DNA of 64,000 bases. It comes from Steroidobacteraceae bacterium. Lineage in GTDB: Bacteria > Pseudomonadota > Gammaproteobacteria > Steroidobacterales > Steroidobacteraceae. The DNA is taken from positions 612,366-676,365 of the forward strand of contig JASGLD010000001.1 in the NCBI GenBank assembly GCA_049840395.1, written 5' to 3'. The notes beneath the pieces are model-generated. The model saw only the letters and a list, made by a program, of their open reading frames with translations, was not told the DNA's origin and made no database searches. This document shows positions 1 through 64,000 of the stretch, piece by piece; position 1 is the stretch's first letter, and each line of letters begins with the position of its first letter. A program made the position numbers and the translations under genes.

Positions 1-1500
1 CAAGGTCTTGAAGATAAGCATGCGGCGCTGGAAGCCGAAACCGTGGAAGTGCGCGCGCGACTCAGCGATCTGGAATCGCAACGCGACACGGACATGCAGG
101 AACGCAATCGTCTGCATCGCAGCCATAGCGAATTGAAGGCGCAGTTGAGCGGCCTGCAGATGCGCGTCGAGCAATCGCGCGAGCGTTCGTTGAAGCTCAA
201 CGCCGACATCGAAGAGTTTGCCCAGGAACTGACCAGCGCTGGCGAAGAGATCGATCTCGCCCGTGGCCGCCTGCAGGAAGGCCTGGACGAAATGGAGCAG
301 CGCGAGCAGGAACGCGCCGAGCTGGAACAGCGTCGCGAAAACCTGCGCACCGAATTGTCGATGGCGCGTGGTCGCGCCCAGGATGATCGTGCCGATGCGC
401 AACAGCATGCCATTTCGCTGGAATCCAAGCGTTCCGCGTTGAATTCGATTATCTCCGGCCTGGATCGCACCCAGTCGCAACTGCAACAATTGGAAGAGCG
501 TCGCGAAGGACTGCAATTGCAATTGCTGGATGGCGAATCGCCACTGGCCATGTTCGACGAACAATTGGCGGAGCGCCTGGAGCGTCGCGCCTCGTTGGAT
601 GAAGAACTGTCTTCGGCGCGTGCCTCTGCGGATGAAGTGGAGCATCGCATTCGCGAACTCGACGAAGCGCGTCTGAGCACCGAGCGTCGTGTTGAAGTTG
701 CACGCAATGAGTTGGACGAAGTGCGCATGAACTTGCAGGAAAGCCGCGTGCGTCGCGAAACCCTGCAGGAACAATTCGTCGCTACCCAGTTCGATCTGGA
801 ACAGGTGGTCGCGCAGCTGGCGCCCGAAGCCAATATTGCCGACTGGGAACGCGAACTGGCCGAGATCAGCGGCAAGATCGAACGCCTGGGTCAAGTGAAT
901 CTGGCCGCCATCGACGAGTTCAAGGAACAGTCGGAGCGCAAAGAGTACCTCGACAGTCAGTACGCCGATCTCACCGAAGCGCTGGAGACCCTGGAAAACG
1001 CCATGCGCAAGATCGACAAGGAAACGCGCACGCGCTTCCAGGACACCTTCGATCGCGTCAATGCCGGTTTGAAAGAACGTTTCCCGCGCCTGTTCGGCGG
1101 CGGTCATGCCTATCTGGAACTGGCCGGCGAAGACGTACTCAACGCCGGTGTGGCCATCATGGCGCGCCCACCGGGCAAGCGGAACAGCACCATCAATCAG
1201 CTATCCGGTGGTGAAAAGGCGCTGACCGCCGTGGCGTTGGTGTTCTCGATTTTCGAACTCAATCCCGCGCCGTTCTGTCTGCTGGACGAAGTCGATGCGC
1301 CGCTGGACGACAACAACAACATCCGCTTCTGCGATACCGTGCGCGAGATGTCCAAGACCGTGCAGTTCATCTTCATCACCCATAACAAGGTGACCATGGA
1401 ACTGGCCGACCAGCTGATGGGCGTGACCATGCACGAAGCCGGTGTGTCGCGTCTGGTGGCGGTGGACACCGACGAAGCGGTGCGCCTTGCTGCAATGTAA
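1..1500 (+). CDS. smc: Chromosome segregation protein SMC, C-terminal part; the gene starts upstream of the window
   Basis: Long coiled-coil, then the ABC signature [13 protein letters not shown], Walker [14 protein letters not shown] and a C-terminal head domain. Conserved smc-zipA-ligA order. Confidence 0.9.
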
Positions 1501-1653
1501 CAAGGCTGCGATGTAAATAAAGGCTGCGCTGTAGCAAGACGCGGCTGTAGGCGATGCGCTGTATTGCACCCGGGCGGTCCTGGTGCAAACCTGCAGCGCA
1601 AACGCATACACTCATGATCTGTTCATAACGCATCCATTGGTACGCAAGAGGCG

Positions 1654-5083
<3,430 letters not shown>

Positions 5084-5173
5084 TAGATTGGACCAGGGCA
5101 GGGCAGCCGTTCCGATTCAAGTCAGCTTCATCTGGCTACTCTGCTACAAGTCAGGGAAAACAGCGATAAATCT

Positions 5174-6898
5174 ATGCAGGTAATCTTGCGATTGGCTTGG
5201 TCATGCGTGTGCATGCTGATAGTGCTGTTTGCACTGTGGCTGGCGACGCCGCATATGACGGCGCAGCAGCAGTACGTCGATGGTCGTCGTGAAGCCGTAC
5301 AGTTGCCCTGGCATTTGGCCGTACCAGCCATCGGCAATCGACTCATCGTCGATCTGCAGGTGAATCGATTGACGCCTGGTCTCTGGCAGATCATCCCCGA
5401 CGACGAACTCAAAGCATTGCGCATCAACGGTCAAGAGGTGCCGCTATCCGCAGTGGGTGGTGGCCTGACCGATTGGAACAAGGGCTTTCAATTTGATTTG
5501 TCGCCCTGGCTAAAGCCCGGCAGCAATCAACTTGAATTTTCGCTGGACAATCATGGCGGCACCGGCGGGCTGATGCTGCGGCCGCATTTAAGTTTCTGGC
5601 ATTGGCTCATTATCGGCGGCAGTTTTATTCCGTGGCTATGGCTGTTGTCGCGCTGGTTAGGCTTGGGCCGTGCGCAGTTTCTGCTGTTGGCGTTGGCTTT
5701 GATTCCGCTGTGCATTTATTGGTCGGCCACACCCTGGGATGTGCGCACTCATGATGTGGTTGCCGATGGCGGGCATCTCGACTACATCCGCTATATCGCC
5801 GTCGAGCATGCACTGCCGCAGCCGAATGCCGGTTGGACCTTCTATCACCCACCTTTGTATTACTTGAGCGGTGCGGCGGTATATGCGGCAGCGATGCAGC
5901 TCAGCCTGTCCGTGTCACAGGTGTTGCAGGCTTATTCGCTGTTTCTCTGGCTGACATTTTTATGTGCCGGCGCAGCTTGTCTGCAATTGTTATTGCGCGG
6001 TAAGTCTCTGGCTTTGTTGGCCGCGACCTTGGCGCTGGCGACCTGGCCCAGCGGCATCATTCACGGCATCCGCATCGGTAACGACTTGGCGTTGTATGCG
6101 ATGGCTGGATTGGCAACCTGGCATCTGCTGCGTTGGTGGCGAACCAATCATCGCGCCAATTTGCTGTGGATGGCCGGTTTCACCGCTTTAGCCTTCCTCT
6201 GTAAGAGCAACGCCATCGTATTGTTGGCGGCGGTCGTGCTGCTGTTTGCTGCACGTACTGAACATCGCTGCCTGCGCTTGCGTCCGGTGCGAGCCAGCGA
6301 TGGCGTGTGGATGCTGGTCATCATGTTGATGGGCGTGGCACTTGGCTTGTCCACCAAGCTGTACTATCACTGGCAGGGCGATCTACCTAACTGGCTGGTG
6401 GGCAATGCCAATCAGTTAAACGACCGCTTGCGCGTGCCCGTGACGCTACAGAACTTGTTATTGCCGGATGTGAAAACTTTTTTGACGCATCCCTGGCTGG
6501 ATGCATGGGATGACGGCACAGGGCGTGGGCGTTATTGGAATTATCTGTTGCGTTCGTCGCTGTCGGGTGAATTCAAGTTCGCCGGTATTGGCGCGGAACG
6601 TATTGCTTATCTCTGGGGCGGGTTGCTGCTGGCATTGCTGGTGTTGCCCTTGCGCTCGCTGCGAGGTCTCACGATAGGCCATTGCTGGCGCAATCTTCCG
6701 TTATTGATCCTGGCTGGAGTATGGCTGGCCAGCTTGATGGCTTTGCGCATCAAGGTGCCTTATTCGTGCAGTAACGATTTCCGTTATGTTTTGCCGGTGC
6801 TAATACCGTTTCTGGTGTGGTGCGCGCGGTCCAGGTCATCGCAGGCGTTGTTGCTGGTGATGAGTTGCAGTTCGATATGGTTTTTTATGTCGATGTAG
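5174..6898 (+). CDS. Polytopic inner-membrane protein (possible GT-C/ArnT-like glycosyltransferase); function uncertain
   Basis: 574 aa with an N-terminal signal/TM, a ~130-aa periplasmic-like segment and more than 10 hydrophobic helices rich in W/L. No diagnostic motif recognised. Confidence 0.6.
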   Translation: MQVILRLAWSCVCMLIVLFALWLATPHMTAQQQYVDGRREAVQLPWHLAVPAIGNRLIVDLQVNRLTPGLWQIIPDDELKALRINGQEVPLSAVGGGLTDWNKGFQFDLSPWLKPGSNQLEFSLDNHGGTGGLMLRPHLSFWHWLIIGGSFIPWLWLLSRWLGLGRAQFLLLALALIPLCIYWSATPWDVRTHDVVADGGHLDYIRYIAVEHALPQPNAGWTFYHPPLYYLSGAAVYAAAMQLSLSVSQVLQAYSLFLWLTFLCAGAACLQLLLRGKSLALLAATLALATWPSGIIHGIRIGNDLALYAMAGLATWHLLRWWRTNHRANLLWMAGFTALAFLCKSNAIVLLAAVVLLFAARTEHRCLRLRPVRASDGVWMLVIMLMGVALGLSTKLYYHWQGDLPNWLVGNANQLNDRLRVPVTLQNLLLPDVKTFLTHPWLDAWDDGTGRGRYWNYLLRSSLSGEFKFAGIGAERIAYLWGGLLLALLVLPLRSLRGLTIGHCWRNLPLLILAGVWLASLMALRIKVPYSCSNDFRYVLPVLIPFLVWCARSRSSQALLLVMSCSSIWFFMSM

Positions 6899-6912
6899 TG
6901 TGTTGTAAGGTC

Positions 6913-7095
6913 GCCTAACAAATTGAGCGACACACTGGTAAAGCTTGCCGTCATTGGATGGCCAGATGTGTCTCCGGGACCGCCATGAATCCATCCATGG
7001 AGGCTGCGGCTCGGCTCCTGCCTCGCACGCTCCCTGCGACACATCTGGCCATCCAATGACAGCTGACACGGTATGCCGCGCTCAATTTGTTAGGC
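6913..7095. repeat. 183-bp imperfect palindrome bounded by integron-type core sites GCCTAAC ... GTTAGGC (solo attC-like element or MITE)
   Basis: Left arm GCCTAACAAATTGAGCG at 6913- pairs perfectly with CGCTCAATTTGTTAGGC ending at 7095. An inner 23-nt block GTCATTGGATGGCCAGATGTGTC is also inverted. Confidence 0.55.
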
Positions 7096-7266
7096 GATCC
7101 ATATGACTTGTGCGTCACTACCACTGCTTCTGGATGGTATGTAGTCTCCGGATAGGTAGTTGCCTTGGTTGCCGGTTGGATTTGCTGGATGTTAATTAAG
7201 TCTTGCCGCGAGCCGCCGATATACGCCGCGACCGTAGGTATTTCGTACTGAAGCCAGGTAATAAAA

Positions 7267-7812
7267 ATGAAAGGTTTGGTATTCACAGAGCTGGTCGAGT
7301 TTGTCGAACAAAGCTGCGGCATGGAAGTCGCCGACCGCATGATTTCCGAAAGCAATCTGCCTTCCGGGGGCGTGTACACCGCGGTGGGCACTTACGATCA
7401 CAAGGAAATCATCGAGCTGTTGACTACGCTGGTGAAAATCACCGGTCAGCCGCCCAATGTATTGCTCAAGGCTTTCGGCGGTCATTTGCACGGCCGGTTT
7501 GTGGCGGCCTATCCGGATTTCTTCACCCAGGCGGGCAACCTGTTCAACTTCCTGGAAAGCATCGAAGGACATATCCACGTCGAAGTACGCAAGTTATATC
7601 CGGATGCCGAGTTGCCTACTTTTAACTACGAACGTCCTGCGACGGACAAATTGGTGATGATCTATCGCTCCACCCGCGGCATGGCAGATCTGGCCGAGGG
7701 GTTGATTGAAGCGGCAGTCATGCATTTCAAAGAGCCGGTGCAGCTGTCGCGCGAAGATAAAGTTCCCGATGCGCTTTCGACCCGGTTCACCTTGCAACAG
7801 CTTAGAGCTTGA
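7267..7812 (+). CDS. hnoX: H-NOX (heme nitric oxide/oxygen-binding) sensor protein
   Basis: 181 aa. Proximal-His region [13 protein letters not shown] and the Y-x-S-x-R heme-propionate motif (IYRSTRG). Similar in pattern to Shewanella/Vibrio H-NOX. Its stop overlaps the kinase start. Confidence 0.8.
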
Positions 7813-9938
7813 CCATGTCCGAAGCGCTTGAGCAGCGCTGGCAGCGCGAACGCCAGGCACGCAAGGAAGCAGAGCGGCTATTGGAATTGAAGAGCCGCGA
7901 ACTGTACGACTCCAACCAGAAATTACAGAAGCTGGCCGAAACGCTGTCGACGGCGCGTGAAGCGGCGGTTGCGGCCAGCGAAGCCAAGAGCAACTTCCTG
8001 GCCAACATGAGTCATGAAATCCGCACGCCCATGAACGGCGTGGTAGGCCTGGTGGAGTTGTTGCTGGACACCAAGCTCAACGACACGCAGCGCGAATATG
8101 CCGAAGGCATTCACGCCAGCGCCGATGCCTTGCTCACCATCATCAACGACATTCTCGACTTCTCCAAGATCGAAGCCGGTCGGCTCGACATCGAAACCGT
8201 GGATCTGGATCTACGCGATGTGGTGGAGCAGGTCGGTCAATTGCTGGCCTTGCAAGCGGATCGCAAGGGATTGGAATTCATCATTCGCATGATGGGTGGC
8301 GTGCCGGAGTTTCTGCGTGGCGATCCGACGCGCCTGCGCCAGGTGTTGATCAATCTCACCGGCAACGCACTCAAGTTCACCCAACAAGGTGAAGTGGTGA
8401 TCACCGTCACCACCGTTGAAGATCATGCTGAGCAGGCCACGCTCAAATTCGAGATCTCGGATACCGGCATCGGTATTTCGCCGGCGCAAATCGAAAAACT
8501 ATTTCAGCCCTTCACGCAGGCCGATAGTTCCACTACACGCCGTTATGGCGGCACGGGATTGGGACTGTCCATTGTGCGTCGTTTGATCGAAATGATGGGA
8601 GGCACCATTGGTGTCGACAGCGAACCGGGCAAGGGTTCGTGCTTTTGGTTCACGCTCAGTTTCGACAAGCGCGAAGCGCCGCCGCGTTTCGATCTGACGG
8701 TCGACAATGCCTACAAGCACTTGGTGCTGGTGGTGGACGATAACGCCACCAACCTGATGGTGATTACGGGGCAGCTGGCGGGCTTCGGCTATCGCACGGT
8801 AGCGGCTTCTACACCGCAGGAAGGTCTGGAGTATTTGCGCCGTGCGGCGCGCAGCGGCAAGCCGGTGGCGCTGGCCGTGCTGGATTTTCAGATGCCGGAT
8901 ATGGACGGCGATGGACTGGCTGCTTGCATCAAGGCCGATCCGGAGATTGCCGATACGCCGCTGGTGTTGCTGACCTCAATCACACGCCGTACCAATCGCG
9001 CCATGCTGCTGCAGAAGGGCTATGCCGGTTACCTGGTCAAGCCGGTTAAACAAAACGATTTACGCGATTGCGTCGCGATGGCGTTGAACCCGCAGGCCGC
9101 CAACTGGCACGCCAATACCAATCGACTGGTGACGCGCGAAACCGCTGCTTCAGTACGTCGTCGCGAGCAGGGCCATATCCTGGTGGCTGAGGACAACGCG
9201 GTGAATCAGCGCGTGGTGCAAGTGGTACTGGAAAAACTGGGTTATCGCGTCGACATCGTGCCCGATGGTCGTGCCTGTGTGCAGGCCTGCCAGGCCAAGC
9301 GTTATGACGCGGTGCTGATGGATTGTCAGATGCCCGAGATGGATGGCTTCGAAGCCACACGCATCATTCGTACGGCCGAAACTGCCGAGTTTCACTTGCC
9401 CATCATCGCGGTCACGGCCAATGCCTTGATCGGCGATCGCGAGCGCTGTGTTGCCGCGGGCATGGATGATTACTTGACCAAGCCCATAGATCGCGACGCG
9501 CTGCGTGTCTGTCTTGAACGCTTTGTGCATCACGGCGGCACCGTGACGCTCAAGAATCTGGTGTTGCCGCAAGTCGATCCGGGCACGCCGGTGTTCGATG
9601 TCGCAAGAATGCAGGCCGTCTGTCAGGGCGATCGCGAATTCGAAGAGGAGCTGATTCTGACGTTCAAGGCGGCGGCCACTCAGCAGCTGGAAGCCTTGCA
9701 GGACTGCGCCATCAATCAGGATTGGAGTGGTATTGCGCGTCATGCACATATGATCAAGGGCGCCGCAGCGAATATCGGTGGTGTGGCGCTGGCCGAATGT
9801 GTGCAGCAGTTGGAGGCGGTACTCAAAGAACATGCCCATGAGCGAGTGGGCATGATGACGCTGCATCTCGAAGAACAGGCGCAGCGACTATTGTCGGCGC
9901 TCGATGAGCATCTGCTTGGTGTGAAGAAAGTTGGATAA
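7809..9938 (+). CDS. Hybrid sensor histidine kinase (HisKA-HATPase-REC-REC-HPt), H-NOX-associated (HnoK-like)
   Basis: H-box [11 protein letters not shown]; N, G1 (DTGIGI) and G2 (GGTGLGLS) boxes; two receiver domains (DD...D, K motifs); C-terminal HPt ([14 protein letters not shown]). Overlaps the H-NOX gene by 4 bp. Confidence 0.88.
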
Positions 9939-9950
9939 AAGCAGTAGTTA

Positions 9951-10117
9951 AGGCTGCCCCCACCCTAACCCTCGGCAACCGCTCCCTGCGTTGCTCTACC
10001 TCCTGCATCCATGCAGTCGTCCCCCGCAAGCGAGGGAGGGGATTAGATTCCTCTCCTTATTGGCGGGGACTCGATTCCCTCCCCTGCGCAGCGGGGGAGG
10101 GTTAGGGTGGGGGCAGC
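9951..10117. repeat. MITE-like composite REP element (GGGTGGGGGC family), copy 1
   Basis: Terminal inverted repeats GGCTGCCCCCACCCTAACCCTC ... GAGGGTTAGGGTGGGGGCAGCC, with nested inner palindromes CCCCGC...GCGGGG. Confidence 0.7.
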
Positions 10118-10292
10118 CTTGTAAGTGGGTTATTTCCGTTAGCGCCGAGTTCATTGAAGAACTCTGCTTTCTCAGGTAGGAATTACCTTGAGAACACCCT
10201 ACTGAAAACCAGCGCCACAAATAACAAAACGCCGGTCATGAGACCGGCGTTTCGCAGTTGCCTAAGGTGGCGCTCAGCCGATTGGCTGGAGA

Positions 10293-11180
10293 TTACTTGG
10301 CAGCTTCGACGGAAGAAGAGGCGGCGCTGGCTGCGGCAGGCTCTTTCACTTCCACCTTGGCGCCCTTGCGCAGTTCTTCCAGGTACTTCTCGACCTTCTT
10401 GTTCTTGACGATCGATTCCACCTGGGTCTTCACATCGGCCAGAGCAGGCGGCGAGGGTGCGCGGCTTTCTTCCAGCTTGATGATGTGGAAGCCATACTGC
10501 GTCTGCACCGGCGTTTCGGTCATCTTGCCGTTTTCCAGCTGGGTCACGGCATCGCCGAATTCCTTCACCATGCTGGCGGGCGAGAACCAACCCAGGTCGC
10601 CACCGTTGGCGGCCGAGCCGGTGTCCTTGGAGTTCTTCTTGGCCAGCGCGGCGAAATCGGCGCCGCCCTTCAACTGGGCCAGCAGCGCATCGGCTTCTTC
10701 CTTGGTCTTTACCAGGATGTGACGAGCGTGATATTCGCGCGGCATGGCGGCGATCTGCGTGTCGTACTCGGCCTGGATGTCGGCATCGCTAACCGGGTTC
10801 TTATCGGTCTGCTGCTTGACGATGGCGTCGCTGAGGATGTTGTTGCGCCACAGGCTCAACTGCACGGCGGTATCGCCCTGCTTGTCCAGACCGGCCTTGG
10901 CGGCTTCGGCGGCGGCCAGGTGGATGCCGATCAGACGATCGGTGAGCTGCTTGCGCTGCTCGGCGGTCAGCTTGTCGGTGGTGACGCTGCCATTGCTGAT
11001 GGCGGTAACGAAGGCGTCGAATTCCTTGGTGGAAATCTGCTCGCCGTTAACGGTGGCGAACAATTCTTCGGGCTTCACTTCCACGCCGTTGCTCTTGGAG
11101 CAGGCGGTGGTGGTGGCAATGGCGATGGCAAGCGCGAGCGCGTAGCGGTATTTCATGTTGAGCCTTTCTTTATTGATCAA
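10293..11180 (-). CDS. PpiC/parvulin-type peptidyl-prolyl cis-trans isomerase, SurA-like lipoprotein
   Basis: Lipobox (ATTTACS), an N-terminal chaperone-like region, then a parvulin domain (HILVKT...GGDLGWF). Confidence 0.8.
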   Translation of the reverse strand: MINKERLNMKYRYALALAIAIATTTACSKSNGVEVKPEELFATVNGEQISTKEFDAFVTAISNGSVTTDKLTAEQRKQLTDRLIGIHLAAAEAAKAGLDKQGDTAVQLSLWRNNILSDAIVKQQTDKNPVSDADIQAEYDTQIAAMPREYHARHILVKTKEEADALLAQLKGGADFAALAKKNSKDTGSAANGGDLGWFSPASMVKEFGDAVTQLENGKMTETPVQTQYGFHIIKLEESRAPSPPALADVKTQVESIVKNKKVEKYLEELRKGAKVEVKEPAAASAASSSVEAAK

Positions 11181-11270
11181 GAGATTGAAACGGCAGGTGT
11201 TAAAAAATAAGTAACTGTGGCTGTAATTCGTCTGAACCGGAATCCAATTAATTCAACAATTATCGGTGGG

Positions 11271-11549
11271 CTATCCCTGCGCTTCTTCCGGCGTCAGCGC
11301 CGTGATGCTCAGAGCGTGAATATCGGTCTGCATCAATTCCCCCAGGCTGCGATATACCAGCTGGTGCCGGGCGATTGAGCGCAGCCCGGCAAATTGGGTG
11401 GAAACGATATGCACGCGATAGTGGCCGCGACCGCCCTCGGCGCCGGCGTGACCGGCATGCAGATGGCTCTCATCCTCCAGATCCAAAGCGACAGGCGTGA
11501 GTACGGTACTCAAACGCGCGCGGATCATGTCATATCGTTGTTGCAGCAT
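11271..11549 (-). CDS. BolA family transcriptional regulator
   Basis: 92 aa with BolA-like signature HLHAGHAG...HYRVHIVS.FAGL. Confidence 0.8.
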   Translation of the reverse strand: MLQQRYDMIRARLSTVLTPVALDLEDESHLHAGHAGAEGGRGHYRVHIVSTQFAGLRSIARHQLVYRSLGELMQTDIHALSITALTPEEAQG

Positions 11550-11562
11550 GGGTTAAGAGACG

Positions 11563-12132
11563 TTAATTCGGTTTGTCGCCGGAGGAGGTTGCGCCGCTTG
11601 CATCATCCTTGGGTAGTTTGCCGGACAGCCATATGCCTTGCAGGATCACGAACACCACAGTGAGCCCCAGCGTGCCGAACATCTTGAAGTTCACCCAGGT
11701 GGCTTCGTCGTAGTGATAGATCACGTACACGTTCAACGCGCCCATGAAGATGAAGAAGACGATCCACATGCGATTCAAGACGCGCCAGTGCTGCTCAGCC
11801 AACTGCAACTGCGAGCCCATCAAGCGCTGCACCAGCGTCTGACCGCCGAAGTAGGGCGCAATCAAGAAGGCCAGTGCAAACAGCCAGTCCAATACCGTCA
11901 GCTTCCATTGAATGAATGCCTTGTCATGCACCAGTAGCGTGACGCTGCCGAATACCAGCACCAGCGCCGCCGACAACAACACCATGGGGCTGACCTTGCC
12001 TTGGCGGAACCATTGCACGATCACCAGCAGCACCATGGCCACCATCAGCGTGCCCGTGGCCACATAGATGCCGCCCACCTTGTAGGCGACAAAGAAGGCC
12101 AGAACAGGCAGAAAATCTAGGAACAGCTGCAT
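11563..12132 (-). CDS. yciB: Intracellular septation protein A (YciB/IspZ); start taken at internal Met MQLFLDFLPV
   Basis: Five hydrophobic helices typical of YciB. The long ORF (to 12261) has an implausible R/P-rich leader. Confidence 0.75.
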   Translation of the reverse strand: MQLFLDFLPVLAFFVAYKVGGIYVATGTLMVAMVLLVIVQWFRQGKVSPMVLLSAALVLVFGSVTLLVHDKAFIQWKLTVLDWLFALAFLIAPYFGGQTLVQRLMGSQLQLAEQHWRVLNRMWIVFFIFMGALNVYVIYHYDEATWVNFKMFGTLGLTVVFVILQGIWLSGKLPKDDASGATSSGDKPN

Positions 12133-12250
12133 GAATGACTGCACGGTCGAAGTTGAAGGCCGCGTATCATACGTCAAGCGCCACGCGGCTGCGCCCCCCG
12201 ACCTGGGTGATGCCGGATAGCGACGACCATACGGAAAAAACCGCCGCAAA

Positions 12251-12874
12251 ATGCCCAGCATCTACTTAGACATTCACCCCAAGAACCCGCAGCCGCGCCT
12301 GATTCGTCAGGCGGTGGATATCATTCGCGAAGGCGGTGTGGTGGTGTATCCCACCGACTCCTGCTATGCCCTGGGTTGCCACATCGGCGACAAGGACGCC
12401 ATGGAGCGCATCGGCCGCATTCGCGACATCGATAAACACCATCATTTCACCCTGGTGTGCCGCGATCTGTCCGAAATCGCCACCTACGCCAAGGTCAGCA
12501 ACCAGAACTACCGCCTGTTGAAAGCGCATACCCCGGGCGCCTACACCTTCATCCTGCTGGCCAGCCGCGAGACACCCAAACGCCTGCAGCACGAGCGGCG
12601 GCGCACCATCGGTATCCGTATTCCCGACCACCCCGTGCCGCAGGCCCTGTTGGCTGAGCTCAACGAGCCCCTGCTGAGTTCCACGCTGCTGCTGCCCGGC
12701 GACGACCTGCCCATGACCGACGCCCGGGAGATCCAGGAACGCCTGAAGCACCAGGTGGACGCCGTCCTGGATGGCGGTAATTGTGGTTTTGAGCCCACCA
12801 CGGTGGTGGATCTGGAAGGTCCGGCTCCGGTAATCATGCGGCAGGGACGGGGCGATCCCGACCCATTTACCTGA
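12251..12874 (+). CDS. yciO: YrdC/Sua5-family L-threonylcarbamoyladenylate synthase-like protein (YciO-type)
   Basis: 207 aa with a YrdC fold only. The synteny with trpS and rluB resembles E. coli yciO. Confidence 0.7.
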   Translation: MPSIYLDIHPKNPQPRLIRQAVDIIREGGVVVYPTDSCYALGCHIGDKDAMERIGRIRDIDKHHHFTLVCRDLSEIATYAKVSNQNYRLLKAHTPGAYTFILLASRETPKRLQHERRRTIGIRIPDHPVPQALLAELNEPLLSSTLLLPGDDLPMTDAREIQERLKHQVDAVLDGGNCGFEPTTVVDLEGPAPVIMRQGRGDPDPFT

Positions 12875-12939
12875 CAGTGGATTTGCCGTGCCCCGGGCGA
12901 ATCGAACCCCTATAATCGCCCGCTCCAAAATTTCCGAAC

Positions 12940-14205
12940 ATGAAAGGATGCGGCCGGGTGGCTTCCAACCCCGCCAGCCGCAAGGGTCAAGCTTTGAGTT
13001 CACCTAACGCGAACAATCGAATCCTGTCGGGTATGCGGCCTTCAGGCGAGCTGCACTTGGGCAATTACCATGGCGCGCTCAAGAACTGGGTCGATCTGCA
13101 GTACCAGTACGAATGCTACTTCTTCGTCGCCGATATTCACGCGCTGACCACCGGCTATGAAGACACCACCCAGTTGGAGTCGCGGGTGTGGCAGATGGTG
13201 GTCGACTGGCTGGCGGCCGGCTTGAATCCAGCGGCCTGTACCATCTTCATTCAATCGCGCGTGCCCGAGCACTCCGAGTTGCACCTGTTGCTGTCCATGG
13301 TGACGCCGCTCAGCTGGTTGGAACGCGTGCCCACTTATAAAGATCAGCAGGAGCAGCTGAAGGATAAGGACCTGGCCACCTATGGCTTCCTGGGTTATCC
13401 ATTGCTGCAGAGCGCGGACATCCTGCTGTACAAGCCCGAGTTCGTACCGGTGGGCGAAGACCAGGTGGCGCATGTGGAAATCACCCGCGAAGTGGCGCGG
13501 CGTTTCAATTTCCTGTTCGGTCGCGAAACCGATTTCGAAACCAAGGTCGACAAGGCCTTGAAGACGCTGGGCTCGCGCGCCAAGCAATACCGCGAACTGC
13601 GTAAAGCCTTTCAGGAGCAGGGCAATGCCGAAGCACTGGCCAAGGCGCAGGCGCTGCTGGAAGACAACAATCGCATTACGCTGGCCGATCGCGAGCGCCT
13701 GCTGGGTTATCTGGAAGGCACGGGTCGCAGCATTTTGATCGAGCCGCAGGCCTTGTTGACCGCCACGCCCAAGGTGCCGGGTCTGGACGGTCGTAAGATG
13801 TCCAAGTCCTACGGCAACACCATCGGTCTGCGCGAAGATCCGGACAGCGTCGCCAAGAAAATGCGCGCGATGCAAACCGACCCGGCACGCGTGCGTCGTA
13901 CCGATCCCGGTAATCCGGACAAATGCCCGGTGTGGGATCTGCACAAGATTTATTCGGACGATGCCACCAAGGAATGGGTGCAGAACGGTTGTCGTTCTGC
14001 CGGCATCGGCTGCCTTGATTGCAAGAAACCGCTGATCGACAAGGTGGTGACTGAAATCAGCGCCATACGGACACGCGCCCAGGAATACGAAGAGAATGCC
14101 GATCTGGTGCGGGGGATCATTGCTGAAGGTTGTGAAAAGGCCCGCGATGTCGCCCGCCAGACGCTCGACGATGTGCGCCAGGCCATCGGCATGAATTACC
14201 GGTAG
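12940..14205 (+). CDS. trpS: Tryptophan--tRNA ligase (long form); probable true start near 13033
   Basis: Class I HIGH motif (GELHLGNYHG) and KMSKS motif (KMSKSYGN). Confidence 0.88.
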   Translation: MKGCGRVASNPASRKGQALSSPNANNRILSGMRPSGELHLGNYHGALKNWVDLQYQYECYFFVADIHALTTGYEDTTQLESRVWQMVVDWLAAGLNPAACTIFIQSRVPEHSELHLLLSMVTPLSWLERVPTYKDQQEQLKDKDLATYGFLGYPLLQSADILLYKPEFVPVGEDQVAHVEITREVARRFNFLFGRETDFETKVDKALKTLGSRAKQYRELRKAFQEQGNAEALAKAQALLEDNNRITLADRERLLGYLEGTGRSILIEPQALLTATPKVPGLDGRKMSKSYGNTIGLREDPDSVAKKMRAMQTDPARVRRTDPGNPDKCPVWDLHKIYSDDATKEWVQNGCRSAGIGCLDCKKPLIDKVVTEISAIRTRAQEYEENADLVRGIIAEGCEKARDVARQTLDDVRQAIGMNYR

Positions 14206-14210
14206 GTGAC

Positions 14211-14285
14211 GTAGGTTGGGCTGAGTCCGCGAAGCCCAACGTTGGGGACGTTTCAATATTTGTTGGGCAGGACAGCCCAACCTAC
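14211..14285. repeat. REP-like palindrome (GTAGGTTGGGCTG...CAGCCCAACCTAC)
   Basis: A 13-nt inverted repeat flanks a ~45-bp spacer directly after the trpS stop. It is a likely terminator/REP. Confidence 0.6.
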
Positions 14286-14303
14286 GAGATCTGACGAAAA
14301 CGA

Positions 14304-16145
14304 ATGAACTCCGAGTTGAAAACAGTGGCAGAGGAATTGAATAACAGCGAAGCCGAGCAGGCCGCCGAGCAACAGGCGCTGGCCGAAGCCGTGGCTGCGC
14401 CCGTGCAAACCGAAATGCCCTTCGCCATGGTGGATGGTGAGCCGTACACCGAAGTGCCGAAGGATCTGTACATCCCACCGGATGCGCTGCAGGTATTTCT
14501 GGAAGCCTTCGAAGGTCCGCTGGATCTGTTGCTGTACCTCATCCGCAAACAGAACCTGGATATCCTCGATATCCCCATTGCCGAAATCACTCGGCAGTAC
14601 ATGGGCTATATCAATGTGATGGAAGACCTGCAGCTGGAGCTGGCGGGCGAGTATCTATTGATGGCGGCCATGTTGGCCGAAATCAAATCGCGCATGCTGC
14701 TGCCGCGCGCCAAGACCGAAGATGGCAAGGAAGAAGAAGATCCGCGCGCCGAACTGGTTCGTCGCCTGCAGGAATACGAACGTTTCAAGAAAGCCGCCGA
14801 CGATCTCGATCAGCTCAAGCGCATGGAACGCGATGTCATGCCGGCCGCCATCGAAATGGTGGAGCGGCGTGTGGTGCAGCTGCATCCGGAAGTCACGCTT
14901 ACCGAAATGCTCAAGGCCTTCGGCGAAGTGGTGCAGCGCTCTTCGCACTTCTCGCATCACCAAATTCAGCGTGAGCGGTTGTCTCAGCGTCAGCGCATGT
15001 CGGAAATTCTGTCGATTCTGGAAGGCACGGAATTCGTCGAGTTCATCCGTCTGTTCAAGCCGGAAGAAGGTCGCATGGGCGTGACCGTTACCTTCATCTC
15101 CATTCTGGAATTGATGAAGGAAGGTTTGCTGGACATCGTGCAGGCCGAACCCTATGCGCCGCTGCATGTACGTCGCGGCAGTGGCCGTCGCAATACCCAG
15201 ATGATGGATAACACCGCCGGCGATGCCGAAAACGAAGCGGCCCTGGCGCAGCCGGAATTGCCGGATGAGAACGTCATCGATGATGAAGACGATGGCGATG
15301 ACGAAGAAGAAACAGAAGCGTCTGCAGAGACTGAAGGCGCCGACATTGCAGCAGCCTCTGGCGATACCGTTGCTGAGAGTACTACTGAGGCGTCGAGTGA
15401 GTTGGCTGATGCACAGCTTGCTGAGATTGCGAATGACACGCCGGTCGTCGGCGAAATCCAGAATGTTGCTGAAGATGCATCGACTGAAGCAGTCAGTCAG
15501 GCATCAGCAAGCACTGAAGTGGTTGCGGACGATGCATTGACGACAGTTGCCAGCGACGTGGTTGCAACTGAAGCCGTTGTGACTGAACCAGCACCCGAAA
15601 CGGTGATTGAAGCAGTGACTGAGACTGCTGCGCCAATGACCGACGAAGAAGCGGAGCTGGCCGAACTGGCGCGGCAAATCGCGGAGCTTGAAGCCGAAGA
15701 AGAAGCTGAGCGTGCGGCGGCTGCCGCAGCTGCTGACGCTACCCTTGCTGAGAGCACCGCTGAGACGTCGAACGAATTGGCTGATGCGCAATTGGGTGAG
15801 GTTGTAAATGACGCGCCTGCCCTTGGCGAAACTCAGGATGTTGAGGAAGATGCATCGACAATCGTTGCAGCTGATGTCGCTGCAACTGAAACCGTTGTGA
15901 CTGAGTCGGTACCCGAAGCTGCGATTGAAACGATTGCAGAGGTAGTCCCGGAAACAGTTCCAGAGGCAACTGCAGTCACTGCTTCTGAAACAGCCTCTGA
16001 AGCAGTAACTGAGACCGCTGCGCCACAGATGACAGACGAAGAAGCGGAGCTGGCCGAGCTGGCGCGACAAATCGCGGAGCTGGAAGCCGAAGAAGAAGCT
16101 GAGCGTGCCGCCGCTGCGGCTGCTGCAGAAAACAAGACCAATTGA
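14304..16145 (+). CDS. scpA: Segregation and condensation protein A (ScpA) with a ~330-aa acidic tandem-repeat C-terminal extension
   Basis: N-terminal ~280 aa look like ScpA (LDLLLYLIRKQNLDI...). The C-terminal half is D/E/A/T-rich with two ~125-aa near-identical repeats, each ending TDEEAELAELARQIAELEAEEEAERAAAAAA. Confidence 0.8.
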   Translation: MNSELKTVAEELNNSEAEQAAEQQALAEAVAAPVQTEMPFAMVDGEPYTEVPKDLYIPPDALQVFLEAFEGPLDLLLYLIRKQNLDILDIPIAEITRQYMGYINVMEDLQLELAGEYLLMAAMLAEIKSRMLLPRAKTEDGKEEEDPRAELVRRLQEYERFKKAADDLDQLKRMERDVMPAAIEMVERRVVQLHPEVTLTEMLKAFGEVVQRSSHFSHHQIQRERLSQRQRMSEILSILEGTEFVEFIRLFKPEEGRMGVTVTFISILELMKEGLLDIVQAEPYAPLHVRRGSGRRNTQMMDNTAGDAENEAALAQPELPDENVIDDEDDGDDEEETEASAETEGADIAAASGDTVAESTTEASSELADAQLAEIANDTPVVGEIQNVAEDASTEAVSQASASTEVVADDALTTVASDVVATEAVVTEPAPETVIEAVTETAAPMTDEEAELAELARQIAELEAEEEAERAAAAAAADATLAESTAETSNELADAQLGEVVNDAPALGETQDVEEDASTIVAADVAATETVVTESVPEAAIETIAEVVPETVPEATAVTASETASEAVTETAAPQMTDEEAELAELARQIAELEAEEEAERAAAAAAAENKTN

Positions 16146-16189
16146 TCCGACCCGCGTCGGATCAATGATCGAAATTCAAGATGGAATGA

Positions 16190-17068
16190 TTGCTGATGAA
16201 TGAATTAGACATGAAATACCAGTTCGAAGCGGCCATCCTGGCGGCGGGACGACCGGTGACCACGCAGCAACTGTCCGAGTTGTTCGACGAGCGCGAACGG
16301 CCCAGTCTGGAGCAGGTGCTGAATGCCTTGCAGGCCTTGCGTGAGGATTACGAAAGCCGTGGGTTGTACTTGATTGAAGTGTCCAGCGGCTGGCGTATTC
16401 AAGTGCGCAGCAACTGCGTCGACTTCGTATCGCGTCTATGGCAGGAACGTCCATCGCGTTACTCGCGTGCACTGCTGGAAACGCTGGCATTGATTGCTTA
16501 TCGCCAACCGATTACGCGCGGTGAAATCGAAGAGATTCGCGGCGTGGCAGTGAGCAGCACCATCATGCGCACCCTGCATGATCGCAATTGGATTCGCATC
16601 GTGGGTCATCGTGAAGTGCCGGGTCGTCCTGAGTTGTTGGCGACCACCAAGGAATTCCTCGACTACTTCGGTTTGAAGAGCCTTGATCAATTGCCGACGC
16701 TGGCCGAATTGAAGGACGTGGAAACCATCGGCGTGCAGTTGGAATTCAATACCACTGACGCGGTGCCCGCTGCTAACGACGAAGTAGCAGATGCAATTGC
16801 CGGCGAAGAGGGCGTCAATACAGAAGGTCAGGAAGCCAGTGCTGATGCAGCCGGTGCCGAGGTGGCCAGCGCGGACGCAACTGATGCGGAAAGCGTAGAG
16901 GTTGAAGCGCCGGGTGCTGAAGCCGAGGTTGAGTCTGAAGCTGCTGCAGCAAAAGAAGTAACAGAGGAAGAGGCTGTTGCCGAAGAGGTTGAAGTGGCCG
17001 AAGCCTCTGCTGATACAGAAGGTGAAGCTTCTTCTGAAACCGAACCCGACTCCGAGTCGGTGCGCTAA
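16190..17068 (+). CDS. scpB: Segregation and condensation protein B (ScpB) with an acidic C-terminal tail
   Basis: Two winged-helix repeats (ALIAYRQPITRGEIEEIRGV...) and a ~100-aa E/A/D-rich tail. Confidence 0.85.
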   Translation: MLMNELDMKYQFEAAILAAGRPVTTQQLSELFDERERPSLEQVLNALQALREDYESRGLYLIEVSSGWRIQVRSNCVDFVSRLWQERPSRYSRALLETLALIAYRQPITRGEIEEIRGVAVSSTIMRTLHDRNWIRIVGHREVPGRPELLATTKEFLDYFGLKSLDQLPTLAELKDVETIGVQLEFNTTDAVPAANDEVADAIAGEEGVNTEGQEASADAAGAEVASADATDAESVEVEAPGAEAEVESEAAAAKEVTEEEAVAEEVEVAEASADTEGEASSETEPDSESVR

Positions 17069-17071
17069 CGC

Positions 17072-18187
17072 ATGTCCGAACGTCTACACAAAGTACTGGC
17101 GCAGCATGGCATCGGTTCGCGCCGTGAAGTGGAGCGTTGGATCGCCGAAGGTCGTTTGCAGATCAATGGCGTGATCGCCAAGACCGGCGACCGTTATGTG
17201 GCCGGGGATAGCGTGCAGCTGGATGGCAGAGAAGTCGGCAAGCGTCTCGGTCACAGCGTCAGCGCGCAGGTGCTCGCCTATCACAAGCCGCAAGGCCAAC
17301 CCATTGAGCGTCCAGCTGCCAATCAAACAGATCAACCTGCCGAAGACATTGCCGAATCGGTGATGGAGCGTTTGCCCGTGCAGCGCGGTTCGCGCTGGGT
17401 GGCGATCAACCCCATGCATCCGGGCGATAGCGGCTTGCTGCTATTCACCAACGATGGCGCGCTGTCCTATGCGTTGACGCGCCAGAAGAAACAGATTCCT
17501 ACTACTTATATGGTGCGCGTGCACGTGCGTGGCGGTATAGCGTCTGCGCCGACCTTGCCGACTACTTTGCAATTGGACGATGGCAAGGTTGAGTTCGATG
17601 AAGTGTCGGTGAGCAGCAGTGCGCCCGAAGGTGGCGAGAGTGAGACCGGCAACATCTGGTACAAGGTGGTCATGCCGCGCGCCGATAAACGCGCTGCGGT
17701 GCGCGCGTTGTTCGTCAGTCATGGGTTGACGGTGAGTCGCATGATGCAGGTGGCGTTTGCCGACATCGAGCTGACCAAGGAGATGCCGCGTGCACGGCAT
17801 CTGTCGCTCAAGCCAACACAACTGGCCAGCTTGTATGCCTTGGCGAAGTTGCCGGTGCCGGTGCAAGAGGGCGCGCGTCCAGCGCGAACGAAGCGAGTCG
17901 CCGATGGTGAATATGACGAGCGCGATGAGGCAGCACCGAATACTAAGACCGGGGCTAGGGGGAAGCGGCCAACATACACAGCGGAACAGGCGCGTGCAGC
18001 TACGCGTGCAAGACCCGCTGCTGCTGGCGTCGAAGCAGCCAGTAACCCTCGCGCACCACAACAGCGCGCCGAGTTGCGCCGACGTGCCGGTGGCGGTTCT
18101 AATCGTCCTTCACGTCCAGGTGCGTCGCGTCCCAGCTCACCACGTTCTGGTCCATCACGCTCGGGGCCACGCAAGCCATCCCGGTAA
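17072..18187 (+). CDS. rluB: 23S rRNA pseudouridine synthase RluB with a basic R/P/S-rich C-terminal tail
   Basis: S4 domain (RLHKVLAQHGIGSRREVERWIAEGRL) and an RsuA-family catalytic region (HPGDSGLLLFTNDG). Its start is 4 bp after scpB. Confidence 0.85.
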   Translation: MSERLHKVLAQHGIGSRREVERWIAEGRLQINGVIAKTGDRYVAGDSVQLDGREVGKRLGHSVSAQVLAYHKPQGQPIERPAANQTDQPAEDIAESVMERLPVQRGSRWVAINPMHPGDSGLLLFTNDGALSYALTRQKKQIPTTYMVRVHVRGGIASAPTLPTTLQLDDGKVEFDEVSVSSSAPEGGESETGNIWYKVVMPRADKRAAVRALFVSHGLTVSRMMQVAFADIELTKEMPRARHLSLKPTQLASLYALAKLPVPVQEGARPARTKRVADGEYDERDEAAPNTKTGARGKRPTYTAEQARAATRARPAAAGVEAASNPRAPQQRAELRRRAGGGSNRPSRPGASRPSSPRSGPSRSGPRKPSR

Positions 18188-18353
18188 AGTCGAAGAGCCA
18201 GTCTTAATGGGGTGGTTAGAGAGCCGGCCCAAGAGATTGGCTGAATAGTTAACTAGCGCCCATTTCGAAACAATGGCGCTGGTTATATTGCAATCTGGTA
18301 TGCGCATGGCACGCGCAAGCGTCGAGCGTCCTGCGTCAACGTAGCAAAGCTAA

Positions 18354-19214
18354 TTGGTAGTTCATATGCAGCGTTTCGTTCTGACCCTGTCCTGTCCCGA
18401 TCGCACCGGTATTGTGGCTGCGGTGGCCAACTTTCTACTCGAACGGCAATTCAACATTGTCGACAGCGCTCAGTTCTGCGATGCCGCGAACAAGCTGTTC
18501 TTCATGCGTGTGTGCTTTGAGCCTGAAGGCAGTACTCAGGTTGGCGATGTCCGTACTTTATTTACACCCATTGCGCAGCGCTTCGCCATGCAATGGTCGA
18601 TGAACGATATGGCGGTCAAGCACCGCGTCATGTTGCTGGTGTCCAAGTTCGGTCACTGCTTGAACGACCTGCTGTATCGCTATCGTATCGGCGCGCTGCC
18701 CATCGAGATTCCGGCCATCGTGTCCAACCATCGCGATTTTTATCAGCAGGCGGCTGCGCACAATATTCCCTTTCACTACCTGCCGGTAGACAAGGGCAAC
18801 AAGGAAAAACAGGAAGGCAAGTTGCTGGAATTGTTCCAGGAAGAGCGCTGTGATCTGGTGGTGCTGGCGCGTTACATGCAAATTCTTTCGCCCAATCTAT
18901 GCACGCAGTTGAAAGAACGCGCCATCAACATTCATCACTCCTTTCTGCCCAGCTTCCAGGGTGCCAAGCCTTATCAGCAGGCGCATGACCGTGGCGTGAA
19001 ATTGATCGGAGCTACCGCCCACTACGTGACGGCCGATCTGGATGAAGGTCCGATCATCGAACAGGACGTATCACGCGTCGATCACGCCATGAGCGTGGAA
19101 GACTGCGCCGCTGCCGGTCGTGATGTGGAGTGCGCTGTGCTGGCGCGTGCCGTGAAGTGGCATGTCGAACACCGCATTCTTTTGAACGGTAATCGTACCG
19201 TGGTGTTCAAGTAG
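18354..19214 (+). CDS. purU: Formyltetrahydrofolate deformylase PurU
   Basis: N-terminal ACT domain and a formyltransferase domain (HHSFLPSFQGAKPYQQA). Confidence 0.88.
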   Translation: MVVHMQRFVLTLSCPDRTGIVAAVANFLLERQFNIVDSAQFCDAANKLFFMRVCFEPEGSTQVGDVRTLFTPIAQRFAMQWSMNDMAVKHRVMLLVSKFGHCLNDLLYRYRIGALPIEIPAIVSNHRDFYQQAAAHNIPFHYLPVDKGNKEKQEGKLLELFQEERCDLVVLARYMQILSPNLCTQLKERAINIHHSFLPSFQGAKPYQQAHDRGVKLIGATAHYVTADLDEGPIIEQDVSRVDHAMSVEDCAAAGRDVECAVLARAVKWHVEHRILLNGNRTVVFK

Positions 19215-19227
19215 CAGTTGCACGATG

Positions 19228-19258
19228 GCTACGCTGCCCTTCTCGGCAGCGTAGCTTT
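19228..19258. terminator. Bidirectional hairpin terminator between purU and a convergent gene
   Basis: GCTACGCTGCC-CTTCTC-GGCAGCGTAGC followed by TTT. Confidence 0.55.
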
Positions 19259-19266
19259 AGCCGCGA

Positions 19267-19854
19267 CTAAGGAGTAGTCGTTGGCGTGGCAGCAGGGGCC
19301 GCTGCATCATTTACAATCGCGCCGGTATACCACCACTCGACGATCTTGCCGTTCTCAACGCGAATGATGTTGCCGCCGAAGGTGCGCGCGGGATCGACAT
19401 TGGGATCGGTGTTGGCCTTGCCACCCGATATAAACACCAGATCGCCATCGGCAATCAGAAACAGTTTGGTCTGCATCGGCTTGGGTGCAGGCTTGCCCTT
19501 GCCGTTTGCTTTCAAGCGCGCTTCCAGCCAATCCACCAATGCCTGTGCGCCGACTTTCGGCTCTGCCGGATCGTGATTACGAAAATCAGCGGCCATATAT
19601 TTTGGCCAATTCTGAAAGTTGCCCTTGTTCCAAAAATCATCGTGCCACGCCAGCACCAGACGTTTGTTGGCTTCTTCCTTCGCCGTATCGGGTTTGCCGG
19701 AGGGAATCATGATCAAAGAGTTATCGACAATCTCTGGCTTTGCCTTGGTTTGATTCTGCAGTTTGCTCAGATCAACGGTCTGTGCGGTGACTGACGTGGC
19801 AAACGCAAATAAGACAGTTCCGAACAGCGAAATGCTACTGCTGGATGGATTCAT
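19267..19854 (-). CDS. Secreted NTF2/SnoaL-like (ester cyclase-like) protein
   Basis: Signal peptide (LFGTVLFAFATSVTAQT) and an NTF2-like core (LVLAWHDDFWNKGNF...). Confidence 0.6.
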   Translation of the reverse strand: MNPSSSSISLFGTVLFAFATSVTAQTVDLSKLQNQTKAKPEIVDNSLIMIPSGKPDTAKEEANKRLVLAWHDDFWNKGNFQNWPKYMAADFRNHDPAEPKVGAQALVDWLEARLKANGKGKPAPKPMQTKLFLIADGDLVFISGGKANTDPNVDPARTFGGNIIRVENGKIVEWWYTGAIVNDAAAPAATPTTTP

Positions 19855-20131
19855 GATGTCTCCGATGAAACGAATGGGTGACGATGGCAACGCTGGTGAA
19901 GGCAACGTGAGGACTCATCATTGCCATACATCAGCGTAATGAGTATTCGAATCCATTGCACTGGTTGAATGCGCGATGTATCGCGCTCTGGTGCGAAAAG
20001 GCAGCAACACCCATTCAGTGAAAAAATAGTGACGCATGGCAATCGTCAGTTCGACTGACTCACGATATGAGCTCGAAGAACAAGCAACGGCGTCATCTAT
20101 TTTTAGCCGTTTAAGTTTTGGCCGCTCAAGC

Positions 20132-21610
20132 TCAACGTGGATGCAACCATTTCGGCAGAAAGCCATACGGATCGGAAATTTTTTCCTGCAAAGCAATATT
20201 CACTGCCAGCAGCCGTTGGTTCAATTGCCCGCTGATGGCTTCATCGAAAATGTCGGTGCAGCCGCCGACAAATTCGCTGCCGATAAATATCTGCGGCAGT
20301 GTGTTCCAGCCGGTGTGGGCACGCAATGCTGCACGCAGGACGCTGCCGTGATTGTTTCGTTGATACTCCACCGAATCGAGATCGACGCTGCGATAGGGGA
20401 TTTCGTAGCGCGCGAATAGTTTGCGCACCGACCAACAAAACTCACACCACTCCAAGGCGAATAACACCACGGGTTGCTGCTTATCCGTGATCAACGTTTG
20501 CAGTTCCTCGCGGACACTTGCATCTATTGTTTCGTTTGGCGCTGCGGCTGCAGGGGTTCCCTTGCTATCGAAACGATAACCGGGCGTTGAACGTGAGATG
20601 GCCACTTCCTCGTCGGTCATGGTTTCGGGCACGTCGGCAAACAAGGGTGTGCTCATGTAGCGCTCACCCGTATCCGGCAACATGCACAGAATGGTGCTGC
20701 CGGCCGGTGCTTCTCTCGCTACCTGCAAGGCGCCGGCAAAAGTGGCGCCGGAAGAAGTGCCGACAAACAGGCCTTCCTGTTGCGCCAAGTCACGCGCACA
20801 ACGCATGGCATCGTTGCCATTGATGGGAATGAAGCGATCGATGCGCGCTTCCTTGATGGCTTCTTCGGCAATGCCGGGAATGAAATCCGGCGACCAGCCT
20901 TGCATGAGATGCGGCCGAAAATTGGGATGGCTGCCCTGCGGCGAGCCATCGCTATTGCGCGCCTGTGCAATACCGCTGGCGAGCATGACGGAGTTGTCGG
21001 GTTCGCACACCACGATCTGGGTGTTCGGGCTTTTCTGTCTAAGCACACGCGACACGCCGCTTAATGTGCCGGCAGTGCCGAAGCCGGAGACCCAGTAATC
21101 CAGCGGTAGATCTTCGAAGGCTTGCAGGATTTCCACCGCAGTGGTTCTGGCATGGGTGTCCGGATTGGCCGGGTTCTCGAATTGCTTGGGTTGCCACCAG
21201 CCATGTTGTTGCGCCAGCTCGGTAGCCTTGGCGACCATGCCCGAGCCTTTTTCCGCGGCAGGCGTCAACACGACCTTGGCGCCCAGGAAGCGCATCATCT
21301 TGCGACGTTCAATGCTAAAGCTCTCCGCCATCACCACCACCAGCGGATAACCCTTCTGCGCACACACCATCGCCAGGCCGATGCCGGTGTTGCCGCTGGT
21401 GGCTTCAACAACAGTCTGTCCGGGTTTCAGTACGCCGCGACGCTCGGCATCTTCGATCACGCCCAGGGCCAGGCGATCCTTCACCGACCCCATGGGATTG
21501 AAGGATTCCACTTTGACGAATAGTTGCACGTGGCTGGGCGCCAGCTTGTTGATGCGGATCACCGGCGTATTGCCGATGGTTTGCAGAATGTTGTCGTAGC
21601 GCTGTTTCAT
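20132..21610 (-). CDS. PLP-dependent cysteine synthase/CBS-like enzyme fused to a C-terminal glutaredoxin-like domain
   Basis: N-terminal CysK fold with PLP Lys (FNPMGSVKDR) and a Gly-rich loop (TSGNTGIGLA). The C-terminus resembles Grx (WCEFC ... TLPQIFIGSEFVGGCTD). Confidence 0.8.
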   Translation of the reverse strand: MKQRYDNILQTIGNTPVIRINKLAPSHVQLFVKVESFNPMGSVKDRLALGVIEDAERRGVLKPGQTVVEATSGNTGIGLAMVCAQKGYPLVVVMAESFSIERRKMMRFLGAKVVLTPAAEKGSGMVAKATELAQQHGWWQPKQFENPANPDTHARTTAVEILQAFEDLPLDYWVSGFGTAGTLSGVSRVLRQKSPNTQIVVCEPDNSVMLASGIAQARNSDGSPQGSHPNFRPHLMQGWSPDFIPGIAEEAIKEARIDRFIPINGNDAMRCARDLAQQEGLFVGTSSGATFAGALQVAREAPAGSTILCMLPDTGERYMSTPLFADVPETMTDEEVAISRSTPGYRFDSKGTPAAAAPNETIDASVREELQTLITDKQQPVVLFALEWCEFCWSVRKLFARYEIPYRSVDLDSVEYQRNNHGSVLRAALRAHTGWNTLPQIFIGSEFVGGCTDIFDEAISGQLNQRLLAVNIALQEKISDPYGFLPKWLHPR

Positions 21611-21643
21611 AGGTCATTCCTGATCTTTTCATTTCGCGTTCTT

Positions 21644-21670
21644 GTAGGTCGGGTTTCAACCCGACCTACA
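21644..21670. repeat. REP hairpin (TGTAGGTCGGG...CCCGACCTACA family)
   Basis: Perfect inverted repeat TGTAGGTCGGGTTT-CAA-CCCGACCTACA. Confidence 0.65.
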
Positions 21671-21831
21671 AGAAGATTTCCTAACCACCATGCAATGGCT
21701 CAATCCAATCGCCGTACAAAGCAATGGCGATAATTATGGACCGGCCTTTGCCGGAAAAGGAGGCGATGAAAATGAGCTTCATCGCCTCCGGATCCTCACA
21801 GAATCAAGCCCAGCTCAAAAGCCAGTGCCGT

Positions 21832-22128
21832 TCAAGCCACCTGCGCCAGCTTGTCGCGGCGTTCGGTAGTCGGATCGATCATGGTCAGTACTTCGTATAC
21901 GCGCGTGGCCGGGAAGCCGCTGATACGGGCATGCTCATGCACCTGGCTCTCGTCCTCGGCCAGGTAGATGCAAAAAGTACGGTCCGCCGCGACATAGGAA
22001 TGCACCCACTGCACCTTGGGCGCCAATTGCGCCAGGGCCTTGTTGGAAGTGGCGGCCGCGCCCGACAGCTCGCGGTCGTTCAAGCGGCCGACGCCGTCGA
22101 TCTTTCTCTCGATAACAAACTTCTTCAT
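21832..22128 (-). CDS. DUF4242-like small protein; start at internal Met MKKFVIERK
   Basis: ~98 aa with the pattern KVQWVHSYV...DRTFCIY.A.DE..V.EHAR..GFPA, typical of the DUF4242 family. Confidence 0.6.
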   Translation of the reverse strand: MKKFVIERKIDGVGRLNDRELSGAAATSNKALAQLAPKVQWVHSYVAADRTFCIYLAEDESQVHEHARISGFPATRVYEVLTMIDPTTERRDKLAQVA

Positions 22129-22316
22129 GACAGACTCCTGCGTTTCGTTGACGGCGGTAAATGCCGTGGTGGAAACGATAGCCGTGCCGGCCGTGCCTAA
22201 CTTGTACTGAAGCTGGATTAACTTGGAGAAGAGGCTGCGAAAGCGGTCGATAGTTGGAGCGATACGCTGATTCGTACACAATAGTCCGGTCACTGTAAGC
22301 CGAAATAATTCTCTGA

Positions 22317-23906
22317 TTGGCAATGGAGCGGGCGCGAGCGATGTCCGAAATTTACCGATTTGCAGGGCTGGAGCTGGATACCTCCCGATTTCAAGTGCGT
22401 CGCGCCGGCAAGGCCCTGTCGGTGCAGCCGCAGGTATTCGATGTGTTGCACTACTTGATTGCCCATCACGACCGCATCGTTTCCAAGGATGAATTACTCG
22501 ATAAAGTCTGGCAGCGTCGCTTCGTTTCCGAAGCCACCCTCAGCAGCCGCATCAAAGCCGTGCGGCAATTGATCGGCGACACCGGCAAGCAGCAGGGTTT
22601 GCTGCTGACCCTGCGCAATCGCGGTTTTCGCTATGTGGGACCGGTGGAGGCGGAATTGCAGGATGCACGTCGAATCGCCTCTGCGGCCGCAGCATCCAAC
22701 CAGCCCATCCATCCGCCCACCAGCATTGCAGTACTGCCGTTTGAAATAATGGGCGACAACACCGACCGCGCCTATCTGGGGCAGGGTATGGCCGCCGACA
22801 TCATTGCACTGCTGGCGCGCCATCAATGGCTCACGGTGATTGCGCGGGGTTCGAGTTTTGCCGTCGATGTGCATGCAACGCCGCAACAGGTGGGCGCCAT
22901 CCTGGGCGTGGGTTACCTGCTCTCCGGTCGAATTCGCGGGCGGGATACTACTGGTCGCATCGACGCCGAGTTGGTGGATTGCGATAGCGGGCGATTGTTA
23001 TGGAATCAGAGCTACGCCATCGAGAATGAAAACATCCAGGGAGTACTGGAAGAAATCTCGCAACAGATCGCGGCCACCATCGAACCCAAGCTGGCGCAGA
23101 TTGAGCGTCAGAAAACCGAACGTAAGAAGCCCGAGGATTTTCAGGCCTGGGATTGTTGTCATCAGGCCTTCTGGCATTTGTATCGCTTCACCGCCGATGA
23201 TCTGTACATCGCCAAAGATTGGTTTGCCAAGGCGTTGGCTGCAGATCGTAATCTGGCTCGCGCGCATGCAGGTCTGTCTTATGCGGCATTGCAACTGGCG
23301 TTCTATGGTAACGCCTCCCAGCGTAGTGCAGAGTTGCAGCGGGCGTTAAGCGAAGCGCAGATTGCGGTGGCGCTGGAACCGCAGGATGCTTTCAATCGTT
23401 TTGCATTAGGCCGTGCCTTGAGCCTGCTATGTCGCTATCCGGAAGCGCAGGCGGAGTTAGAGCAAGCCATCGAAGCCAATCGCAGTTTTGCTCAGGCTTA
23501 TTTCGCGCTGGCCTTTTGCTTTACCGTTTGGGACAAGCCCGCCCTGGCCCTGCCGTTGTATGAAAAGGCAGTGCATCTCAGTCCGCAAGACCCGCATCTA
23601 TGGACCTTTCATCACATGCGCAGCATGGCGTTGTTCCGTCTGGATCGGCTCGAAGCAGCGGAAGATTTTGTACGCGCGGCGGTCAGGCAGCAGGCCGCTA
23701 CCTACTGGCCGCTGGCTACCTTGTGCGCAGTGCTGGCAGAGAAAGGTTTTATTGAAGAAGCCAAGGCAGTGGGCGATCGCCTGTGCAAGCTCAAACCCGG
23801 TTACAGCCTGGCCTATGCCCGGCAGGATTTTTTCTTCATGTGTGCGCCGGAGTTTGTAGATCGATACCTGGGCAATCTGGCGCTGGCAGGTATCCCTGCG
23901 AATTGA
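22317..23906 (+). CDS. Winged-helix (OmpR/CadC-type DNA-binding domain) transcriptional regulator with a C-terminal TPR region
   Basis: N-terminal trans_reg_C-like domain (LSVQPQVFDVLHYLIAHHDRIVSKDELLDKVW) and C-terminal TPR-like repeats. Confidence 0.75.
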   Translation: MAMERARAMSEIYRFAGLELDTSRFQVRRAGKALSVQPQVFDVLHYLIAHHDRIVSKDELLDKVWQRRFVSEATLSSRIKAVRQLIGDTGKQQGLLLTLRNRGFRYVGPVEAELQDARRIASAAAASNQPIHPPTSIAVLPFEIMGDNTDRAYLGQGMAADIIALLARHQWLTVIARGSSFAVDVHATPQQVGAILGVGYLLSGRIRGRDTTGRIDAELVDCDSGRLLWNQSYAIENENIQGVLEEISQQIAATIEPKLAQIERQKTERKKPEDFQAWDCCHQAFWHLYRFTADDLYIAKDWFAKALAADRNLARAHAGLSYAALQLAFYGNASQRSAELQRALSEAQIAVALEPQDAFNRFALGRALSLLCRYPEAQAELEQAIEANRSFAQAYFALAFCFTVWDKPALALPLYEKAVHLSPQDPHLWTFHHMRSMALFRLDRLEAAEDFVRAAVRQQAATYWPLATLCAVLAEKGFIEEAKAVGDRLCKLKPGYSLAYARQDFFFMCAPEFVDRYLGNLALAGIPAN

Positions 23907-23919
23907 AGCAGCAGTTGCA

Positions 23920-24576
23920 TCAGGCAATCATCGATATTAAACGTCGATATGCGTCTATATCCGTCAGTGCTACAAATAACAATCCCGTGATGGCGCCATC
24001 GACGTGCGCGGTGTGATTGATGCCATCGCCGCCGCGCCGCGCCAACTGCCACGAATAGATCAGATAACACACGGCAAATAGCGGCGCAGGAATAGGGAAG
24101 GGAATGGGCAGAATGAAAATAGATTGATCTGGAAAGTACACAATGGCGGCAAATAGTACCGCCGACACGGCTCCCGATGCGCCCAGCGACGCATAGCGAG
24201 GATTGTCGCGCTCCTTGAGATAGGTACGCACTTCGCTCAAAGCCAGTGCCAGCAAGTACAGCAAGACAAATGCCGCCGTGCCGATGACTCGTTCCAACGC
24301 CGGCCCGAAGAAGTACAGGCTGAGCATATTGAACAGCAGATGCGCGCCATTGGCATGGATGAACCCGCTGCTGAACAGCGTGTGATATTGCTGGTCGCGT
24401 ACCAGGTAGTAGGGACGGAACAGGCAGAAGTTAATGAGCTTCGGTTGGGCGTACAGGCCAATCAGGCTGATGGCGACGGTGAGCAGCAAGATGCCGATGG
24501 CGCCCGGCGAATTGATATTCAATGTTGGAATCTCATGGGATTGAAGTGGGTGCTGGCTCGTTAAACCCGAGTGCAC
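23920..24576 (-). CDS. Rhomboid family intramembrane serine protease
   Basis: Six TM helices, catalytic GASGAV (GxSG) and a downstream His in a TM helix (AHVDGAITGLLF). Confidence 0.8.
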   Translation of the reverse strand: MHSGLTSQHPLQSHEIPTLNINSPGAIGILLLTVAISLIGLYAQPKLINFCLFRPYYLVRDQQYHTLFSSGFIHANGAHLLFNMLSLYFFGPALERVIGTAAFVLLYLLALALSEVRTYLKERDNPRYASLGASGAVSAVLFAAIVYFPDQSIFILPIPFPIPAPLFAVCYLIYSWQLARRGGDGINHTAHVDGAITGLLFVALTDIDAYRRLISMIA

Positions 24577-24813
24577 TGCTGCGCTTCAGAATACCTGCGC
24601 ACTGGCTTGCGTCAACAGCATCCCAATATTTTTACCGGCTGTACGTTATTGGTGTATGCCCCGTTTAAAAATTGGGCGAGATTGAAGTGGCTAGCCGTTA
24701 TTCCAGCACAGGCGGGAATCCAGTAAAACCTCCATTGCAATTGAAATTGTCCGGACGAGTGTGACTGGAACAACGGCTACAAGTGAATATGCAATGATCG
24801 GTGAATTCATCCT

Positions 24814-25932
24814 ATGAAATCCCTGGGCACGCGCGCCGCCGGCGCAAGACTCGAACGCATGCAGGCATCGCCGTTGTGGGCGGGCGATCGCTTTCAGAAT
24901 ATTCACCCGATGCTGCCTAATCTGCGTGATCCGGCCGTACCCATGCCGTCGATGAAGGACTTCATCTGTGGTGGCGAGCGACGTGTGCCTAGTGCGCCAT
25001 TGCCATCCATGAATCCGCTGGATCTCTGGACCCAGAAGCCGCAAAGCGGTTTGCGTGTGACTTGGTTGGGTCACTCGACGATGCTGATCGAGATCGATGG
25101 CGTGCGCATTCTCACCGATCCGGTATGGGGTCCACGCGCGTCGCCTTCGGCGCTGATCGGGCCTAAACGTTTCCAACCGGTGCCCGTGTCACTGCGCGAA
25201 ATGCCGCCGGTCGATATGGTGATCATTTCGCACGATCACTACGATCATCTCGACTATCCCACCATTCGTACACTCGCCAAAACCGATGTGCCATTCGTTA
25301 CATCTCTAGGCGTCGGCGCGCATCTGGAATATTGGGGTGTACAACCCGAGCGCATCACCGAACTCGATTGGTGGGAATCGCATACTGTGCCGAACAGTGG
25401 CGTGATGATTACCGCTGCACCATCGCAGCATTTTTCCGGACGCGGCTTGAAAGATCGTAATGCCACACTGTGGTCATCGTTTGCGATTCGTTCGCCCAGG
25501 CATTCGGTGTTTTTCAGCGGCGATACGGGGTTGACTACGGAGTATCAAACGATTCGCGAGCGGCTTGGTCCGTTCGATGTGGTGATGTTGGAAGTCGGCG
25601 CCTTCTATCCTGCCTGGGGCGATATTCATCTCGGTCCCGACAATGCGCTTAAGGCCCACGCCATGCTGGGCGGCGTGTTTCTGCCTGTGCATTGGGGCAC
25701 GTTCTCCCTGGCCATGCACGCCTGGGATCAGCCGGCAGAAAGACTGCTGGAGCTGGCGCCGCAAACCGATGCGCAATTGCTCATGCCCTTGTTGGGTCAG
25801 CCGGTGGAGCCGAAACATGCAGAGACGGTCAGACCTTGGTGGCGTGAAGTCGATATGATGACGATCAAGCCCGTGGTGGCAGCGGAGGAGGAGGTTGAGT
25901 TGCCTAAGTCGGTGCCATGGCCCTTGGATTAG
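24814..25932 (+). CDS. MBL-fold metallo-hydrolase (NAPE-PLD-like Zn-dependent hydrolase)
   Basis: HxHxDH motif (ISHDHYDHLD) and beta-lactamase-fold spacing. Confidence 0.8.
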   Translation: MKSLGTRAAGARLERMQASPLWAGDRFQNIHPMLPNLRDPAVPMPSMKDFICGGERRVPSAPLPSMNPLDLWTQKPQSGLRVTWLGHSTMLIEIDGVRILTDPVWGPRASPSALIGPKRFQPVPVSLREMPPVDMVIISHDHYDHLDYPTIRTLAKTDVPFVTSLGVGAHLEYWGVQPERITELDWWESHTVPNSGVMITAAPSQHFSGRGLKDRNATLWSSFAIRSPRHSVFFSGDTGLTTEYQTIRERLGPFDVVMLEVGAFYPAWGDIHLGPDNALKAHAMLGGVFLPVHWGTFSLAMHAWDQPAERLLELAPQTDAQLLMPLLGQPVEPKHAETVRPWWREVDMMTIKPVVAAEEEVELPKSVPWPLD

Positions 25933-25992
25933 TGAGGGGCATTTCTCGCTACATGCTATTGGAGATCTGTTGAGCCAAAAAACCATTTCCTT

Positions 25993-26031
25993 GTAGGTCG
26001 GGTAGCGCTGAAGACAGCTAACCCGACCTAC
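25993..26031. repeat. REP hairpin (TGTAGGTCGGG family)
   Basis: TGTAGGTCGGGTAGCGCTGAAGACAGCTAACCCGACCTACA. Confidence 0.6.
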
Positions 26032-26141
26032 AAGAGAAGCATCTCACACTTCCTTTGCGGCACTCTGTTTTGATGTCGGGACGAGAGTATGGGTAGTGAC
26101 CGTCGAGCATCACCTCGATCCACTCTCTATAATGCTCGCCC

Positions 26142-28013
26142 ATGGCTCCCACGCTTCCCAATCGTCTCGTTCCCTTTGCCTTTTACTTCATCCGTCAGTT
26201 TCGCTGGGGTGCATTAGGTTTATTGCTAGCACCCATTTGCGGACGTGCCGTGATGGCGTCCATTCCTTACTCGATCAAATTACTGACAGATACCGTGCTG
26301 GCATTGAACGGCGCAATCGAGCAGGCGGCCAGTGCCTTATTCTGGCCGTTGGTGTTGTTCTGCACTTTGGTGATCGGCCGTTTTGCCTGCGATGGCGCGA
26401 TGTGGTTTAGCTCCTATCAGGCACGTACGCCCATGCTGGTGCGTATTAAGGAAGAAGTGTTCGCCTATGCACAGCGTCTGTCGCCGGCGTATTTCGAAAG
26501 CACGCTATCCGGCAAGATTGCACACCGCGCGGTGATGTTGCCGGATCAGCTGCTGGCGCTGTTCGACATGATGGTGTTTGATTTTATTCCCAGCGCCATG
26601 TTCTTCCTGTTTGTCGCGGCGTTCTTCTACGTGGCCAGCGCCAAGTTCTGCGCCATTGCCATGGGCAGTTTGCTGGTTTACTTCCTGGTCAGCTTGTACT
26701 TCGGTCAGGAGTGCGCGCGGCGCGCCAAGGCGAACAACGAGTCCCGCGCCGCAGTGACCGGGCGCATCGTCGATGTGATCACCAATATCCGCAATGTGTT
26801 CTTGTTCGCCAATCAGTCGCTGGAAGATCAGCAGCTCAAAACCTACACGGGTGAGGAGTTCAAGCGACGTCGTGCGTCTTATCGGGCTGTAGTGCGGCTG
26901 CGTTGTCTGCAATACGTCATGGATATAGGCATGTGGCTGGCGTTTGTCGGCGGCGCCTTGTATTCGTGGGTACACGGCAGTATTGGCGCCGGTGACTTCG
27001 TGATGATCACCACGCTGACCGGTTCGTTGCTGCAATCCGCGTACAACCTGGGCCAGCGCATTCCGGAATTTTACGATCAGCTGGGTGCGGCGCAGGAGAG
27101 CATCGAGACGTTGATTGTACCGACTACTCTGCCGGATCAACCCAATGCGCCGGTGCTCAAAGTATCGCGCGGCGAAATTCGTTACGACCGCATCGCGTTC
27201 TCATACGACGCAACCGGCACGGGCTCGCGCAGCATCGTTAAAGACTTTGAGCTGGTGATTCCACCGGGACAGCGTGTGGGCCTGGTCGGTCCAAGCGGTG
27301 CCGGTAAAACCACGCTGATGGGCTTGTTACTGCGCATGCATGATGTGTCGCAGGGTGCGATACGCATCGACGGTCAGGATATCCGCCGGGTGGTGCAGCA
27401 AAGTTTGCGTGATCAAATCGGCCTCATTCCGCAGGATACCAATCTGTTTCATCGCTCGTTGTTGGAGAACATTCGCTACGGCCGACCCGACGCCACCGAT
27501 GCGGAAGTGGAAGCCGCTGCACGCCGCGCGCATGCGCATGAGTTCATCATGGAGCTGGACCATGGCTATAAAACCATGGTGGGCGAACGCGGCATCAAGC
27601 TTTCGGGCGGACAACGTCAGCGCATTGCCATTGCCCGCGCCATTCTGCGCGACGCGCCTATTTTGCTATTGGACGAGGCCACCAGTGCACTCGACAGTCA
27701 GAGCGAACACGTTATCCAACAAGCCATGCGCGAAGCCATGGCGGGCAAGACCGTCATCGCCATCGCACATCGCCTGAGTACGGTGATGGATATGGATCGT
27801 CTGATTGTGTTGCAGCAAGGCGTAATCGTTGCCGATGGTTCGCACGCAGAGCTATTGCAGCAGGGCGGTTTGTACGCCGAGCTGTGGCGCAAGCAGTCTG
27901 GCGACTTCAATCCGGTGCGGCGTCATATCGACGAGCCGGAACCGCAGGAGGTCGAGGAAGCTGATGCACGTGCGCCCGGAAGTGCGGTTGAGCGTGGCGC
28001 GGCGGCGGAGTAG
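26142..28013 (+). CDS. ABC transporter, fused permease/ATP-binding protein (MsbA-like exporter)
   Basis: Six-TM domain, then Walker A (GPSGAGKTT), signature LSGGQRQR and Walker B (ILLLDEATSALD). Confidence 0.88.
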   Translation: MAPTLPNRLVPFAFYFIRQFRWGALGLLLAPICGRAVMASIPYSIKLLTDTVLALNGAIEQAASALFWPLVLFCTLVIGRFACDGAMWFSSYQARTPMLVRIKEEVFAYAQRLSPAYFESTLSGKIAHRAVMLPDQLLALFDMMVFDFIPSAMFFLFVAAFFYVASAKFCAIAMGSLLVYFLVSLYFGQECARRAKANNESRAAVTGRIVDVITNIRNVFLFANQSLEDQQLKTYTGEEFKRRRASYRAVVRLRCLQYVMDIGMWLAFVGGALYSWVHGSIGAGDFVMITTLTGSLLQSAYNLGQRIPEFYDQLGAAQESIETLIVPTTLPDQPNAPVLKVSRGEIRYDRIAFSYDATGTGSRSIVKDFELVIPPGQRVGLVGPSGAGKTTLMGLLLRMHDVSQGAIRIDGQDIRRVVQQSLRDQIGLIPQDTNLFHRSLLENIRYGRPDATDAEVEAAARRAHAHEFIMELDHGYKTMVGERGIKLSGGQRQRIAIARAILRDAPILLLDEATSALDSQSEHVIQQAMREAMAGKTVIAIAHRLSTVMDMDRLIVLQQGVIVADGSHAELLQQGGLYAELWRKQSGDFNPVRRHIDEPEPQEVEEADARAPGSAVERGAAAE

Positions 28014-28089
28014 AGCACGCAACAGTCAGAGTCATTGCGCTTAAATAGATATTAAAAAAACTAATGTTGAAGCGGATGTATTCGTCAAC

Positions 28090-28178
28090 CGTCATCCTCG
28101 CGAAGGCGGGGATCCAGCAATTAAAGCGTCGCAACGCGACACATCTATAACTGGATGCTCGCCTTCGCGAGCATGACG
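28090..28178. repeat. ~90-bp TIR palindromic element (MITE/REP-like), copy 1
   Basis: CGTCATCCTCGCGAAGGCGGGGATCCAG...CTGGATGCTCGCCTTCGCGAGCATGACG. A second copy lies at 39620-39707. Confidence 0.7.
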
Positions 28179-28216
28179 AATTCTCATGCTTACGATTGAG
28201 TGGGTTCTATTGAATC

Positions 28217-29551
28217 TCACGCGGTCGCAACTGCAGGCGTATAAGCCCGACGATTGATGCGTAGTACCAATACCGCGCCAATGATGCACAGTGTGCCTGA
28301 GATTAAAGTCGGCGCTGTATAACTGCCCAGCGAACTGCGCAACATACCCGCGCCCAAAGCAGCGAACGCAGCGCCCAATTGATGGCCCGCAACAATCCAA
28401 CCGAAAATAACCGGCGCATCCTTACTACCGAAGATGTCGGTGGTCAGTCGCACGGTTGGCGGCACCGTGGCAATCCAATCCAGGCCATAGAACAAGCCGA
28501 ACAACGGCAAGCCAAAGTATTGGAAGCCAAATGCATAAGGCAGAAACAGCAGCGCTAATCCACGCAGTCCGTAATACCAAAACAGCAGCACACGATTGTT
28601 GAAGCGATCGGATAACCAACCGGAGAGCGTGGTGCCGAATAAATCGCATATGCCCATCATGGCCAACATGCTCGCGCCTTTGACTTCGGAGAGTCCATAG
28701 TCGCCGCACATGGCGATGAAGTGGGTGCCGATGTAGCCATTGGTGCTGGCGCCGCAAATGAAGAACGTAAACACCAGCAACCAGAAGTCGCCACGCTGAC
28801 TGGCTTTGCGTAGTGCGGCAAAGGCAATGACGATGGGATTGGCCTGGCTTTGGGTTGATTCAATGGGCGCATCGGGCGCTTCACCGAGGCGACGCACGCC
28901 CACATTGGTCGGTTGTTCCGGCAGTAGTAACAGCACCAGTGGCAATACAATCGCTGCCGCAGTAGCGACCAATAACACAATGGGGCGCCAACCCTGCTGT
29001 TCAACGATCCATGCCATCAAAGGCAGGAACACCAGCTGGCCCGTGGCCGAGCTAGCCGTCAGAATGCCCATGGCCAGACCGCGATGCTGACTAAACCAGC
29101 GATTTACCACCGTAGCGCCCAAGGTCATCGAAGTCGCACCCGTTGCACCGCCGACCAGCACGCCCCAGATCAACACCATCTGCCACTGCGCAGTCATCTT
29201 GCTGGAAAGGGCAACGCCAGCTGCTAACACAGCCAGGGCGGCAATGACGGTGCGCCGCAAACCAAAGCGTTGCATGGCTGCGGCAGCAAATGGCCCCATT
29301 AAGCCGAATAGCGCCAGATTGATAGCTAGAGCTAAAGAGATAGTGGTGCGCGACCAGCCAAAGCTGCGTTCCAGCGGCACCATCATTACGCTGGGCGTGG
29401 CGCGAATGCCCGCCGTCACCAGCATGATCAGAAAAGTCACGCCCAGCGCAATCCATGCGTAATGGAATCGGGTTTTGCTCCAGTGGGCCGGCTGCTGCAT
29501 GGCGGTATCCGTTCGATGACGATCTACTAAATTGTTACCGAGCGGTAACAA
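28217..29551 (-). CDS. MFS transporter
   Basis: 444 aa with 12 predicted TM helices and an MFS-type GxLaDrxGrR-like loop (LSDRFNNRV). Confidence 0.85.
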   Translation of the reverse strand: MLPLGNNLVDRHRTDTAMQQPAHWSKTRFHYAWIALGVTFLIMLVTAGIRATPSVMMVPLERSFGWSRTTISLALAINLALFGLMGPFAAAAMQRFGLRRTVIAALAVLAAGVALSSKMTAQWQMVLIWGVLVGGATGATSMTLGATVVNRWFSQHRGLAMGILTASSATGQLVFLPLMAWIVEQQGWRPIVLLVATAAAIVLPLVLLLLPEQPTNVGVRRLGEAPDAPIESTQSQANPIVIAFAALRKASQRGDFWLLVFTFFICGASTNGYIGTHFIAMCGDYGLSEVKGASMLAMMGICDLFGTTLSGWLSDRFNNRVLLFWYYGLRGLALLFLPYAFGFQYFGLPLFGLFYGLDWIATVPPTVRLTTDIFGSKDAPVIFGWIVAGHQLGAAFAALGAGMLRSSLGSYTAPTLISGTLCIIGAVLVLRINRRAYTPAVATA

Positions 29552-29582
29552 GTGCTGGCAATACTAGTGACCGCTCGGTAAC
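29534..29582. promoter_or_regulatory. Probable TetR operator pair in the divergent MFS/TetR intergenic region
   Basis: Two copies of the palindrome TTACCGAGCGGTAA (GTTACCGAGCGGTAAC and GACCGCTCGGTAAC), 18 bp apart, between divergent genes. Confidence 0.6.
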
Positions 29583-29628
29583 ATTGTCAACAGCCCAGTC
29601 TGTATAACCTTCAACCCGGAATAGAGTC

Positions 29629-30243
29629 ATGGCTGCCCGTCATAAGCGCCCCGTGCGCACCATCACCGCCGGCAGTACTGCCCAGGCGCAGATACTGGAT
29701 GCCGCCGAAGCGCTGTTTTACTCCGAGGGCGCCCGCAACATCGGCATCAATGCGGTAGTGAAACGCGCCGGCGTCAACAAGATGAGCCTGTACCGGCAAT
29801 TCGAATCCAAGGAAGATCTGTTGCAGCAATACCTGCAACGCCGTGATGAAAAGTTCTGGGCCTATATCGATGCCAGTCTAAACCAGCATCCAGATGATCC
29901 CCGTGCCCAACTACGTCAGTTGTTTATCGATCTGGCCAAGCGCACTGCGGCGCCGGATTATCGTGGCTGCCCCTTCGTCAATATCGCCGTAGAGTTCCCG
30001 GATCGCACGCATGTGGCGCGCAAGATGGTGGCCGATAACAAGCGACGCTTGCTGGCTCGTCTAACTGAATTATCGAAAGCGGCTGGTGCCCGTAACGCCA
30101 CTTCGTTGGCTAAAACCTTGGCTATCTTGATCGAGGGCGCCTATGCCGCGAGTCAAACTTATGATGTTGATTGCTCGTTGATGAAAGCCTTGCCGAAAGC
30201 AGCTGCGGTGTTGATCGATGCGGCGGTGAAGGCAGATGATTAA
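29629..30243 (+). CDS. TetR/AcrR family transcriptional regulator
   Basis: N-terminal HTH (NIGINAVVKRAGVNKMSLYRQFESKEDLL). Confidence 0.88.
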   Translation: MAARHKRPVRTITAGSTAQAQILDAAEALFYSEGARNIGINAVVKRAGVNKMSLYRQFESKEDLLQQYLQRRDEKFWAYIDASLNQHPDDPRAQLRQLFIDLAKRTAAPDYRGCPFVNIAVEFPDRTHVARKMVADNKRRLLARLTELSKAAGARNATSLAKTLAILIEGAYAASQTYDVDCSLMKALPKAAAVLIDAAVKADD

Positions 30244-30314
30244 TCGATCCCGATGTAGGGCGTACTCATGAGTGCGCCATCCGAAAACACGTGATTGAAA
30301 CCGCCGCGCCTTTT

Positions 30315-30372
30315 TGTAGGTCGGGTTTTACACCCGACTCTTAAAAGAAGTCGGGTATAAAACCCGACCTAC
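30315..30372. repeat. REP hairpin (TGTAGGTCGGG family)
   Basis: TGTAGGTCGGGTTTTACACCCGACTCTTAAAAGAAGTCGGGTATAAAACCCGACCTACA. Confidence 0.65.
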
Positions 30373-30680
30373 AACGATCACAAACCACGGCACCAATTCC
30401 TTGATGGCGAATCATCCACGACTTGGATGATTTCGTATTCGTCATCCTCCTCGCCATCCAACAAATATTTTCACAAGAGTATTGACTCCAATAAAAACAG
30501 GCATAACATGCGCGCCCCTATGTTTACTCAAATACACAAACCAACTCTGTCGCAGCAGCTTTATAGCTGCGTGCACATCGCGAATGAAGCCATTCGCGGT
30601 GACGGGTTGGTGTTGTCTTATGAATTGCCAGCGCAATTCAACATGGATGCAAACAAGCTAAGTTAGCTTTCTACGCAAGT

Positions 30681-30749
30681 GGAAGGCTGCATGGCCTTCC
30701 AGAACGGTCCTTAAAGGCCCTGGTCGGCAATGCTGATCAGGGCCTTTTT
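30681..30749 (+). terminator. Tandem hairpins ending in a T-run (rho-independent terminator) after an AT-rich segment
   Basis: GGAAGGC-TGCAT-GGCCTTCC, then GGCCCTG...CAGGGCC followed by TTTTT. Confidence 0.55.
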
Positions 30750-30950
30750 CGTTCGCGGCGAAAAAATCCCTGAATGTCGATTTTTAGAATTCTTGTCGAT
30801 GCCTGCTTAACGATGAGCCGGCAGCGACAGGTACCGAGGTCTGGATGATTGTGTTGTGTCAGCGGCGTCGACTCTTGAGTTCGACCTGGCCTGTTGCGAT
30901 CTCTCGTTATCGCTACATGTACCGCACAAGACGATGTCCTAACCACCACC

Positions 30951-31022
30951 CGCAAGGTAGCTAAGTTGGGAAAGCAAATGGTTAGTAACCATTAGTCGAG
31001 GGTTCGAATCCCTCTCTTGCAG
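30951..31022 (+). tRNA. tRNA-like gene with canonical cloverleaf invariants but anticodon AGT and a C1/A72 mismatch (possible pseudo- or atypical tRNA)
   Basis: Hand-folded cloverleaf. Acceptor CGCAAGG/TCTTGCA, U8, A14, G18G19, A21. Anticodon stem AATGG/CCATT with loop TTAGTAA. T-arm GAGGG-TTCGAAT-CCCTC. Confidence 0.35.
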
Positions 31023-31029
31023 CGACTTA

Positions 31030-31086
31030 AGATGTCGTTATCGGTAAGGTCGAAAGACCCGGGGTTCGACTCCCCCTGTGATGCCA
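31030..31086 (+). other. tRNA 3'-half-like fragment (T-arm GGGG-TTCGACT-CCCC, then CTGTGATG-CCA)
   Basis: Resembles the 3' end of selC-type tRNAs. No matching 5' acceptor strand was found. Confidence 0.2.
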
Positions 31087-31427
31087 GTTGCATCCCACGC
31101 GAAGCGCAAGCTTCGCAACCGAGGCGCCTCGGCGTAGCTCGCGTAGTTACTGCAACTACTTGAGAACGCAACGCGGTCAGCGCTCTGTGCAAGGTGGTTT
31201 GGCGAGATTGGGTTTATCGATAGGTGCAGGAATGCGTGCGGAGTCAGGGATGACGGGCGCGCGGCACGGCAACCGAAGCGATAACGATGATCCATTCAAA
31301 CACTTATGCCCGTGCCGACGACGTGAGGTGGCTTCGGATCTTTTTTGAATTCTCGATCAAGTGGCAGCGATGCCGCGTAGTCGTGAACGGTGAGTGGAAG
31401 AGAAAGTAAGTAGGAAAGGAGAACAAG

Positions 31428-32573
31428 ATGTTGAACATCATGCGTATGGTCATTGCGCAGCACGAGCGGGCGTTGCTCTGGAAGAACAAGACCTTCGTTG
31501 GCGTGCTGGAACCCGGTGTGCGCTGGCTGCTGCAGCCGTTTGCTCGCACGGACGTACAGGTCTGCGACTTGACCAAGCCTGAGTTCGATCACGAGCGTGT
31601 CGACTTCATGATGAGTGAAGCGCGTGAGTTGATCGAGCGTTACTTCCAGGTAGTGGAGTTGAGCGACCGTGAAGTGGGCGTGGTCTACAAGAACGGCAAG
31701 CTGGCCGGTGTGTTGTCGCCGGGCAAGCGTCAGTTGTACTGGCGTGGCCCGATTGAGGTGAAGGTCGACAAGATCGATATCTCAAGCGATATCGAAGTGC
31801 CGACCTCGGTGGCCAAGTTGCTGGCGCGCGCCAAGGCGCCGCTGGCAGCGCAGGTGGCCGATGCGGTGGTGTCGGTGGAAGTGCCGGACACCTCGGTGGG
31901 CTTGCTGATTGTGGACGGCGCCTTCGTCAAGTCGCTGGCCTCGGGTCTGCATGTGTTCTGGAAGTGGCAGCGTACGATCAAGGTCGAACAAGTCGATAAG
32001 CGTGTGCAGGCCATGGAAGTCTCGGGTCAGGAAATCCTGACCAAGGACAAGGTGAGCCTGCGGATCAACTTGACGGCCTTGTGGCAGGTGGTCGATGCGG
32101 TCAAGGCGCGCAGTGAATTGCAGAACTTCGTGGAGTTCATCTACAAGGAAATGCAGTTCGCCCTGCGTGAGGCCATCGGTGCACGGACACTGGACGAGAT
32201 GTTGAGCGCCAAGGGCGATGTCGATCGCGAGATCGAAACCCTGGCGCGTACCAAGATCGAGTCTCATGGCATGTCACTGAAGAGCGTCGGCATCAAGGAC
32301 GTGATCCTGCCCGGTGAGATGAAGGACATCTTGAACCGAGTGGTGGAGGCTGAGAAGGCGGCGCAAGCCAACCTGATCAAGCGTCGTGAAGAGACGGCCG
32401 CGACCCGGTCGTTGCTGAACACCGCACGGTTGATGGATGACAACCCGACGCTGCTGCGCTTGAAGGAGTTGGAGACCTTGGAGAAGGTGACCGAAAAGGT
32501 CGACAAGCTGACGGTCTTCGGCGGTCTGGAAGGCGTATTGAAGGACGTGGTGCGAATTCAGGTGCCCTCGTGA
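31428..32573 (+). CDS. SPFH/band-7 domain protein (stomatin/HflC-like)
   Basis: 381 aa with an SPFH core (LKSVGIKDVILPGEMKDILNRVVEAEKAAQANLIKRREETAA). Confidence 0.8.
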   Translation: MLNIMRMVIAQHERALLWKNKTFVGVLEPGVRWLLQPFARTDVQVCDLTKPEFDHERVDFMMSEARELIERYFQVVELSDREVGVVYKNGKLAGVLSPGKRQLYWRGPIEVKVDKIDISSDIEVPTSVAKLLARAKAPLAAQVADAVVSVEVPDTSVGLLIVDGAFVKSLASGLHVFWKWQRTIKVEQVDKRVQAMEVSGQEILTKDKVSLRINLTALWQVVDAVKARSELQNFVEFIYKEMQFALREAIGARTLDEMLSAKGDVDREIETLARTKIESHGMSLKSVGIKDVILPGEMKDILNRVVEAEKAAQANLIKRREETAATRSLLNTARLMDDNPTLLRLKELETLEKVTEKVDKLTVFGGLEGVLKDVVRIQVPS

Positions 32574-32741
32574 GAGGCCCGCGTACGCACCATGAGTAGT
32601 CAAGCAAAAAACAAACCGGCTCCACGAGGAAACTTGTGGGGCCGGTTCTTTTCATTCTGAGCCGGCAGTGTATGTGCTTGTCGCGTTCTCGAAGAGTGGC
32701 TGAATCAAATCAGCGATACTGCCGGTGAAAGGTGGCCGCTA

Positions 32742-33245
32742 TCAGTTCTTTTTCTTTTCGGGATATTGGTAGCTGGTTGATTCTGCATATTGATTGATAT
32801 TTCCATCCGGCTTGTACGAGACTTTGGTCTCGATGACTTGCACATGGTCGCCAAAGTACTGATAGGCGGTCAGTCCAACAACCTGGTTTCCGGAATAGAG
32901 GTATTCACGCAATGGTTTTTTGAAACCAAGGCTGGTTGGATTTTTATCTATTTCCTTTATTACCTTGCCACCAGGTTCGGTCACAAATTCGATATAGCCG
33001 TTGTCCTGAGACACCGCCAGAGCGACCAGTCGTGGATCATTGAGCGCAGGTTTTGCGTCTGGCACACCTGAAGTCGAATTGAGTTGCACGTCGGCAGTCG
33101 GTACAACCGATTTACCCTCTGTTCTGCTGCTGGCTTTAGACTCGGGTGACGTGGGGGATTCATCAAGCGAGTCGCTGCCAAGATAAGTAATACCCACGGC
33201 CGCAGCCACCAGAATCACCGCGCCGGCGATAAGCGTTTTTCTCAC
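32742..33245 (-). CDS. Hypothetical membrane-anchored/secreted protein
   Basis: 167 aa with an N-terminal TM (LIAGAVILVAAAVGITYL). It has lower GC than its surroundings. Confidence 0.5.
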   Translation of the reverse strand: MRKTLIAGAVILVAAAVGITYLGSDSLDESPTSPESKASSRTEGKSVVPTADVQLNSTSGVPDAKPALNDPRLVALAVSQDNGYIEFVTEPGGKVIKEIDKNPTSLGFKKPLREYLYSGNQVVGLTAYQYFGDHVQVIETKVSYKPDGNINQYAESTSYQYPEKKKN

Positions 33246-33261
33246 TGTATTTCCACTCTGT

Positions 33262-35370
33262 TCACTGTTTAACGAACGTTATGCTGTCGACCCATGCAGC
33301 ATCGGCGCCCGAACTTCCGCTGCTGTCTTTCTGATATCGCCATTCAACATCATGCATGCCGAACGTGAGCGTTACCGTCTGTCGAGTCCATTGACCATTG
33401 GTTGCAATCAGGGATGTCCATTCCGAACCATCGATAAACAGCATCAGCCGATCGCAGCAACTCTCGGCATCAACTTTGGCGTAGTAACTGAGCTGGCCGG
33501 CCGAGAAGGGGGCTCGAAATCGAATGCTGCTGTATTGCGAGTTGCCGACCGCTCCGGATCGGATGCTCTTGGAGCCGGCATAAGCCGTTGTGGAATCGAG
33601 AATCCAACCGGCGCTGCTGTCTCTAGGTACGCTCCAGCCCGCCGCGCTGGAATTGGTTTCAAAAGATTCGCTGTAATTGACGAGAGGTTGCGGCAGCACT
33701 GACGAGTTATTGGGATCGCCGCCGAATAGCACTTCATCCTGGTCGTTATAGCCATCGCCGTCCGTATCTTTGTTCCAGGGATTGGTGTGATAGGTGATCA
33801 CTTCTTCCTTATCGTTCAAGTCATCGCCGTCGCTATCTGCTGCGGCCGGGTTGGTGGAGTAAGTGACAATCTCCTGATAGTCGGTGAGTCCATCAGCATC
33901 CGAGTCGACCAGCGTGGGATTGGAGTTGTGCAGATACTCCGCTGCATTGCTGACACCATCGCCATCCAAATCGGTGAGTGCATCTGCCGCATTCGAATCG
34001 CTGAAGCCATACAGCTGCTCCCACCACTTCGGCATCGAATCCTGATCTTGATCGCTGAAAGCCAGCTTGGTGAATGTGGTTGTATTGTTCACCACCTGTA
34101 CCAGATAGGCCTCTGATTGGCCGAATACCAGTCGAATGGGCTGCCCTGAGTACTGGTAGCTCGCCAGCACTGCGCGGCTGTCTTTATCTCGTATCTCAAC
34201 CAGATCGTAGATATCGAGGCTAACCAGTACGTTATCTTTCCATGCAACGTCCTTGATGGTCCGGCCCAGGTTTGCCGACCACGTCAGTCCGTTCTGGTTG
34301 TAGATGTCGCCGCTGCCGAGGAATACCTGCTGACCAGTGGGCGATACTCGGATCGGCGGTACGATGCTGTACGTCCCATGATAGGGCGTCTCACCGGCGG
34401 AGGTGATTTTGCCGGTGACCTGGTCGATCACTTCATAGTGAAGATCGGCGGGACTTTGGTCATCGCGGAAGAAGTAAACGCGCGAGTTCACCGCATCCCA
34501 CGCATACTCTCTCGAGTAGTAGTTCCACTCTTTCAGATCCATCAATATGCCGTTGCTGTTGAACACGTAGTGGCTCGACCATGCGCCGCTGGCGTCCTGT
34601 GCCAGCACGAACTTGCCCACTGCGGCTAAACCGTTTACAGCCAATGCGGTAGACGTGAAAGGAGTTTCGGCAGGGTTGCTCGATAGCACATCGATGTACT
34701 GAATGGCGCCGGTGCTATACCCCAGGTACAGCCGCTTATGGTCGCTCGAATAGGCCATCTTGGCAGGGGCGATCGTAGCGAAGCCTTGATTGATCCCGAC
34801 GATATAGGGATTGAGATAGGCGCCTGTCGCAATCGACCAGCGATATACGCGCTTGTTGGCAATGCTTAACAGATAGACCATATCGCCGTTGTTAATGACT
34901 TGGTCGGGTATGTAGTTCGGCACCGTGGCGCTGTAGTTACAGACCGTGCCATTGCCGTGCGACAGTAAGTAACAGGCCGAATCTTGTGGATAGGCATCCA
35001 GGCTCAACCCGGTGGTGCTGTCGCTCTGGCTCTTGCCGGCATTCCACGCATCTGGATAGCCGTCGTGATCGGTGTCCACCGATGCCGCTGCATCCAGGGG
35101 GAACGCATCCTGCGTGTTAGGTACACCATCGCCGTCGCTGTCGTCATTGGGGATGTAAGTATAAAACTGCACGGTGCCGTTATTGATGGTCAGTACCGCC
35201 ATCCTGGTATCCGAACCCACTACACGCAGTGCCTGGCCGGTATAGGTCAACTGTTCCAGATTGGTCAGGTTGGCTGCCAAACGTCGCAAGGTGGTTTGAC
35301 CGCTGGCCGTGGTCAGCGTTACCAGCGAGCCGTTGGCGGACCAGCGTGCATCGGTCACTTGCGATCCCAA
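33262..35370 (-). CDS. Distal part of a giant modular surface lipoprotein/adhesin gene; it reads through in frame from 38910 except for one TAA at 35473-35475
   Basis: Same frame as the upstream ORF. Module sequence (beta-propeller-like plus thrombospondin type-3 Ca-binding DxDxDGxxD repeats) continues uninterrupted. Ends in a unique ~170-aa C-terminal domain. Confidence 0.7.
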   Translation of the reverse strand: MGSQVTDARWSANGSLVTLTTASGQTTLRRLAANLTNLEQLTYTGQALRVVGSDTRMAVLTINNGTVQFYTYIPNDDSDGDGVPNTQDAFPLDAAASVDTDHDGYPDAWNAGKSQSDSTTGLSLDAYPQDSACYLLSHGNGTVCNYSATVPNYIPDQVINNGDMVYLLSIANKRVYRWSIATGAYLNPYIVGINQGFATIAPAKMAYSSDHKRLYLGYSTGAIQYIDVLSSNPAETPFTSTALAVNGLAAVGKFVLAQDASGAWSSHYVFNSNGILMDLKEWNYYSREYAWDAVNSRVYFFRDDQSPADLHYEVIDQVTGKITSAGETPYHGTYSIVPPIRVSPTGQQVFLGSGDIYNQNGLTWSANLGRTIKDVAWKDNVLVSLDIYDLVEIRDKDSRAVLASYQYSGQPIRLVFGQSEAYLVQVVNNTTTFTKLAFSDQDQDSMPKWWEQLYGFSDSNAADALTDLDGDGVSNAAEYLHNSNPTLVDSDADGLTDYQEIVTYSTNPAAADSDGDDLNDKEEVITYHTNPWNKDTDGDGYNDQDEVLFGGDPNNSSVLPQPLVNYSESFETNSSAAGWSVPRDSSAGWILDSTTAYAGSKSIRSGAVGNSQYSSIRFRAPFSAGQLSYYAKVDAESCCDRLMLFIDGSEWTSLIATNGQWTRQTVTLTFGMHDVEWRYQKDSSGSSGADAAWVDSITFVKQ

Positions 35371-35472
35371 CGATCCGGACCAGGTCAGTCCGTTCTGGTT
35401 ATAGATGTCGCCGCTACCGAGCAGAACGTACTGGCCGTTTACCGATACGCGAATGGGTGCCTGGATATTGTA

Positions 35473-38400
35473 TTAGCCGTGATAGGGTGTTTCGCCGGCA
35501 GAAGTAATTTTGCCGGTGACTTGATCGATCACTTCGTAGAGCAGATCGTTGGGGCTGATGCCATCGCGGAAGAAGTACACGCGCGAGTTCACCGCATCCC
35601 ATGCATGCTCGCTTGAGTAATAGCTCCCGGTTTGATCCGTCAGGACTTTACTGCTGTTGTATACGTAGTGATTTGCTGCATAGCTGCTGCCATCTTGAGC
35701 CAGCAAGAACTTGCCCGCAGCGACCAGGCCGGTTACGGCCATTGCCGTATTGGTAAACGGAATTTCGACTGGGCTGTTCGATAAGACGTCGATGTACTGA
35801 ATGGCACCCGTGCTATATCCCAAGTACAAGCGCTTGTGGTCACTTGAGTAAGCCATCTTGGTCGGTGCCAGCGTACTAAAGCCCTGATTGATGCCGACGA
35901 CATAGGGATTGAGATAGGCGCCTGTCGCAATCGACCAGCGATATACGCGCTTGTTGGCCGCGCTCAGCAGATAAATGGTGTCGCCATTATTGACGACCTG
36001 GTCCGGTACGTAATTAGGCAGAGTGGCGGCGTAGTTGCAGGTCGTGCCATTACCATGCTGAGGCAGGTAGCAAGCTGAGTCTTGCGGGTATGCATCCAAA
36101 CTCAATCCGGTGGTGCTATCGCTCTGGCTCTTGCCGGTGTTCCAGGCGTCTGGATAGCCGTCGTGATCGGTGTCCACCGATGCGGCAGGATCCAGTGGAA
36201 ACGCATCCTGCGTATTGGGTACACCATCGCCATCGCTATCGTCATTCGGGACATAGATATAGAACTGCACGGTGCCGTTATTAATGGTCAGCACCGCCAT
36301 CTTGGTATCCGAGCCCACGACACGCAGCGCCTGGCCGTTGTAAGTCAACTGTTCCAGGTTGGTTAAAGTGGATCCCAAGCGACGCAGTGTGGTCTGGTTG
36401 CTAGCTGTGGTCAGTGCCACCAGCGAGCCATTGGCGAACCAGCGTGCGTCGGTCACCTGCGATCCCAGCGAGCCCGACCAGGTCAATCCAGTTTGATTGT
36501 AAATATCGCCGCTGCCGAGCAGCACGTACTGACTGTTCGCTGATACTCGTATCGGCGGTTGGATGGAGTAAGCGCCATGATAGGGAGTCTCACCCACCGA
36601 GGTGATCTTGCCGGTGGTTTGATCGATCACTTCATAGTGCAGATCGTTGGGAACAGTGTCATCACGGAAGAAGTACACGCGGGAGGTGGTGGCATCCCAG
36701 GCATACTCTCTTGAGTAATAGTTCCAGTCTTTTTGATCGGTGACGACGGCATTGCGATCGAATATGTAGTGAGTCGCCCATGCGCCGCTGCTGTCCTGCG
36801 CCAGCACGTACTTGCCTACGGCCGTCAGACCACGGATGCTCATCGCCGTGCTGGCAAAGGGAATCTCCGCGACACTTGTCGAGGTCACATCAATGTATTG
36901 AATGGCGCCGGTGCTATACCCCAGGTACAGACGTTTGTGATCGCTGGAGTAAGCCATCTTGATGGGGGCCAGCGTGCTGAGGCCCTGATTGATGCCGACC
37001 ACATAGGGATTGAGATAGCTCGCAGTGGCAAGGGACCAGCGATACACGCGCTTGTTGGCGGTGCTTAGCAGATAAACCGTATCGCCATCGTTGATCACCT
37101 GATCCGGTATGTAATTGGGCATGGTGGCGCCGTAATTACAGTTCACGCCATCGCCATGCTGCGGTAGATAGCAGGCGGAATCTTTCGGATACGCATCCAG
37201 CGTCAAGCCGGTGGTGCTATCGCTCTGCGTTTTGCCGGGGTTCCAGCTATCCGGATAGCCATCCCCATCTGTGTCCAGCGATGCCGCAGGGTCCAGTGGG
37301 AATGCATCCTGCGTGTTGGGCACGCCATCGCCATCGCTGTCGTTATTGGGAATGTAAATATAAAACTGCACGGTGCTGTTATTGATCGTCAGCACCGCCA
37401 TCTTGGTGTCCGAACCCATTACGCGCAGCGCCTGGCCGTTGTAAGTCAACAGTTCCAGGTTGGTCAGAGTGGGCCCCAGGCGACGCAGCGTGGTCTTGTT
37501 GCTGGCTGTGGTCAGTGTCACCAGCGAGCCATTGGCGAACCAGCGTGCATCGGTTACTTGCGACCCCAGAGAGTCCGACCACGTCAATCCGGATTGGTTG
37601 TAAATATCGCCGCTGCCGAGCAGGACGTACTGACCATTCACCGACACGCGGATGGGCGGCAGGATGTTGTACGAGCCGTGATAGGGAGTTTCACCGGCGG
37701 AAGTAATCTTGCCGGTGACCTGGTCAATCACTTCATAGTGCAGATCGTTGGGACTTTGGGCATCGCGGAAGAAGTACACCCGTGAGTTGGCGGCATCCCA
37801 GGCGTACTCTCGTGAATAGTAGTTCCAGTCTTTTGAATCCGTCACCGTGCCAGTGCTATTGAACACATAGTGGGTTGCCCATGCACCGCTGCCGTCCTGC
37901 GCCAGCATGAACTTGCCCACGGCTGTCAGGCCACGAACGCTCAGTGCCGTACTGGCAAACGCGACTTCGGCGGTATTCGTGGACGTAACATCAATATATC
38001 GAATCGCCCCGTTGTCATAGCCAAGATACAAGCGCTTATGGTTGCTCGAGTAACTCATCGTGATTGGGGGCAAGCCATTGAAGCCGGTGGTATAGGCATC
38101 CAGATAGCGTTCTTGAGCAAGCGACCACCGAAAAATCAGGTTGTTGGCATTGTTCAATAGATAAACGATGTCTTGATCGTCATAAACCACTTTGTCAGGC
38201 ACATAGTTTGGCAGCTCGGACATGACCTCGAAGGTGCCGGCGACCGAACCGACGGTGACGCGCACCTGGGTTGTTTTCGCATAAGTTGCGGCCGCCTTTA
38301 CTCTGACGATCAATGTTTGCGCAGTACCGATCGTTCCGGCTGCGCTGGTAAACGATCCGCCATTGATTGAATACTCGCCGTTTTCAATGCTGATCGGCGC

Positions 38401-38910
38401 CGGAGCATTGGTGCCCGCAATGATTACGCTGTTCGATGTGATCCATGCGCCACGTATTGCGTTAAAGCTTTTTTGAAAAGAGAACGCATCGGGCGTGGTA
38501 TCTGCCTCCAGGGTGGTGGCAGTAAAGGTTGCGGATATGCCGCCCACAGTCAGCACGGCACTGCGCGCCGTAGAAAACTGATTCGAAGAAGTCAGGCGAA
38601 CTGTGATCTTCTGATTGTTGGTAACAGAGCCTGCGGCAGCGGTAAAAGCGCCGGCATCAATCGAATACTCTCCGCCTGTTATCGAAACCGGTGTGCTCGC
38701 ATCAATGCCGGAGATGACAGTCTCATTGGAGGTGACGGTGCTCGATAAGGCCGTTCCAGACTGGGCACTGAAGGAAAAAGCATTGGGTGTTGTATCTGGT
38801 GGGGCTGGGGTTTGACTCTGGCTGCTGCTCTCTCCACCAGCGCCGCCACCACAGCCAAACAGAAGAGCGAATAGTCCGAGCGCAATCAAACGAAAAATCA
38901 GCTTCGCCAT
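35473..38910 (-). CDS. Giant modular surface lipoprotein/adhesin, N-terminal 1145 aa
   Basis: Lipobox (LLFGCGGG). Two ~95-aa Ig-like domains, then ~330-aa modules with TSP3-type motifs (DSDGDGVPNTQDAFPLDPAASxDTDxDGYPD). The modules are nearly identical at nucleotide level. Confidence 0.8.
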   Translation of the reverse strand: MAKLIFRLIALGLFALLFGCGGGAGGESSSQSQTPAPPDTTPNAFSFSAQSGTALSSTVTSNETVISGIDASTPVSITGGEYSIDAGAFTAAAGSVTNNQKITVRLTSSNQFSTARSAVLTVGGISATFTATTLEADTTPDAFSFQKSFNAIRGAWITSNSVIIAGTNAPAPISIENGEYSINGGSFTSAAGTIGTAQTLIVRVKAAATYAKTTQVRVTVGSVAGTFEVMSELPNYVPDKVVYDDQDIVYLLNNANNLIFRWSLAQERYLDAYTTGFNGLPPITMSYSSNHKRLYLGYDNGAIRYIDVTSTNTAEVAFASTALSVRGLTAVGKFMLAQDGSGAWATHYVFNSTGTVTDSKDWNYYSREYAWDAANSRVYFFRDAQSPNDLHYEVIDQVTGKITSAGETPYHGSYNILPPIRVSVNGQYVLLGSGDIYNQSGLTWSDSLGSQVTDARWFANGSLVTLTTASNKTTLRRLGPTLTNLELLTYNGQALRVMGSDTKMAVLTINNSTVQFYIYIPNNDSDGDGVPNTQDAFPLDPAASLDTDGDGYPDSWNPGKTQSDSTTGLTLDAYPKDSACYLPQHGDGVNCNYGATMPNYIPDQVINDGDTVYLLSTANKRVYRWSLATASYLNPYVVGINQGLSTLAPIKMAYSSDHKRLYLGYSTGAIQYIDVTSTSVAEIPFASTAMSIRGLTAVGKYVLAQDSSGAWATHYIFDRNAVVTDQKDWNYYSREYAWDATTSRVYFFRDDTVPNDLHYEVIDQTTGKITSVGETPYHGAYSIQPPIRVSANSQYVLLGSGDIYNQTGLTWSGSLGSQVTDARWFANGSLVALTTASNQTTLRRLGSTLTNLEQLTYNGQALRVVGSDTKMAVLTINNGTVQFYIYVPNDDSDGDGVPNTQDAFPLDPAASVDTDHDGYPDAWNTGKSQSDSTTGLSLDAYPQDSACYLPQHGNGTTCNYAATLPNYVPDQVVNNGDTIYLLSAANKRVYRWSIATGAYLNPYVVGINQGFSTLAPTKMAYSSDHKRLYLGYSTGAIQYIDVLSNSPVEIPFTNTAMAVTGLVAAGKFLLAQDGSSYAANHYVYNSSKVLTDQTGSYYSSEHAWDAVNSRVYFFRDGISPNDLLYEVIDQVTGKITSAGETPYHG

Positions 38911-39061
38911 ACCTGCGGTTCCCAGCTTTTGCTTGCTTAATTATGTCCAAAAAATCCCAGCAAATTCCCGCGAAGCTTAGCACACAGATAATAAAGGTAA
39001 GCACTGCGACCGCCGGGTGTGGTGGCCGCAGAGCCGTGTGCGAAGTGTCATGCCAAGGTCA

Positions 39062-39418
39062 TCAACTCTGCGGCGGCGGACCCTCCATCACCTGGATGAT
39101 TTCGCACTTGCCGTCACCGGCAACGTCAAGAAAAGTCTTCACGTGCTTGACCAGTTCCTCGCGTGTACCGGCGCGCAGCAACGCATAACCGGCGGCGGGC
39201 ATCAGGCTCGATCCGGCCACCGGGCCATCTTCGACGGTAAACACGCCATTGCTGCGCACGACCTTCATGCCCGTGTTGCGCGATAGCAGGCCGCCGGTGG
39301 CGACCAGCACACCCGCTTTGCTCATGTCTTCAATCAGCTTGCCCATCTTGGCCATGTGTTCGGCACTGGGCGGGCCGCTGGGCGCAGCGGCGGGAGTGAA
39401 CAGGGAGAAGAATTGCAT
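39062..39418 (-). CDS. Small YciI-like/Dabb-fold protein (hypothetical)
   Basis: 118 aa. Weak resemblance to YCII-related domain proteins. Confidence 0.45.
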   Translation of the reverse strand: MQFFSLFTPAAAPSGPPSAEHMAKMGKLIEDMSKAGVLVATGGLLSRNTGMKVVRSNGVFTVEDGPVAGSSLMPAAGYALLRAGTREELVKHVKTFLDVAGDGKCEIIQVMEGPPPQS

Positions 39419-39619
39419 GGCGGCTCCTTGAATGATGTTGACTGATAGCTGACCTTCTTAAGGACGATTGAGGCAGCGTTGATCCGACATCGAATTAGAG
39501 ACCATGTTGATTCAGGTGATGACTTCCACATCTGCCTGCCGGCTCAACGTGCCCGTCATCAGATGGCCTTTGTGGGTGCCTATCTTAAAAATGACCTAGA
39601 GATGGGCAAGTAGACACAG

Positions 39620-39707
39620 CGTCATCCCCGCGCAGGCGGGGATCCAGCAATAAAGCGTCGCAACGCGACACATCTACTACTGGATGCCCGCCTGCGCGGG
39701 CATGACG
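39620..39707. repeat. ~90-bp TIR palindromic element, copy 2 (compensatory base changes relative to copy 1)
   Basis: CGTCATCCCCGCGCAGGCGGGGATCCAG...CTGGATGCCCGCCTGCGCGGGCATGACG. Confidence 0.7.
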
Positions 39708-39770
39708 GGTTCTGGTGCTTCAGCTATTAGAGATGGGTTTTAAACGTTCCGATAAAATGTCTACTGGCGT

Positions 39771-41444
39771 TCACGTCGCCTTGGCCGACAGCGCCGCCAG
39801 TTCCTCAAGGTCCAGATCGCGCTCCAACTCGTGTATCACGCGATCTTCGATCAGCCCCGAGCGATGCAGGCGCAGCAGTTCTGCACGGGCGGCTGCAACG
39901 GCTTCCAGCACCAGATCGAAATGCGCTTGTAACCTCGGCTGATATTCTTGCTCATTGCCTGCATAGTTCACCGATACCGATGCGCGCCGCTGATATCGCT
40001 CCAGCAATTGCGGATGCAGCAGCGTGCCATCTTCTGCATACGCGCGTGATTCCACCAATTTGAACTGCACCTGCGCCATCGCCGCTTCGGCCTGCGACAT
40101 GCTTAGCGGCGCAATTTTCGCTCCCGCTTCCGGTGGACGCAGCCAGCGAATCACCATTCCCAGTGTGGTGCCTTGCACCATCACCGTGACCAGAATCACC
40201 GCGAATGCCGTCATCAATATAAAGTCGCGACCGGGTATGTTGGCGGGCAAGCTCAGCGCCACGGCCAGCGTGACCACGCCACGCATGCCGGCCCAGCTGA
40301 GCACAATGGATGCGCGTGGGCCCATGGTTTCAAAGCGACGCCAACCCAGTTTGCGGCGCAGTGCGATCAGGCCATCGCAGGCGAAGATCCAGGCGAAGCG
40401 CGCCAGGGTGAGTGCCAGCAATATCCATAGAATAGGCACCGCCATCTGACGCGCCACCGTGCCGATGCCGCCGGCGCGATCCACTACCTCGCGCAGCGAC
40501 GAGCCGATCAGCATGAACACACTGGCTTCCAGTAGAAAAATCATCACCCGCCAGAATGACGTGCCGCGCATGCGAATGAGCGCCGAGAATACTTCGTGTT
40601 GATACCAGCCGCAGATCAGGCCGGCCACCACGGTGGCGATGACGCCAGAGACGTGTACTTGCTCAGCCAGAATGTACGCGGCCCAGCACAGCAGCACCGA
40701 GATGGCGATGACCAGGTCTTCATCCTCCAGCCGCTTCGCTACCCACACCCACACTGCCGCAATGACAGCGCCGACGGCCGCGCCGCCCAACGCCAGCAAG
40801 GCAAAACTGCCCAATGCATCCATCGTGCTGAACACGCCGGTGACCGCGGCGGCAACGGCGAAACGGAACAGCACCAGGCCGGTGGCATCATTCAACAAAC
40901 TCTCGCCTTCCAGCAGGATGGATAGCCGCTGCGGCAAACGCACTCGCTGCAATACCGCGCGCGCTGCAATCGCATCCGGTGGCGAAACAATCGCGCCCAA
41001 GGCGGCACAGGCGCCCCACGGCAGTGAGGGCAGTAGTGCATGCGTGACCACGGCGACGACCACGGTAGTGAACACCACCGCACCGATGGCCAGCGACAGA
41101 ATGCCAATGAGGTGACGCTTCAGATGTCGCAGCGGAATACCCCAGGCGCCATCCATCAACAAGGGCGGCAGGAAGATCACCAGCACCAATTCGGGGTCCA
41201 GCGAGATATTGGGCAGACCGGGAATGAAAGCCAGGCTGGCGCCGCCCACGATCAACGCCACCGCGGGCGGCAGGTTCAACCGATTCGCCAGATAGTGCAG
41301 CGCGATGATCGCAAACAGCATGGCGATCAGCAGCTCGAATAGTTCTGCCGCTTCCATTTCAACTCTCCCGGGGGCTTTGCTGCTAAGACTACCGCAAGCG
41401 CCTGCAAAAAGAGGGGAGGAGTGGATGTCATCCTCAAGAACCAT
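39771..41444 (-). CDS. Na+/H+ antiporter (CPA1/NhaP-type) with a C-terminal cytoplasmic domain
   Basis: 557 aa with ~12 TM helices and a cation/H+ exchanger-like pattern. Confidence 0.8.
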   Translation of the reverse strand: MVLEDDIHSSPLFAGACGSLSSKAPGRVEMEAAELFELLIAMLFAIIALHYLANRLNLPPAVALIVGGASLAFIPGLPNISLDPELVLVIFLPPLLMDGAWGIPLRHLKRHLIGILSLAIGAVVFTTVVVAVVTHALLPSLPWGACAALGAIVSPPDAIAARAVLQRVRLPQRLSILLEGESLLNDATGLVLFRFAVAAAVTGVFSTMDALGSFALLALGGAAVGAVIAAVWVWVAKRLEDEDLVIAISVLLCWAAYILAEQVHVSGVIATVVAGLICGWYQHEVFSALIRMRGTSFWRVMIFLLEASVFMLIGSSLREVVDRAGGIGTVARQMAVPILWILLALTLARFAWIFACDGLIALRRKLGWRRFETMGPRASIVLSWAGMRGVVTLAVALSLPANIPGRDFILMTAFAVILVTVMVQGTTLGMVIRWLRPPEAGAKIAPLSMSQAEAAMAQVQFKLVESRAYAEDGTLLHPQLLERYQRRASVSVNYAGNEQEYQPRLQAHFDLVLEAVAAARAELLRLHRSGLIEDRVIHELERDLDLEELAALSAKAT

Positions 41445-41525
41445 TGAAGGTGCGGTAATCCGACAGCCTGCATCGTGTCGACTTGATAAGTTTTCGGTGC
41501 CGGGTGGCTTGGCCTATTTATTGAT

Positions 41526-42323
41526 ATGCCTGGGTCCAATGCCGGCGCTGTTTTCTTGGTAGTCATCCAGCTTGAGACGCATCCAATGACCCAATCCCTA
41601 TCCACCCGCTTCCCCCTCACCGCCAAGTACGATCCCAACTGGATTCGCGACAACGCCATGGGCGAGAACGCGCTATGCCAGGTTGAATCGCTGGCGCGAC
41701 GCCTGCCGCTGCGTCCCGGCATGCGCATTCTGGATCTCGGCTGCGGCAAGGCAACCAGTTCGATTTTCATGGCGCGTGAATTCGGTGTGCAGGTGTGGGC
41801 GGTGGATGAGGGCACCTCGCCCACCGAGAACCGCAAACGCGCCCTCGACATGGACTGCGAGACCAATGTGTTGCCGCTGCGGCTGGATGCGCACCATCTG
41901 CCCTTCGCCAAAGAAAGCTTCGATGCCGTGATCGCCATCGACTCGTACCTCTACTACGGCACGGATGATCGCTACCTGGCCTATATCGCGCAGTTCATCA
42001 AGCCCGGCGGCTTCATCGGCATCGTGGACATTGCCTTCACCCGCGAGCTGTACGGCATCGACGATGCGCCGCCGTTCCTGCGTGCGCAGTACGCCAAACA
42101 TTGGTCCTATGTACACAGCATCGACTGGTGGCGGAACCACTGGGAGAAAACCGGACTGGTGGAAGTGCAATGCGCCGAGCTGCTACCCGAGAGCGATGAG
42201 CTGCTGCGCGACTACGTGCTGGATCGTCCGCCCGAGCAGGATGAGGATTCGATCATGCGCGCGGTGCCGCGCGATCATGAGGGGTTGCTGGCGTTGTTTT
42301 GTTTGGTGGGGCGGAAGGGTTAG
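41526..42323 (+). CDS. Class I SAM-dependent methyltransferase
   Basis: Motif I (ILDLGCGKA) and post-I acidic residues. Genome-typical GC. Confidence 0.8.
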   Translation: MPGSNAGAVFLVVIQLETHPMTQSLSTRFPLTAKYDPNWIRDNAMGENALCQVESLARRLPLRPGMRILDLGCGKATSSIFMAREFGVQVWAVDEGTSPTENRKRALDMDCETNVLPLRLDAHHLPFAKESFDAVIAIDSYLYYGTDDRYLAYIAQFIKPGGFIGIVDIAFTRELYGIDDAPPFLRAQYAKHWSYVHSIDWWRNHWEKTGLVEVQCAELLPESDELLRDYVLDRPPEQDEDSIMRAVPRDHEGLLALFCLVGRKG

Positions 42324-42334
42324 TGATTGCAAAT

Positions 42335-42362
42335 ACCCCCGGCCCGGCGATGTTGCTTATCG
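42335..42362. repeat. Truncated right end of the ~150-bp cassette-array repeat (AAATACCCCCGGCCCGGCGATGTT), marking the left edge of the accessory island
   Basis: Same terminal motif as repeat copies A, B and D. It sits 12 bp after the methyltransferase stop. Confidence 0.55.
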
Positions 42363-42376
42363 AAGATATTGCTCCG

Positions 42377-44659
42377 TTAAAAAGGAATGTCGTCATCAAA
42401 CTCGTCGGTTCTGTCTTCGATGACAGGATTCTGGTCAATGATGGGTCTAAATTCCTGCAGGGCCAACGGGGGATGCGCTGCGCGAAACGTGGTTCGAAAC
42501 TCGCTTTGATCATTCAGTCGAATGAGAACGGGATTTTCGCAACTTGAAGCTTTTCCAAAGAAGACTGCATGTCGTTCTGGCAGTGAAGATAATGTGCTTG
42601 CGTAATCGCGCCCAATGTAATTAGCCAAGAATTCCTTTCCTGTTTCATCGAATGTCCGCATGGCAAACACTGTGTTGCATTGATTAAGGATTGTCTTTGT
42701 AACGTTAGCGGTACGCTGAGTTATTAATAAACACCCAAGCCCATACTTTCTCCCTTGTAGAATGGCACGAGCTGTTCCGCTGGTTGCATTCTTGTCACCT
42801 TCATTTACTACGGAGTTCCACTCCGGGATCAACGAGTGAGCCTCTTCATATACAAGGCAAACGCGGGCTGTCGGCGACATTTTGGTGGAAAGAACCGAAA
42901 GAGTTGATTCTGAAATTATTTGCGTAATTTCAACGGGCGTCACTGAGAATAGTCCGGCACGACTTCGCCACTCGTTACCTACTTTGTACTGGCTTGGTTC
43001 GCGTTGCTGTTTTGTTGCGACGAAGCTTGACGGGTTATATATCTTGAGCGGACGATTATTGTTATCGCTTAAAAAGTCAGAAATATCTGCGTAAATGGCA
43101 TCGCGCAGATTGGGTAATGATCCGCCATGCTCCGGATTGTTATCTAGCTCTTCACGATCTTTCTCAGAGGCTGCTTGTAGCTTCGCTAAGCAATGCTCTT
43201 CATAAGTGGAATCGTAAAAGTCATTCAATTCTTGTTCGTATTGATTCGTAAGGTCAAGACAAATGACCTTTATGCCTTCCGCCATGATTCGTTCAATCAA
43301 TTCGATGGCTAGCATTGATTTTCCAATGCCAAGAATTCCTAGAATAGCGGTGTTGTGTGTAACTAGATCGCTGATGCTCTTAATCTTTGCATGGAAGTTA
43401 GTCTCAGGAAAATGGCCAACCGAATTTATATTAACTTGGTATTCGGATCGCTTTTCAAGATATACGGGAGTGTTCAGTGTAGGTAACCAATTGCATTGCG
43501 AGAACTTAGAAAAGGCGTCATTCCAAACGCCGATTTGCTGCGCTTGTCCTCGCAAATATCCATAAGTATTCTTTTGTTGAACAATTTCTTCTTTTGTTAG
43601 GCCACCTACTATCTGATAGAGCACCTTATTTTGCCCAACCTTAGTAGAGACTAGACGTCCCTCCTCAAGCTCTGAGTTTTGGACTATCTCAAAGTATAGT
43701 CGCTCTATTGTCGTGTCTGGGGCGACCAAGCCAACTATGCTGGTTTGAGAATCTCTGGATAAGTTCTCAATACGGCAGATTTTATCGAGTATGTCGTCCT
43801 TAAGTTTATATACAGTCTCGTCTATAGGTGAGGCATCGATAGCTGAGTTACTTACTGCTGATAGATTTTTTAGTTCCACCGCACGAATAAGGATGCCTTC
43901 TGCCCGACCTACAAAATCCAAGGCGGCGACAAGCTTTTTTGGGCCGTGCTTATCACTGATATAAAGTAGGTCATATTTATTAATATCTCCTTCATGCTGT
44001 TGGCGAAGCAGCACAATTCCTGGATCTTGGAAAGCAACTACTTCGCCAATAGCGCCGTCGAAAACGTTGTTCGTGAATGTGCGCTTTATTTTATTAAATC
44101 CGCCAACTGTAAAATTTCCAAGCGACCACCAAACAGTTGTTCCGGTAACCATGCCTATAACGACTGCCTCTATCCAAGACTCTGCGTGAAAGCAAAAAAT
44201 TGAAAAAAGAACCAAGGGGGTATAGATGTACTCAGGCTGGCCGATTAGATCGAGTCCTATTCGGATTTTATTCGAAAGTTCTTTAGCCCACTCTGCATGC
44301 GAAGAATTTAGAGAAATGGTGAGGATGCCAAAGAACCCGACGACGAGGCTCGGTGCCATTGCTAGAACAAATCCCCATTGTTGATTAGCCGACCAGATGG
44401 GCCATTTGTTGACAAGTAATAGTGATATTGCTGCCGGTATCGCGTACGAAATTGCATCTACTGGTTTTACGTAGAATGGGGTTGCTAGTTTTGAACCTAT
44501 TAGCACTGAGAGTAGAGCTGAATATGCCCAAAAGCCCTTGTCACCCAAAGGCGGATATGGTGTGCCAAACAGGTAGTTGCATGCTATGAACACAACAATC
44601 AAGTCGATGCATAGTGATAAAAGGCGCTGTGGCTGGGTCAGTGCGAAATCTTTTTTCAT
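42377..44659 (-). CDS. HerA/FtsK-superfamily (DUF87-like) P-loop ATPase with an N-terminal polytopic membrane domain; low GC, likely horizontally acquired
   Basis: 760 aa. ~6 TM helices, a central beta-rich region, Walker A GILGIGKS, Walker B LVYEEAH and a HerA-type C-terminal motif LLITQRTANVTKTILNQCNTVF. GC is far below neighbours. Confidence 0.85.
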   Translation of the reverse strand: MKKDFALTQPQRLLSLCIDLIVVFIACNYLFGTPYPPLGDKGFWAYSALLSVLIGSKLATPFYVKPVDAISYAIPAAISLLLVNKWPIWSANQQWGFVLAMAPSLVVGFFGILTISLNSSHAEWAKELSNKIRIGLDLIGQPEYIYTPLVLFSIFCFHAESWIEAVVIGMVTGTTVWWSLGNFTVGGFNKIKRTFTNNVFDGAIGEVVAFQDPGIVLLRQQHEGDINKYDLLYISDKHGPKKLVAALDFVGRAEGILIRAVELKNLSAVSNSAIDASPIDETVYKLKDDILDKICRIENLSRDSQTSIVGLVAPDTTIERLYFEIVQNSELEEGRLVSTKVGQNKVLYQIVGGLTKEEIVQQKNTYGYLRGQAQQIGVWNDAFSKFSQCNWLPTLNTPVYLEKRSEYQVNINSVGHFPETNFHAKIKSISDLVTHNTAILGILGIGKSMLAIELIERIMAEGIKVICLDLTNQYEQELNDFYDSTYEEHCLAKLQAASEKDREELDNNPEHGGSLPNLRDAIYADISDFLSDNNNRPLKIYNPSSFVATKQQREPSQYKVGNEWRSRAGLFSVTPVEITQIISESTLSVLSTKMSPTARVCLVYEEAHSLIPEWNSVVNEGDKNATSGTARAILQGRKYGLGCLLITQRTANVTKTILNQCNTVFAMRTFDETGKEFLANYIGRDYASTLSSLPERHAVFFGKASSCENPVLIRLNDQSEFRTTFRAAHPPLALQEFRPIIDQNPVIEDRTDEFDDDIPF

Positions 44660-44699
44660 ATGGTTTATCCGTAACCTCTCAGATACTTAATAGCCCGCT

Positions 44700-44880
44700 C
44701 CGCGGATGTCGCCGGGTCGGGGGATTGGGAGTATTTATCGAGCACACTGCGAGAGAGTGTAAAGCTACACTTTAACTATTTTTAAATCACCCGATCCACA
44801 GACTCGTCATTACGTTCTCGCGCTCCGCGCACCGCGGGCTCCGAGGAGCCCGCTGCACGACTCAGGGGATCGGGTCAATC
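44700..44880. repeat. attC-like/cassette-boundary palindromic region
   Basis: CCGCGGATGTCGCCGGGTCGGGGG and GGGCTCCGAGGAGCCC palindromes, related to the repeat ends elsewhere in the array. Confidence 0.4.
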
Positions 44881-44881
44881 A

Positions 44882-45166
44882 TCAACCCGCCTCAACCAGC
44901 GGCCGGATATAAACCGAATCCAAACGATTCACCGACTCTCGAACGAGGGTCATGGCGATCTCTACGACATCCGGAAAATAGCCCTGTTGTTTTGGGTCGC
45001 TGTCATCGGCGTATTCAAGCGCCACATACAGACATTGAAGTAAAGATTGCGCTTTTGAAAGCTGGGTGCGCTCGGCTTCAATCGCTTCGTGTAACGCTTG
45101 GTGACGGGAATTGTGAATAGAGTTTTTGGAAAGACGCTGTTTCGAAGTAGAATTTCGCTTAGCCAT
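44882..45166 (-). CDS. Cassette-like small hypothetical protein (94 aa)
   Basis: ORF bounded by repeats. No recognisable domain. Confidence 0.45.
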   Translation of the reverse strand: MAKRNSTSKQRLSKNSIHNSRHQALHEAIEAERTQLSKAQSLLQCLYVALEYADDSDPKQQGYFPDVVEIAMTLVRESVNRLDSVYIRPLVEAG

Positions 45167-45530
45167 GGTGACCTCGTTGATAGGTGACTTTGGTTAGGCG
45201 TTCGTCTCGGTGACAGCCGGGGCGGACGCCGCTTTTTGTGGGCTGTTCGTGCCGCGTGAATTCCCAAAATGCCTGGAGCAATCCGTGTCGGCGGCATGAG
45301 CTAATCCCCACACAATCATGCCAGATAACTGTATGGATAACCAGCTAAAAAGCTTAAGTGAATTCAATTCATCGGCGCGCAACTTCAGTTAAAACTTTTC
45401 TACTTCTTTATCTGCAAACTGAAAATCAACATCACGCTCATCGGGTTGTGATGTTTGGGAGCGAATGACTACATAAATACCTACGGATCGACGGCCCGGT
45501 GATGCTGACCGCCGGGGTACACTCCATTCA

Positions 45531-46067
45531 CTACGTGCAACGACTAAACGCTAGTCTTAATGCCGTTCCAATTTCTCCATGTGTACTAATTGCAGGAATC
45601 TTCAAATGCTGCTCGTCTGCGATTCCTCTATTTGAATATTCTTCAAGCCCCTCATAATGACTTGGCACAATCATGATTATTCCATCAGCCTGGGAGATAC
45701 TGCAGCTTTTCATGTCCTTAAAAAGTGCACGACGTGAGCGATAACCATACTTCTTAACTTGTTGCTCAATGCATCTATTGTAGTGGTTACTTGATTCATC
45801 ACGTATCTCCTCCGCCTGCTTGAGACTAAAGAAACGAGTTTTGTCTAGGGCGGAAACAATTGCTTGGCCCAGTGCATCATCAAGGCTACTCACCGATATA
45901 TCGACCGGCGCATACAATGGATCAGGCTGCCCCATGCGATAGGCAGAGTATGTCCACACTGATATGAATTTACTACTTGACGTCGCTATCGCTTGTTTTT
46001 CTCTAATTGGATCGAGAACAGTCGGACTAAATAGCGACGTCACTTTTTTCCTAATTTTCTCTAGCAT
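45531..46067 (-). CDS. Cassette-like hypothetical protein (178 aa), low GC
   Basis: A palindromic GC-rich repeat (ACGGCCCGG...CCGCCGGGGT) lies immediately downstream of the stop. Confidence 0.6.
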   Translation of the reverse strand: MLEKIRKKVTSLFSPTVLDPIREKQAIATSSSKFISVWTYSAYRMGQPDPLYAPVDISVSSLDDALGQAIVSALDKTRFFSLKQAEEIRDESSNHYNRCIEQQVKKYGYRSRRALFKDMKSCSISQADGIIMIVPSHYEGLEEYSNRGIADEQHLKIPAISTHGEIGTALRLAFSRCT

Positions 46068-46218
46068 TGAACGATCCTATTAGTCAGGCCTCCAAGAGTT
46101 ATTATTAATATACACCGGCACACCCCGTACTGGGTTGCTCTTCAAACCACCGTCATAATTAACTGCCCGCTGAATTTGCTGAATCTGCACAGCAGGAGTT
46201 TCCGCACACGACAACGGT

Positions 46219-46362
46219 GCTGGGCCGTCGGATCGGGGATTCAAGAAGAATAATCGAGAACTGACTTCGTCTACTTCACAAGATGCTTTCATCTCGCGGC
46301 ACTTAAGCAACTGCAGTTGATATATATCAAATACCCCCGATCCCCCGGCCAGGCGATGTTCT
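46219..46362. repeat. ~150-bp cassette-array repeat, copy A (attC-like)
   Basis: Shares ~80% identity with copies at 46951-47098, 51041-51198 and 52803-52957. Ends CCGGCCAGGCGATGTT. Spurious ORF 46080..46487 is its translation. Confidence 0.65.
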
Positions 46363-46532
46363 GTTCTCCCCGAAGGGAGCGAGACGATTGGGTAAGGCGA
46401 GAGGCATAGAACCGGAAGTACAAAGCAGTGCGGCGGCAGCGCTTGATCATCGAGCGCACATTGACCGACAATGTTCTGAGCGACCATTAAAATCGCAGCT
46501 TAGTCGCAAGCAGCACTCAGGGAGATAAAGAG

Positions 46533-46946
46533 ATGCCTACGCTCGAGCCCGTCGAATTAAAAGCATTCATCCCGGCAAAGGACTACCAACTTTCAATCCA
46601 ATTTTACCAAGACCTCGGTTTTACCTTGTGCTGGGGAGGCGAAGGCGAGCTTGCCTACTTCCATTACGGCGACCATGGCAATCACGGCAAAGTCGGTTTC
46701 CTGCTGCAACGTTTCTACGTCAAAGAATTCGCAGAAAACCTCATGATGCATCTCATCGTCAAAGACCTCGATGCATGGTGGGCGAACGTGCAAGATAAAA
46801 ATTTGGCGGAGAAATACGGCGTGAGAACGGAGCCGCCTGAGCTTCGGCCATGGGATATGACGGACTGTGTTATTTGCGATCCGTCGGGGGTTTTATGGCG
46901 GATCGCACAGGAAGATCAAGGAGAGGATTGGCGCGAACCGGCTTAG
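46533..46946 (+). CDS. VOC family (glyoxalase/bleomycin-resistance-like) protein; the only plus-strand cassette gene
   Basis: 137 aa with a beta-alpha-beta-beta-beta VOC-like pattern. A common integron cassette function. Confidence 0.65.
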   Translation: MPTLEPVELKAFIPAKDYQLSIQFYQDLGFTLCWGGEGELAYFHYGDHGNHGKVGFLLQRFYVKEFAENLMMHLIVKDLDAWWANVQDKNLAEKYGVRTEPPELRPWDMTDCVICDPSGVLWRIAQEDQGEDWREPA

Positions 46947-46950
46947 CAGT

Positions 46951-47098
46951 CGACATCGCCGGGCCGGGGGAGGGGACTCAAGAAGAGTAATCGAGAACTG
47001 ACTTCGCTTACTTCACAAGATGCTTTCGTCTCGCGGCACTTAAGCAACTGCAGTTGATATATATAAAATACCCCGATCCTCCGGCCCGGCGATGTTCA
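46951..47098. repeat. ~150-bp cassette-array repeat, copy B (attC-like)
   Basis: Terminal inverted repeats CATCGCCGGGCCGG ... CCGGCCCGGCGATG. It lies directly below the stop of 47109..47573. Confidence 0.65.
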
Positions 47099-47108
47099 CG
47101 TAGCATGT

Positions 47109-47573
47109 TCATAGGAGCGTAAGCACTCCATCCTCTATCGAGAACGGAGCGTCATTGACCGCAGTGATCTTTCCGTCGAAAGACAAACAAAGTTTGTGTT
47201 CGGGGTCCCAGCGGGGATCGACATGAATGCTGGCAAAGAGGTCTGAGTGAACGTTAAGAATGGCTGCTCCGACTTCGGTCAGCACCTGGGACCTAGCTAG
47301 GCCAGAGGGAACCTTCCAAAATCGAAGCCAATCGTTGGTCTCGGCATGCTTGTAGTGCCCATATATCAAATCCCAAATTTGCGAACCGTGAGTCTCGGCG
47401 AATGCCGCAAGCCTAGCCGCTAGATTGACCATCGCTTCAGTCGGCAAGGTCTCAATGTCGCAGTAAAGCTCAACGGGTAAAATACCAATCTCCGTCTCGA
47501 CGGAGTGTTCCCAAAGCCAGGTATCAAAGAGAGCTGGCCCGCGAGGTTGCTTGTGAAATTCAGAGAGCCGCAT
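47109..47573 (-). CDS. Cassette-like hypothetical protein (154 aa)
   Basis: ORF immediately upstream (in gene orientation) of repeat copy B. Confidence 0.6.
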   Translation of the reverse strand: MRLSEFHKQPRGPALFDTWLWEHSVETEIGILPVELYCDIETLPTEAMVNLAARLAAFAETHGSQIWDLIYGHYKHAETNDWLRFWKVPSGLARSQVLTEVGAAILNVHSDLFASIHVDPRWDPEHKLCLSFDGKITAVNDAPFSIEDGVLTLL

Positions 47574-47693
47574 AGTTTGAGTGAGCCACAGAATGAGACG
47601 CCCAACGCTGCTGATAAGCCGACGCGAAAGAGCGTAGCGATTGAGCGGTCGAACGACCGGAGGGAGTGAACTTGATTGGCTGGTTAGGTGCCT

Positions 47694-47927
47694 TCATGAC
47701 TTGGAGAGCGCAATAAACCATTTTTCAGGGTGCTTCGGGCATAACAGTTGTCCAGCCTCATCTTTCTTTCCTTCGCGGACAAGTTGAACAACTTTGTGAG
47801 CTTCCAGATGCCTTGGAATCTCAGGAAGTGATTCATTACAACAAGCAGCCAGCACGACATCGCGCAGGCGATACCAATCAGTTGACGATAAATCCGTATC
47901 GTTGAAACCACTGCTCATAGCGGGCAC
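47694..47927 (-). CDS. Possible small cassette ORF (77 aa)
   Basis: Only ORF in the 47.6-48.1 kb gap. Weak support. Confidence 0.3.
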   Translation of the reverse strand: MPAMSSGFNDTDLSSTDWYRLRDVVLAACCNESLPEIPRHLEAHKVVQLVREGKKDEAGQLLCPKHPEKWFIALSKS

Positions 47928-48095
47928 CTAACGAATTAACTAACGGGCGCGCCGTCTTTCGGCGCGTCTGCGTTAAGTGATTTGTTAGTGCTCTTAGCTT
48001 TCATCAGTTTGAACCTCAATTTCAAGCTCGTCGTTTCTTCCGAGCTTCAATACGTAAGCGAACTTGCCAGAACCCAACAGAGGACAACGGTGCCG

Positions 48096-48160
48096 GGCCG
48101 TCGGATCGTAGGTGTCCTTGCGCGGACCGACGGCCCGGCACCGCTCACCCTGTGTCGGAG
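48096..48160. repeat. GC-rich palindrome (GTGCCGGGCCGTCGG...CCGACGGCCCGGCAC), attC-like
   Basis: A 15-nt inverted repeat directly downstream of the 48184..48615 stop. Related to the left end of repeat copy A. Confidence 0.5.
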
Positions 48161-48183
48161 CGATTTGCGGGCTGCAGCCATCA

Positions 48184-48615
48184 CTACTCAATGTAGAGAT
48201 GAGCAAGTAAATGACGCTTTTCCTTATCTGCAAGTACGTCGATGGATCCCCCGTTAGGTGCATCCTTGGGCTTACCTAGATAGTGCCACGCCACTTCGAA
48301 ATTTGGCCCCTTGTTTTCAGACATGGGGTGGTCATGGGCATGCTTGTAGTAGGGAGTTTCCTCCAATGTATATGGCTCACTCACCAGCAATTTTGGGAAA
48401 TCAGAAGGATCTATCTCGAACGCACAAGTTACCAATGTGTCTGTAAAGCCCAGTGACGCACAGTCAGCAGATGAGACCGACCATGGCACAGTATTCAGGT
48501 CAAAAAGATATCCGACTCCCATTCGCTCTTGCCACCAAGAAAATGTGAGGCCCAGTGCGAACAGTGTAAGTGTGGCGCCTAGCCAAAGCTTCCATCTCTT
48601 AAGCTGCTGTAGCAT
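48184..48615 (-). CDS. Cassette-like membrane-anchored hypothetical protein (143 aa)
   Basis: N-terminal TM (LWLGATLTLFALGLTFSWW). Confidence 0.6.
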   Translation of the reverse strand: MLQQLKRWKLWLGATLTLFALGLTFSWWQERMGVGYLFDLNTVPWSVSSADCASLGFTDTLVTCAFEIDPSDFPKLLVSEPYTLEETPYYKHAHDHPMSENKGPNFEVAWHYLGKPKDAPNGGSIDVLADKEKRHLLAHLYIE

Positions 48616-48627
48616 TTGTCTCTAGTT

Positions 48628-48695
48628 GCCTAACGCCGTGTATTAGACGACAAGTCGCGAGTCTGCGCCGGGCCGTCTCGAAGCGCTGGTTAGGT
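48628..48695. repeat. Canonical integron attC-like site (68 bp): GCCTAAC ... GTTAGGT
   Basis: Inverse core RYYYAAC (GCCTAAC) and core GTTRRRY (GTTAGGT) as inverted repeats. The core overlaps the TAA stop of 48690..49019 (ACCTAAC on the coding strand). Confidence 0.6.
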
Positions 48696-49019
48696 TGCTT
48701 TTGGTTGCGCATTAAAGAAGTGTACGAGATCAGCAGCGGTCTTGACCTTGCCATATAGCGGGTTCGCTTCCATCTTATCCATCGAGCGAGCTGTCCGTTG
48801 CGCAATCTCGGAGGCAATATCCATATCGAGATCTTCGCTGTCTATTGGCAAATCCTGGCCAAAGACATCCGATGCTCGGATTGGGATCTGATACTTCGAT
48901 CCTAAGTGCTCTTGTAGTTGCTCATAAACCGCGCGCACGACCCAGGTATCAACCGAGCGCTCATCGAATGAGCGAGCGAACTCACAAATGGACTCACCTT
49001 TTCTAGAAGCTGCAAGCAC
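48690..49019 (-). CDS. Cassette-like hypothetical protein (109 aa), possibly an ACP-like fold
   Basis: The acidic IDSEDLDMDI segment vaguely resembles a phosphopantetheine attachment region. Low confidence on function. Confidence 0.55.
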   Translation of the reverse strand: MLAASRKGESICEFARSFDERSVDTWVVRAVYEQLQEHLGSKYQIPIRASDVFGQDLPIDSEDLDMDIASEIAQRTARSMDKMEANPLYGKVKTAADLVHFFNAQPKAT

Positions 49020-49059
49020 GAACCCGCGACCCGGCGATGCTCATCCAAAACGCATTGCT

Positions 49060-49560
49060 CTACTCGCCGTACTCAAATGAGTGCAGAGCATGAAGCGCGC
49101 TAACCACGTGCGGCCCCCAATGAAGTCGAAACATTTCACGCCAACTGTACACAGCGGCCTCGACATGCCCAGCATCAAACAACCAGAGGCCTGACGAGAT
49201 GTCCGCGTAGATGTCTTGGAAGTCGTCGAACAGATCGCCACAACCTGGCTCCGTATCTGTATCGGGCAAGGCGGGTTCGCACAGAACCCAATAATACTGA
49301 AAAGGCAAAGCTGATAAATTCTGTGCTACCACTTGGCGCTGAACGTCAGTTGTACGAGGAGCCTCAGGAGACCGTTTGAATTCGACTTCCGGTAGGTAGA
49401 GCGCTGAGTTGTAAACAGAAGATAGATGACGAAGCGCTTCGACCTTGAATTGCTTCGGAGCTGCGCCATCGTGGTCCGTTTTGCACCACTTTACGAATTG
49501 TCGCGCATGCTTCTCAAACTGAGCTATTGCATCTGATTGAGTCATGATGCGTTCGAACAA
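49060..49560 (-). CDS. Cassette-like hypothetical protein (166 aa)
   Basis: Separated from the previous ORF by only 40 bp, which contains a repeat-end remnant (ACCCGGCGATG). Possibly a two-gene cassette. Confidence 0.6.
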   Translation of the reverse strand: MFERIMTQSDAIAQFEKHARQFVKWCKTDHDGAAPKQFKVEALRHLSSVYNSALYLPEVEFKRSPEAPRTTDVQRQVVAQNLSALPFQYYWVLCEPALPDTDTEPGCGDLFDDFQDIYADISSGLWLFDAGHVEAAVYSWREMFRLHWGPHVVSALHALHSFEYGE

Positions 49561-49617
49561 GTAACGAACGGACGTGGGTGTCCGGGCATGTTTATTACTG
49601 AGGACACTCGACGACTC

Positions 49618-50202
49618 CTAGAACAGGAATTCCTGTACGGCTAATGATGCGACAATTCGTCCGTTTACAGTCGCTGGCTCAAATCGCCATTGCTTCATGC
49701 TTTCGAGCGCCGCCGCAGTAAGCGCGGGCGAGGAAGTCTCGAGCACGACCTGATCACTTGCAACGCCGCTAGTCGTAATGATGTAGCCGATTACAACCTT
49801 ACCTGACTTAGGCATACCGTCAGCATCCAATTGCCGACCCGGCAAACTGCCCGCAAGAACTTTAGCTCTATTCATAATCGAATCGTTAAGAACGTCGGCA
49901 AAGATGTACTTGCACCCATAGGCTTTCTTAAGCGCTTGGTCCATTTGACTCGTTTCCGCCGTGGCACGATTGAATATCGTGCGCGCCAGCATCGACTCGG
50001 TGGATTCCTTTTTCGCACCGGACTTGCTGGGCGACTCACAGGCAGCATTAGCCGAAATACAGCAGGATAGTGCGGCAATTCCAGCAAAGACTCGTATCAT
50101 GATTTTCATGCAAATAGGCCTAACGTTCCCAGTAAGCTGAACAGTGTCAGGTCGTCGATCCGTATGTATGTATTTTAATGGCGAGGGTGAAGTACACCAC
50201 AT
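49618..50202 (-). CDS. Secreted TonB C-terminal-domain-like protein; probable true start at MKIMIRVFAGIAALSCC (~50109)
   Basis: Signal peptide. The C-terminal region resembles TonB_C (VVLETSSPALTAAALESMKQWRFEPATVNGRIV). Confidence 0.6.
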   Translation of the reverse strand: MWCTSPSPLKYIHTDRRPDTVQLTGNVRPICMKIMIRVFAGIAALSCCISANAACESPSKSGAKKESTESMLARTIFNRATAETSQMDQALKKAYGCKYIFADVLNDSIMNRAKVLAGSLPGRQLDADGMPKSGKVVIGYIITTSGVASDQVVLETSSPALTAAALESMKQWRFEPATVNGRIVASLAVQEFLF

Positions 50203-50279
50203 AAATACCTACGGATCGACGGCCCGGCATCGTTTCCCGCGGCATCATTTCCCGAATCGCCTCCAATTGCTTGTTAAGC
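50118..50279. repeat. attC-like site (162 bp): GCCTAAC ... GTTAAGC
   Basis: RYYYAAC and GTTRRRY cores at the two ends. GTTAAGC overlaps the TAA stop of 50274..51005. Internal ACGGATCGACGGCCCGG matches the 45470 repeat. Confidence 0.55.
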
Positions 50280-51005
50280 ATCCGCACTTTTTGGTCTCTT
50301 CCAAATGAGAAAATTGGCGTTGCTCGTGCTCCCCATCGCTTTGATTACGGCTTCGTCGTTCAATACATTGAAACGAGATTGAAGCTGCTCAAGGAGTTTG
50401 AATTTCACTGCCGCATCGTGCGGGATCAAGCAGCCTTTCTGGTTGCCATCCATGATTGCAAAGAACACATCCTCTGCATATGGGCCGTCATCTGTAGTAA
50501 TGATTCTGATCTCATCTACGTCATCCCAACGAATTCGCTCGTTTATCGAGCCTACCGTCCTCACAACACCCACATCATCGATTTCGATCGTTTCTGTTTC
50601 AGTCCCGGGTTCCGCCCCGAATCCGAACCTGGCGCGTCGCAGATAGGCAGCAGCTGGAAAGCCGAATGCGACAAGCGCAAGGATGGCATTGATCACAGAT
50701 GGGTTTGATCGGGATTCGGAAACCGCTACGCTATCAACGATTTCGGTGAACAGATACCACGCGGTGACAACAAGTACCGCGGACGCAAGGAAGCTGCCTA
50801 TTACCCTCTGAATACGACCGTGGACGAAACAGACGGCCGCGATACCAAGGCAAAAGGTGCCAAACAAGTAGTGACCGATCGGCCTATCCGCGCTCGGCGC
50901 GATGAGAATCATCACCATGCCGAACAAACCCGCGAAGAACGAGAGAATTAATCGAAGTGCAAGACCATTGCCGCCTCGTGTCGGCTGTGTTTCTTCGGGG
51001 ATCAT
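50274..51005 (-). CDS. Cassette-like membrane protein (243 aa; 4 TM plus a cytoplasmic domain)
   Basis: Hydrophobic N-terminal half and a soluble acidic C-terminal half. Confidence 0.6.
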   Translation of the reverse strand: MIPEETQPTRGGNGLALRLILSFFAGLFGMVMILIAPSADRPIGHYLFGTFCLGIAAVCFVHGRIQRVIGSFLASAVLVVTAWYLFTEIVDSVAVSESRSNPSVINAILALVAFGFPAAAYLRRARFGFGAEPGTETETIEIDDVGVVRTVGSINERIRWDDVDEIRIITTDDGPYAEDVFFAIMDGNQKGCLIPHDAAVKFKLLEQLQSRFNVLNDEAVIKAMGSTSNANFLIWKRPKSADA

Positions 51006-51040
51006 TGTGATATTGCTGGTAGATTGATTAGTGCGGAATC

Positions 51041-51198
51041 AGCATCGCCGGGCCGGAGGATCGGAGGATTCAAAAAGAACAATTGAGAACTGGCTTCGCC
51101 TGCTTCACAAGATGCTTTCGTCTCGCGGTACTTAAGAAACTGCAGTTGATATGTATCAATAGCCACGATTCACGGCCCGCTGCAACTGCTTGTTAGCC
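51041..51198. repeat. ~150-bp cassette-array repeat, copy C (attC-like), ending with GTTAGCC
   Basis: Aligned with copies A, B and D. GTTAGCC lies 19 bp before the GNAT stop. Confidence 0.6.
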
Positions 51199-51216
51199 GC
51201 TGGCATGTCGGTGATG

Positions 51217-51699
51217 CTAGCTCTCTGATGCAAAATGATCGAGCTCCGGCCCTGCGAGTCTGAAATACAGCTTGCCCGGATTCGTTTGGGCTCCGAGTTG
51301 ACGATAGAAGCTCAATGCTTCCAGGTTAGTTTCGTCGACGGTCCAGTCGAAGCGGCTACACGATTTGGAAACAGCATAGCGAGCTACGAAGTGCATCAAG
51401 GCCTTGCCAATACCTCCGCCGCGACAATCAGAGGCCACAAACAGCTCCTTCATGAAGAGCTGTCCGCGCTCCTTGGGTGCGGGATAAAGAATAGAGATTG
51501 AGGCCAAGCCGACTGCGCGTACACCGTCGAGCGCGATGACTAGGTGCACACCTGAGTGCTCACCCAGTATGTTCTTGATAAGGTTCTGTCTCACCTCGTG
51601 ACGTTCAGACGCATTCGGGCCGTTGTAATGAGCGCTCATGTCGAGCATGAGGTCTGTTACGGTTTCCAAGTATTCATGCGTGTAGAACTGAATGTGCAT
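51217..51699 (-). CDS. GNAT family N-acetyltransferase
   Basis: Acetyl-CoA binding motif (RGGGIGKALMHFV). Confidence 0.8.
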   Translation of the reverse strand: MHIQFYTHEYLETVTDLMLDMSAHYNGPNASERHEVRQNLIKNILGEHSGVHLVIALDGVRAVGLASISILYPAPKERGQLFMKELFVASDCRGGGIGKALMHFVARYAVSKSCSRFDWTVDETNLEALSFYRQLGAQTNPGKLYFRLAGPELDHFASES

Positions 51700-51934
51700 G
51701 ATTGGCGGCTAACTAGAAGTAGAGGCCGGTGATACGGGCCCTAAATGTCCCTTTACAAAGGTACTTATATCAGTGTTGTGCACCTTGGTTCTCCAGAATT
51801 CCTTGTCGAACAATCGGCTGCTGCTTTGTAGCTGAGCGTATCGAAAAAAGCAAAAGGGACTTGTGAGTGGTCGCTCCTGGCCGGTATCTGCACTGCAATG
51901 GAGTCGGGCCATCGGATCATGGGTGTTTGGCGAT

Positions 51935-52010
51935 TGATGTATCAAGCCCAGTCAACATCTTGCCGCAGCGCATAGCTGCTATATTCCAAATGCACCACCC
52001 GGCGACGTTC
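51935..52010. other. Remnant of the 3' end of a phyH-like gene, duplicated from 54812-54885
   Basis: ~75 bp are ~90% identical to the 3' end plus ~20 bp downstream of the PhyH gene. The reverse complement encodes ...RVVHLEYSSYALRQDVDWA*. Confidence 0.6.
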
Positions 52011-52027
52011 ATGCGAGGAGATTGACC

Positions 52028-52774
52028 TCACCGCGCCAGTAAGCCCCGCAGGACCATGTAGCAGCCGAGCAAGAGCATGGCGAAGAGAAACCACCTTTTA
52101 AACGCCACGGGATCGATTCGTCCACGAGCGCGCTGCCCGGCAAACATGCCGATCAGTGCTGGGATCACTGCCAGTAGCGAGGCGAGCAAAGAAGTGGAGG
52201 AGTAGCTGCTGCGCACGCTCAGGCCAATGGCGAGCGCGATGGTGGCTACGGTGGCGAACAACCCAAAGGCTTGAACGAGTTCGTCCTTGCCCAAATCAAG
52301 AGCGCTCAGGTAAGGCACGGCCGGTACGAGGAATACACCTGTTGCCCCGCTAATGACGCCGGTGACGGCGCCGACGACGGGCGAAAGCACTGACTCTGAC
52401 TGCGGTGGCACAGTGAACTTGGGCAGGAATAGCGCCAGCAGCGCGTAGAGAGCGAGTACCGCTCCCAGTGCGACCGATGGCCAGCGGGAGGAGCCCGATG
52501 TCAGGAACTGAATGCCGAAAGCCGTTCCCACGCACACCAGCACCACCATGCTCGCGAATCGTTTTGTCACACTGACCGTCGCAGCCCCCACGGCGAACTG
52601 CCAGATGTTGGTAACCAGCGATGGCACCACGAGTAATGCAGCGGCTTGAACAGGCGCCATGACAACGCCGAGCGCGCCCATCGCAACCGTTGGCAGCCCC
52701 ATGCCAACTACACCCTTCACCCAGCCGGCAACGAAAAAGACAAGCGCCACAAAGGCAGCGGATTCGAGTGGCAC
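52028..52774 (-). CDS. TauE/SafE family sulfite exporter-like membrane protein
   Basis: 248 aa with 7-8 TM helices and Gly-rich repeats typical of TauE/SafE (DUF81). Confidence 0.75.
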   Translation of the reverse strand: MPLESAAFVALVFFVAGWVKGVVGMGLPTVAMGALGVVMAPVQAAALLVVPSLVTNIWQFAVGAATVSVTKRFASMVVLVCVGTAFGIQFLTSGSSRWPSVALGAVLALYALLALFLPKFTVPPQSESVLSPVVGAVTGVISGATGVFLVPAVPYLSALDLGKDELVQAFGLFATVATIALAIGLSVRSSYSSTSLLASLLAVIPALIGMFAGQRARGRIDPVAFKRWFLFAMLLLGCYMVLRGLLAR

Positions 52775-52802
52775 GTGTTGTAACTCCTAACGGGTGATGC
52801 AG

Positions 52803-52957
52803 TCGACATCGCCGGGCTGAGGGATCGGGGGACTCAAGAAGAATAATCGAGAATGGGGTTCGCCTGCTTTACTAGAAACTCTCGTCTCGCGGCACTTAAG
52901 CAACTGCAGTTGATATGTATCAATAGCCACGACCCCGCGCCCCCGGCGATGTTGGAC
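52803..52957. repeat. ~150-bp cassette-array repeat, copy D (attC-like), ending with the core GTTGGAC
   Basis: GTCGACATCGCCGGGCTG ... CCCCCGGCGATGTTGGAC. Spurious ORF 52787..53074 is its translation. Confidence 0.6.
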
Positions 52958-53120
52958 AAAATAAGTGTTCCCTTTAAGCACATTTGCAGGCCTTGAGCGT
53001 ATCCAATGCAAGATGGTTATGGGGGTCATATGGTCACTTGCTGTGGTCTCTCTGTTGTACCTAATTGTACCCATCGGGCGGCTTATCGGTTTTCTTTTCC
53101 GACAAGACGCCTGCTCGTGA

Positions 53121-53552
53121 TTGATGATTCAAAGACAATCAAATAACCCGTGCTCGGAGACAAATATCATGAATCGAGAAGTCATACAGACTTCAGCTGC
53201 CCCAAAAGCAATAGGGCCATATTCTCAGGCAATCCGAGTAGGCGACCTTGTGTTCATCTCTGGGCAAATAGCTTTCGATCCGCTTACGATGGAATTGGTC
53301 AACAATGATATTGAGTCAGAGATTCGCCAAATATTTGAAAACCTGGAAGCAATTGCGCGCGCAGCAGATGGCTCACTAGCAAAAGCCTGCAAGCTAAATG
53401 TGTATCTCACGGATCTTGGGCATCTCGCCAAAGTTAACGAAGTCATCATGAAGTATTGCTCTGAGCCGTATGCGGCTCGGACATCTATTGGTGTCTCCGC
53501 TTTACCTCGCGGAGCTCGAGTGGAAATTGAGGTCATCTTACATTTTGGCTAA
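53121..53552 (+). CDS. ridA: RidA/YjgF family reactive-intermediate deaminase; probable start at MNREV (53169)
   Basis: Rid signature (PARSAVGVSALPRGARVEIE). Confidence 0.8.
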   Translation: MMIQRQSNNPCSETNIMNREVIQTSAAPKAIGPYSQAIRVGDLVFISGQIAFDPLTMELVNNDIESEIRQIFENLEAIARAADGSLAKACKLNVYLTDLGHLAKVNEVIMKYCSEPYAARTSIGVSALPRGARVEIEVILHFG

Positions 53553-53646
53553 AACGGTGGCGAGGTAACTTACATGTAAACGCTAGAGGTGAAGTGATAC
53601 CTCTGTAGTACTAGGTACTCCTTTAGCTTGAAAGGGAGAAGCTGTT

Positions 53647-54729
53647 ATGGATGAGAGCGAACTGAAGCGCCTGGAGGATCTTCAAGGCCACGCCGGGCCA
53701 TCAGTAAAAAATTATCCGCTCGACAGCTGGTGGGCCATCGCCACGGTGAGTGAAGTTGGGGAGAAGCCATTAGCCAGAAACCTGCTGCAGAAGCGCGTGG
53801 TGTTGTTTCGCGCGAGCGATGGGAAGCCGCACGCTCTTATGGATCGTTGTCCGCATCGATGGGCTCCACTCTCCATGGGAAAAGTGATTCAAGATGAAAT
53901 TGTCTGCGCTTATCACGGATTTAGATATAACGTGAAAGGCGAGTGTACGCTTGCTCCGAGTATGCAACAGCCCCCGCGAGCGCTCCGTGCTTGTGCTTAT
54001 CCCGCAATCGATTATGGTCCGTTTGTGTGGGTCTGGATGGGATGCCCTGAAAATGCAGATCCGACCCTCCTTCCAACGATTGTACGGAAACGCAATGCCG
54101 ATCAAGTGATAGCGGGCTACCAACTCACTAGTTGTGATTTCTCATTGATCCACGAAAATATAGCGGACACAGAGCACACTCTTTATCTTCATGGTAAGAC
54201 TGTTGGAAATGACGTCCGCATTGACTTTAGAAGGAAAGGGAAAGTTCATGGCGTAATGGACGCTGATTCCAGAGCAATTACATTTCTCTCTAGTGCGAGA
54301 GACATACCACCTTCAAAGTTTGATATCGCTCTTTTAGGATTGGAGAAAACAGAAAGCTGCAACATATCAACGAATGCAGTTTTTACTGCTCCAGGCTGTT
54401 TTTCTGCAGAAATAGAATGGGCGCCATCTGAGCGAAGGCCGGGCTCGGCAGGGCAAAGTGTCAAGGGTCTATACATGTGGTGTTCCACTCCCATTTCCGA
54501 TAACTCTTGCCATTTTTGGTGGGATCTCGCTTTTGATGGAGCGGTATTCAATCCAGAAGTCGTTAAAGATTTATGGTCAAAGCTTATTAAAGAGGATATC
54601 GACATAGTTGAGGGAGTTCAGAGATCCATTGATTCGAGTCGTGATGCAAAAGTTACGGACTTACTCGTAGTCGCCGATCGGCCGGTGGCGGCTATACGGC
54701 GTTTACTAAGAGCTATGGGGGAAGCATAG
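53647..54729 (+). CDS. Rieske [2Fe-2S] non-heme iron oxygenase, alpha-subunit-like
   Basis: Rieske motif CPHRW(x15)CAYHGF. The C-terminal catalytic domain has mononuclear-iron His/Asp residues. Mid GC. Confidence 0.8.
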   Translation: MDESELKRLEDLQGHAGPSVKNYPLDSWWAIATVSEVGEKPLARNLLQKRVVLFRASDGKPHALMDRCPHRWAPLSMGKVIQDEIVCAYHGFRYNVKGECTLAPSMQQPPRALRACAYPAIDYGPFVWVWMGCPENADPTLLPTIVRKRNADQVIAGYQLTSCDFSLIHENIADTEHTLYLHGKTVGNDVRIDFRRKGKVHGVMDADSRAITFLSSARDIPPSKFDIALLGLEKTESCNISTNAVFTAPGCFSAEIEWAPSERRPGSAGQSVKGLYMWCSTPISDNSCHFWWDLAFDGAVFNPEVVKDLWSKLIKEDIDIVEGVQRSIDSSRDAKVTDLLVVADRPVAAIRRLLRAMGEA

Positions 54730-54820
54730 TGACAGGGTGAGTGGTGTTAATCAGTCTTAACTAGGTTGCTGTCTTTAGGATCAAGCAGAGTGCGAGTGAT
54801 GGTGATCAATGATTAATGCA

Positions 54821-55495
54821 TCAAGCCCAGTCAACATTTGGCGGCAGCGCATAGCTGCTGTATTCCAAATGCACCACCCGACGATGCGCCTTGCTTTGTG
54901 ACTTGCTCGATGAGTGCAGCACGTGCGGGCGCATGATCATGGCGTCTCCGGCAGCGACTACGCAGGCAACGGGCTTGGAATTTTTTGCTAGTTGTTCGAT
55001 TTCCCTTTGAGCCAGTATTCCCTGGCGATGCGATCCTGGAATGATGTTGAGGCAGCCGCTTTTTTCGTCTGCATCGTCGATATGCAGTCTGATGGTCACC
55101 ATTTTATCGAGTACGGCGCGTGGCGGTTGTACATGATGCACGCCATCCTTGAATGACCAGGGTCCCCAACCCGACATTTCGCATCTTTGATTCAGTGTGA
55201 CGGTTCTATCTTGATGCCAGGCCACAAACCAGTTTGCTTCCGGTGTCTTGTCGAAAAATAAAGCGCGTACCAGACGAGGCGGTGACTGAAGTAGTTCGTT
55301 GGCAATATTCAGCATGTCTGGAGAACTGGCCAGTTGGGCAACGCTGCTGAACCTCTTTTCAAGATTGCGGATGCCATGCCGGCGAAGTTGCTCGCAGCCT
55401 AGACTGATCTCTGACTTGACGGCTTCAATGCTGTCGCGCGAGAGAATGCCTTTGCGAATCTCCGCGCCATCGGTATGAAAGTTGAGCGAGGTCAA
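54821..55495 (-). CDS. Phytanoyl-CoA dioxygenase (PhyH) family protein
   Basis: 224 aa; I did not pick out the PhyH-type 2-His-1-carboxylate iron motif, so the call rests on overall similarity. The C-terminus ...HLEYSSYALPPNVDWA is duplicated as a remnant at 51935-52010. Confidence 0.65.
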   Translation of the reverse strand: MTSLNFHTDGAEIRKGILSRDSIEAVKSEISLGCEQLRRHGIRNLEKRFSSVAQLASSPDMLNIANELLQSPPRLVRALFFDKTPEANWFVAWHQDRTVTLNQRCEMSGWGPWSFKDGVHHVQPPRAVLDKMVTIRLHIDDADEKSGCLNIIPGSHRQGILAQREIEQLAKNSKPVACVVAAGDAMIMRPHVLHSSSKSQSKAHRRVVHLEYSSYALPPNVDWA

Positions 55496-55513
55496 ATTAG
55501 TTTCCTAAGAAGA

Positions 55514-55732
55514 TTATTTGTCTTCACCCTTCCGCACCTTCTGATACTCCTCATAACTCAACGTATTAGTCCGCTCACGGCAGCGTTCCACTTCGGTGAC
55601 GGGCTGCTTTCTGCAATTGAGATCGGCGGTGGCTTGCACGCCTTGATACCAGGCCTTGGTGGTGCAGCCGGTTGATAGGGTGGCGGTTAGCAACAGCGTT
55701 GATAGAAGCAGGTTGCGCATCGACTTATTCAT
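55514..55732 (-). CDS. Small lipoprotein (start at MNKSMRN)
   Basis: Lipobox LSTGC. ~72 aa. Confidence 0.5.
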   Translation of the reverse strand: MNKSMRNLLLSTLLLTATLSTGCTTKAWYQGVQATADLNCRKQPVTEVERCRERTNTLSYEEYQKVRKGEDK

Positions 55733-56070
55733 CCTGGTGATCCTTTCACATGGTTCGAATCGAATACTGCCATCCGGGGCTGTTGGATGTCGATGGAAGT
55801 TGGATGTCGATGAAGGCTGATCCACTACGACCCACCCAATCGCTTTCTTACCTGGTGCTTATGCAGCGTGGGCAAGTCTTTCTTGGGCACTGCACGCGAT
55901 GAATCCGCCGCGCTCTGTACTGCCCCTCGGTATCGTCCGTTGCTCACTTCCACTCTATGAAACCAATTTCCTAATCAGCGGGTAAAGTGGCTCGCATGAT
56001 CACTATTATCTGCAAGGTATTTACCAATAGATCACTAGACAAGATCTTTAATACTCAGCAGGGGGCGACC

Positions 56071-56841
56071 ATGAAGTGGCAACAAACATTCGCGCTGATC
56101 GGTGCGATGCTCGGCGGTGGCGCAGCGCAGGCGGCGGCTGCCATTGACGCGACCGATTTCATCATCCTCAGCGGCTACGTTAAGAGCATGGATAGTTCGG
56201 GTAGCAATGCGAAGGTGGTGTTTCATTCCAACGATGGTTACGACGGGGCGGATTGGACGCTGCAGGGGCCATCGCCTAAAGGCTTGAAGGATGCGGTGAA
56301 AGTAGGTGATCGTCTTTCGGTTGCCGTGCTGGCCGATAAGAGCGGCAAGGCGAGTGGACAGTTGTTGCGTTTCTTCCTGCCGGACTATCGCACGCTGGAA
56401 ACGGGGGCTTATGGTTCTGCCTGGATGTATCCGGCCGGGTCGATTCGCAAGACTATTGCCGATGTGACGCAAGATCCATTTGCCAATTTGTATGGCAACA
56501 CGCTGTTCTATGTGGCGAGCGATAACAAGCCGGCGGAGGCCAATCTCGCTGGGCGCATGTGGATCAATTCGGATCACACCTTCTGGTTGTTGGGCAAGAA
56601 GACGCCGGTGGGTTTGAATGCGGATGGCAGCTTCGATCTCACTACTGACGTCGGCAATTGGTGGATCGAGAACCAATTGGGCAAGCCAGTGTTGTGTCTG
56701 TTGGGTAATAACTGGGCGATGCCGCGTTGTGACACGGCGGTGAAGCCGCGCAAGGTGGGCGAGAAATGGACGGTGACGGTTCATGGCGCCAGTGCGCAGT
56801 GGACCGAGACTTGGGAACTGCAACAAGGCCGTCGTCGCTAA
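56071..56841 (+). CDS. Secreted hypothetical protein, paralog 1 of a tandem pair
   Basis: Signal peptide. Shares blocks with the next ORF (DGxDxxDWTxxGP, DRLS, C..MPRC, KWT). Confidence 0.65.
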   Translation: MKWQQTFALIGAMLGGGAAQAAAAIDATDFIILSGYVKSMDSSGSNAKVVFHSNDGYDGADWTLQGPSPKGLKDAVKVGDRLSVAVLADKSGKASGQLLRFFLPDYRTLETGAYGSAWMYPAGSIRKTIADVTQDPFANLYGNTLFYVASDNKPAEANLAGRMWINSDHTFWLLGKKTPVGLNADGSFDLTTDVGNWWIENQLGKPVLCLLGNNWAMPRCDTAVKPRKVGEKWTVTVHGASAQWTETWELQQGRRR

Positions 56842-56856
56842 CACAAGGGGAACACT

Positions 56857-57666
56857 ATGAAACTGATACAAACAGCACTTGTAATAGTCGGGCTGGTAAC
56901 CGGCTTAGTTACTAACTCGTATGCAGCGCAAGCGGCTAAGCCGGCGCAGCAACTCGATGACGTCGTCATCCTTGAAGGCACAGTGAAGAACGTGGACTGG
57001 TCCGGCGAACAGTTGGTCGTCGTACTGTACGTCAATGACGGCTGGGATCGGCCCGACTGGACCATCACCGGCCCCAAGCCTTCGATGTTGCTTGCCATGG
57101 GCTGGAGCAAGGATCTGCTGAAGGTGAATGATCGACTCAGTGCTTACGCCTATCCGGATAAGAGTGGTGCACTCAAAGCGACCTTGAAGCGCTTCGCGCT
57201 TGAAGATGGCACCACGCTGGAAGCCAGTCTTAAGAGCGATATGGAGATGGCGCCACGCGCGGCGTTCAATCGCGTGTTCGAGAATCCCATCGACGATCCG
57301 ATGTCCGGTTTTTACACCAACACTCGCACCTGTCTGGCACAGGGAACTGCGCCCTCAGCGAAATACAACTGCACGTCGTGGTGGAATCCGGATCACTCGG
57401 TTGCGGTGTTTGAAAACAACATTGGTAATGAGGGCGGTGTGGGGCGCGGTGTAGGCAGCGGCATGGTCATGCAGACCGGTATCTGGTGGCTACAGATGGC
57501 ACGTGCGGGGCAGTGGACCAATTGTCAGTTGATGACCGGCATGGTCAAGCCACGTTGTCATAGCCCGACTACGCCGGGCAAGGCGGGCGATAAGTGGTCG
57601 ATTGAATTCACCGGCAGAGACGCCAATTGGACGGAGCATCGCTCGGTGATGGAAGGACGGCGGTAA
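56857..57666 (+). CDS. Secreted hypothetical protein, paralog 2 of a tandem pair
   Basis: Signal peptide. Collinear similarity to 56071..56841. Confidence 0.65.
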   Translation: MKLIQTALVIVGLVTGLVTNSYAAQAAKPAQQLDDVVILEGTVKNVDWSGEQLVVVLYVNDGWDRPDWTITGPKPSMLLAMGWSKDLLKVNDRLSAYAYPDKSGALKATLKRFALEDGTTLEASLKSDMEMAPRAAFNRVFENPIDDPMSGFYTNTRTCLAQGTAPSAKYNCTSWWNPDHSVAVFENNIGNEGGVGRGVGSGMVMQTGIWWLQMARAGQWTNCQLMTGMVKPRCHSPTTPGKAGDKWSIEFTGRDANWTEHRSVMEGRR

Positions 57667-57703
57667 CGCTCTACTCTTGAAGTTAACTGACGCGATCTTC
57701 TAT

Positions 57704-57904
57704 TCCCTCCCCCGTTCCACGGGGGAGGGCAGGGTGGGGGCGTCTGACGACTGCGCCCAGCATCAAATCAAGTAATTAAATCTTTGCCGCCTCTTGATAG
57801 ATGGTTACGGGGTCATGATGAGATAAATGCTGTTTGCTCAGGTTGAGATTTGAGCTTTTTGTTTTGCCCCCACCCTAACCCTCCCCCGTCGAACGGGGGA
57901 GGGG
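57704..57904. repeat. MITE-like composite REP element (GGGTGGGGGC family), copy 2
   Basis: TIRs CCCTCCCCCGTTCCACGGGGGAGGGCAGGGTGGGGGC ... GCCCCCACCCTAACCCTCCCCCGTCGAACGGGGGAGGG. The interior is shared with copy 3. Confidence 0.7.
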
Positions 57905-57928
57905 ATGTTGGAGTTGGATTTGCTTGTT

Positions 57929-57990
57929 TTGTAGGTCGGGTTTTAACCCGACTCTTACGTTTTAAGAGTCGGGTTAAAACCCGACCTACA
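57929..57990. repeat. REP hairpin (TGTAGGTCGGG family), ~28-bp perfect stem
   Basis: TGTAGGTCGGGTTTTAACCCGACTCTTACGTTTTAAGAGTCGGGTTAAAACCCGACCTACA. Confidence 0.65.
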
Positions 57991-58011
57991 AAGAGCAGCT
58001 GAACGCAGCTC

Positions 58012-58645
58012 TTATTTAGGCCGCCGCACCGCTCTAACCTTGCCGCTGCCGCCACCGCCGCATAGCAACCGATCCCCACCATCGGATTCCAACCCAGAGA
58101 CCATCGTGCCGGCCGGCATGTCGAGGCACTCCAATACTTCTCCAGTCTTTGGATCGATATGTCGCAGTTCGCTTTCATCGCCTTCCCAGGTGCCATGCCA
58201 TAGATCGCCCTCCACCCAGGTGACGCCGGTGACGAAGCGATTGGATTCGATGGTGCGTAGCACCTTGCCGGTGTTGGGATCGACTTGATGGATCTTACGT
58301 TCGCGATACTGACCCACCCATAACGAGCCTTCGGCCCAAGCCATGCCCGAGTCGCCGCCGTTGCTGGGCGCTGGAATGGTGGCGAGTATCTTTCCTGTCT
58401 TCGGATCGATCTTATGTATCTGGCTTTCGGCAATCTGAAACAGATGCTGGCCATCGAAGGCGGTGCCAGCATGCGCGGCGACATTCGATCGAGCGGGTGA
58501 TCTTGCCGCTGTCGAGATCCAGTGCATTTAATTTATCGCCCGAGGCGAACCAGGCTTGTTTGCCGTCATAGCTCACGCCATGCACTTTATCGGCGCCGGG
58601 GAAGGGGCCGTATTCGCGGATGATTTCGGCTTTTGCTTGTTTCAT
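58012..58645 (-). pseudogene. Vgb-family/beta-propeller protein gene disrupted by a frameshift
   Basis: Two overlapping ORFs (58412..58645 and 58012..58527) in different frames, both with IDPxTGKxxxxI blade repeats. The frame change is near 58470-58500. Confidence 0.55.
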
Positions 58646-58865
58646 GTTGGCATCCTATTGACGTGTCTCACACATAACTTACACATGATGTGAGTCAATG
58701 TTTAAACATCCTTCGGTCATAGCATGACGTCTTGAAAATTCATGCTGAGGCGAAGGGGGATTGCTAAAGCGGTTTCCAGACGGGCGCAATGAATTGCGCC
58801 CCTACGTAAAACCTTTCCGGTGTAGGGGCGTGATTCATCACGCCCGTCCACTGCTTGGCGCCACA

Positions 58866-60086
58866 TTAGTCAATCGGCAGCGTTGCCGGGAGTAACAATG
58901 TCGTCGTGAATCCGGGCAGGGGTGGCGTCAGCCAGCGGCGTGCGCGGCCACGACCGAACGCTTGCACTTTATTCGCCATGGCCAGCGTATCGAGTGCGCG
59001 TTGCACCGAGCGCTGGCTCATGCCCAGCGCCAGTGCCAACGCCGAACTCGACCAAGATTCACCATCGGCCAGCAAGGCCAGCACGGCGGCATGCTCATCT
59101 TCATTCACGGGGGCGAGTACGACAATTTCATCTGCACGATGCGGCGCCAGCATGAAACCGCGTTGCGTGGCCTGTATGTCGGCCAACGGTTTTAGCAATT
59201 GGCGCAGTCGTCCTATTTCCACACGCAGGCGTACCCGTTGCGATTCATCGGCGGACTTCAAGCGGAAGGCGCGTGCGATGAGCGCGTCTCTGGAGACATC
59301 GGCCGGCCATGCTTCGGCCAGCATGCGAATCAGCACAAACAAGATCGGTCGTGTGGCGAGCGACACTGCGGTATTGGCAAGCCGCACGCCGTAGCGACAG
59401 ACATCGACAACGAATACTTGGGATGCCAGCAGAGCTTCGACCTCATCGAGTTTTAAAAGTCGTTGCTCGCCAGCCGTAAGCGAACGTGCGGCAGGCGTGT
59501 TCAAGACTAATGCGGCGCTGGTCACTTCCGCTAACAAGGCCGGGATGTGTGCCTGCAGCGCGGCCTGTTCGGCGCGTGCCAATGCGGCACGCGCGTTCTG
59601 AGTATGCAGCCGTCGCATGCTGATGCCGACCATCACCAGCTCATGAACCGTGCGTAGTGCAGCCGGCAGCACTGAGGCATCCAATTGGGCCAGGGCCTGT
59701 TCGGCTGCATCTATGTGCCCGATCAACAGTAGACGTCGCGCTTGCAGCTGTTGCGCATGGGCGGCGTTGGTGTGATCGCCGTGTGCTGCAAGCGTGATGC
59801 GTGCGGCATCGAGGGCCCTGGTTTGCCAGCTTAGATCACGTGCCGCGAGCGCCACTTCGGTTTCGGCAACAATACATTTGGCGCGCGCCACCGGTTCTTT
59901 GGTGCCGAAGGTGCGTGCGGCGCTGCGCAGTAAGGTTTTAGCGCGGACCAGATCGCCGAGCTGCGCCATGGCAATGCCACGCAGCGCCAATGCAGGTGCA
60001 TCGTTACGCAGTGCGACCCGCTTCAATGCGCCCAGTGGATCGCCAACTGCCAGCGCCCGCGCTGCGGCGTTGATCAATGAATCCAT
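58866..60086 (-). CDS. HTH transcriptional regulator (C-terminal winged-helix/MarR-like HTH, N-terminal TPR-like region)
   Basis: C-terminal HTH (WSSSALALALGMSQRSVQRALDTLAMANKV). Confidence 0.6.
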   Translation of the reverse strand: MDSLINAAARALAVGDPLGALKRVALRNDAPALALRGIAMAQLGDLVRAKTLLRSAARTFGTKEPVARAKCIVAETEVALAARDLSWQTRALDAARITLAAHGDHTNAAHAQQLQARRLLLIGHIDAAEQALAQLDASVLPAALRTVHELVMVGISMRRLHTQNARAALARAEQAALQAHIPALLAEVTSAALVLNTPAARSLTAGEQRLLKLDEVEALLASQVFVVDVCRYGVRLANTAVSLATRPILFVLIRMLAEAWPADVSRDALIARAFRLKSADESQRVRLRVEIGRLRQLLKPLADIQATQRGFMLAPHRADEIVVLAPVNEDEHAAVLALLADGESWSSSALALALGMSQRSVQRALDTLAMANKVQAFGRGRARRWLTPPLPGFTTTLLLPATLPID

Positions 60087-60163
60087 TTAAGTCCCAGCAA
60101 ATCGTTTTACTCCTGAGGTTCATGCACGCTTGCAAGATTGATCACTGCTTAGTGGAATGATTC

Positions 60164-60352
60164 CCTCCCCCGTTCGACGGGGGAGGGCCAGGGTGGGGGC
60201 ATCTGACTATTATGCCCGGCATTGAATACCCAACCCTACGCTGCGTTTGGGTCGGTGGCTATGAAATTGGGATGAGATGAATAGAGTTTGCTCAGGTTGA
60301 GTTTGAGCTTTTTTGCCCCCACCCTAACCCTCCCCCGTCGAACGGGGGAGGG
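60164..60352. repeat. MITE-like composite REP element (GGGTGGGGGC family), copy 3
   Basis: Same TIRs and shared ~50-bp interior (TTTGCTCAGGTTGAG.TTTGAGCTTTTT) as copy 2, in direct orientation 2.3 kb away. Confidence 0.7.
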
Positions 60353-60389
60353 AATAGAAGAGAGGGGTGAGGGGCCGTGGTGCTAAGGC

Positions 60390-60848
60390 TTAGCGAAAAT
60401 CGACGTGAATGCCCAAGCGAACGCCGACTTCGCGATTCTCATCTGTTATTTGCAGGCGTTTGAATTCGCATTGGAACAGCGTGTTGGGGCCGATCTCGAA
60501 ATCCATTTGTTGCTTCATTAGCTGTTTGATTCTTTCGGCCTGGGTGAATTTCTTCAATGGTTTGAACAGATCTTCATTCTCAAGTTGACTGCTGGTGTTG
60601 AGCTTGGCCCGGTATCCATTGCTGAGCGGGCTGCCCACGGGCGCCAGGCTGTAAGCGGTGAGATCACGCAGATAGGCCAGACGTTGCTTTAAGGTAATCG
60701 CTGACGACTTGGCTGGGGGGCTGCTTATCAGTGAGGTGTTGGCAGCATGGGCAACATTCAGTGCAAGCGTGCACAACAGGACGGCTATGCCGCGCGATAA
60801 CAGGCGGGCACAGGTGGCGGGAAGTGCGGTGGCAGAATGAATATTCAC
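60390..60848 (-). CDS. Secreted hypothetical protein (152 aa)
   Basis: Signal peptide (LLCTLALNVAHA). Confidence 0.55.
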   Translation of the reverse strand: MNIHSATALPATCARLLSRGIAVLLCTLALNVAHAANTSLISSPPAKSSAITLKQRLAYLRDLTAYSLAPVGSPLSNGYRAKLNTSSQLENEDLFKPLKKFTQAERIKQLMKQQMDFEIGPNTLFQCEFKRLQITDENREVGVRLGIHVDFR

Positions 60849-61126
60849 AGCTGGATAAGTTAGCTGCGTTCGTGCTCATTAACGATTGGCGATGCACGGA
60901 GAACGATCTGAGCGACGCGCGCAAACGTCGCTATAGTGCTTGCATGAATGCGAGCGAAGTGTGACCTCTGGCGCAAAAAATTCGGTAAAGAAAACGATTG
61001 CTATCGACAAACAGCCATTATGTCCGCATCGCCGCGACAGTTGGGCAGCAGTGCAATGCTGCTGCCGGCCTTAGCGCTGACCAGCAGATTCACCGGGGCG
61101 GGTTATTGGCCTGCTCCGGTGCTGCA

Positions 61127-61534
61127 TTATTTCTTTTTTGCGGCTTTCTTGGCCGGCTTCTTTGCCTTGCGCTTCGCTTTAGAGGAAGTCTTTACTTTGG
61201 CTTTGGTCTTGCTGGCCTTAGGTTTCGCTTTCACCGACGTGCGCAGTTTAAGAACGACCTCGCCGGATACGGGATCGGTGACGCCAAGACCACCACCCAG
61301 GTCTTCCAGCAGATCGCGAAATGAATCCAGCACACCAATCATTTGTGGACGTGCTGCGGCCAGCGCTTTGAAATTGCGCCATTCGCCCACCATGCAAAAT
61401 GTCTGATCGCCGGTCTTAACCAGGTTGCCGGCCAGAAAACCTTTGAACTCTCGCTTGAGATTGCGGTGGGCATCGATGAACTTCTGTTCGTTGCCCGCTT
61501 TGACTTTGAAACGTACTACGTTGAACGCGGTCAT
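61127..61534 (-). CDS. ABM/Dabb-fold-like small protein with a histone-H1-like Lys/Ala-rich C-terminal tail
   Basis: ~100-aa ferredoxin-like N-terminal part, then KAKPKASKTKAKVKTSSKAKRKAKKPAKKAAKKK. Confidence 0.6.
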   Translation of the reverse strand: MTAFNVVRFKVKAGNEQKFIDAHRNLKREFKGFLAGNLVKTGDQTFCMVGEWRNFKALAAARPQMIGVLDSFRDLLEDLGGGLGVTDPVSGEVVLKLRTSVKAKPKASKTKAKVKTSSKAKRKAKKPAKKAAKKK

Positions 61535-61725
61535 GAGCCTCTCCTGATGAGTTATTGGTTAGGGAAGGTCAAGCGATGTTGGTATCGTCAGTGAAAATAA
61601 CTTCTTGCCGCATATTCGCCCTGGCGAGCATGACCATCACCCAACCTTGTTATCGCAGCGTAAGTCGCCAGCCCAGATTTAACTTACGCCCAAATTTGCA
61701 TTGGGTCTACCGGCGTCGATTGCTG

Positions 61726-62442
61726 TTATGGCTTCAGACCAACAATGTAGTCGGTGAGTTTCTGCAACACTTCTGCCCGCCATTCGCCGTGATCCTCCCG
61801 GTCGGGATCGGGCGACAGCCAGGTGACGGCCTTGTCGGCATCCTTGATGGCGTCACGCAGGTTCTTAATGTGTTCAATATTGAATTCACGAGGGTGTGTT
61901 GCCAGCCACACTTTATTGGGCAGGCTGGCCGCCCAACTGCTGACTTCTACCGGGGTTGCAATATTGGTGCTGTCCAATCCCATAAAACCCAGGTAGCGAA
62001 TGCGCATGACCGTTTCGGTCTTCTGGCGATTGTCGATGTTGATATCGGTGTTGAATAAATCCTGAGCGGTGGCCACGGGGTTGATGGCCGTCACACAGGT
62101 CAGTGCATTGTCCATGCTGGCGGCGGCTGCCAGAGCCACGTAACCGGCGCGATCATGGCCATAGGTGCAGATGGGCAACGCTGGATATTGTTTGCGCAGG
62201 GTGCGCGCGACCTCGGCTATGGCTGCGGCGGATGATTTCTGCCAGGCAGCAAAGGCATCTTTGGTGTTGGTAGCCGGAAACGCCAGAGGTACGTTGACCA
62301 CGCGTAATCCCAGTTGCGTGAAGACATGTAGATCCTCGGAAAATAAATTGGGAAATGTGGGGTCGCCGGAACGACTGACGTTAATACTTGGAACAATGAC
62401 CATGCCGCGTGCTGCGCTTTTGTTCGCCGGTTCGTAGATCAA
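61726..62442 (-). CDS. C-terminal alpha/beta-hydrolase domain of an S9-peptidase-like gene; in frame with 62470..63654 across a single TGA
   Basis: Same frame as the upstream ORF, separated by TGA at 62470-62472 plus 9 codons. The nucleophile-elbow position reads GHDRAG (Asp instead of Ser). Confidence 0.55.
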   Translation of the reverse strand: MIYEPANKSAARGMVIVPSINVSRSGDPTFPNLFSEDLHVFTQLGLRVVNVPLAFPATNTKDAFAAWQKSSAAAIAEVARTLRKQYPALPICTYGHDRAGYVALAAAASMDNALTCVTAINPVATAQDLFNTDINIDNRQKTETVMRIRYLGFMGLDSTNIATPVEVSSWAASLPNKVWLATHPREFNIEHIKNLRDAIKDADKAVTWLSPDPDREDHGEWRAEVLQKLTDYIVGLKP

Positions 62443-62469
62443 TACCGGCGCCTCCGGATTGATCAGCGA

Positions 62470-63654
62470 TCAATTGGTCTGCGGTGTGACCAGCGCGATG
62501 CTGGTTAGTGCAGGATGCAGGTCCGCAGTGCGAATCAATTTGCCGCGTTGCATATCGAAGATGACAAAAGACTCTGGATCGGAGAGGCTTTGTACGCTAA
62601 GCAGCAGGCGTTGCAGATTGTCGCTGGCGCCGATGACGGACAGGCGATAGCCCTCAAAACTTTTCTGCACGGCTTCGGTGGCGGCACGAATCTGCTCATT
62701 GAGCGCCATGAAGCGCACGCCGCTGTCGGTAGCCAGTTCGGCGCCGAACAAGCGTTCCGAATTGGTGGTGCGCACCGGTGCGACCGTGCTGCCGTAGCGG
62801 TCATACAGTTTCTGGAATTGTTGGACCTCGACACTGTTGGCTTCACTATCGCCGGCCACTTGTTTACCGATGTATTCGGCTAATGGCGATTCCAGCTTCT
62901 GTGGGTCTTCGCTTTGCCAGCCTAGTGTGCTGCCCGGTTCAAAGTAGCTGGCGACCAATTGTCCACCGGGTGTACGCGCCAGCACATGAATGATGTCGTT
63001 GCGATCGGTGAAGAAACGATCGACATAGCCATCGTAACTGGGAGCGGCAATGCGCGTTTTGTGATTGTTGACATCCCAGGCGCTGAAACAGATTTTAGGT
63101 ATCTGTTGAGTATCCACTACGTACTTCGCAGTGCAATCAAGCGCTCGCATCAGGATTTCATCCTTGTCGCCCCAGTGTGCATCGATCATGACGCCCTGGC
63201 TGGAGCCGCCAATGGTGCGCACTTTCTTGGCGGTCACATCCCATTCGGCCATGCCGCCCGAGGTGCTGGCGATAAGCTGCGTATCCGTGCGCCATACATA
63301 GTTATTGACGCGATAGGTATCGACGCTGCGCAGTGCCGGTACGATGCCGGCATCGGTGACTTCAAAGATAACCAGGCCGCTATAAGCCTCGCCTTTGTTC
63401 TTGGCATAGACATTCGCCGCCAGATACTTGCCGCTTGGGGATAATTTCGGGTCGCTGAGCTGCTGCGTTTGGGTAAAGGCCAACGCGATCGAGTCGGCGG
63501 CAACTCCGGATGTGGTATGCAGACAACTCAATAAAGCCAGTGCCGTGGCCCAGAAGGTTGAATGAGCGATACGACGATAAAGTTTGCCGGTCACGGATCC
63601 GTTTAGAGAACTACCGCAGGTCATCATGAGCGCCCCCTTATCCTTGTTCTGCAC
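62470..63654 (-). CDS. N-terminal signal peptide plus beta-propeller domain of an S9-peptidase-like protein
   Basis: Signal peptide and propeller-like repeats. Continuous with 61726..62442 except for the in-frame TGA. Confidence 0.6.
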   Translation of the reverse strand: MQNKDKGALMMTCGSSLNGSVTGKLYRRIAHSTFWATALALLSCLHTTSGVAADSIALAFTQTQQLSDPKLSPSGKYLAANVYAKNKGEAYSGLVIFEVTDAGIVPALRSVDTYRVNNYVWRTDTQLIASTSGGMAEWDVTAKKVRTIGGSSQGVMIDAHWGDKDEILMRALDCTAKYVVDTQQIPKICFSAWDVNNHKTRIAAPSYDGYVDRFFTDRNDIIHVLARTPGGQLVASYFEPGSTLGWQSEDPQKLESPLAEYIGKQVAGDSEANSVEVQQFQKLYDRYGSTVAPVRTTNSERLFGAELATDSGVRFMALNEQIRAATEAVQKSFEGYRLSVIGASDNLQRLLLSVQSLSDPESFVIFDMQRGKLIRTADLHPALTSIALVTPQTN

Positions 63655-63716
63655 TCAAGATGTCATGCGCCCGGAAATTTGCCAAGCCCTGTTCATTCCC
63701 GGTTAGCGCGGTCGGA

Positions 63717-64000
63717 TCATGATCGGGATTCTTCCTGGCGCAATTGCGTGGATAGTAATTCGCAGCTGTCATGCCACTGCCGCACCCAATCCGGCAGGGG
63801 TGGCGAGGGCGCGTCATGCGCCAGTTCGGCCAGTAGTTGCGCGGGTGGTAAGGGACCTTGCGGACCTTTGAACAGGCCGCGAATCAACACCACGCCGAGC
63901 ACGCGGCCATCGCGAATGAAGCGATGTTCGAGAAAACCCCATTTGTCGTCCCAGCCGAGCAGGCGGGTTTCCATAATGAAGGATTGAAAGGGTTTAAGGT
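63717..64000 (-). CDS. Acyl-CoA thioesterase (hotdog fold), partial; continues beyond the window end
   Basis: C-terminal part of a 4HBT-like fold (GRVLGVVLIRGLFKG). Confidence 0.5.
   Translation of the reverse strand, partial: LKPFQSFIMETRLLGWDDKWGFLEHRFIRDGRVLGVVLIRGLFKGPQGPLPPAQLLAELAHDAPSPPLPDWVRQWHDSCELLSTQLRQEESRS

Follow-up and report, generated by a model that had tools for sequence, protein, structure and literature searches.

Do two pairs of short inverted heptamers, each carrying the stop codon of a small open reading frame, mark the attC sites of an integron, or do they belong to the generic palindromes of a genomic island? The question arises in a 64-kb stretch of DNA, analysed here as a whole and referred to as the window, from the 998,785-bp contig of an uncultured Steroidobacteraceae MAG, in which a run of small genes is interspersed with palindromic repeats. 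[quoted passage not shown] Since R'' (RYYTAAC) directly adjoins the gene, its TAA is often used as the stop codon. The evidence gathered below indicates that the two sites are very probably attC sites of an integrase-less, decaying cassette array (CALIN), a known and fairly common element.

Core heptamers and embedded stop codons

The heptamers lie where the preliminary description had placed them. On the forward strand, GCCTAAC is found at 48628-48634 and GTTAGGT at 48689-48695, and the TAA (48692-48690) of ORF 48690..49019 falls within ACCTAAC of the reverse strand, which reads ACCTAAC...GTTAGGC over 68 bp. These 68 bp had been given as the distance between the inverted repeats; they are the length of the entire site, and 54 nt separate the heptamers. 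The second site, at 50118-50279, has the same geometry as claimed (GCCTAAC 50118-50124, GTTAAGC 50273-50279, with the TAA at 50276-50274 of ORF 50274..51005 within GCTTAAC), and from 50279 to 50118 reads GCTTAAC...GTTAGGC over 162 bp, slightly long compared to the criterion of ~50-150 bp for attC sites. Both sites lie directly 3' of a co-oriented ORF with its stop within R'', and the next ORF follows soon after R': 12 nt on (ATG at 48615) for 48628-48695 and 8 nt on (ATG at 50110) for 50118-50279, the distance being 8-27 nt across the sites of the array.

The embedded stop codon had been called a hallmark of cassettes and the strongest sequence-level evidence for an integron-derived island. 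As a cassette feature it is typical, since 13 of the 29 reference attC sites with an adjacent ORF carry the TAA of that ORF in R''. Taken alone, however, it is near chance level: of 200 open frames with 100 codons or more, four end in RYYTAAC, two of these outside the island. Strict RYYYAAC-N35-160-GTTRRRY pairs occur nine times in the window against 4.4±2.3 times in dinucleotide shuffles (20 of 300 shuffles reach nine), and four core pairs fall within 2.7 kb of the island, a cluster that 8 of 300 shuffles also attain. Real as the arrangement of heptamers and stops is, its statistical weight by itself is small, so that independent tests were needed. The rank of strongest evidence passes instead to the covariance model and to homologous cassettes in true integrons, which together uphold the attC identity and raise the geometry above chance; core heptamers alone are no evidence, and the structural model and the cassette homology are needed together.

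Structural models of attC sites

A first covariance model (R1) was seeded with 23 attC sites from unrelated loci, fetched via protein homology and none of them from the window. Its seed architecture comprises a 7-bp R box, spacers of 5 and 6 nt, and an L box of 3 bp, bulge, 6 bp, bulge and 2 bp, with the bulges at positions 16 and 23, matching G16/T23 of attCaadA7. In the alignment 90% of the cells are paired, and the covariation was beaten by none of 500 shuffles and by no slid control. With filters off, the best R1 match in the 64 kb is 48628-48695 on the reverse strand, full-length and at 22.0 bits (E ~0.003, a rough value like all E-values of these models, which are our own rather than those of IntegronFinder, are seeded with sites of canonical features and were briefly calibrated). 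On 1.3 Mb of other loci, all 44 R1 matches (E <=1) lie in cassette-gene orientation, and attC sites outside the training set score 18-52 bits there. A second-round model (R2), built from these 44 matches, found four sites in the window, all on the reverse strand and within 2.7 kb, with E-values again to be read as rough:

47600-47689, reverse strand: best-preserved attC, 90 nt; 31.7 bits, E 7e-5
47926-47990, reverse strand: attC, 65 nt; 21.1 bits, E 0.016
48628-48695, reverse strand: probable attC relic, 68 nt, of the truncated ORF109 cassette; 21.0 bits, E 0.016
50118-50279, reverse strand: decayed attC, 162 nt, of the ORF243 cassette; 13.2 bits, E 0.88 (whole window) or 0.19 (island)

The sole comparable match elsewhere is a 35-nt palindrome at 14234-14268, outside the island between a tRNA-synthetase gene and scpA, which scores 19-20 bits; single matches near 20 bits are therefore no proof. 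The palindrome itself was rejected as an attC, being too short and having no L box. An Rfam scan of the window returned no matching family for the sites, its only match being tRNA-Thr. Most inter-ORF elements of the island, namely the family-A repeats described below and their relatives, went undetected by R2.

Cassette genes with relatives in integrons

Three cassette genes were tested, and all three have relatives of 81-88% identity in textbook cassette arrays; for two of them (ORF109 and GNAT) the relatives lie in integrons with IntI.

48690-49019, reverse strand: 5'-truncated cassette gene ORF109 (QM808_02975), 109 aa, with relatives of 175-177 aa
50274-51005, reverse strand: cassette gene ORF243 (QM808_02990), a membrane protein of unknown function, with relatives 85% identical in the loci L084-L086
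51217-51714, reverse strand: GNAT acetyltransferase cassette, with the core G|TTAGCC at 51714-51708 and the ORF at 51699-51217

ORF109 is without ~66 N-terminal residues, which make up the membrane segment of its relatives, and the truncation point abuts an attC remnant at 49019-49045. A full-length relative of 88% identity in a textbook array (L004) ends in "...GCA ACC TAA CCAGCG", so that R'' and spacer, ACCTAAC-CAGCG, are identical there and in 48628-48695. In Paucibacter (L045), an ORF109 relative is cassette 3 of a complete integron whose IntI scores 518 bits on NF011946. The family is scattered over Gamma-, Beta- and Alphaproteobacteria, Planctomycetota and Campylobacterota, and about 15 of 80 copies end in xxxTAAC. 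Not every relative resides in an array, since the first context examined (L001/L002) consists of small co-oriented genes with no clear attC sites.

The relatives of ORF243 came from a protein search, a metagenome scan having yielded no close relative. Their upstream flank reads ...CCGCTGAAC-CGGGAC-GTTAGGC-21 nt-ATG and their downstream flank GCC TAA C-AAGCA-GTCGCAGCGGACCG...CGGCCGCTGAAC-TGCGGC-GTTATGC, the canonical attC sites of these genes beginning with GCCTAAC-AAGCA-GTCGCAGCGG. Site 50118-50279 reads GCTTAAC-AAGCA-ATTGGAGGCG ... CAGCTTAC-TGGGAAC-GTTAGGC, its 5' arm shows homology to canonical attC sites in L084 and in a further locus (L090), and by this comparison it is evidently a mutated version of the L084-L086 attC frame. 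In L084, an IS110-family transposase gene (2845-3792) was seen beside a disrupted attC upstream of the ORF243 homologue, an arrangement reminiscent of attC-targeting IS1111-type elements.

The GNAT cassette shares 83% nucleotide identity over 545 nt with the first cassette of a further integron (L088), where it lies next to IntI. The two sequences are homologous precisely from the G of GTTAGCC onwards (window 51714 = L088 9985), upstream of which L088 has attI sequence and the window a different sequence. Cassette junctions made by IntI are classically recognised by a homology break at G|TT. The IntI of L088 scores 411 bits on TIGR02249, and its array holds 16 canonical attC sites of 34-66 bits. 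The IntI frame (L088 8287-9906) runs ~200 codons past the usual end and was not called as a gene in the original annotation, which may reflect an unusual C-terminal extension or a sequence error.

L088 and L084 are metagenomic contigs with a sedentary chromosomal type of integron, whose attC sites read RYYTAAC-AAGCA-GTTGCAGCGGAC...GCCGCTGAAC-TGCGGC-GTTAGGC. The window shares with them the 5' arm R''-AAGCA-GTTGCAGCGG, found after GNAT and, mutated, after ORF243, as well as the GNAT cassette with its boundary at G|TTAGCC and the relatives of ORF243. L088 has IntI and well-folded, homogeneous attC sites; in the window IntI is missing, and the interiors of the attC sites bear no relation to those in L088 and L084. 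Each of the three cassettes whose relatives are known loses its homology to them inside the attC 5' arm, before R' is reached, the shared part being R'' and spacer, in some cases with L''; as far as the alignments go, this would fit array-specific attC interiors.

A cassette array without an integrase

The sites and cassettes described above form part of a larger array:

42324-52959, reverse strand: whole cassette array (CALIN), ~10.6 kb, with ~14 small ORF units, nearly all on the reverse strand

Its G+C content is 0.42-0.52 compared to 0.55-0.60 in the flanks, the low-G+C stretch running on to ~55.8 kb. The ORFs encode a HerA-like ATPase, a CdiI-like protein, DUF5063, TonB_C, GNAT and TauE proteins and several proteins without a family, and one glyoxalase gene lies on the forward strand. 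The left, distal edge lies at 42324, at the stop of a chromosomal methyltransferase gene.

The last cassette (42377-44659, reverse strand) encodes a 760-aa protein whose N-terminal ~400 aa are without a family and whose C-terminal half matches anti-phage HerA ATPase models (PADLOC PDLC04105, 78.6 bits, E 9e-23). It is possibly a defence gene carried in a cassette array.

Given the cassettes on the reverse strand, intI would be expected to the right of the array. A tblastn search of the window with IntI1 and, to the same negative effect, with the L045 IntI gave nothing better than E 0.6, and Pfam found no integrase and no recombinase among all ORFs between 42 and 64 kb; there is no IntI within 11 kb on the expected side and no intI or intI relic in the window. 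One tblastn match, at 38841-39047 (E 0.62), was discarded as an integrase, Pfam finding nothing there. The window does not hold a complete integron, for which intI (encoding a tyrosine recombinase with the IntI-specific insertion) within ~4 kb of the array, attI and Pc would be expected.

By definition, a CALIN has two or more attC sites in one orientation, spaced by less than 4 kb, with no integrase nearby (Cury et al., 2016, PMC4889954). The array has four reverse-strand attC matches between 47600 and 50279 with no intI or intI pseudogene nearby and, there being no intI or intI relic in the window, is to be classed as a CALIN; as in CALINs, the cassettes are of small size, for the most part lack a known function and carry no resistance genes. 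It differs from the CALINs of that study in that only four of ~14 inter-ORF elements match the canonical attC model, the remaining ones being truncated or of a private 145-nt repeat family, and in that one cassette gene is 5'-truncated. The earlier proposal that the island is integron-derived rather than a set of generic REPs is thus well founded, with attC-model matches, homologous cassettes in true integrons and a repeat motif confined to the island all pointing the same way.

We suggest that the array was assembled from cassettes of promoterless small genes, each inserted in the past by IntI via its attC, and that it is inactive today. It would no longer be maintained, as the attC interiors and genes carry deletions and mutations. 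A comparable course is known from Xanthomonas, where integrase activity is progressively lost and CALINs are found at various loci (bioRxiv 10.1101/2025.06.18.660453). Both cases concern chromosomal arrays in a gammaproteobacterial lineage; unlike the Xanthomonas integrons, the array in the window does not lie next to ilvD, and the host family is different. The 613-aa ORF at 14304, considered as ilvD, is ScpA. We found no literature on integrons of Steroidobacter or Nevskiales or on these attC sequence strings, and exact-protein look-ups of the flanking methyltransferase and of ORF109 returned no record; a documented cassette array is hereby added to the little-studied soil and sediment family Steroidobacteraceae.

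Decay of individual attC sites

In attCaadA7, G16 and T23 are extrahelical, although some attC sites need no extrahelical bases (Nivina et al., 2016, PMC5027507). Judged against attCaadA7 and VCR, with their R box, unpaired spacers of 5 and 6 nt and L-box bulges at 16 and 23 (PMC5027507), the sites of the window are preserved to different degrees.

The description of the flagged sites as canonical attC cores is accurate for the R cores but does not extend to the rest of 48628-48695. Here R'' (ACCTAAC, 48695-48689, with the TAA) and R' (GTTAGGC, 48634-48628) form seven pairs, one of them G·T, and the spacers CAGCG after R'' and CACGGC before R' are unpaired. Bulges occur at both canonical positions, of which the first is kept as in attCaadA7 and VCR, while on the bottom strand the second would be C in place of T. 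Degradation has reached the L box, in which eight of 11 pairs are standard and three non-standard and the GTT/AAC base has disappeared. Shuffled sequences fold at least as well as the bottom strand of this site (z +0.56, and +1.2 in a separate run), which gives no stable hairpin, in contrast to 25 reference attC sites with a mean z of -3.9 (range -7.5 to -1.2). In 50118-50279, L'' and L' are mutated and the L box is not formed; the fold z of -2.6 is owed to an inner hairpin at 50140-50234 and not to the R and L boxes. A 15-nt tandem duplication lies inside this site (50224-50238 / 50239-50253, CCGGCATCGTTTCCC / GCGGCATCATTTCCC).

The other two R2 sites are in a better state. Site 47600-47689 (R'' ACCTAAC, spacer CAGCC, L'' AAT-C-AAGTTC-A-CT, R' GTTGGGC) has both bulges, at positions 16 and 23 of the top strand with G and T on the bottom strand, which equal G16/T23 of attCaadA7, and a fold z of -1.0. 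Site 47926-47990 (R'' CACTAAC, L box ACT-T-AAC/GTTAGT, R' GTTAGGT) folds well, with z -6.8.

Three further elements of the array appear as remnants:

49019-49045, reverse strand: attC 5'-arm remnant (GAGCATCGCCGGGTCG...), 15 nt past the DUF5063 stop and fused to the truncated ORF109
45468-45510, reverse strand: attC 5'-arm remnant, 21 nt past the stop of the CdiI-like ORF and 97% identical over 32 nt to 50196-50227
51708-51930, reverse strand: attC-like spacer, long and decayed, that separates the GNAT cassette from a PhyH 3' fragment (51932-52005) and ends in ...GGCCTCTAC-TTCTA-GTTAGCC

The fusion of 49019-49045 to the truncated ORF109 points to a deletion scar. Decay is evident from this truncated gene, from attC sites truncated at 49019, 45468 and 42324, and from the fold of 48628-48695. 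Between the TonB_C and DUF5063 ORFs (49561-49617) no attC-like element is detectable, so that these genes either form a two-gene cassette or have wholly lost the attC between them. The PhyH fragment, right after the TauE ORF, is a 74-nt duplicate with 91% identity to 54811-54884, the 3' end of a PhyH-family gene (54821..55495), and resembles what a second PhyH cassette or a rearrangement would leave behind.

Might the array nevertheless be a working cassette reservoir, its flagged sites and family-A repeats recombined in trans by an IntI from another part of the genome? CALINs are open to mobilisation in trans, and for half of them the replicon also codes for IntI (PMC4889954); together with the two canonical bulges and 31.7 bits of 47600-47689, the strong fold of 47926-47990 and the existence of attC sites that need no extrahelical bases, this lends the idea some plausibility. 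Against it stand the shuffle-like fold and three broken L-box pairs of 48628-48695, the mutated L'' and L' of 50118-50279, the truncation of several attC sites and one gene, the GTC or GCT that replaces GTT at three of the four family-A 3' ends, and the lack of IntI within 11 kb on the expected side. On balance we consider a working reservoir unlikely and hold to a decaying CALIN, in which 48628-48695 and 50118-50279 are probably relics, and 47600-47689 and 47926-47990 look, from their boxes and predicted folds, still usable in trans. Such a distribution suggests an order of erosion after integrase loss, where R cores with the stop in the core last longest, and L boxes and hairpin stability go first.

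A private repeat family at attC positions

Much of the array is punctuated by a ~145-nt repeat, family A, of which four copies, 72-82% identical, occupy attC positions without canonical R or L boxes. The family is private to the island, and its arms, AACATCGCCGGGCCGG / CCGGCCCGGCGATGT, are common to the ~145-nt copies and to shorter hairpins.

46208-46360, reverse strand: family-A repeat at an attC position
46951-47096, reverse strand: family-A repeat, 13 nt past the stop of ORF 47109..47573; fold z -6.3
51037-51199, reverse strand: chimeric attC after GNAT, with a canonical 5' arm GGCTAAC-AAGCA-GTTGCAGCGGGCCG (51199-51172) followed by a family-A centre and 3' arm, without canonical L' or R'
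52800-52959, reverse strand: family-A repeat with GTCCAAC at its 5' end; GTTAGGA at 52791-52785 lies just upstream of the TauE ORF
42324-42358, reverse strand: 5' arm of a family-A repeat without the remainder, cut where the chromosomal methyltransferase gene has its stop, at the distal (left) array edge
48069-48160, reverse strand: hairpin element of the family-A arm family, with a 17-bp perfect stem (48088-48143), ending in GTTGGGT (48075-48069)

Fragments of the family are found at 42324-42358, 45468-45510, 48069-48160, 49019-49045 and 50140-50234. On the reverse strand the 5' arms of the repeats begin 13-21 nt past the stops of the HerA-like, CdiI-like, ORF154 and DUF5063 genes, which is the expected start of an attC. 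Their 3' ends have GTC or GCT in place of GTT in three of four cases, and the "spacers" pair, with no consistent bulges. The canonical 5' arm of the chimeric element, which R2 did not detect, is homologous to L088 for 27 nt and is then followed by family-A sequence. Relatives of family A were found neither in 185,579 species genomes, JGI metagenomes and plasmids nor in 1.3 Mb of fetched loci; a search of plasmids for L088-type attC sites likewise gave no match, and a scan of family A as a promoter for forward-strand genes gave no support. We regard family A, provisionally, as attC-derived, either lineage-specific or eroded.

A bolder proposal, put forward tentatively and with the odds rather against it, is that family A and its shorter hairpin relatives represent a non-canonical attC class of this lineage, with arms nnnnAAC-ATCGCC-GGGCCGG ... 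CCGGCCC-GGCGAT-GTY. If so, the "spacer" directly after the R box would be fully paired, a canonical L box and extrahelical bases would be missing, and the array would exchange the interior of each incoming attC site but retain R''; the three cassettes that share only R'' and spacer, or these and L'', with their relatives are consistent with such a process. Within this locus, new insight into the making or homogenisation of attC sites in an array could come only from the family-A repeats.

Less probable still, and in our judgement improbable, is that family A is no attC variant but a separate MITE-like small mobile element that targets attC sites and overwrites their canonical interiors. Four copies of 72-82% identity with terminal inverted repeats, one of them fused to a canonical attC 5' arm, are what such an element might leave behind, and attC-targeting insertion elements do exist, as the IS110-family transposase gene beside an attC in L084 recalls. 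Yet target-site duplications are lacking, none of the copies is followed by a canonical attC 3' half, no copy lies outside the array in the window, the genomes, metagenomes, plasmids and loci searched hold no relatives, and the 5' arms start at the distance past the ORF stops seen for attC sites.

As to REPs, the arm motif CGGCCCGGCGATG (up to one mismatch) occurs eight times, always within 42340-52819 and nowhere in the rest of the window (~50 kb); the island repeats are therefore not genome-wide REPs, and the chromosome-wide dispersal of copies expected of REP/BIME elements is not seen for this motif. That the heptamers are chance matches in a generic genomic island, its palindromes REP-like or terminators with nothing integron-related about them, would accord with the near-chance rates of heptamer pairs and embedded stops, with several REP-like palindrome families in the genome and with the ~19 bits of the short palindrome 14234-14268, but is very improbable in view of a top R1 match that is exactly the flagged site in the right orientation, four co-oriented R2 matches in 2.7 kb, three cassettes with relatives in bona fide arrays or integrons, one with its homology boundary exactly at G|TT, and an island motif missing from the remaining 50 kb of the window.

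Palindromes outside the array

Three genome-wide REP-like palindrome families occur outside the island, with sequences different from the island motif. They are represented by TTGTAGGTCGGGTTTTAACCCGAC... at 21639-21674, 30314-30374 and 57928-57992, by CGTCATCCCCGCGCAGGCGGGGATCCAGC... at 28090-28178 and 39620-39707, and by ATTCCCTCCCCCGTTCGACGGGGGAGGG...GGGTGGGGGCA at 9950-10120, 57702-57906 and 60160-60355.

A 187-nt nested palindrome lies in the core genome at 6911-7097, 13 nt past ORF 5174..6898, and folds strongly (z -11.3). Its ends resemble attC boxes, GCCTAAC-AAATT-GAGCG ... CGCTC-AATTT-GTTAGGC, with 19 nt perfectly complementary. The element is longer than usual attC sites and is undetected by the attC models; it could be a solo attC-like site or a MITE.
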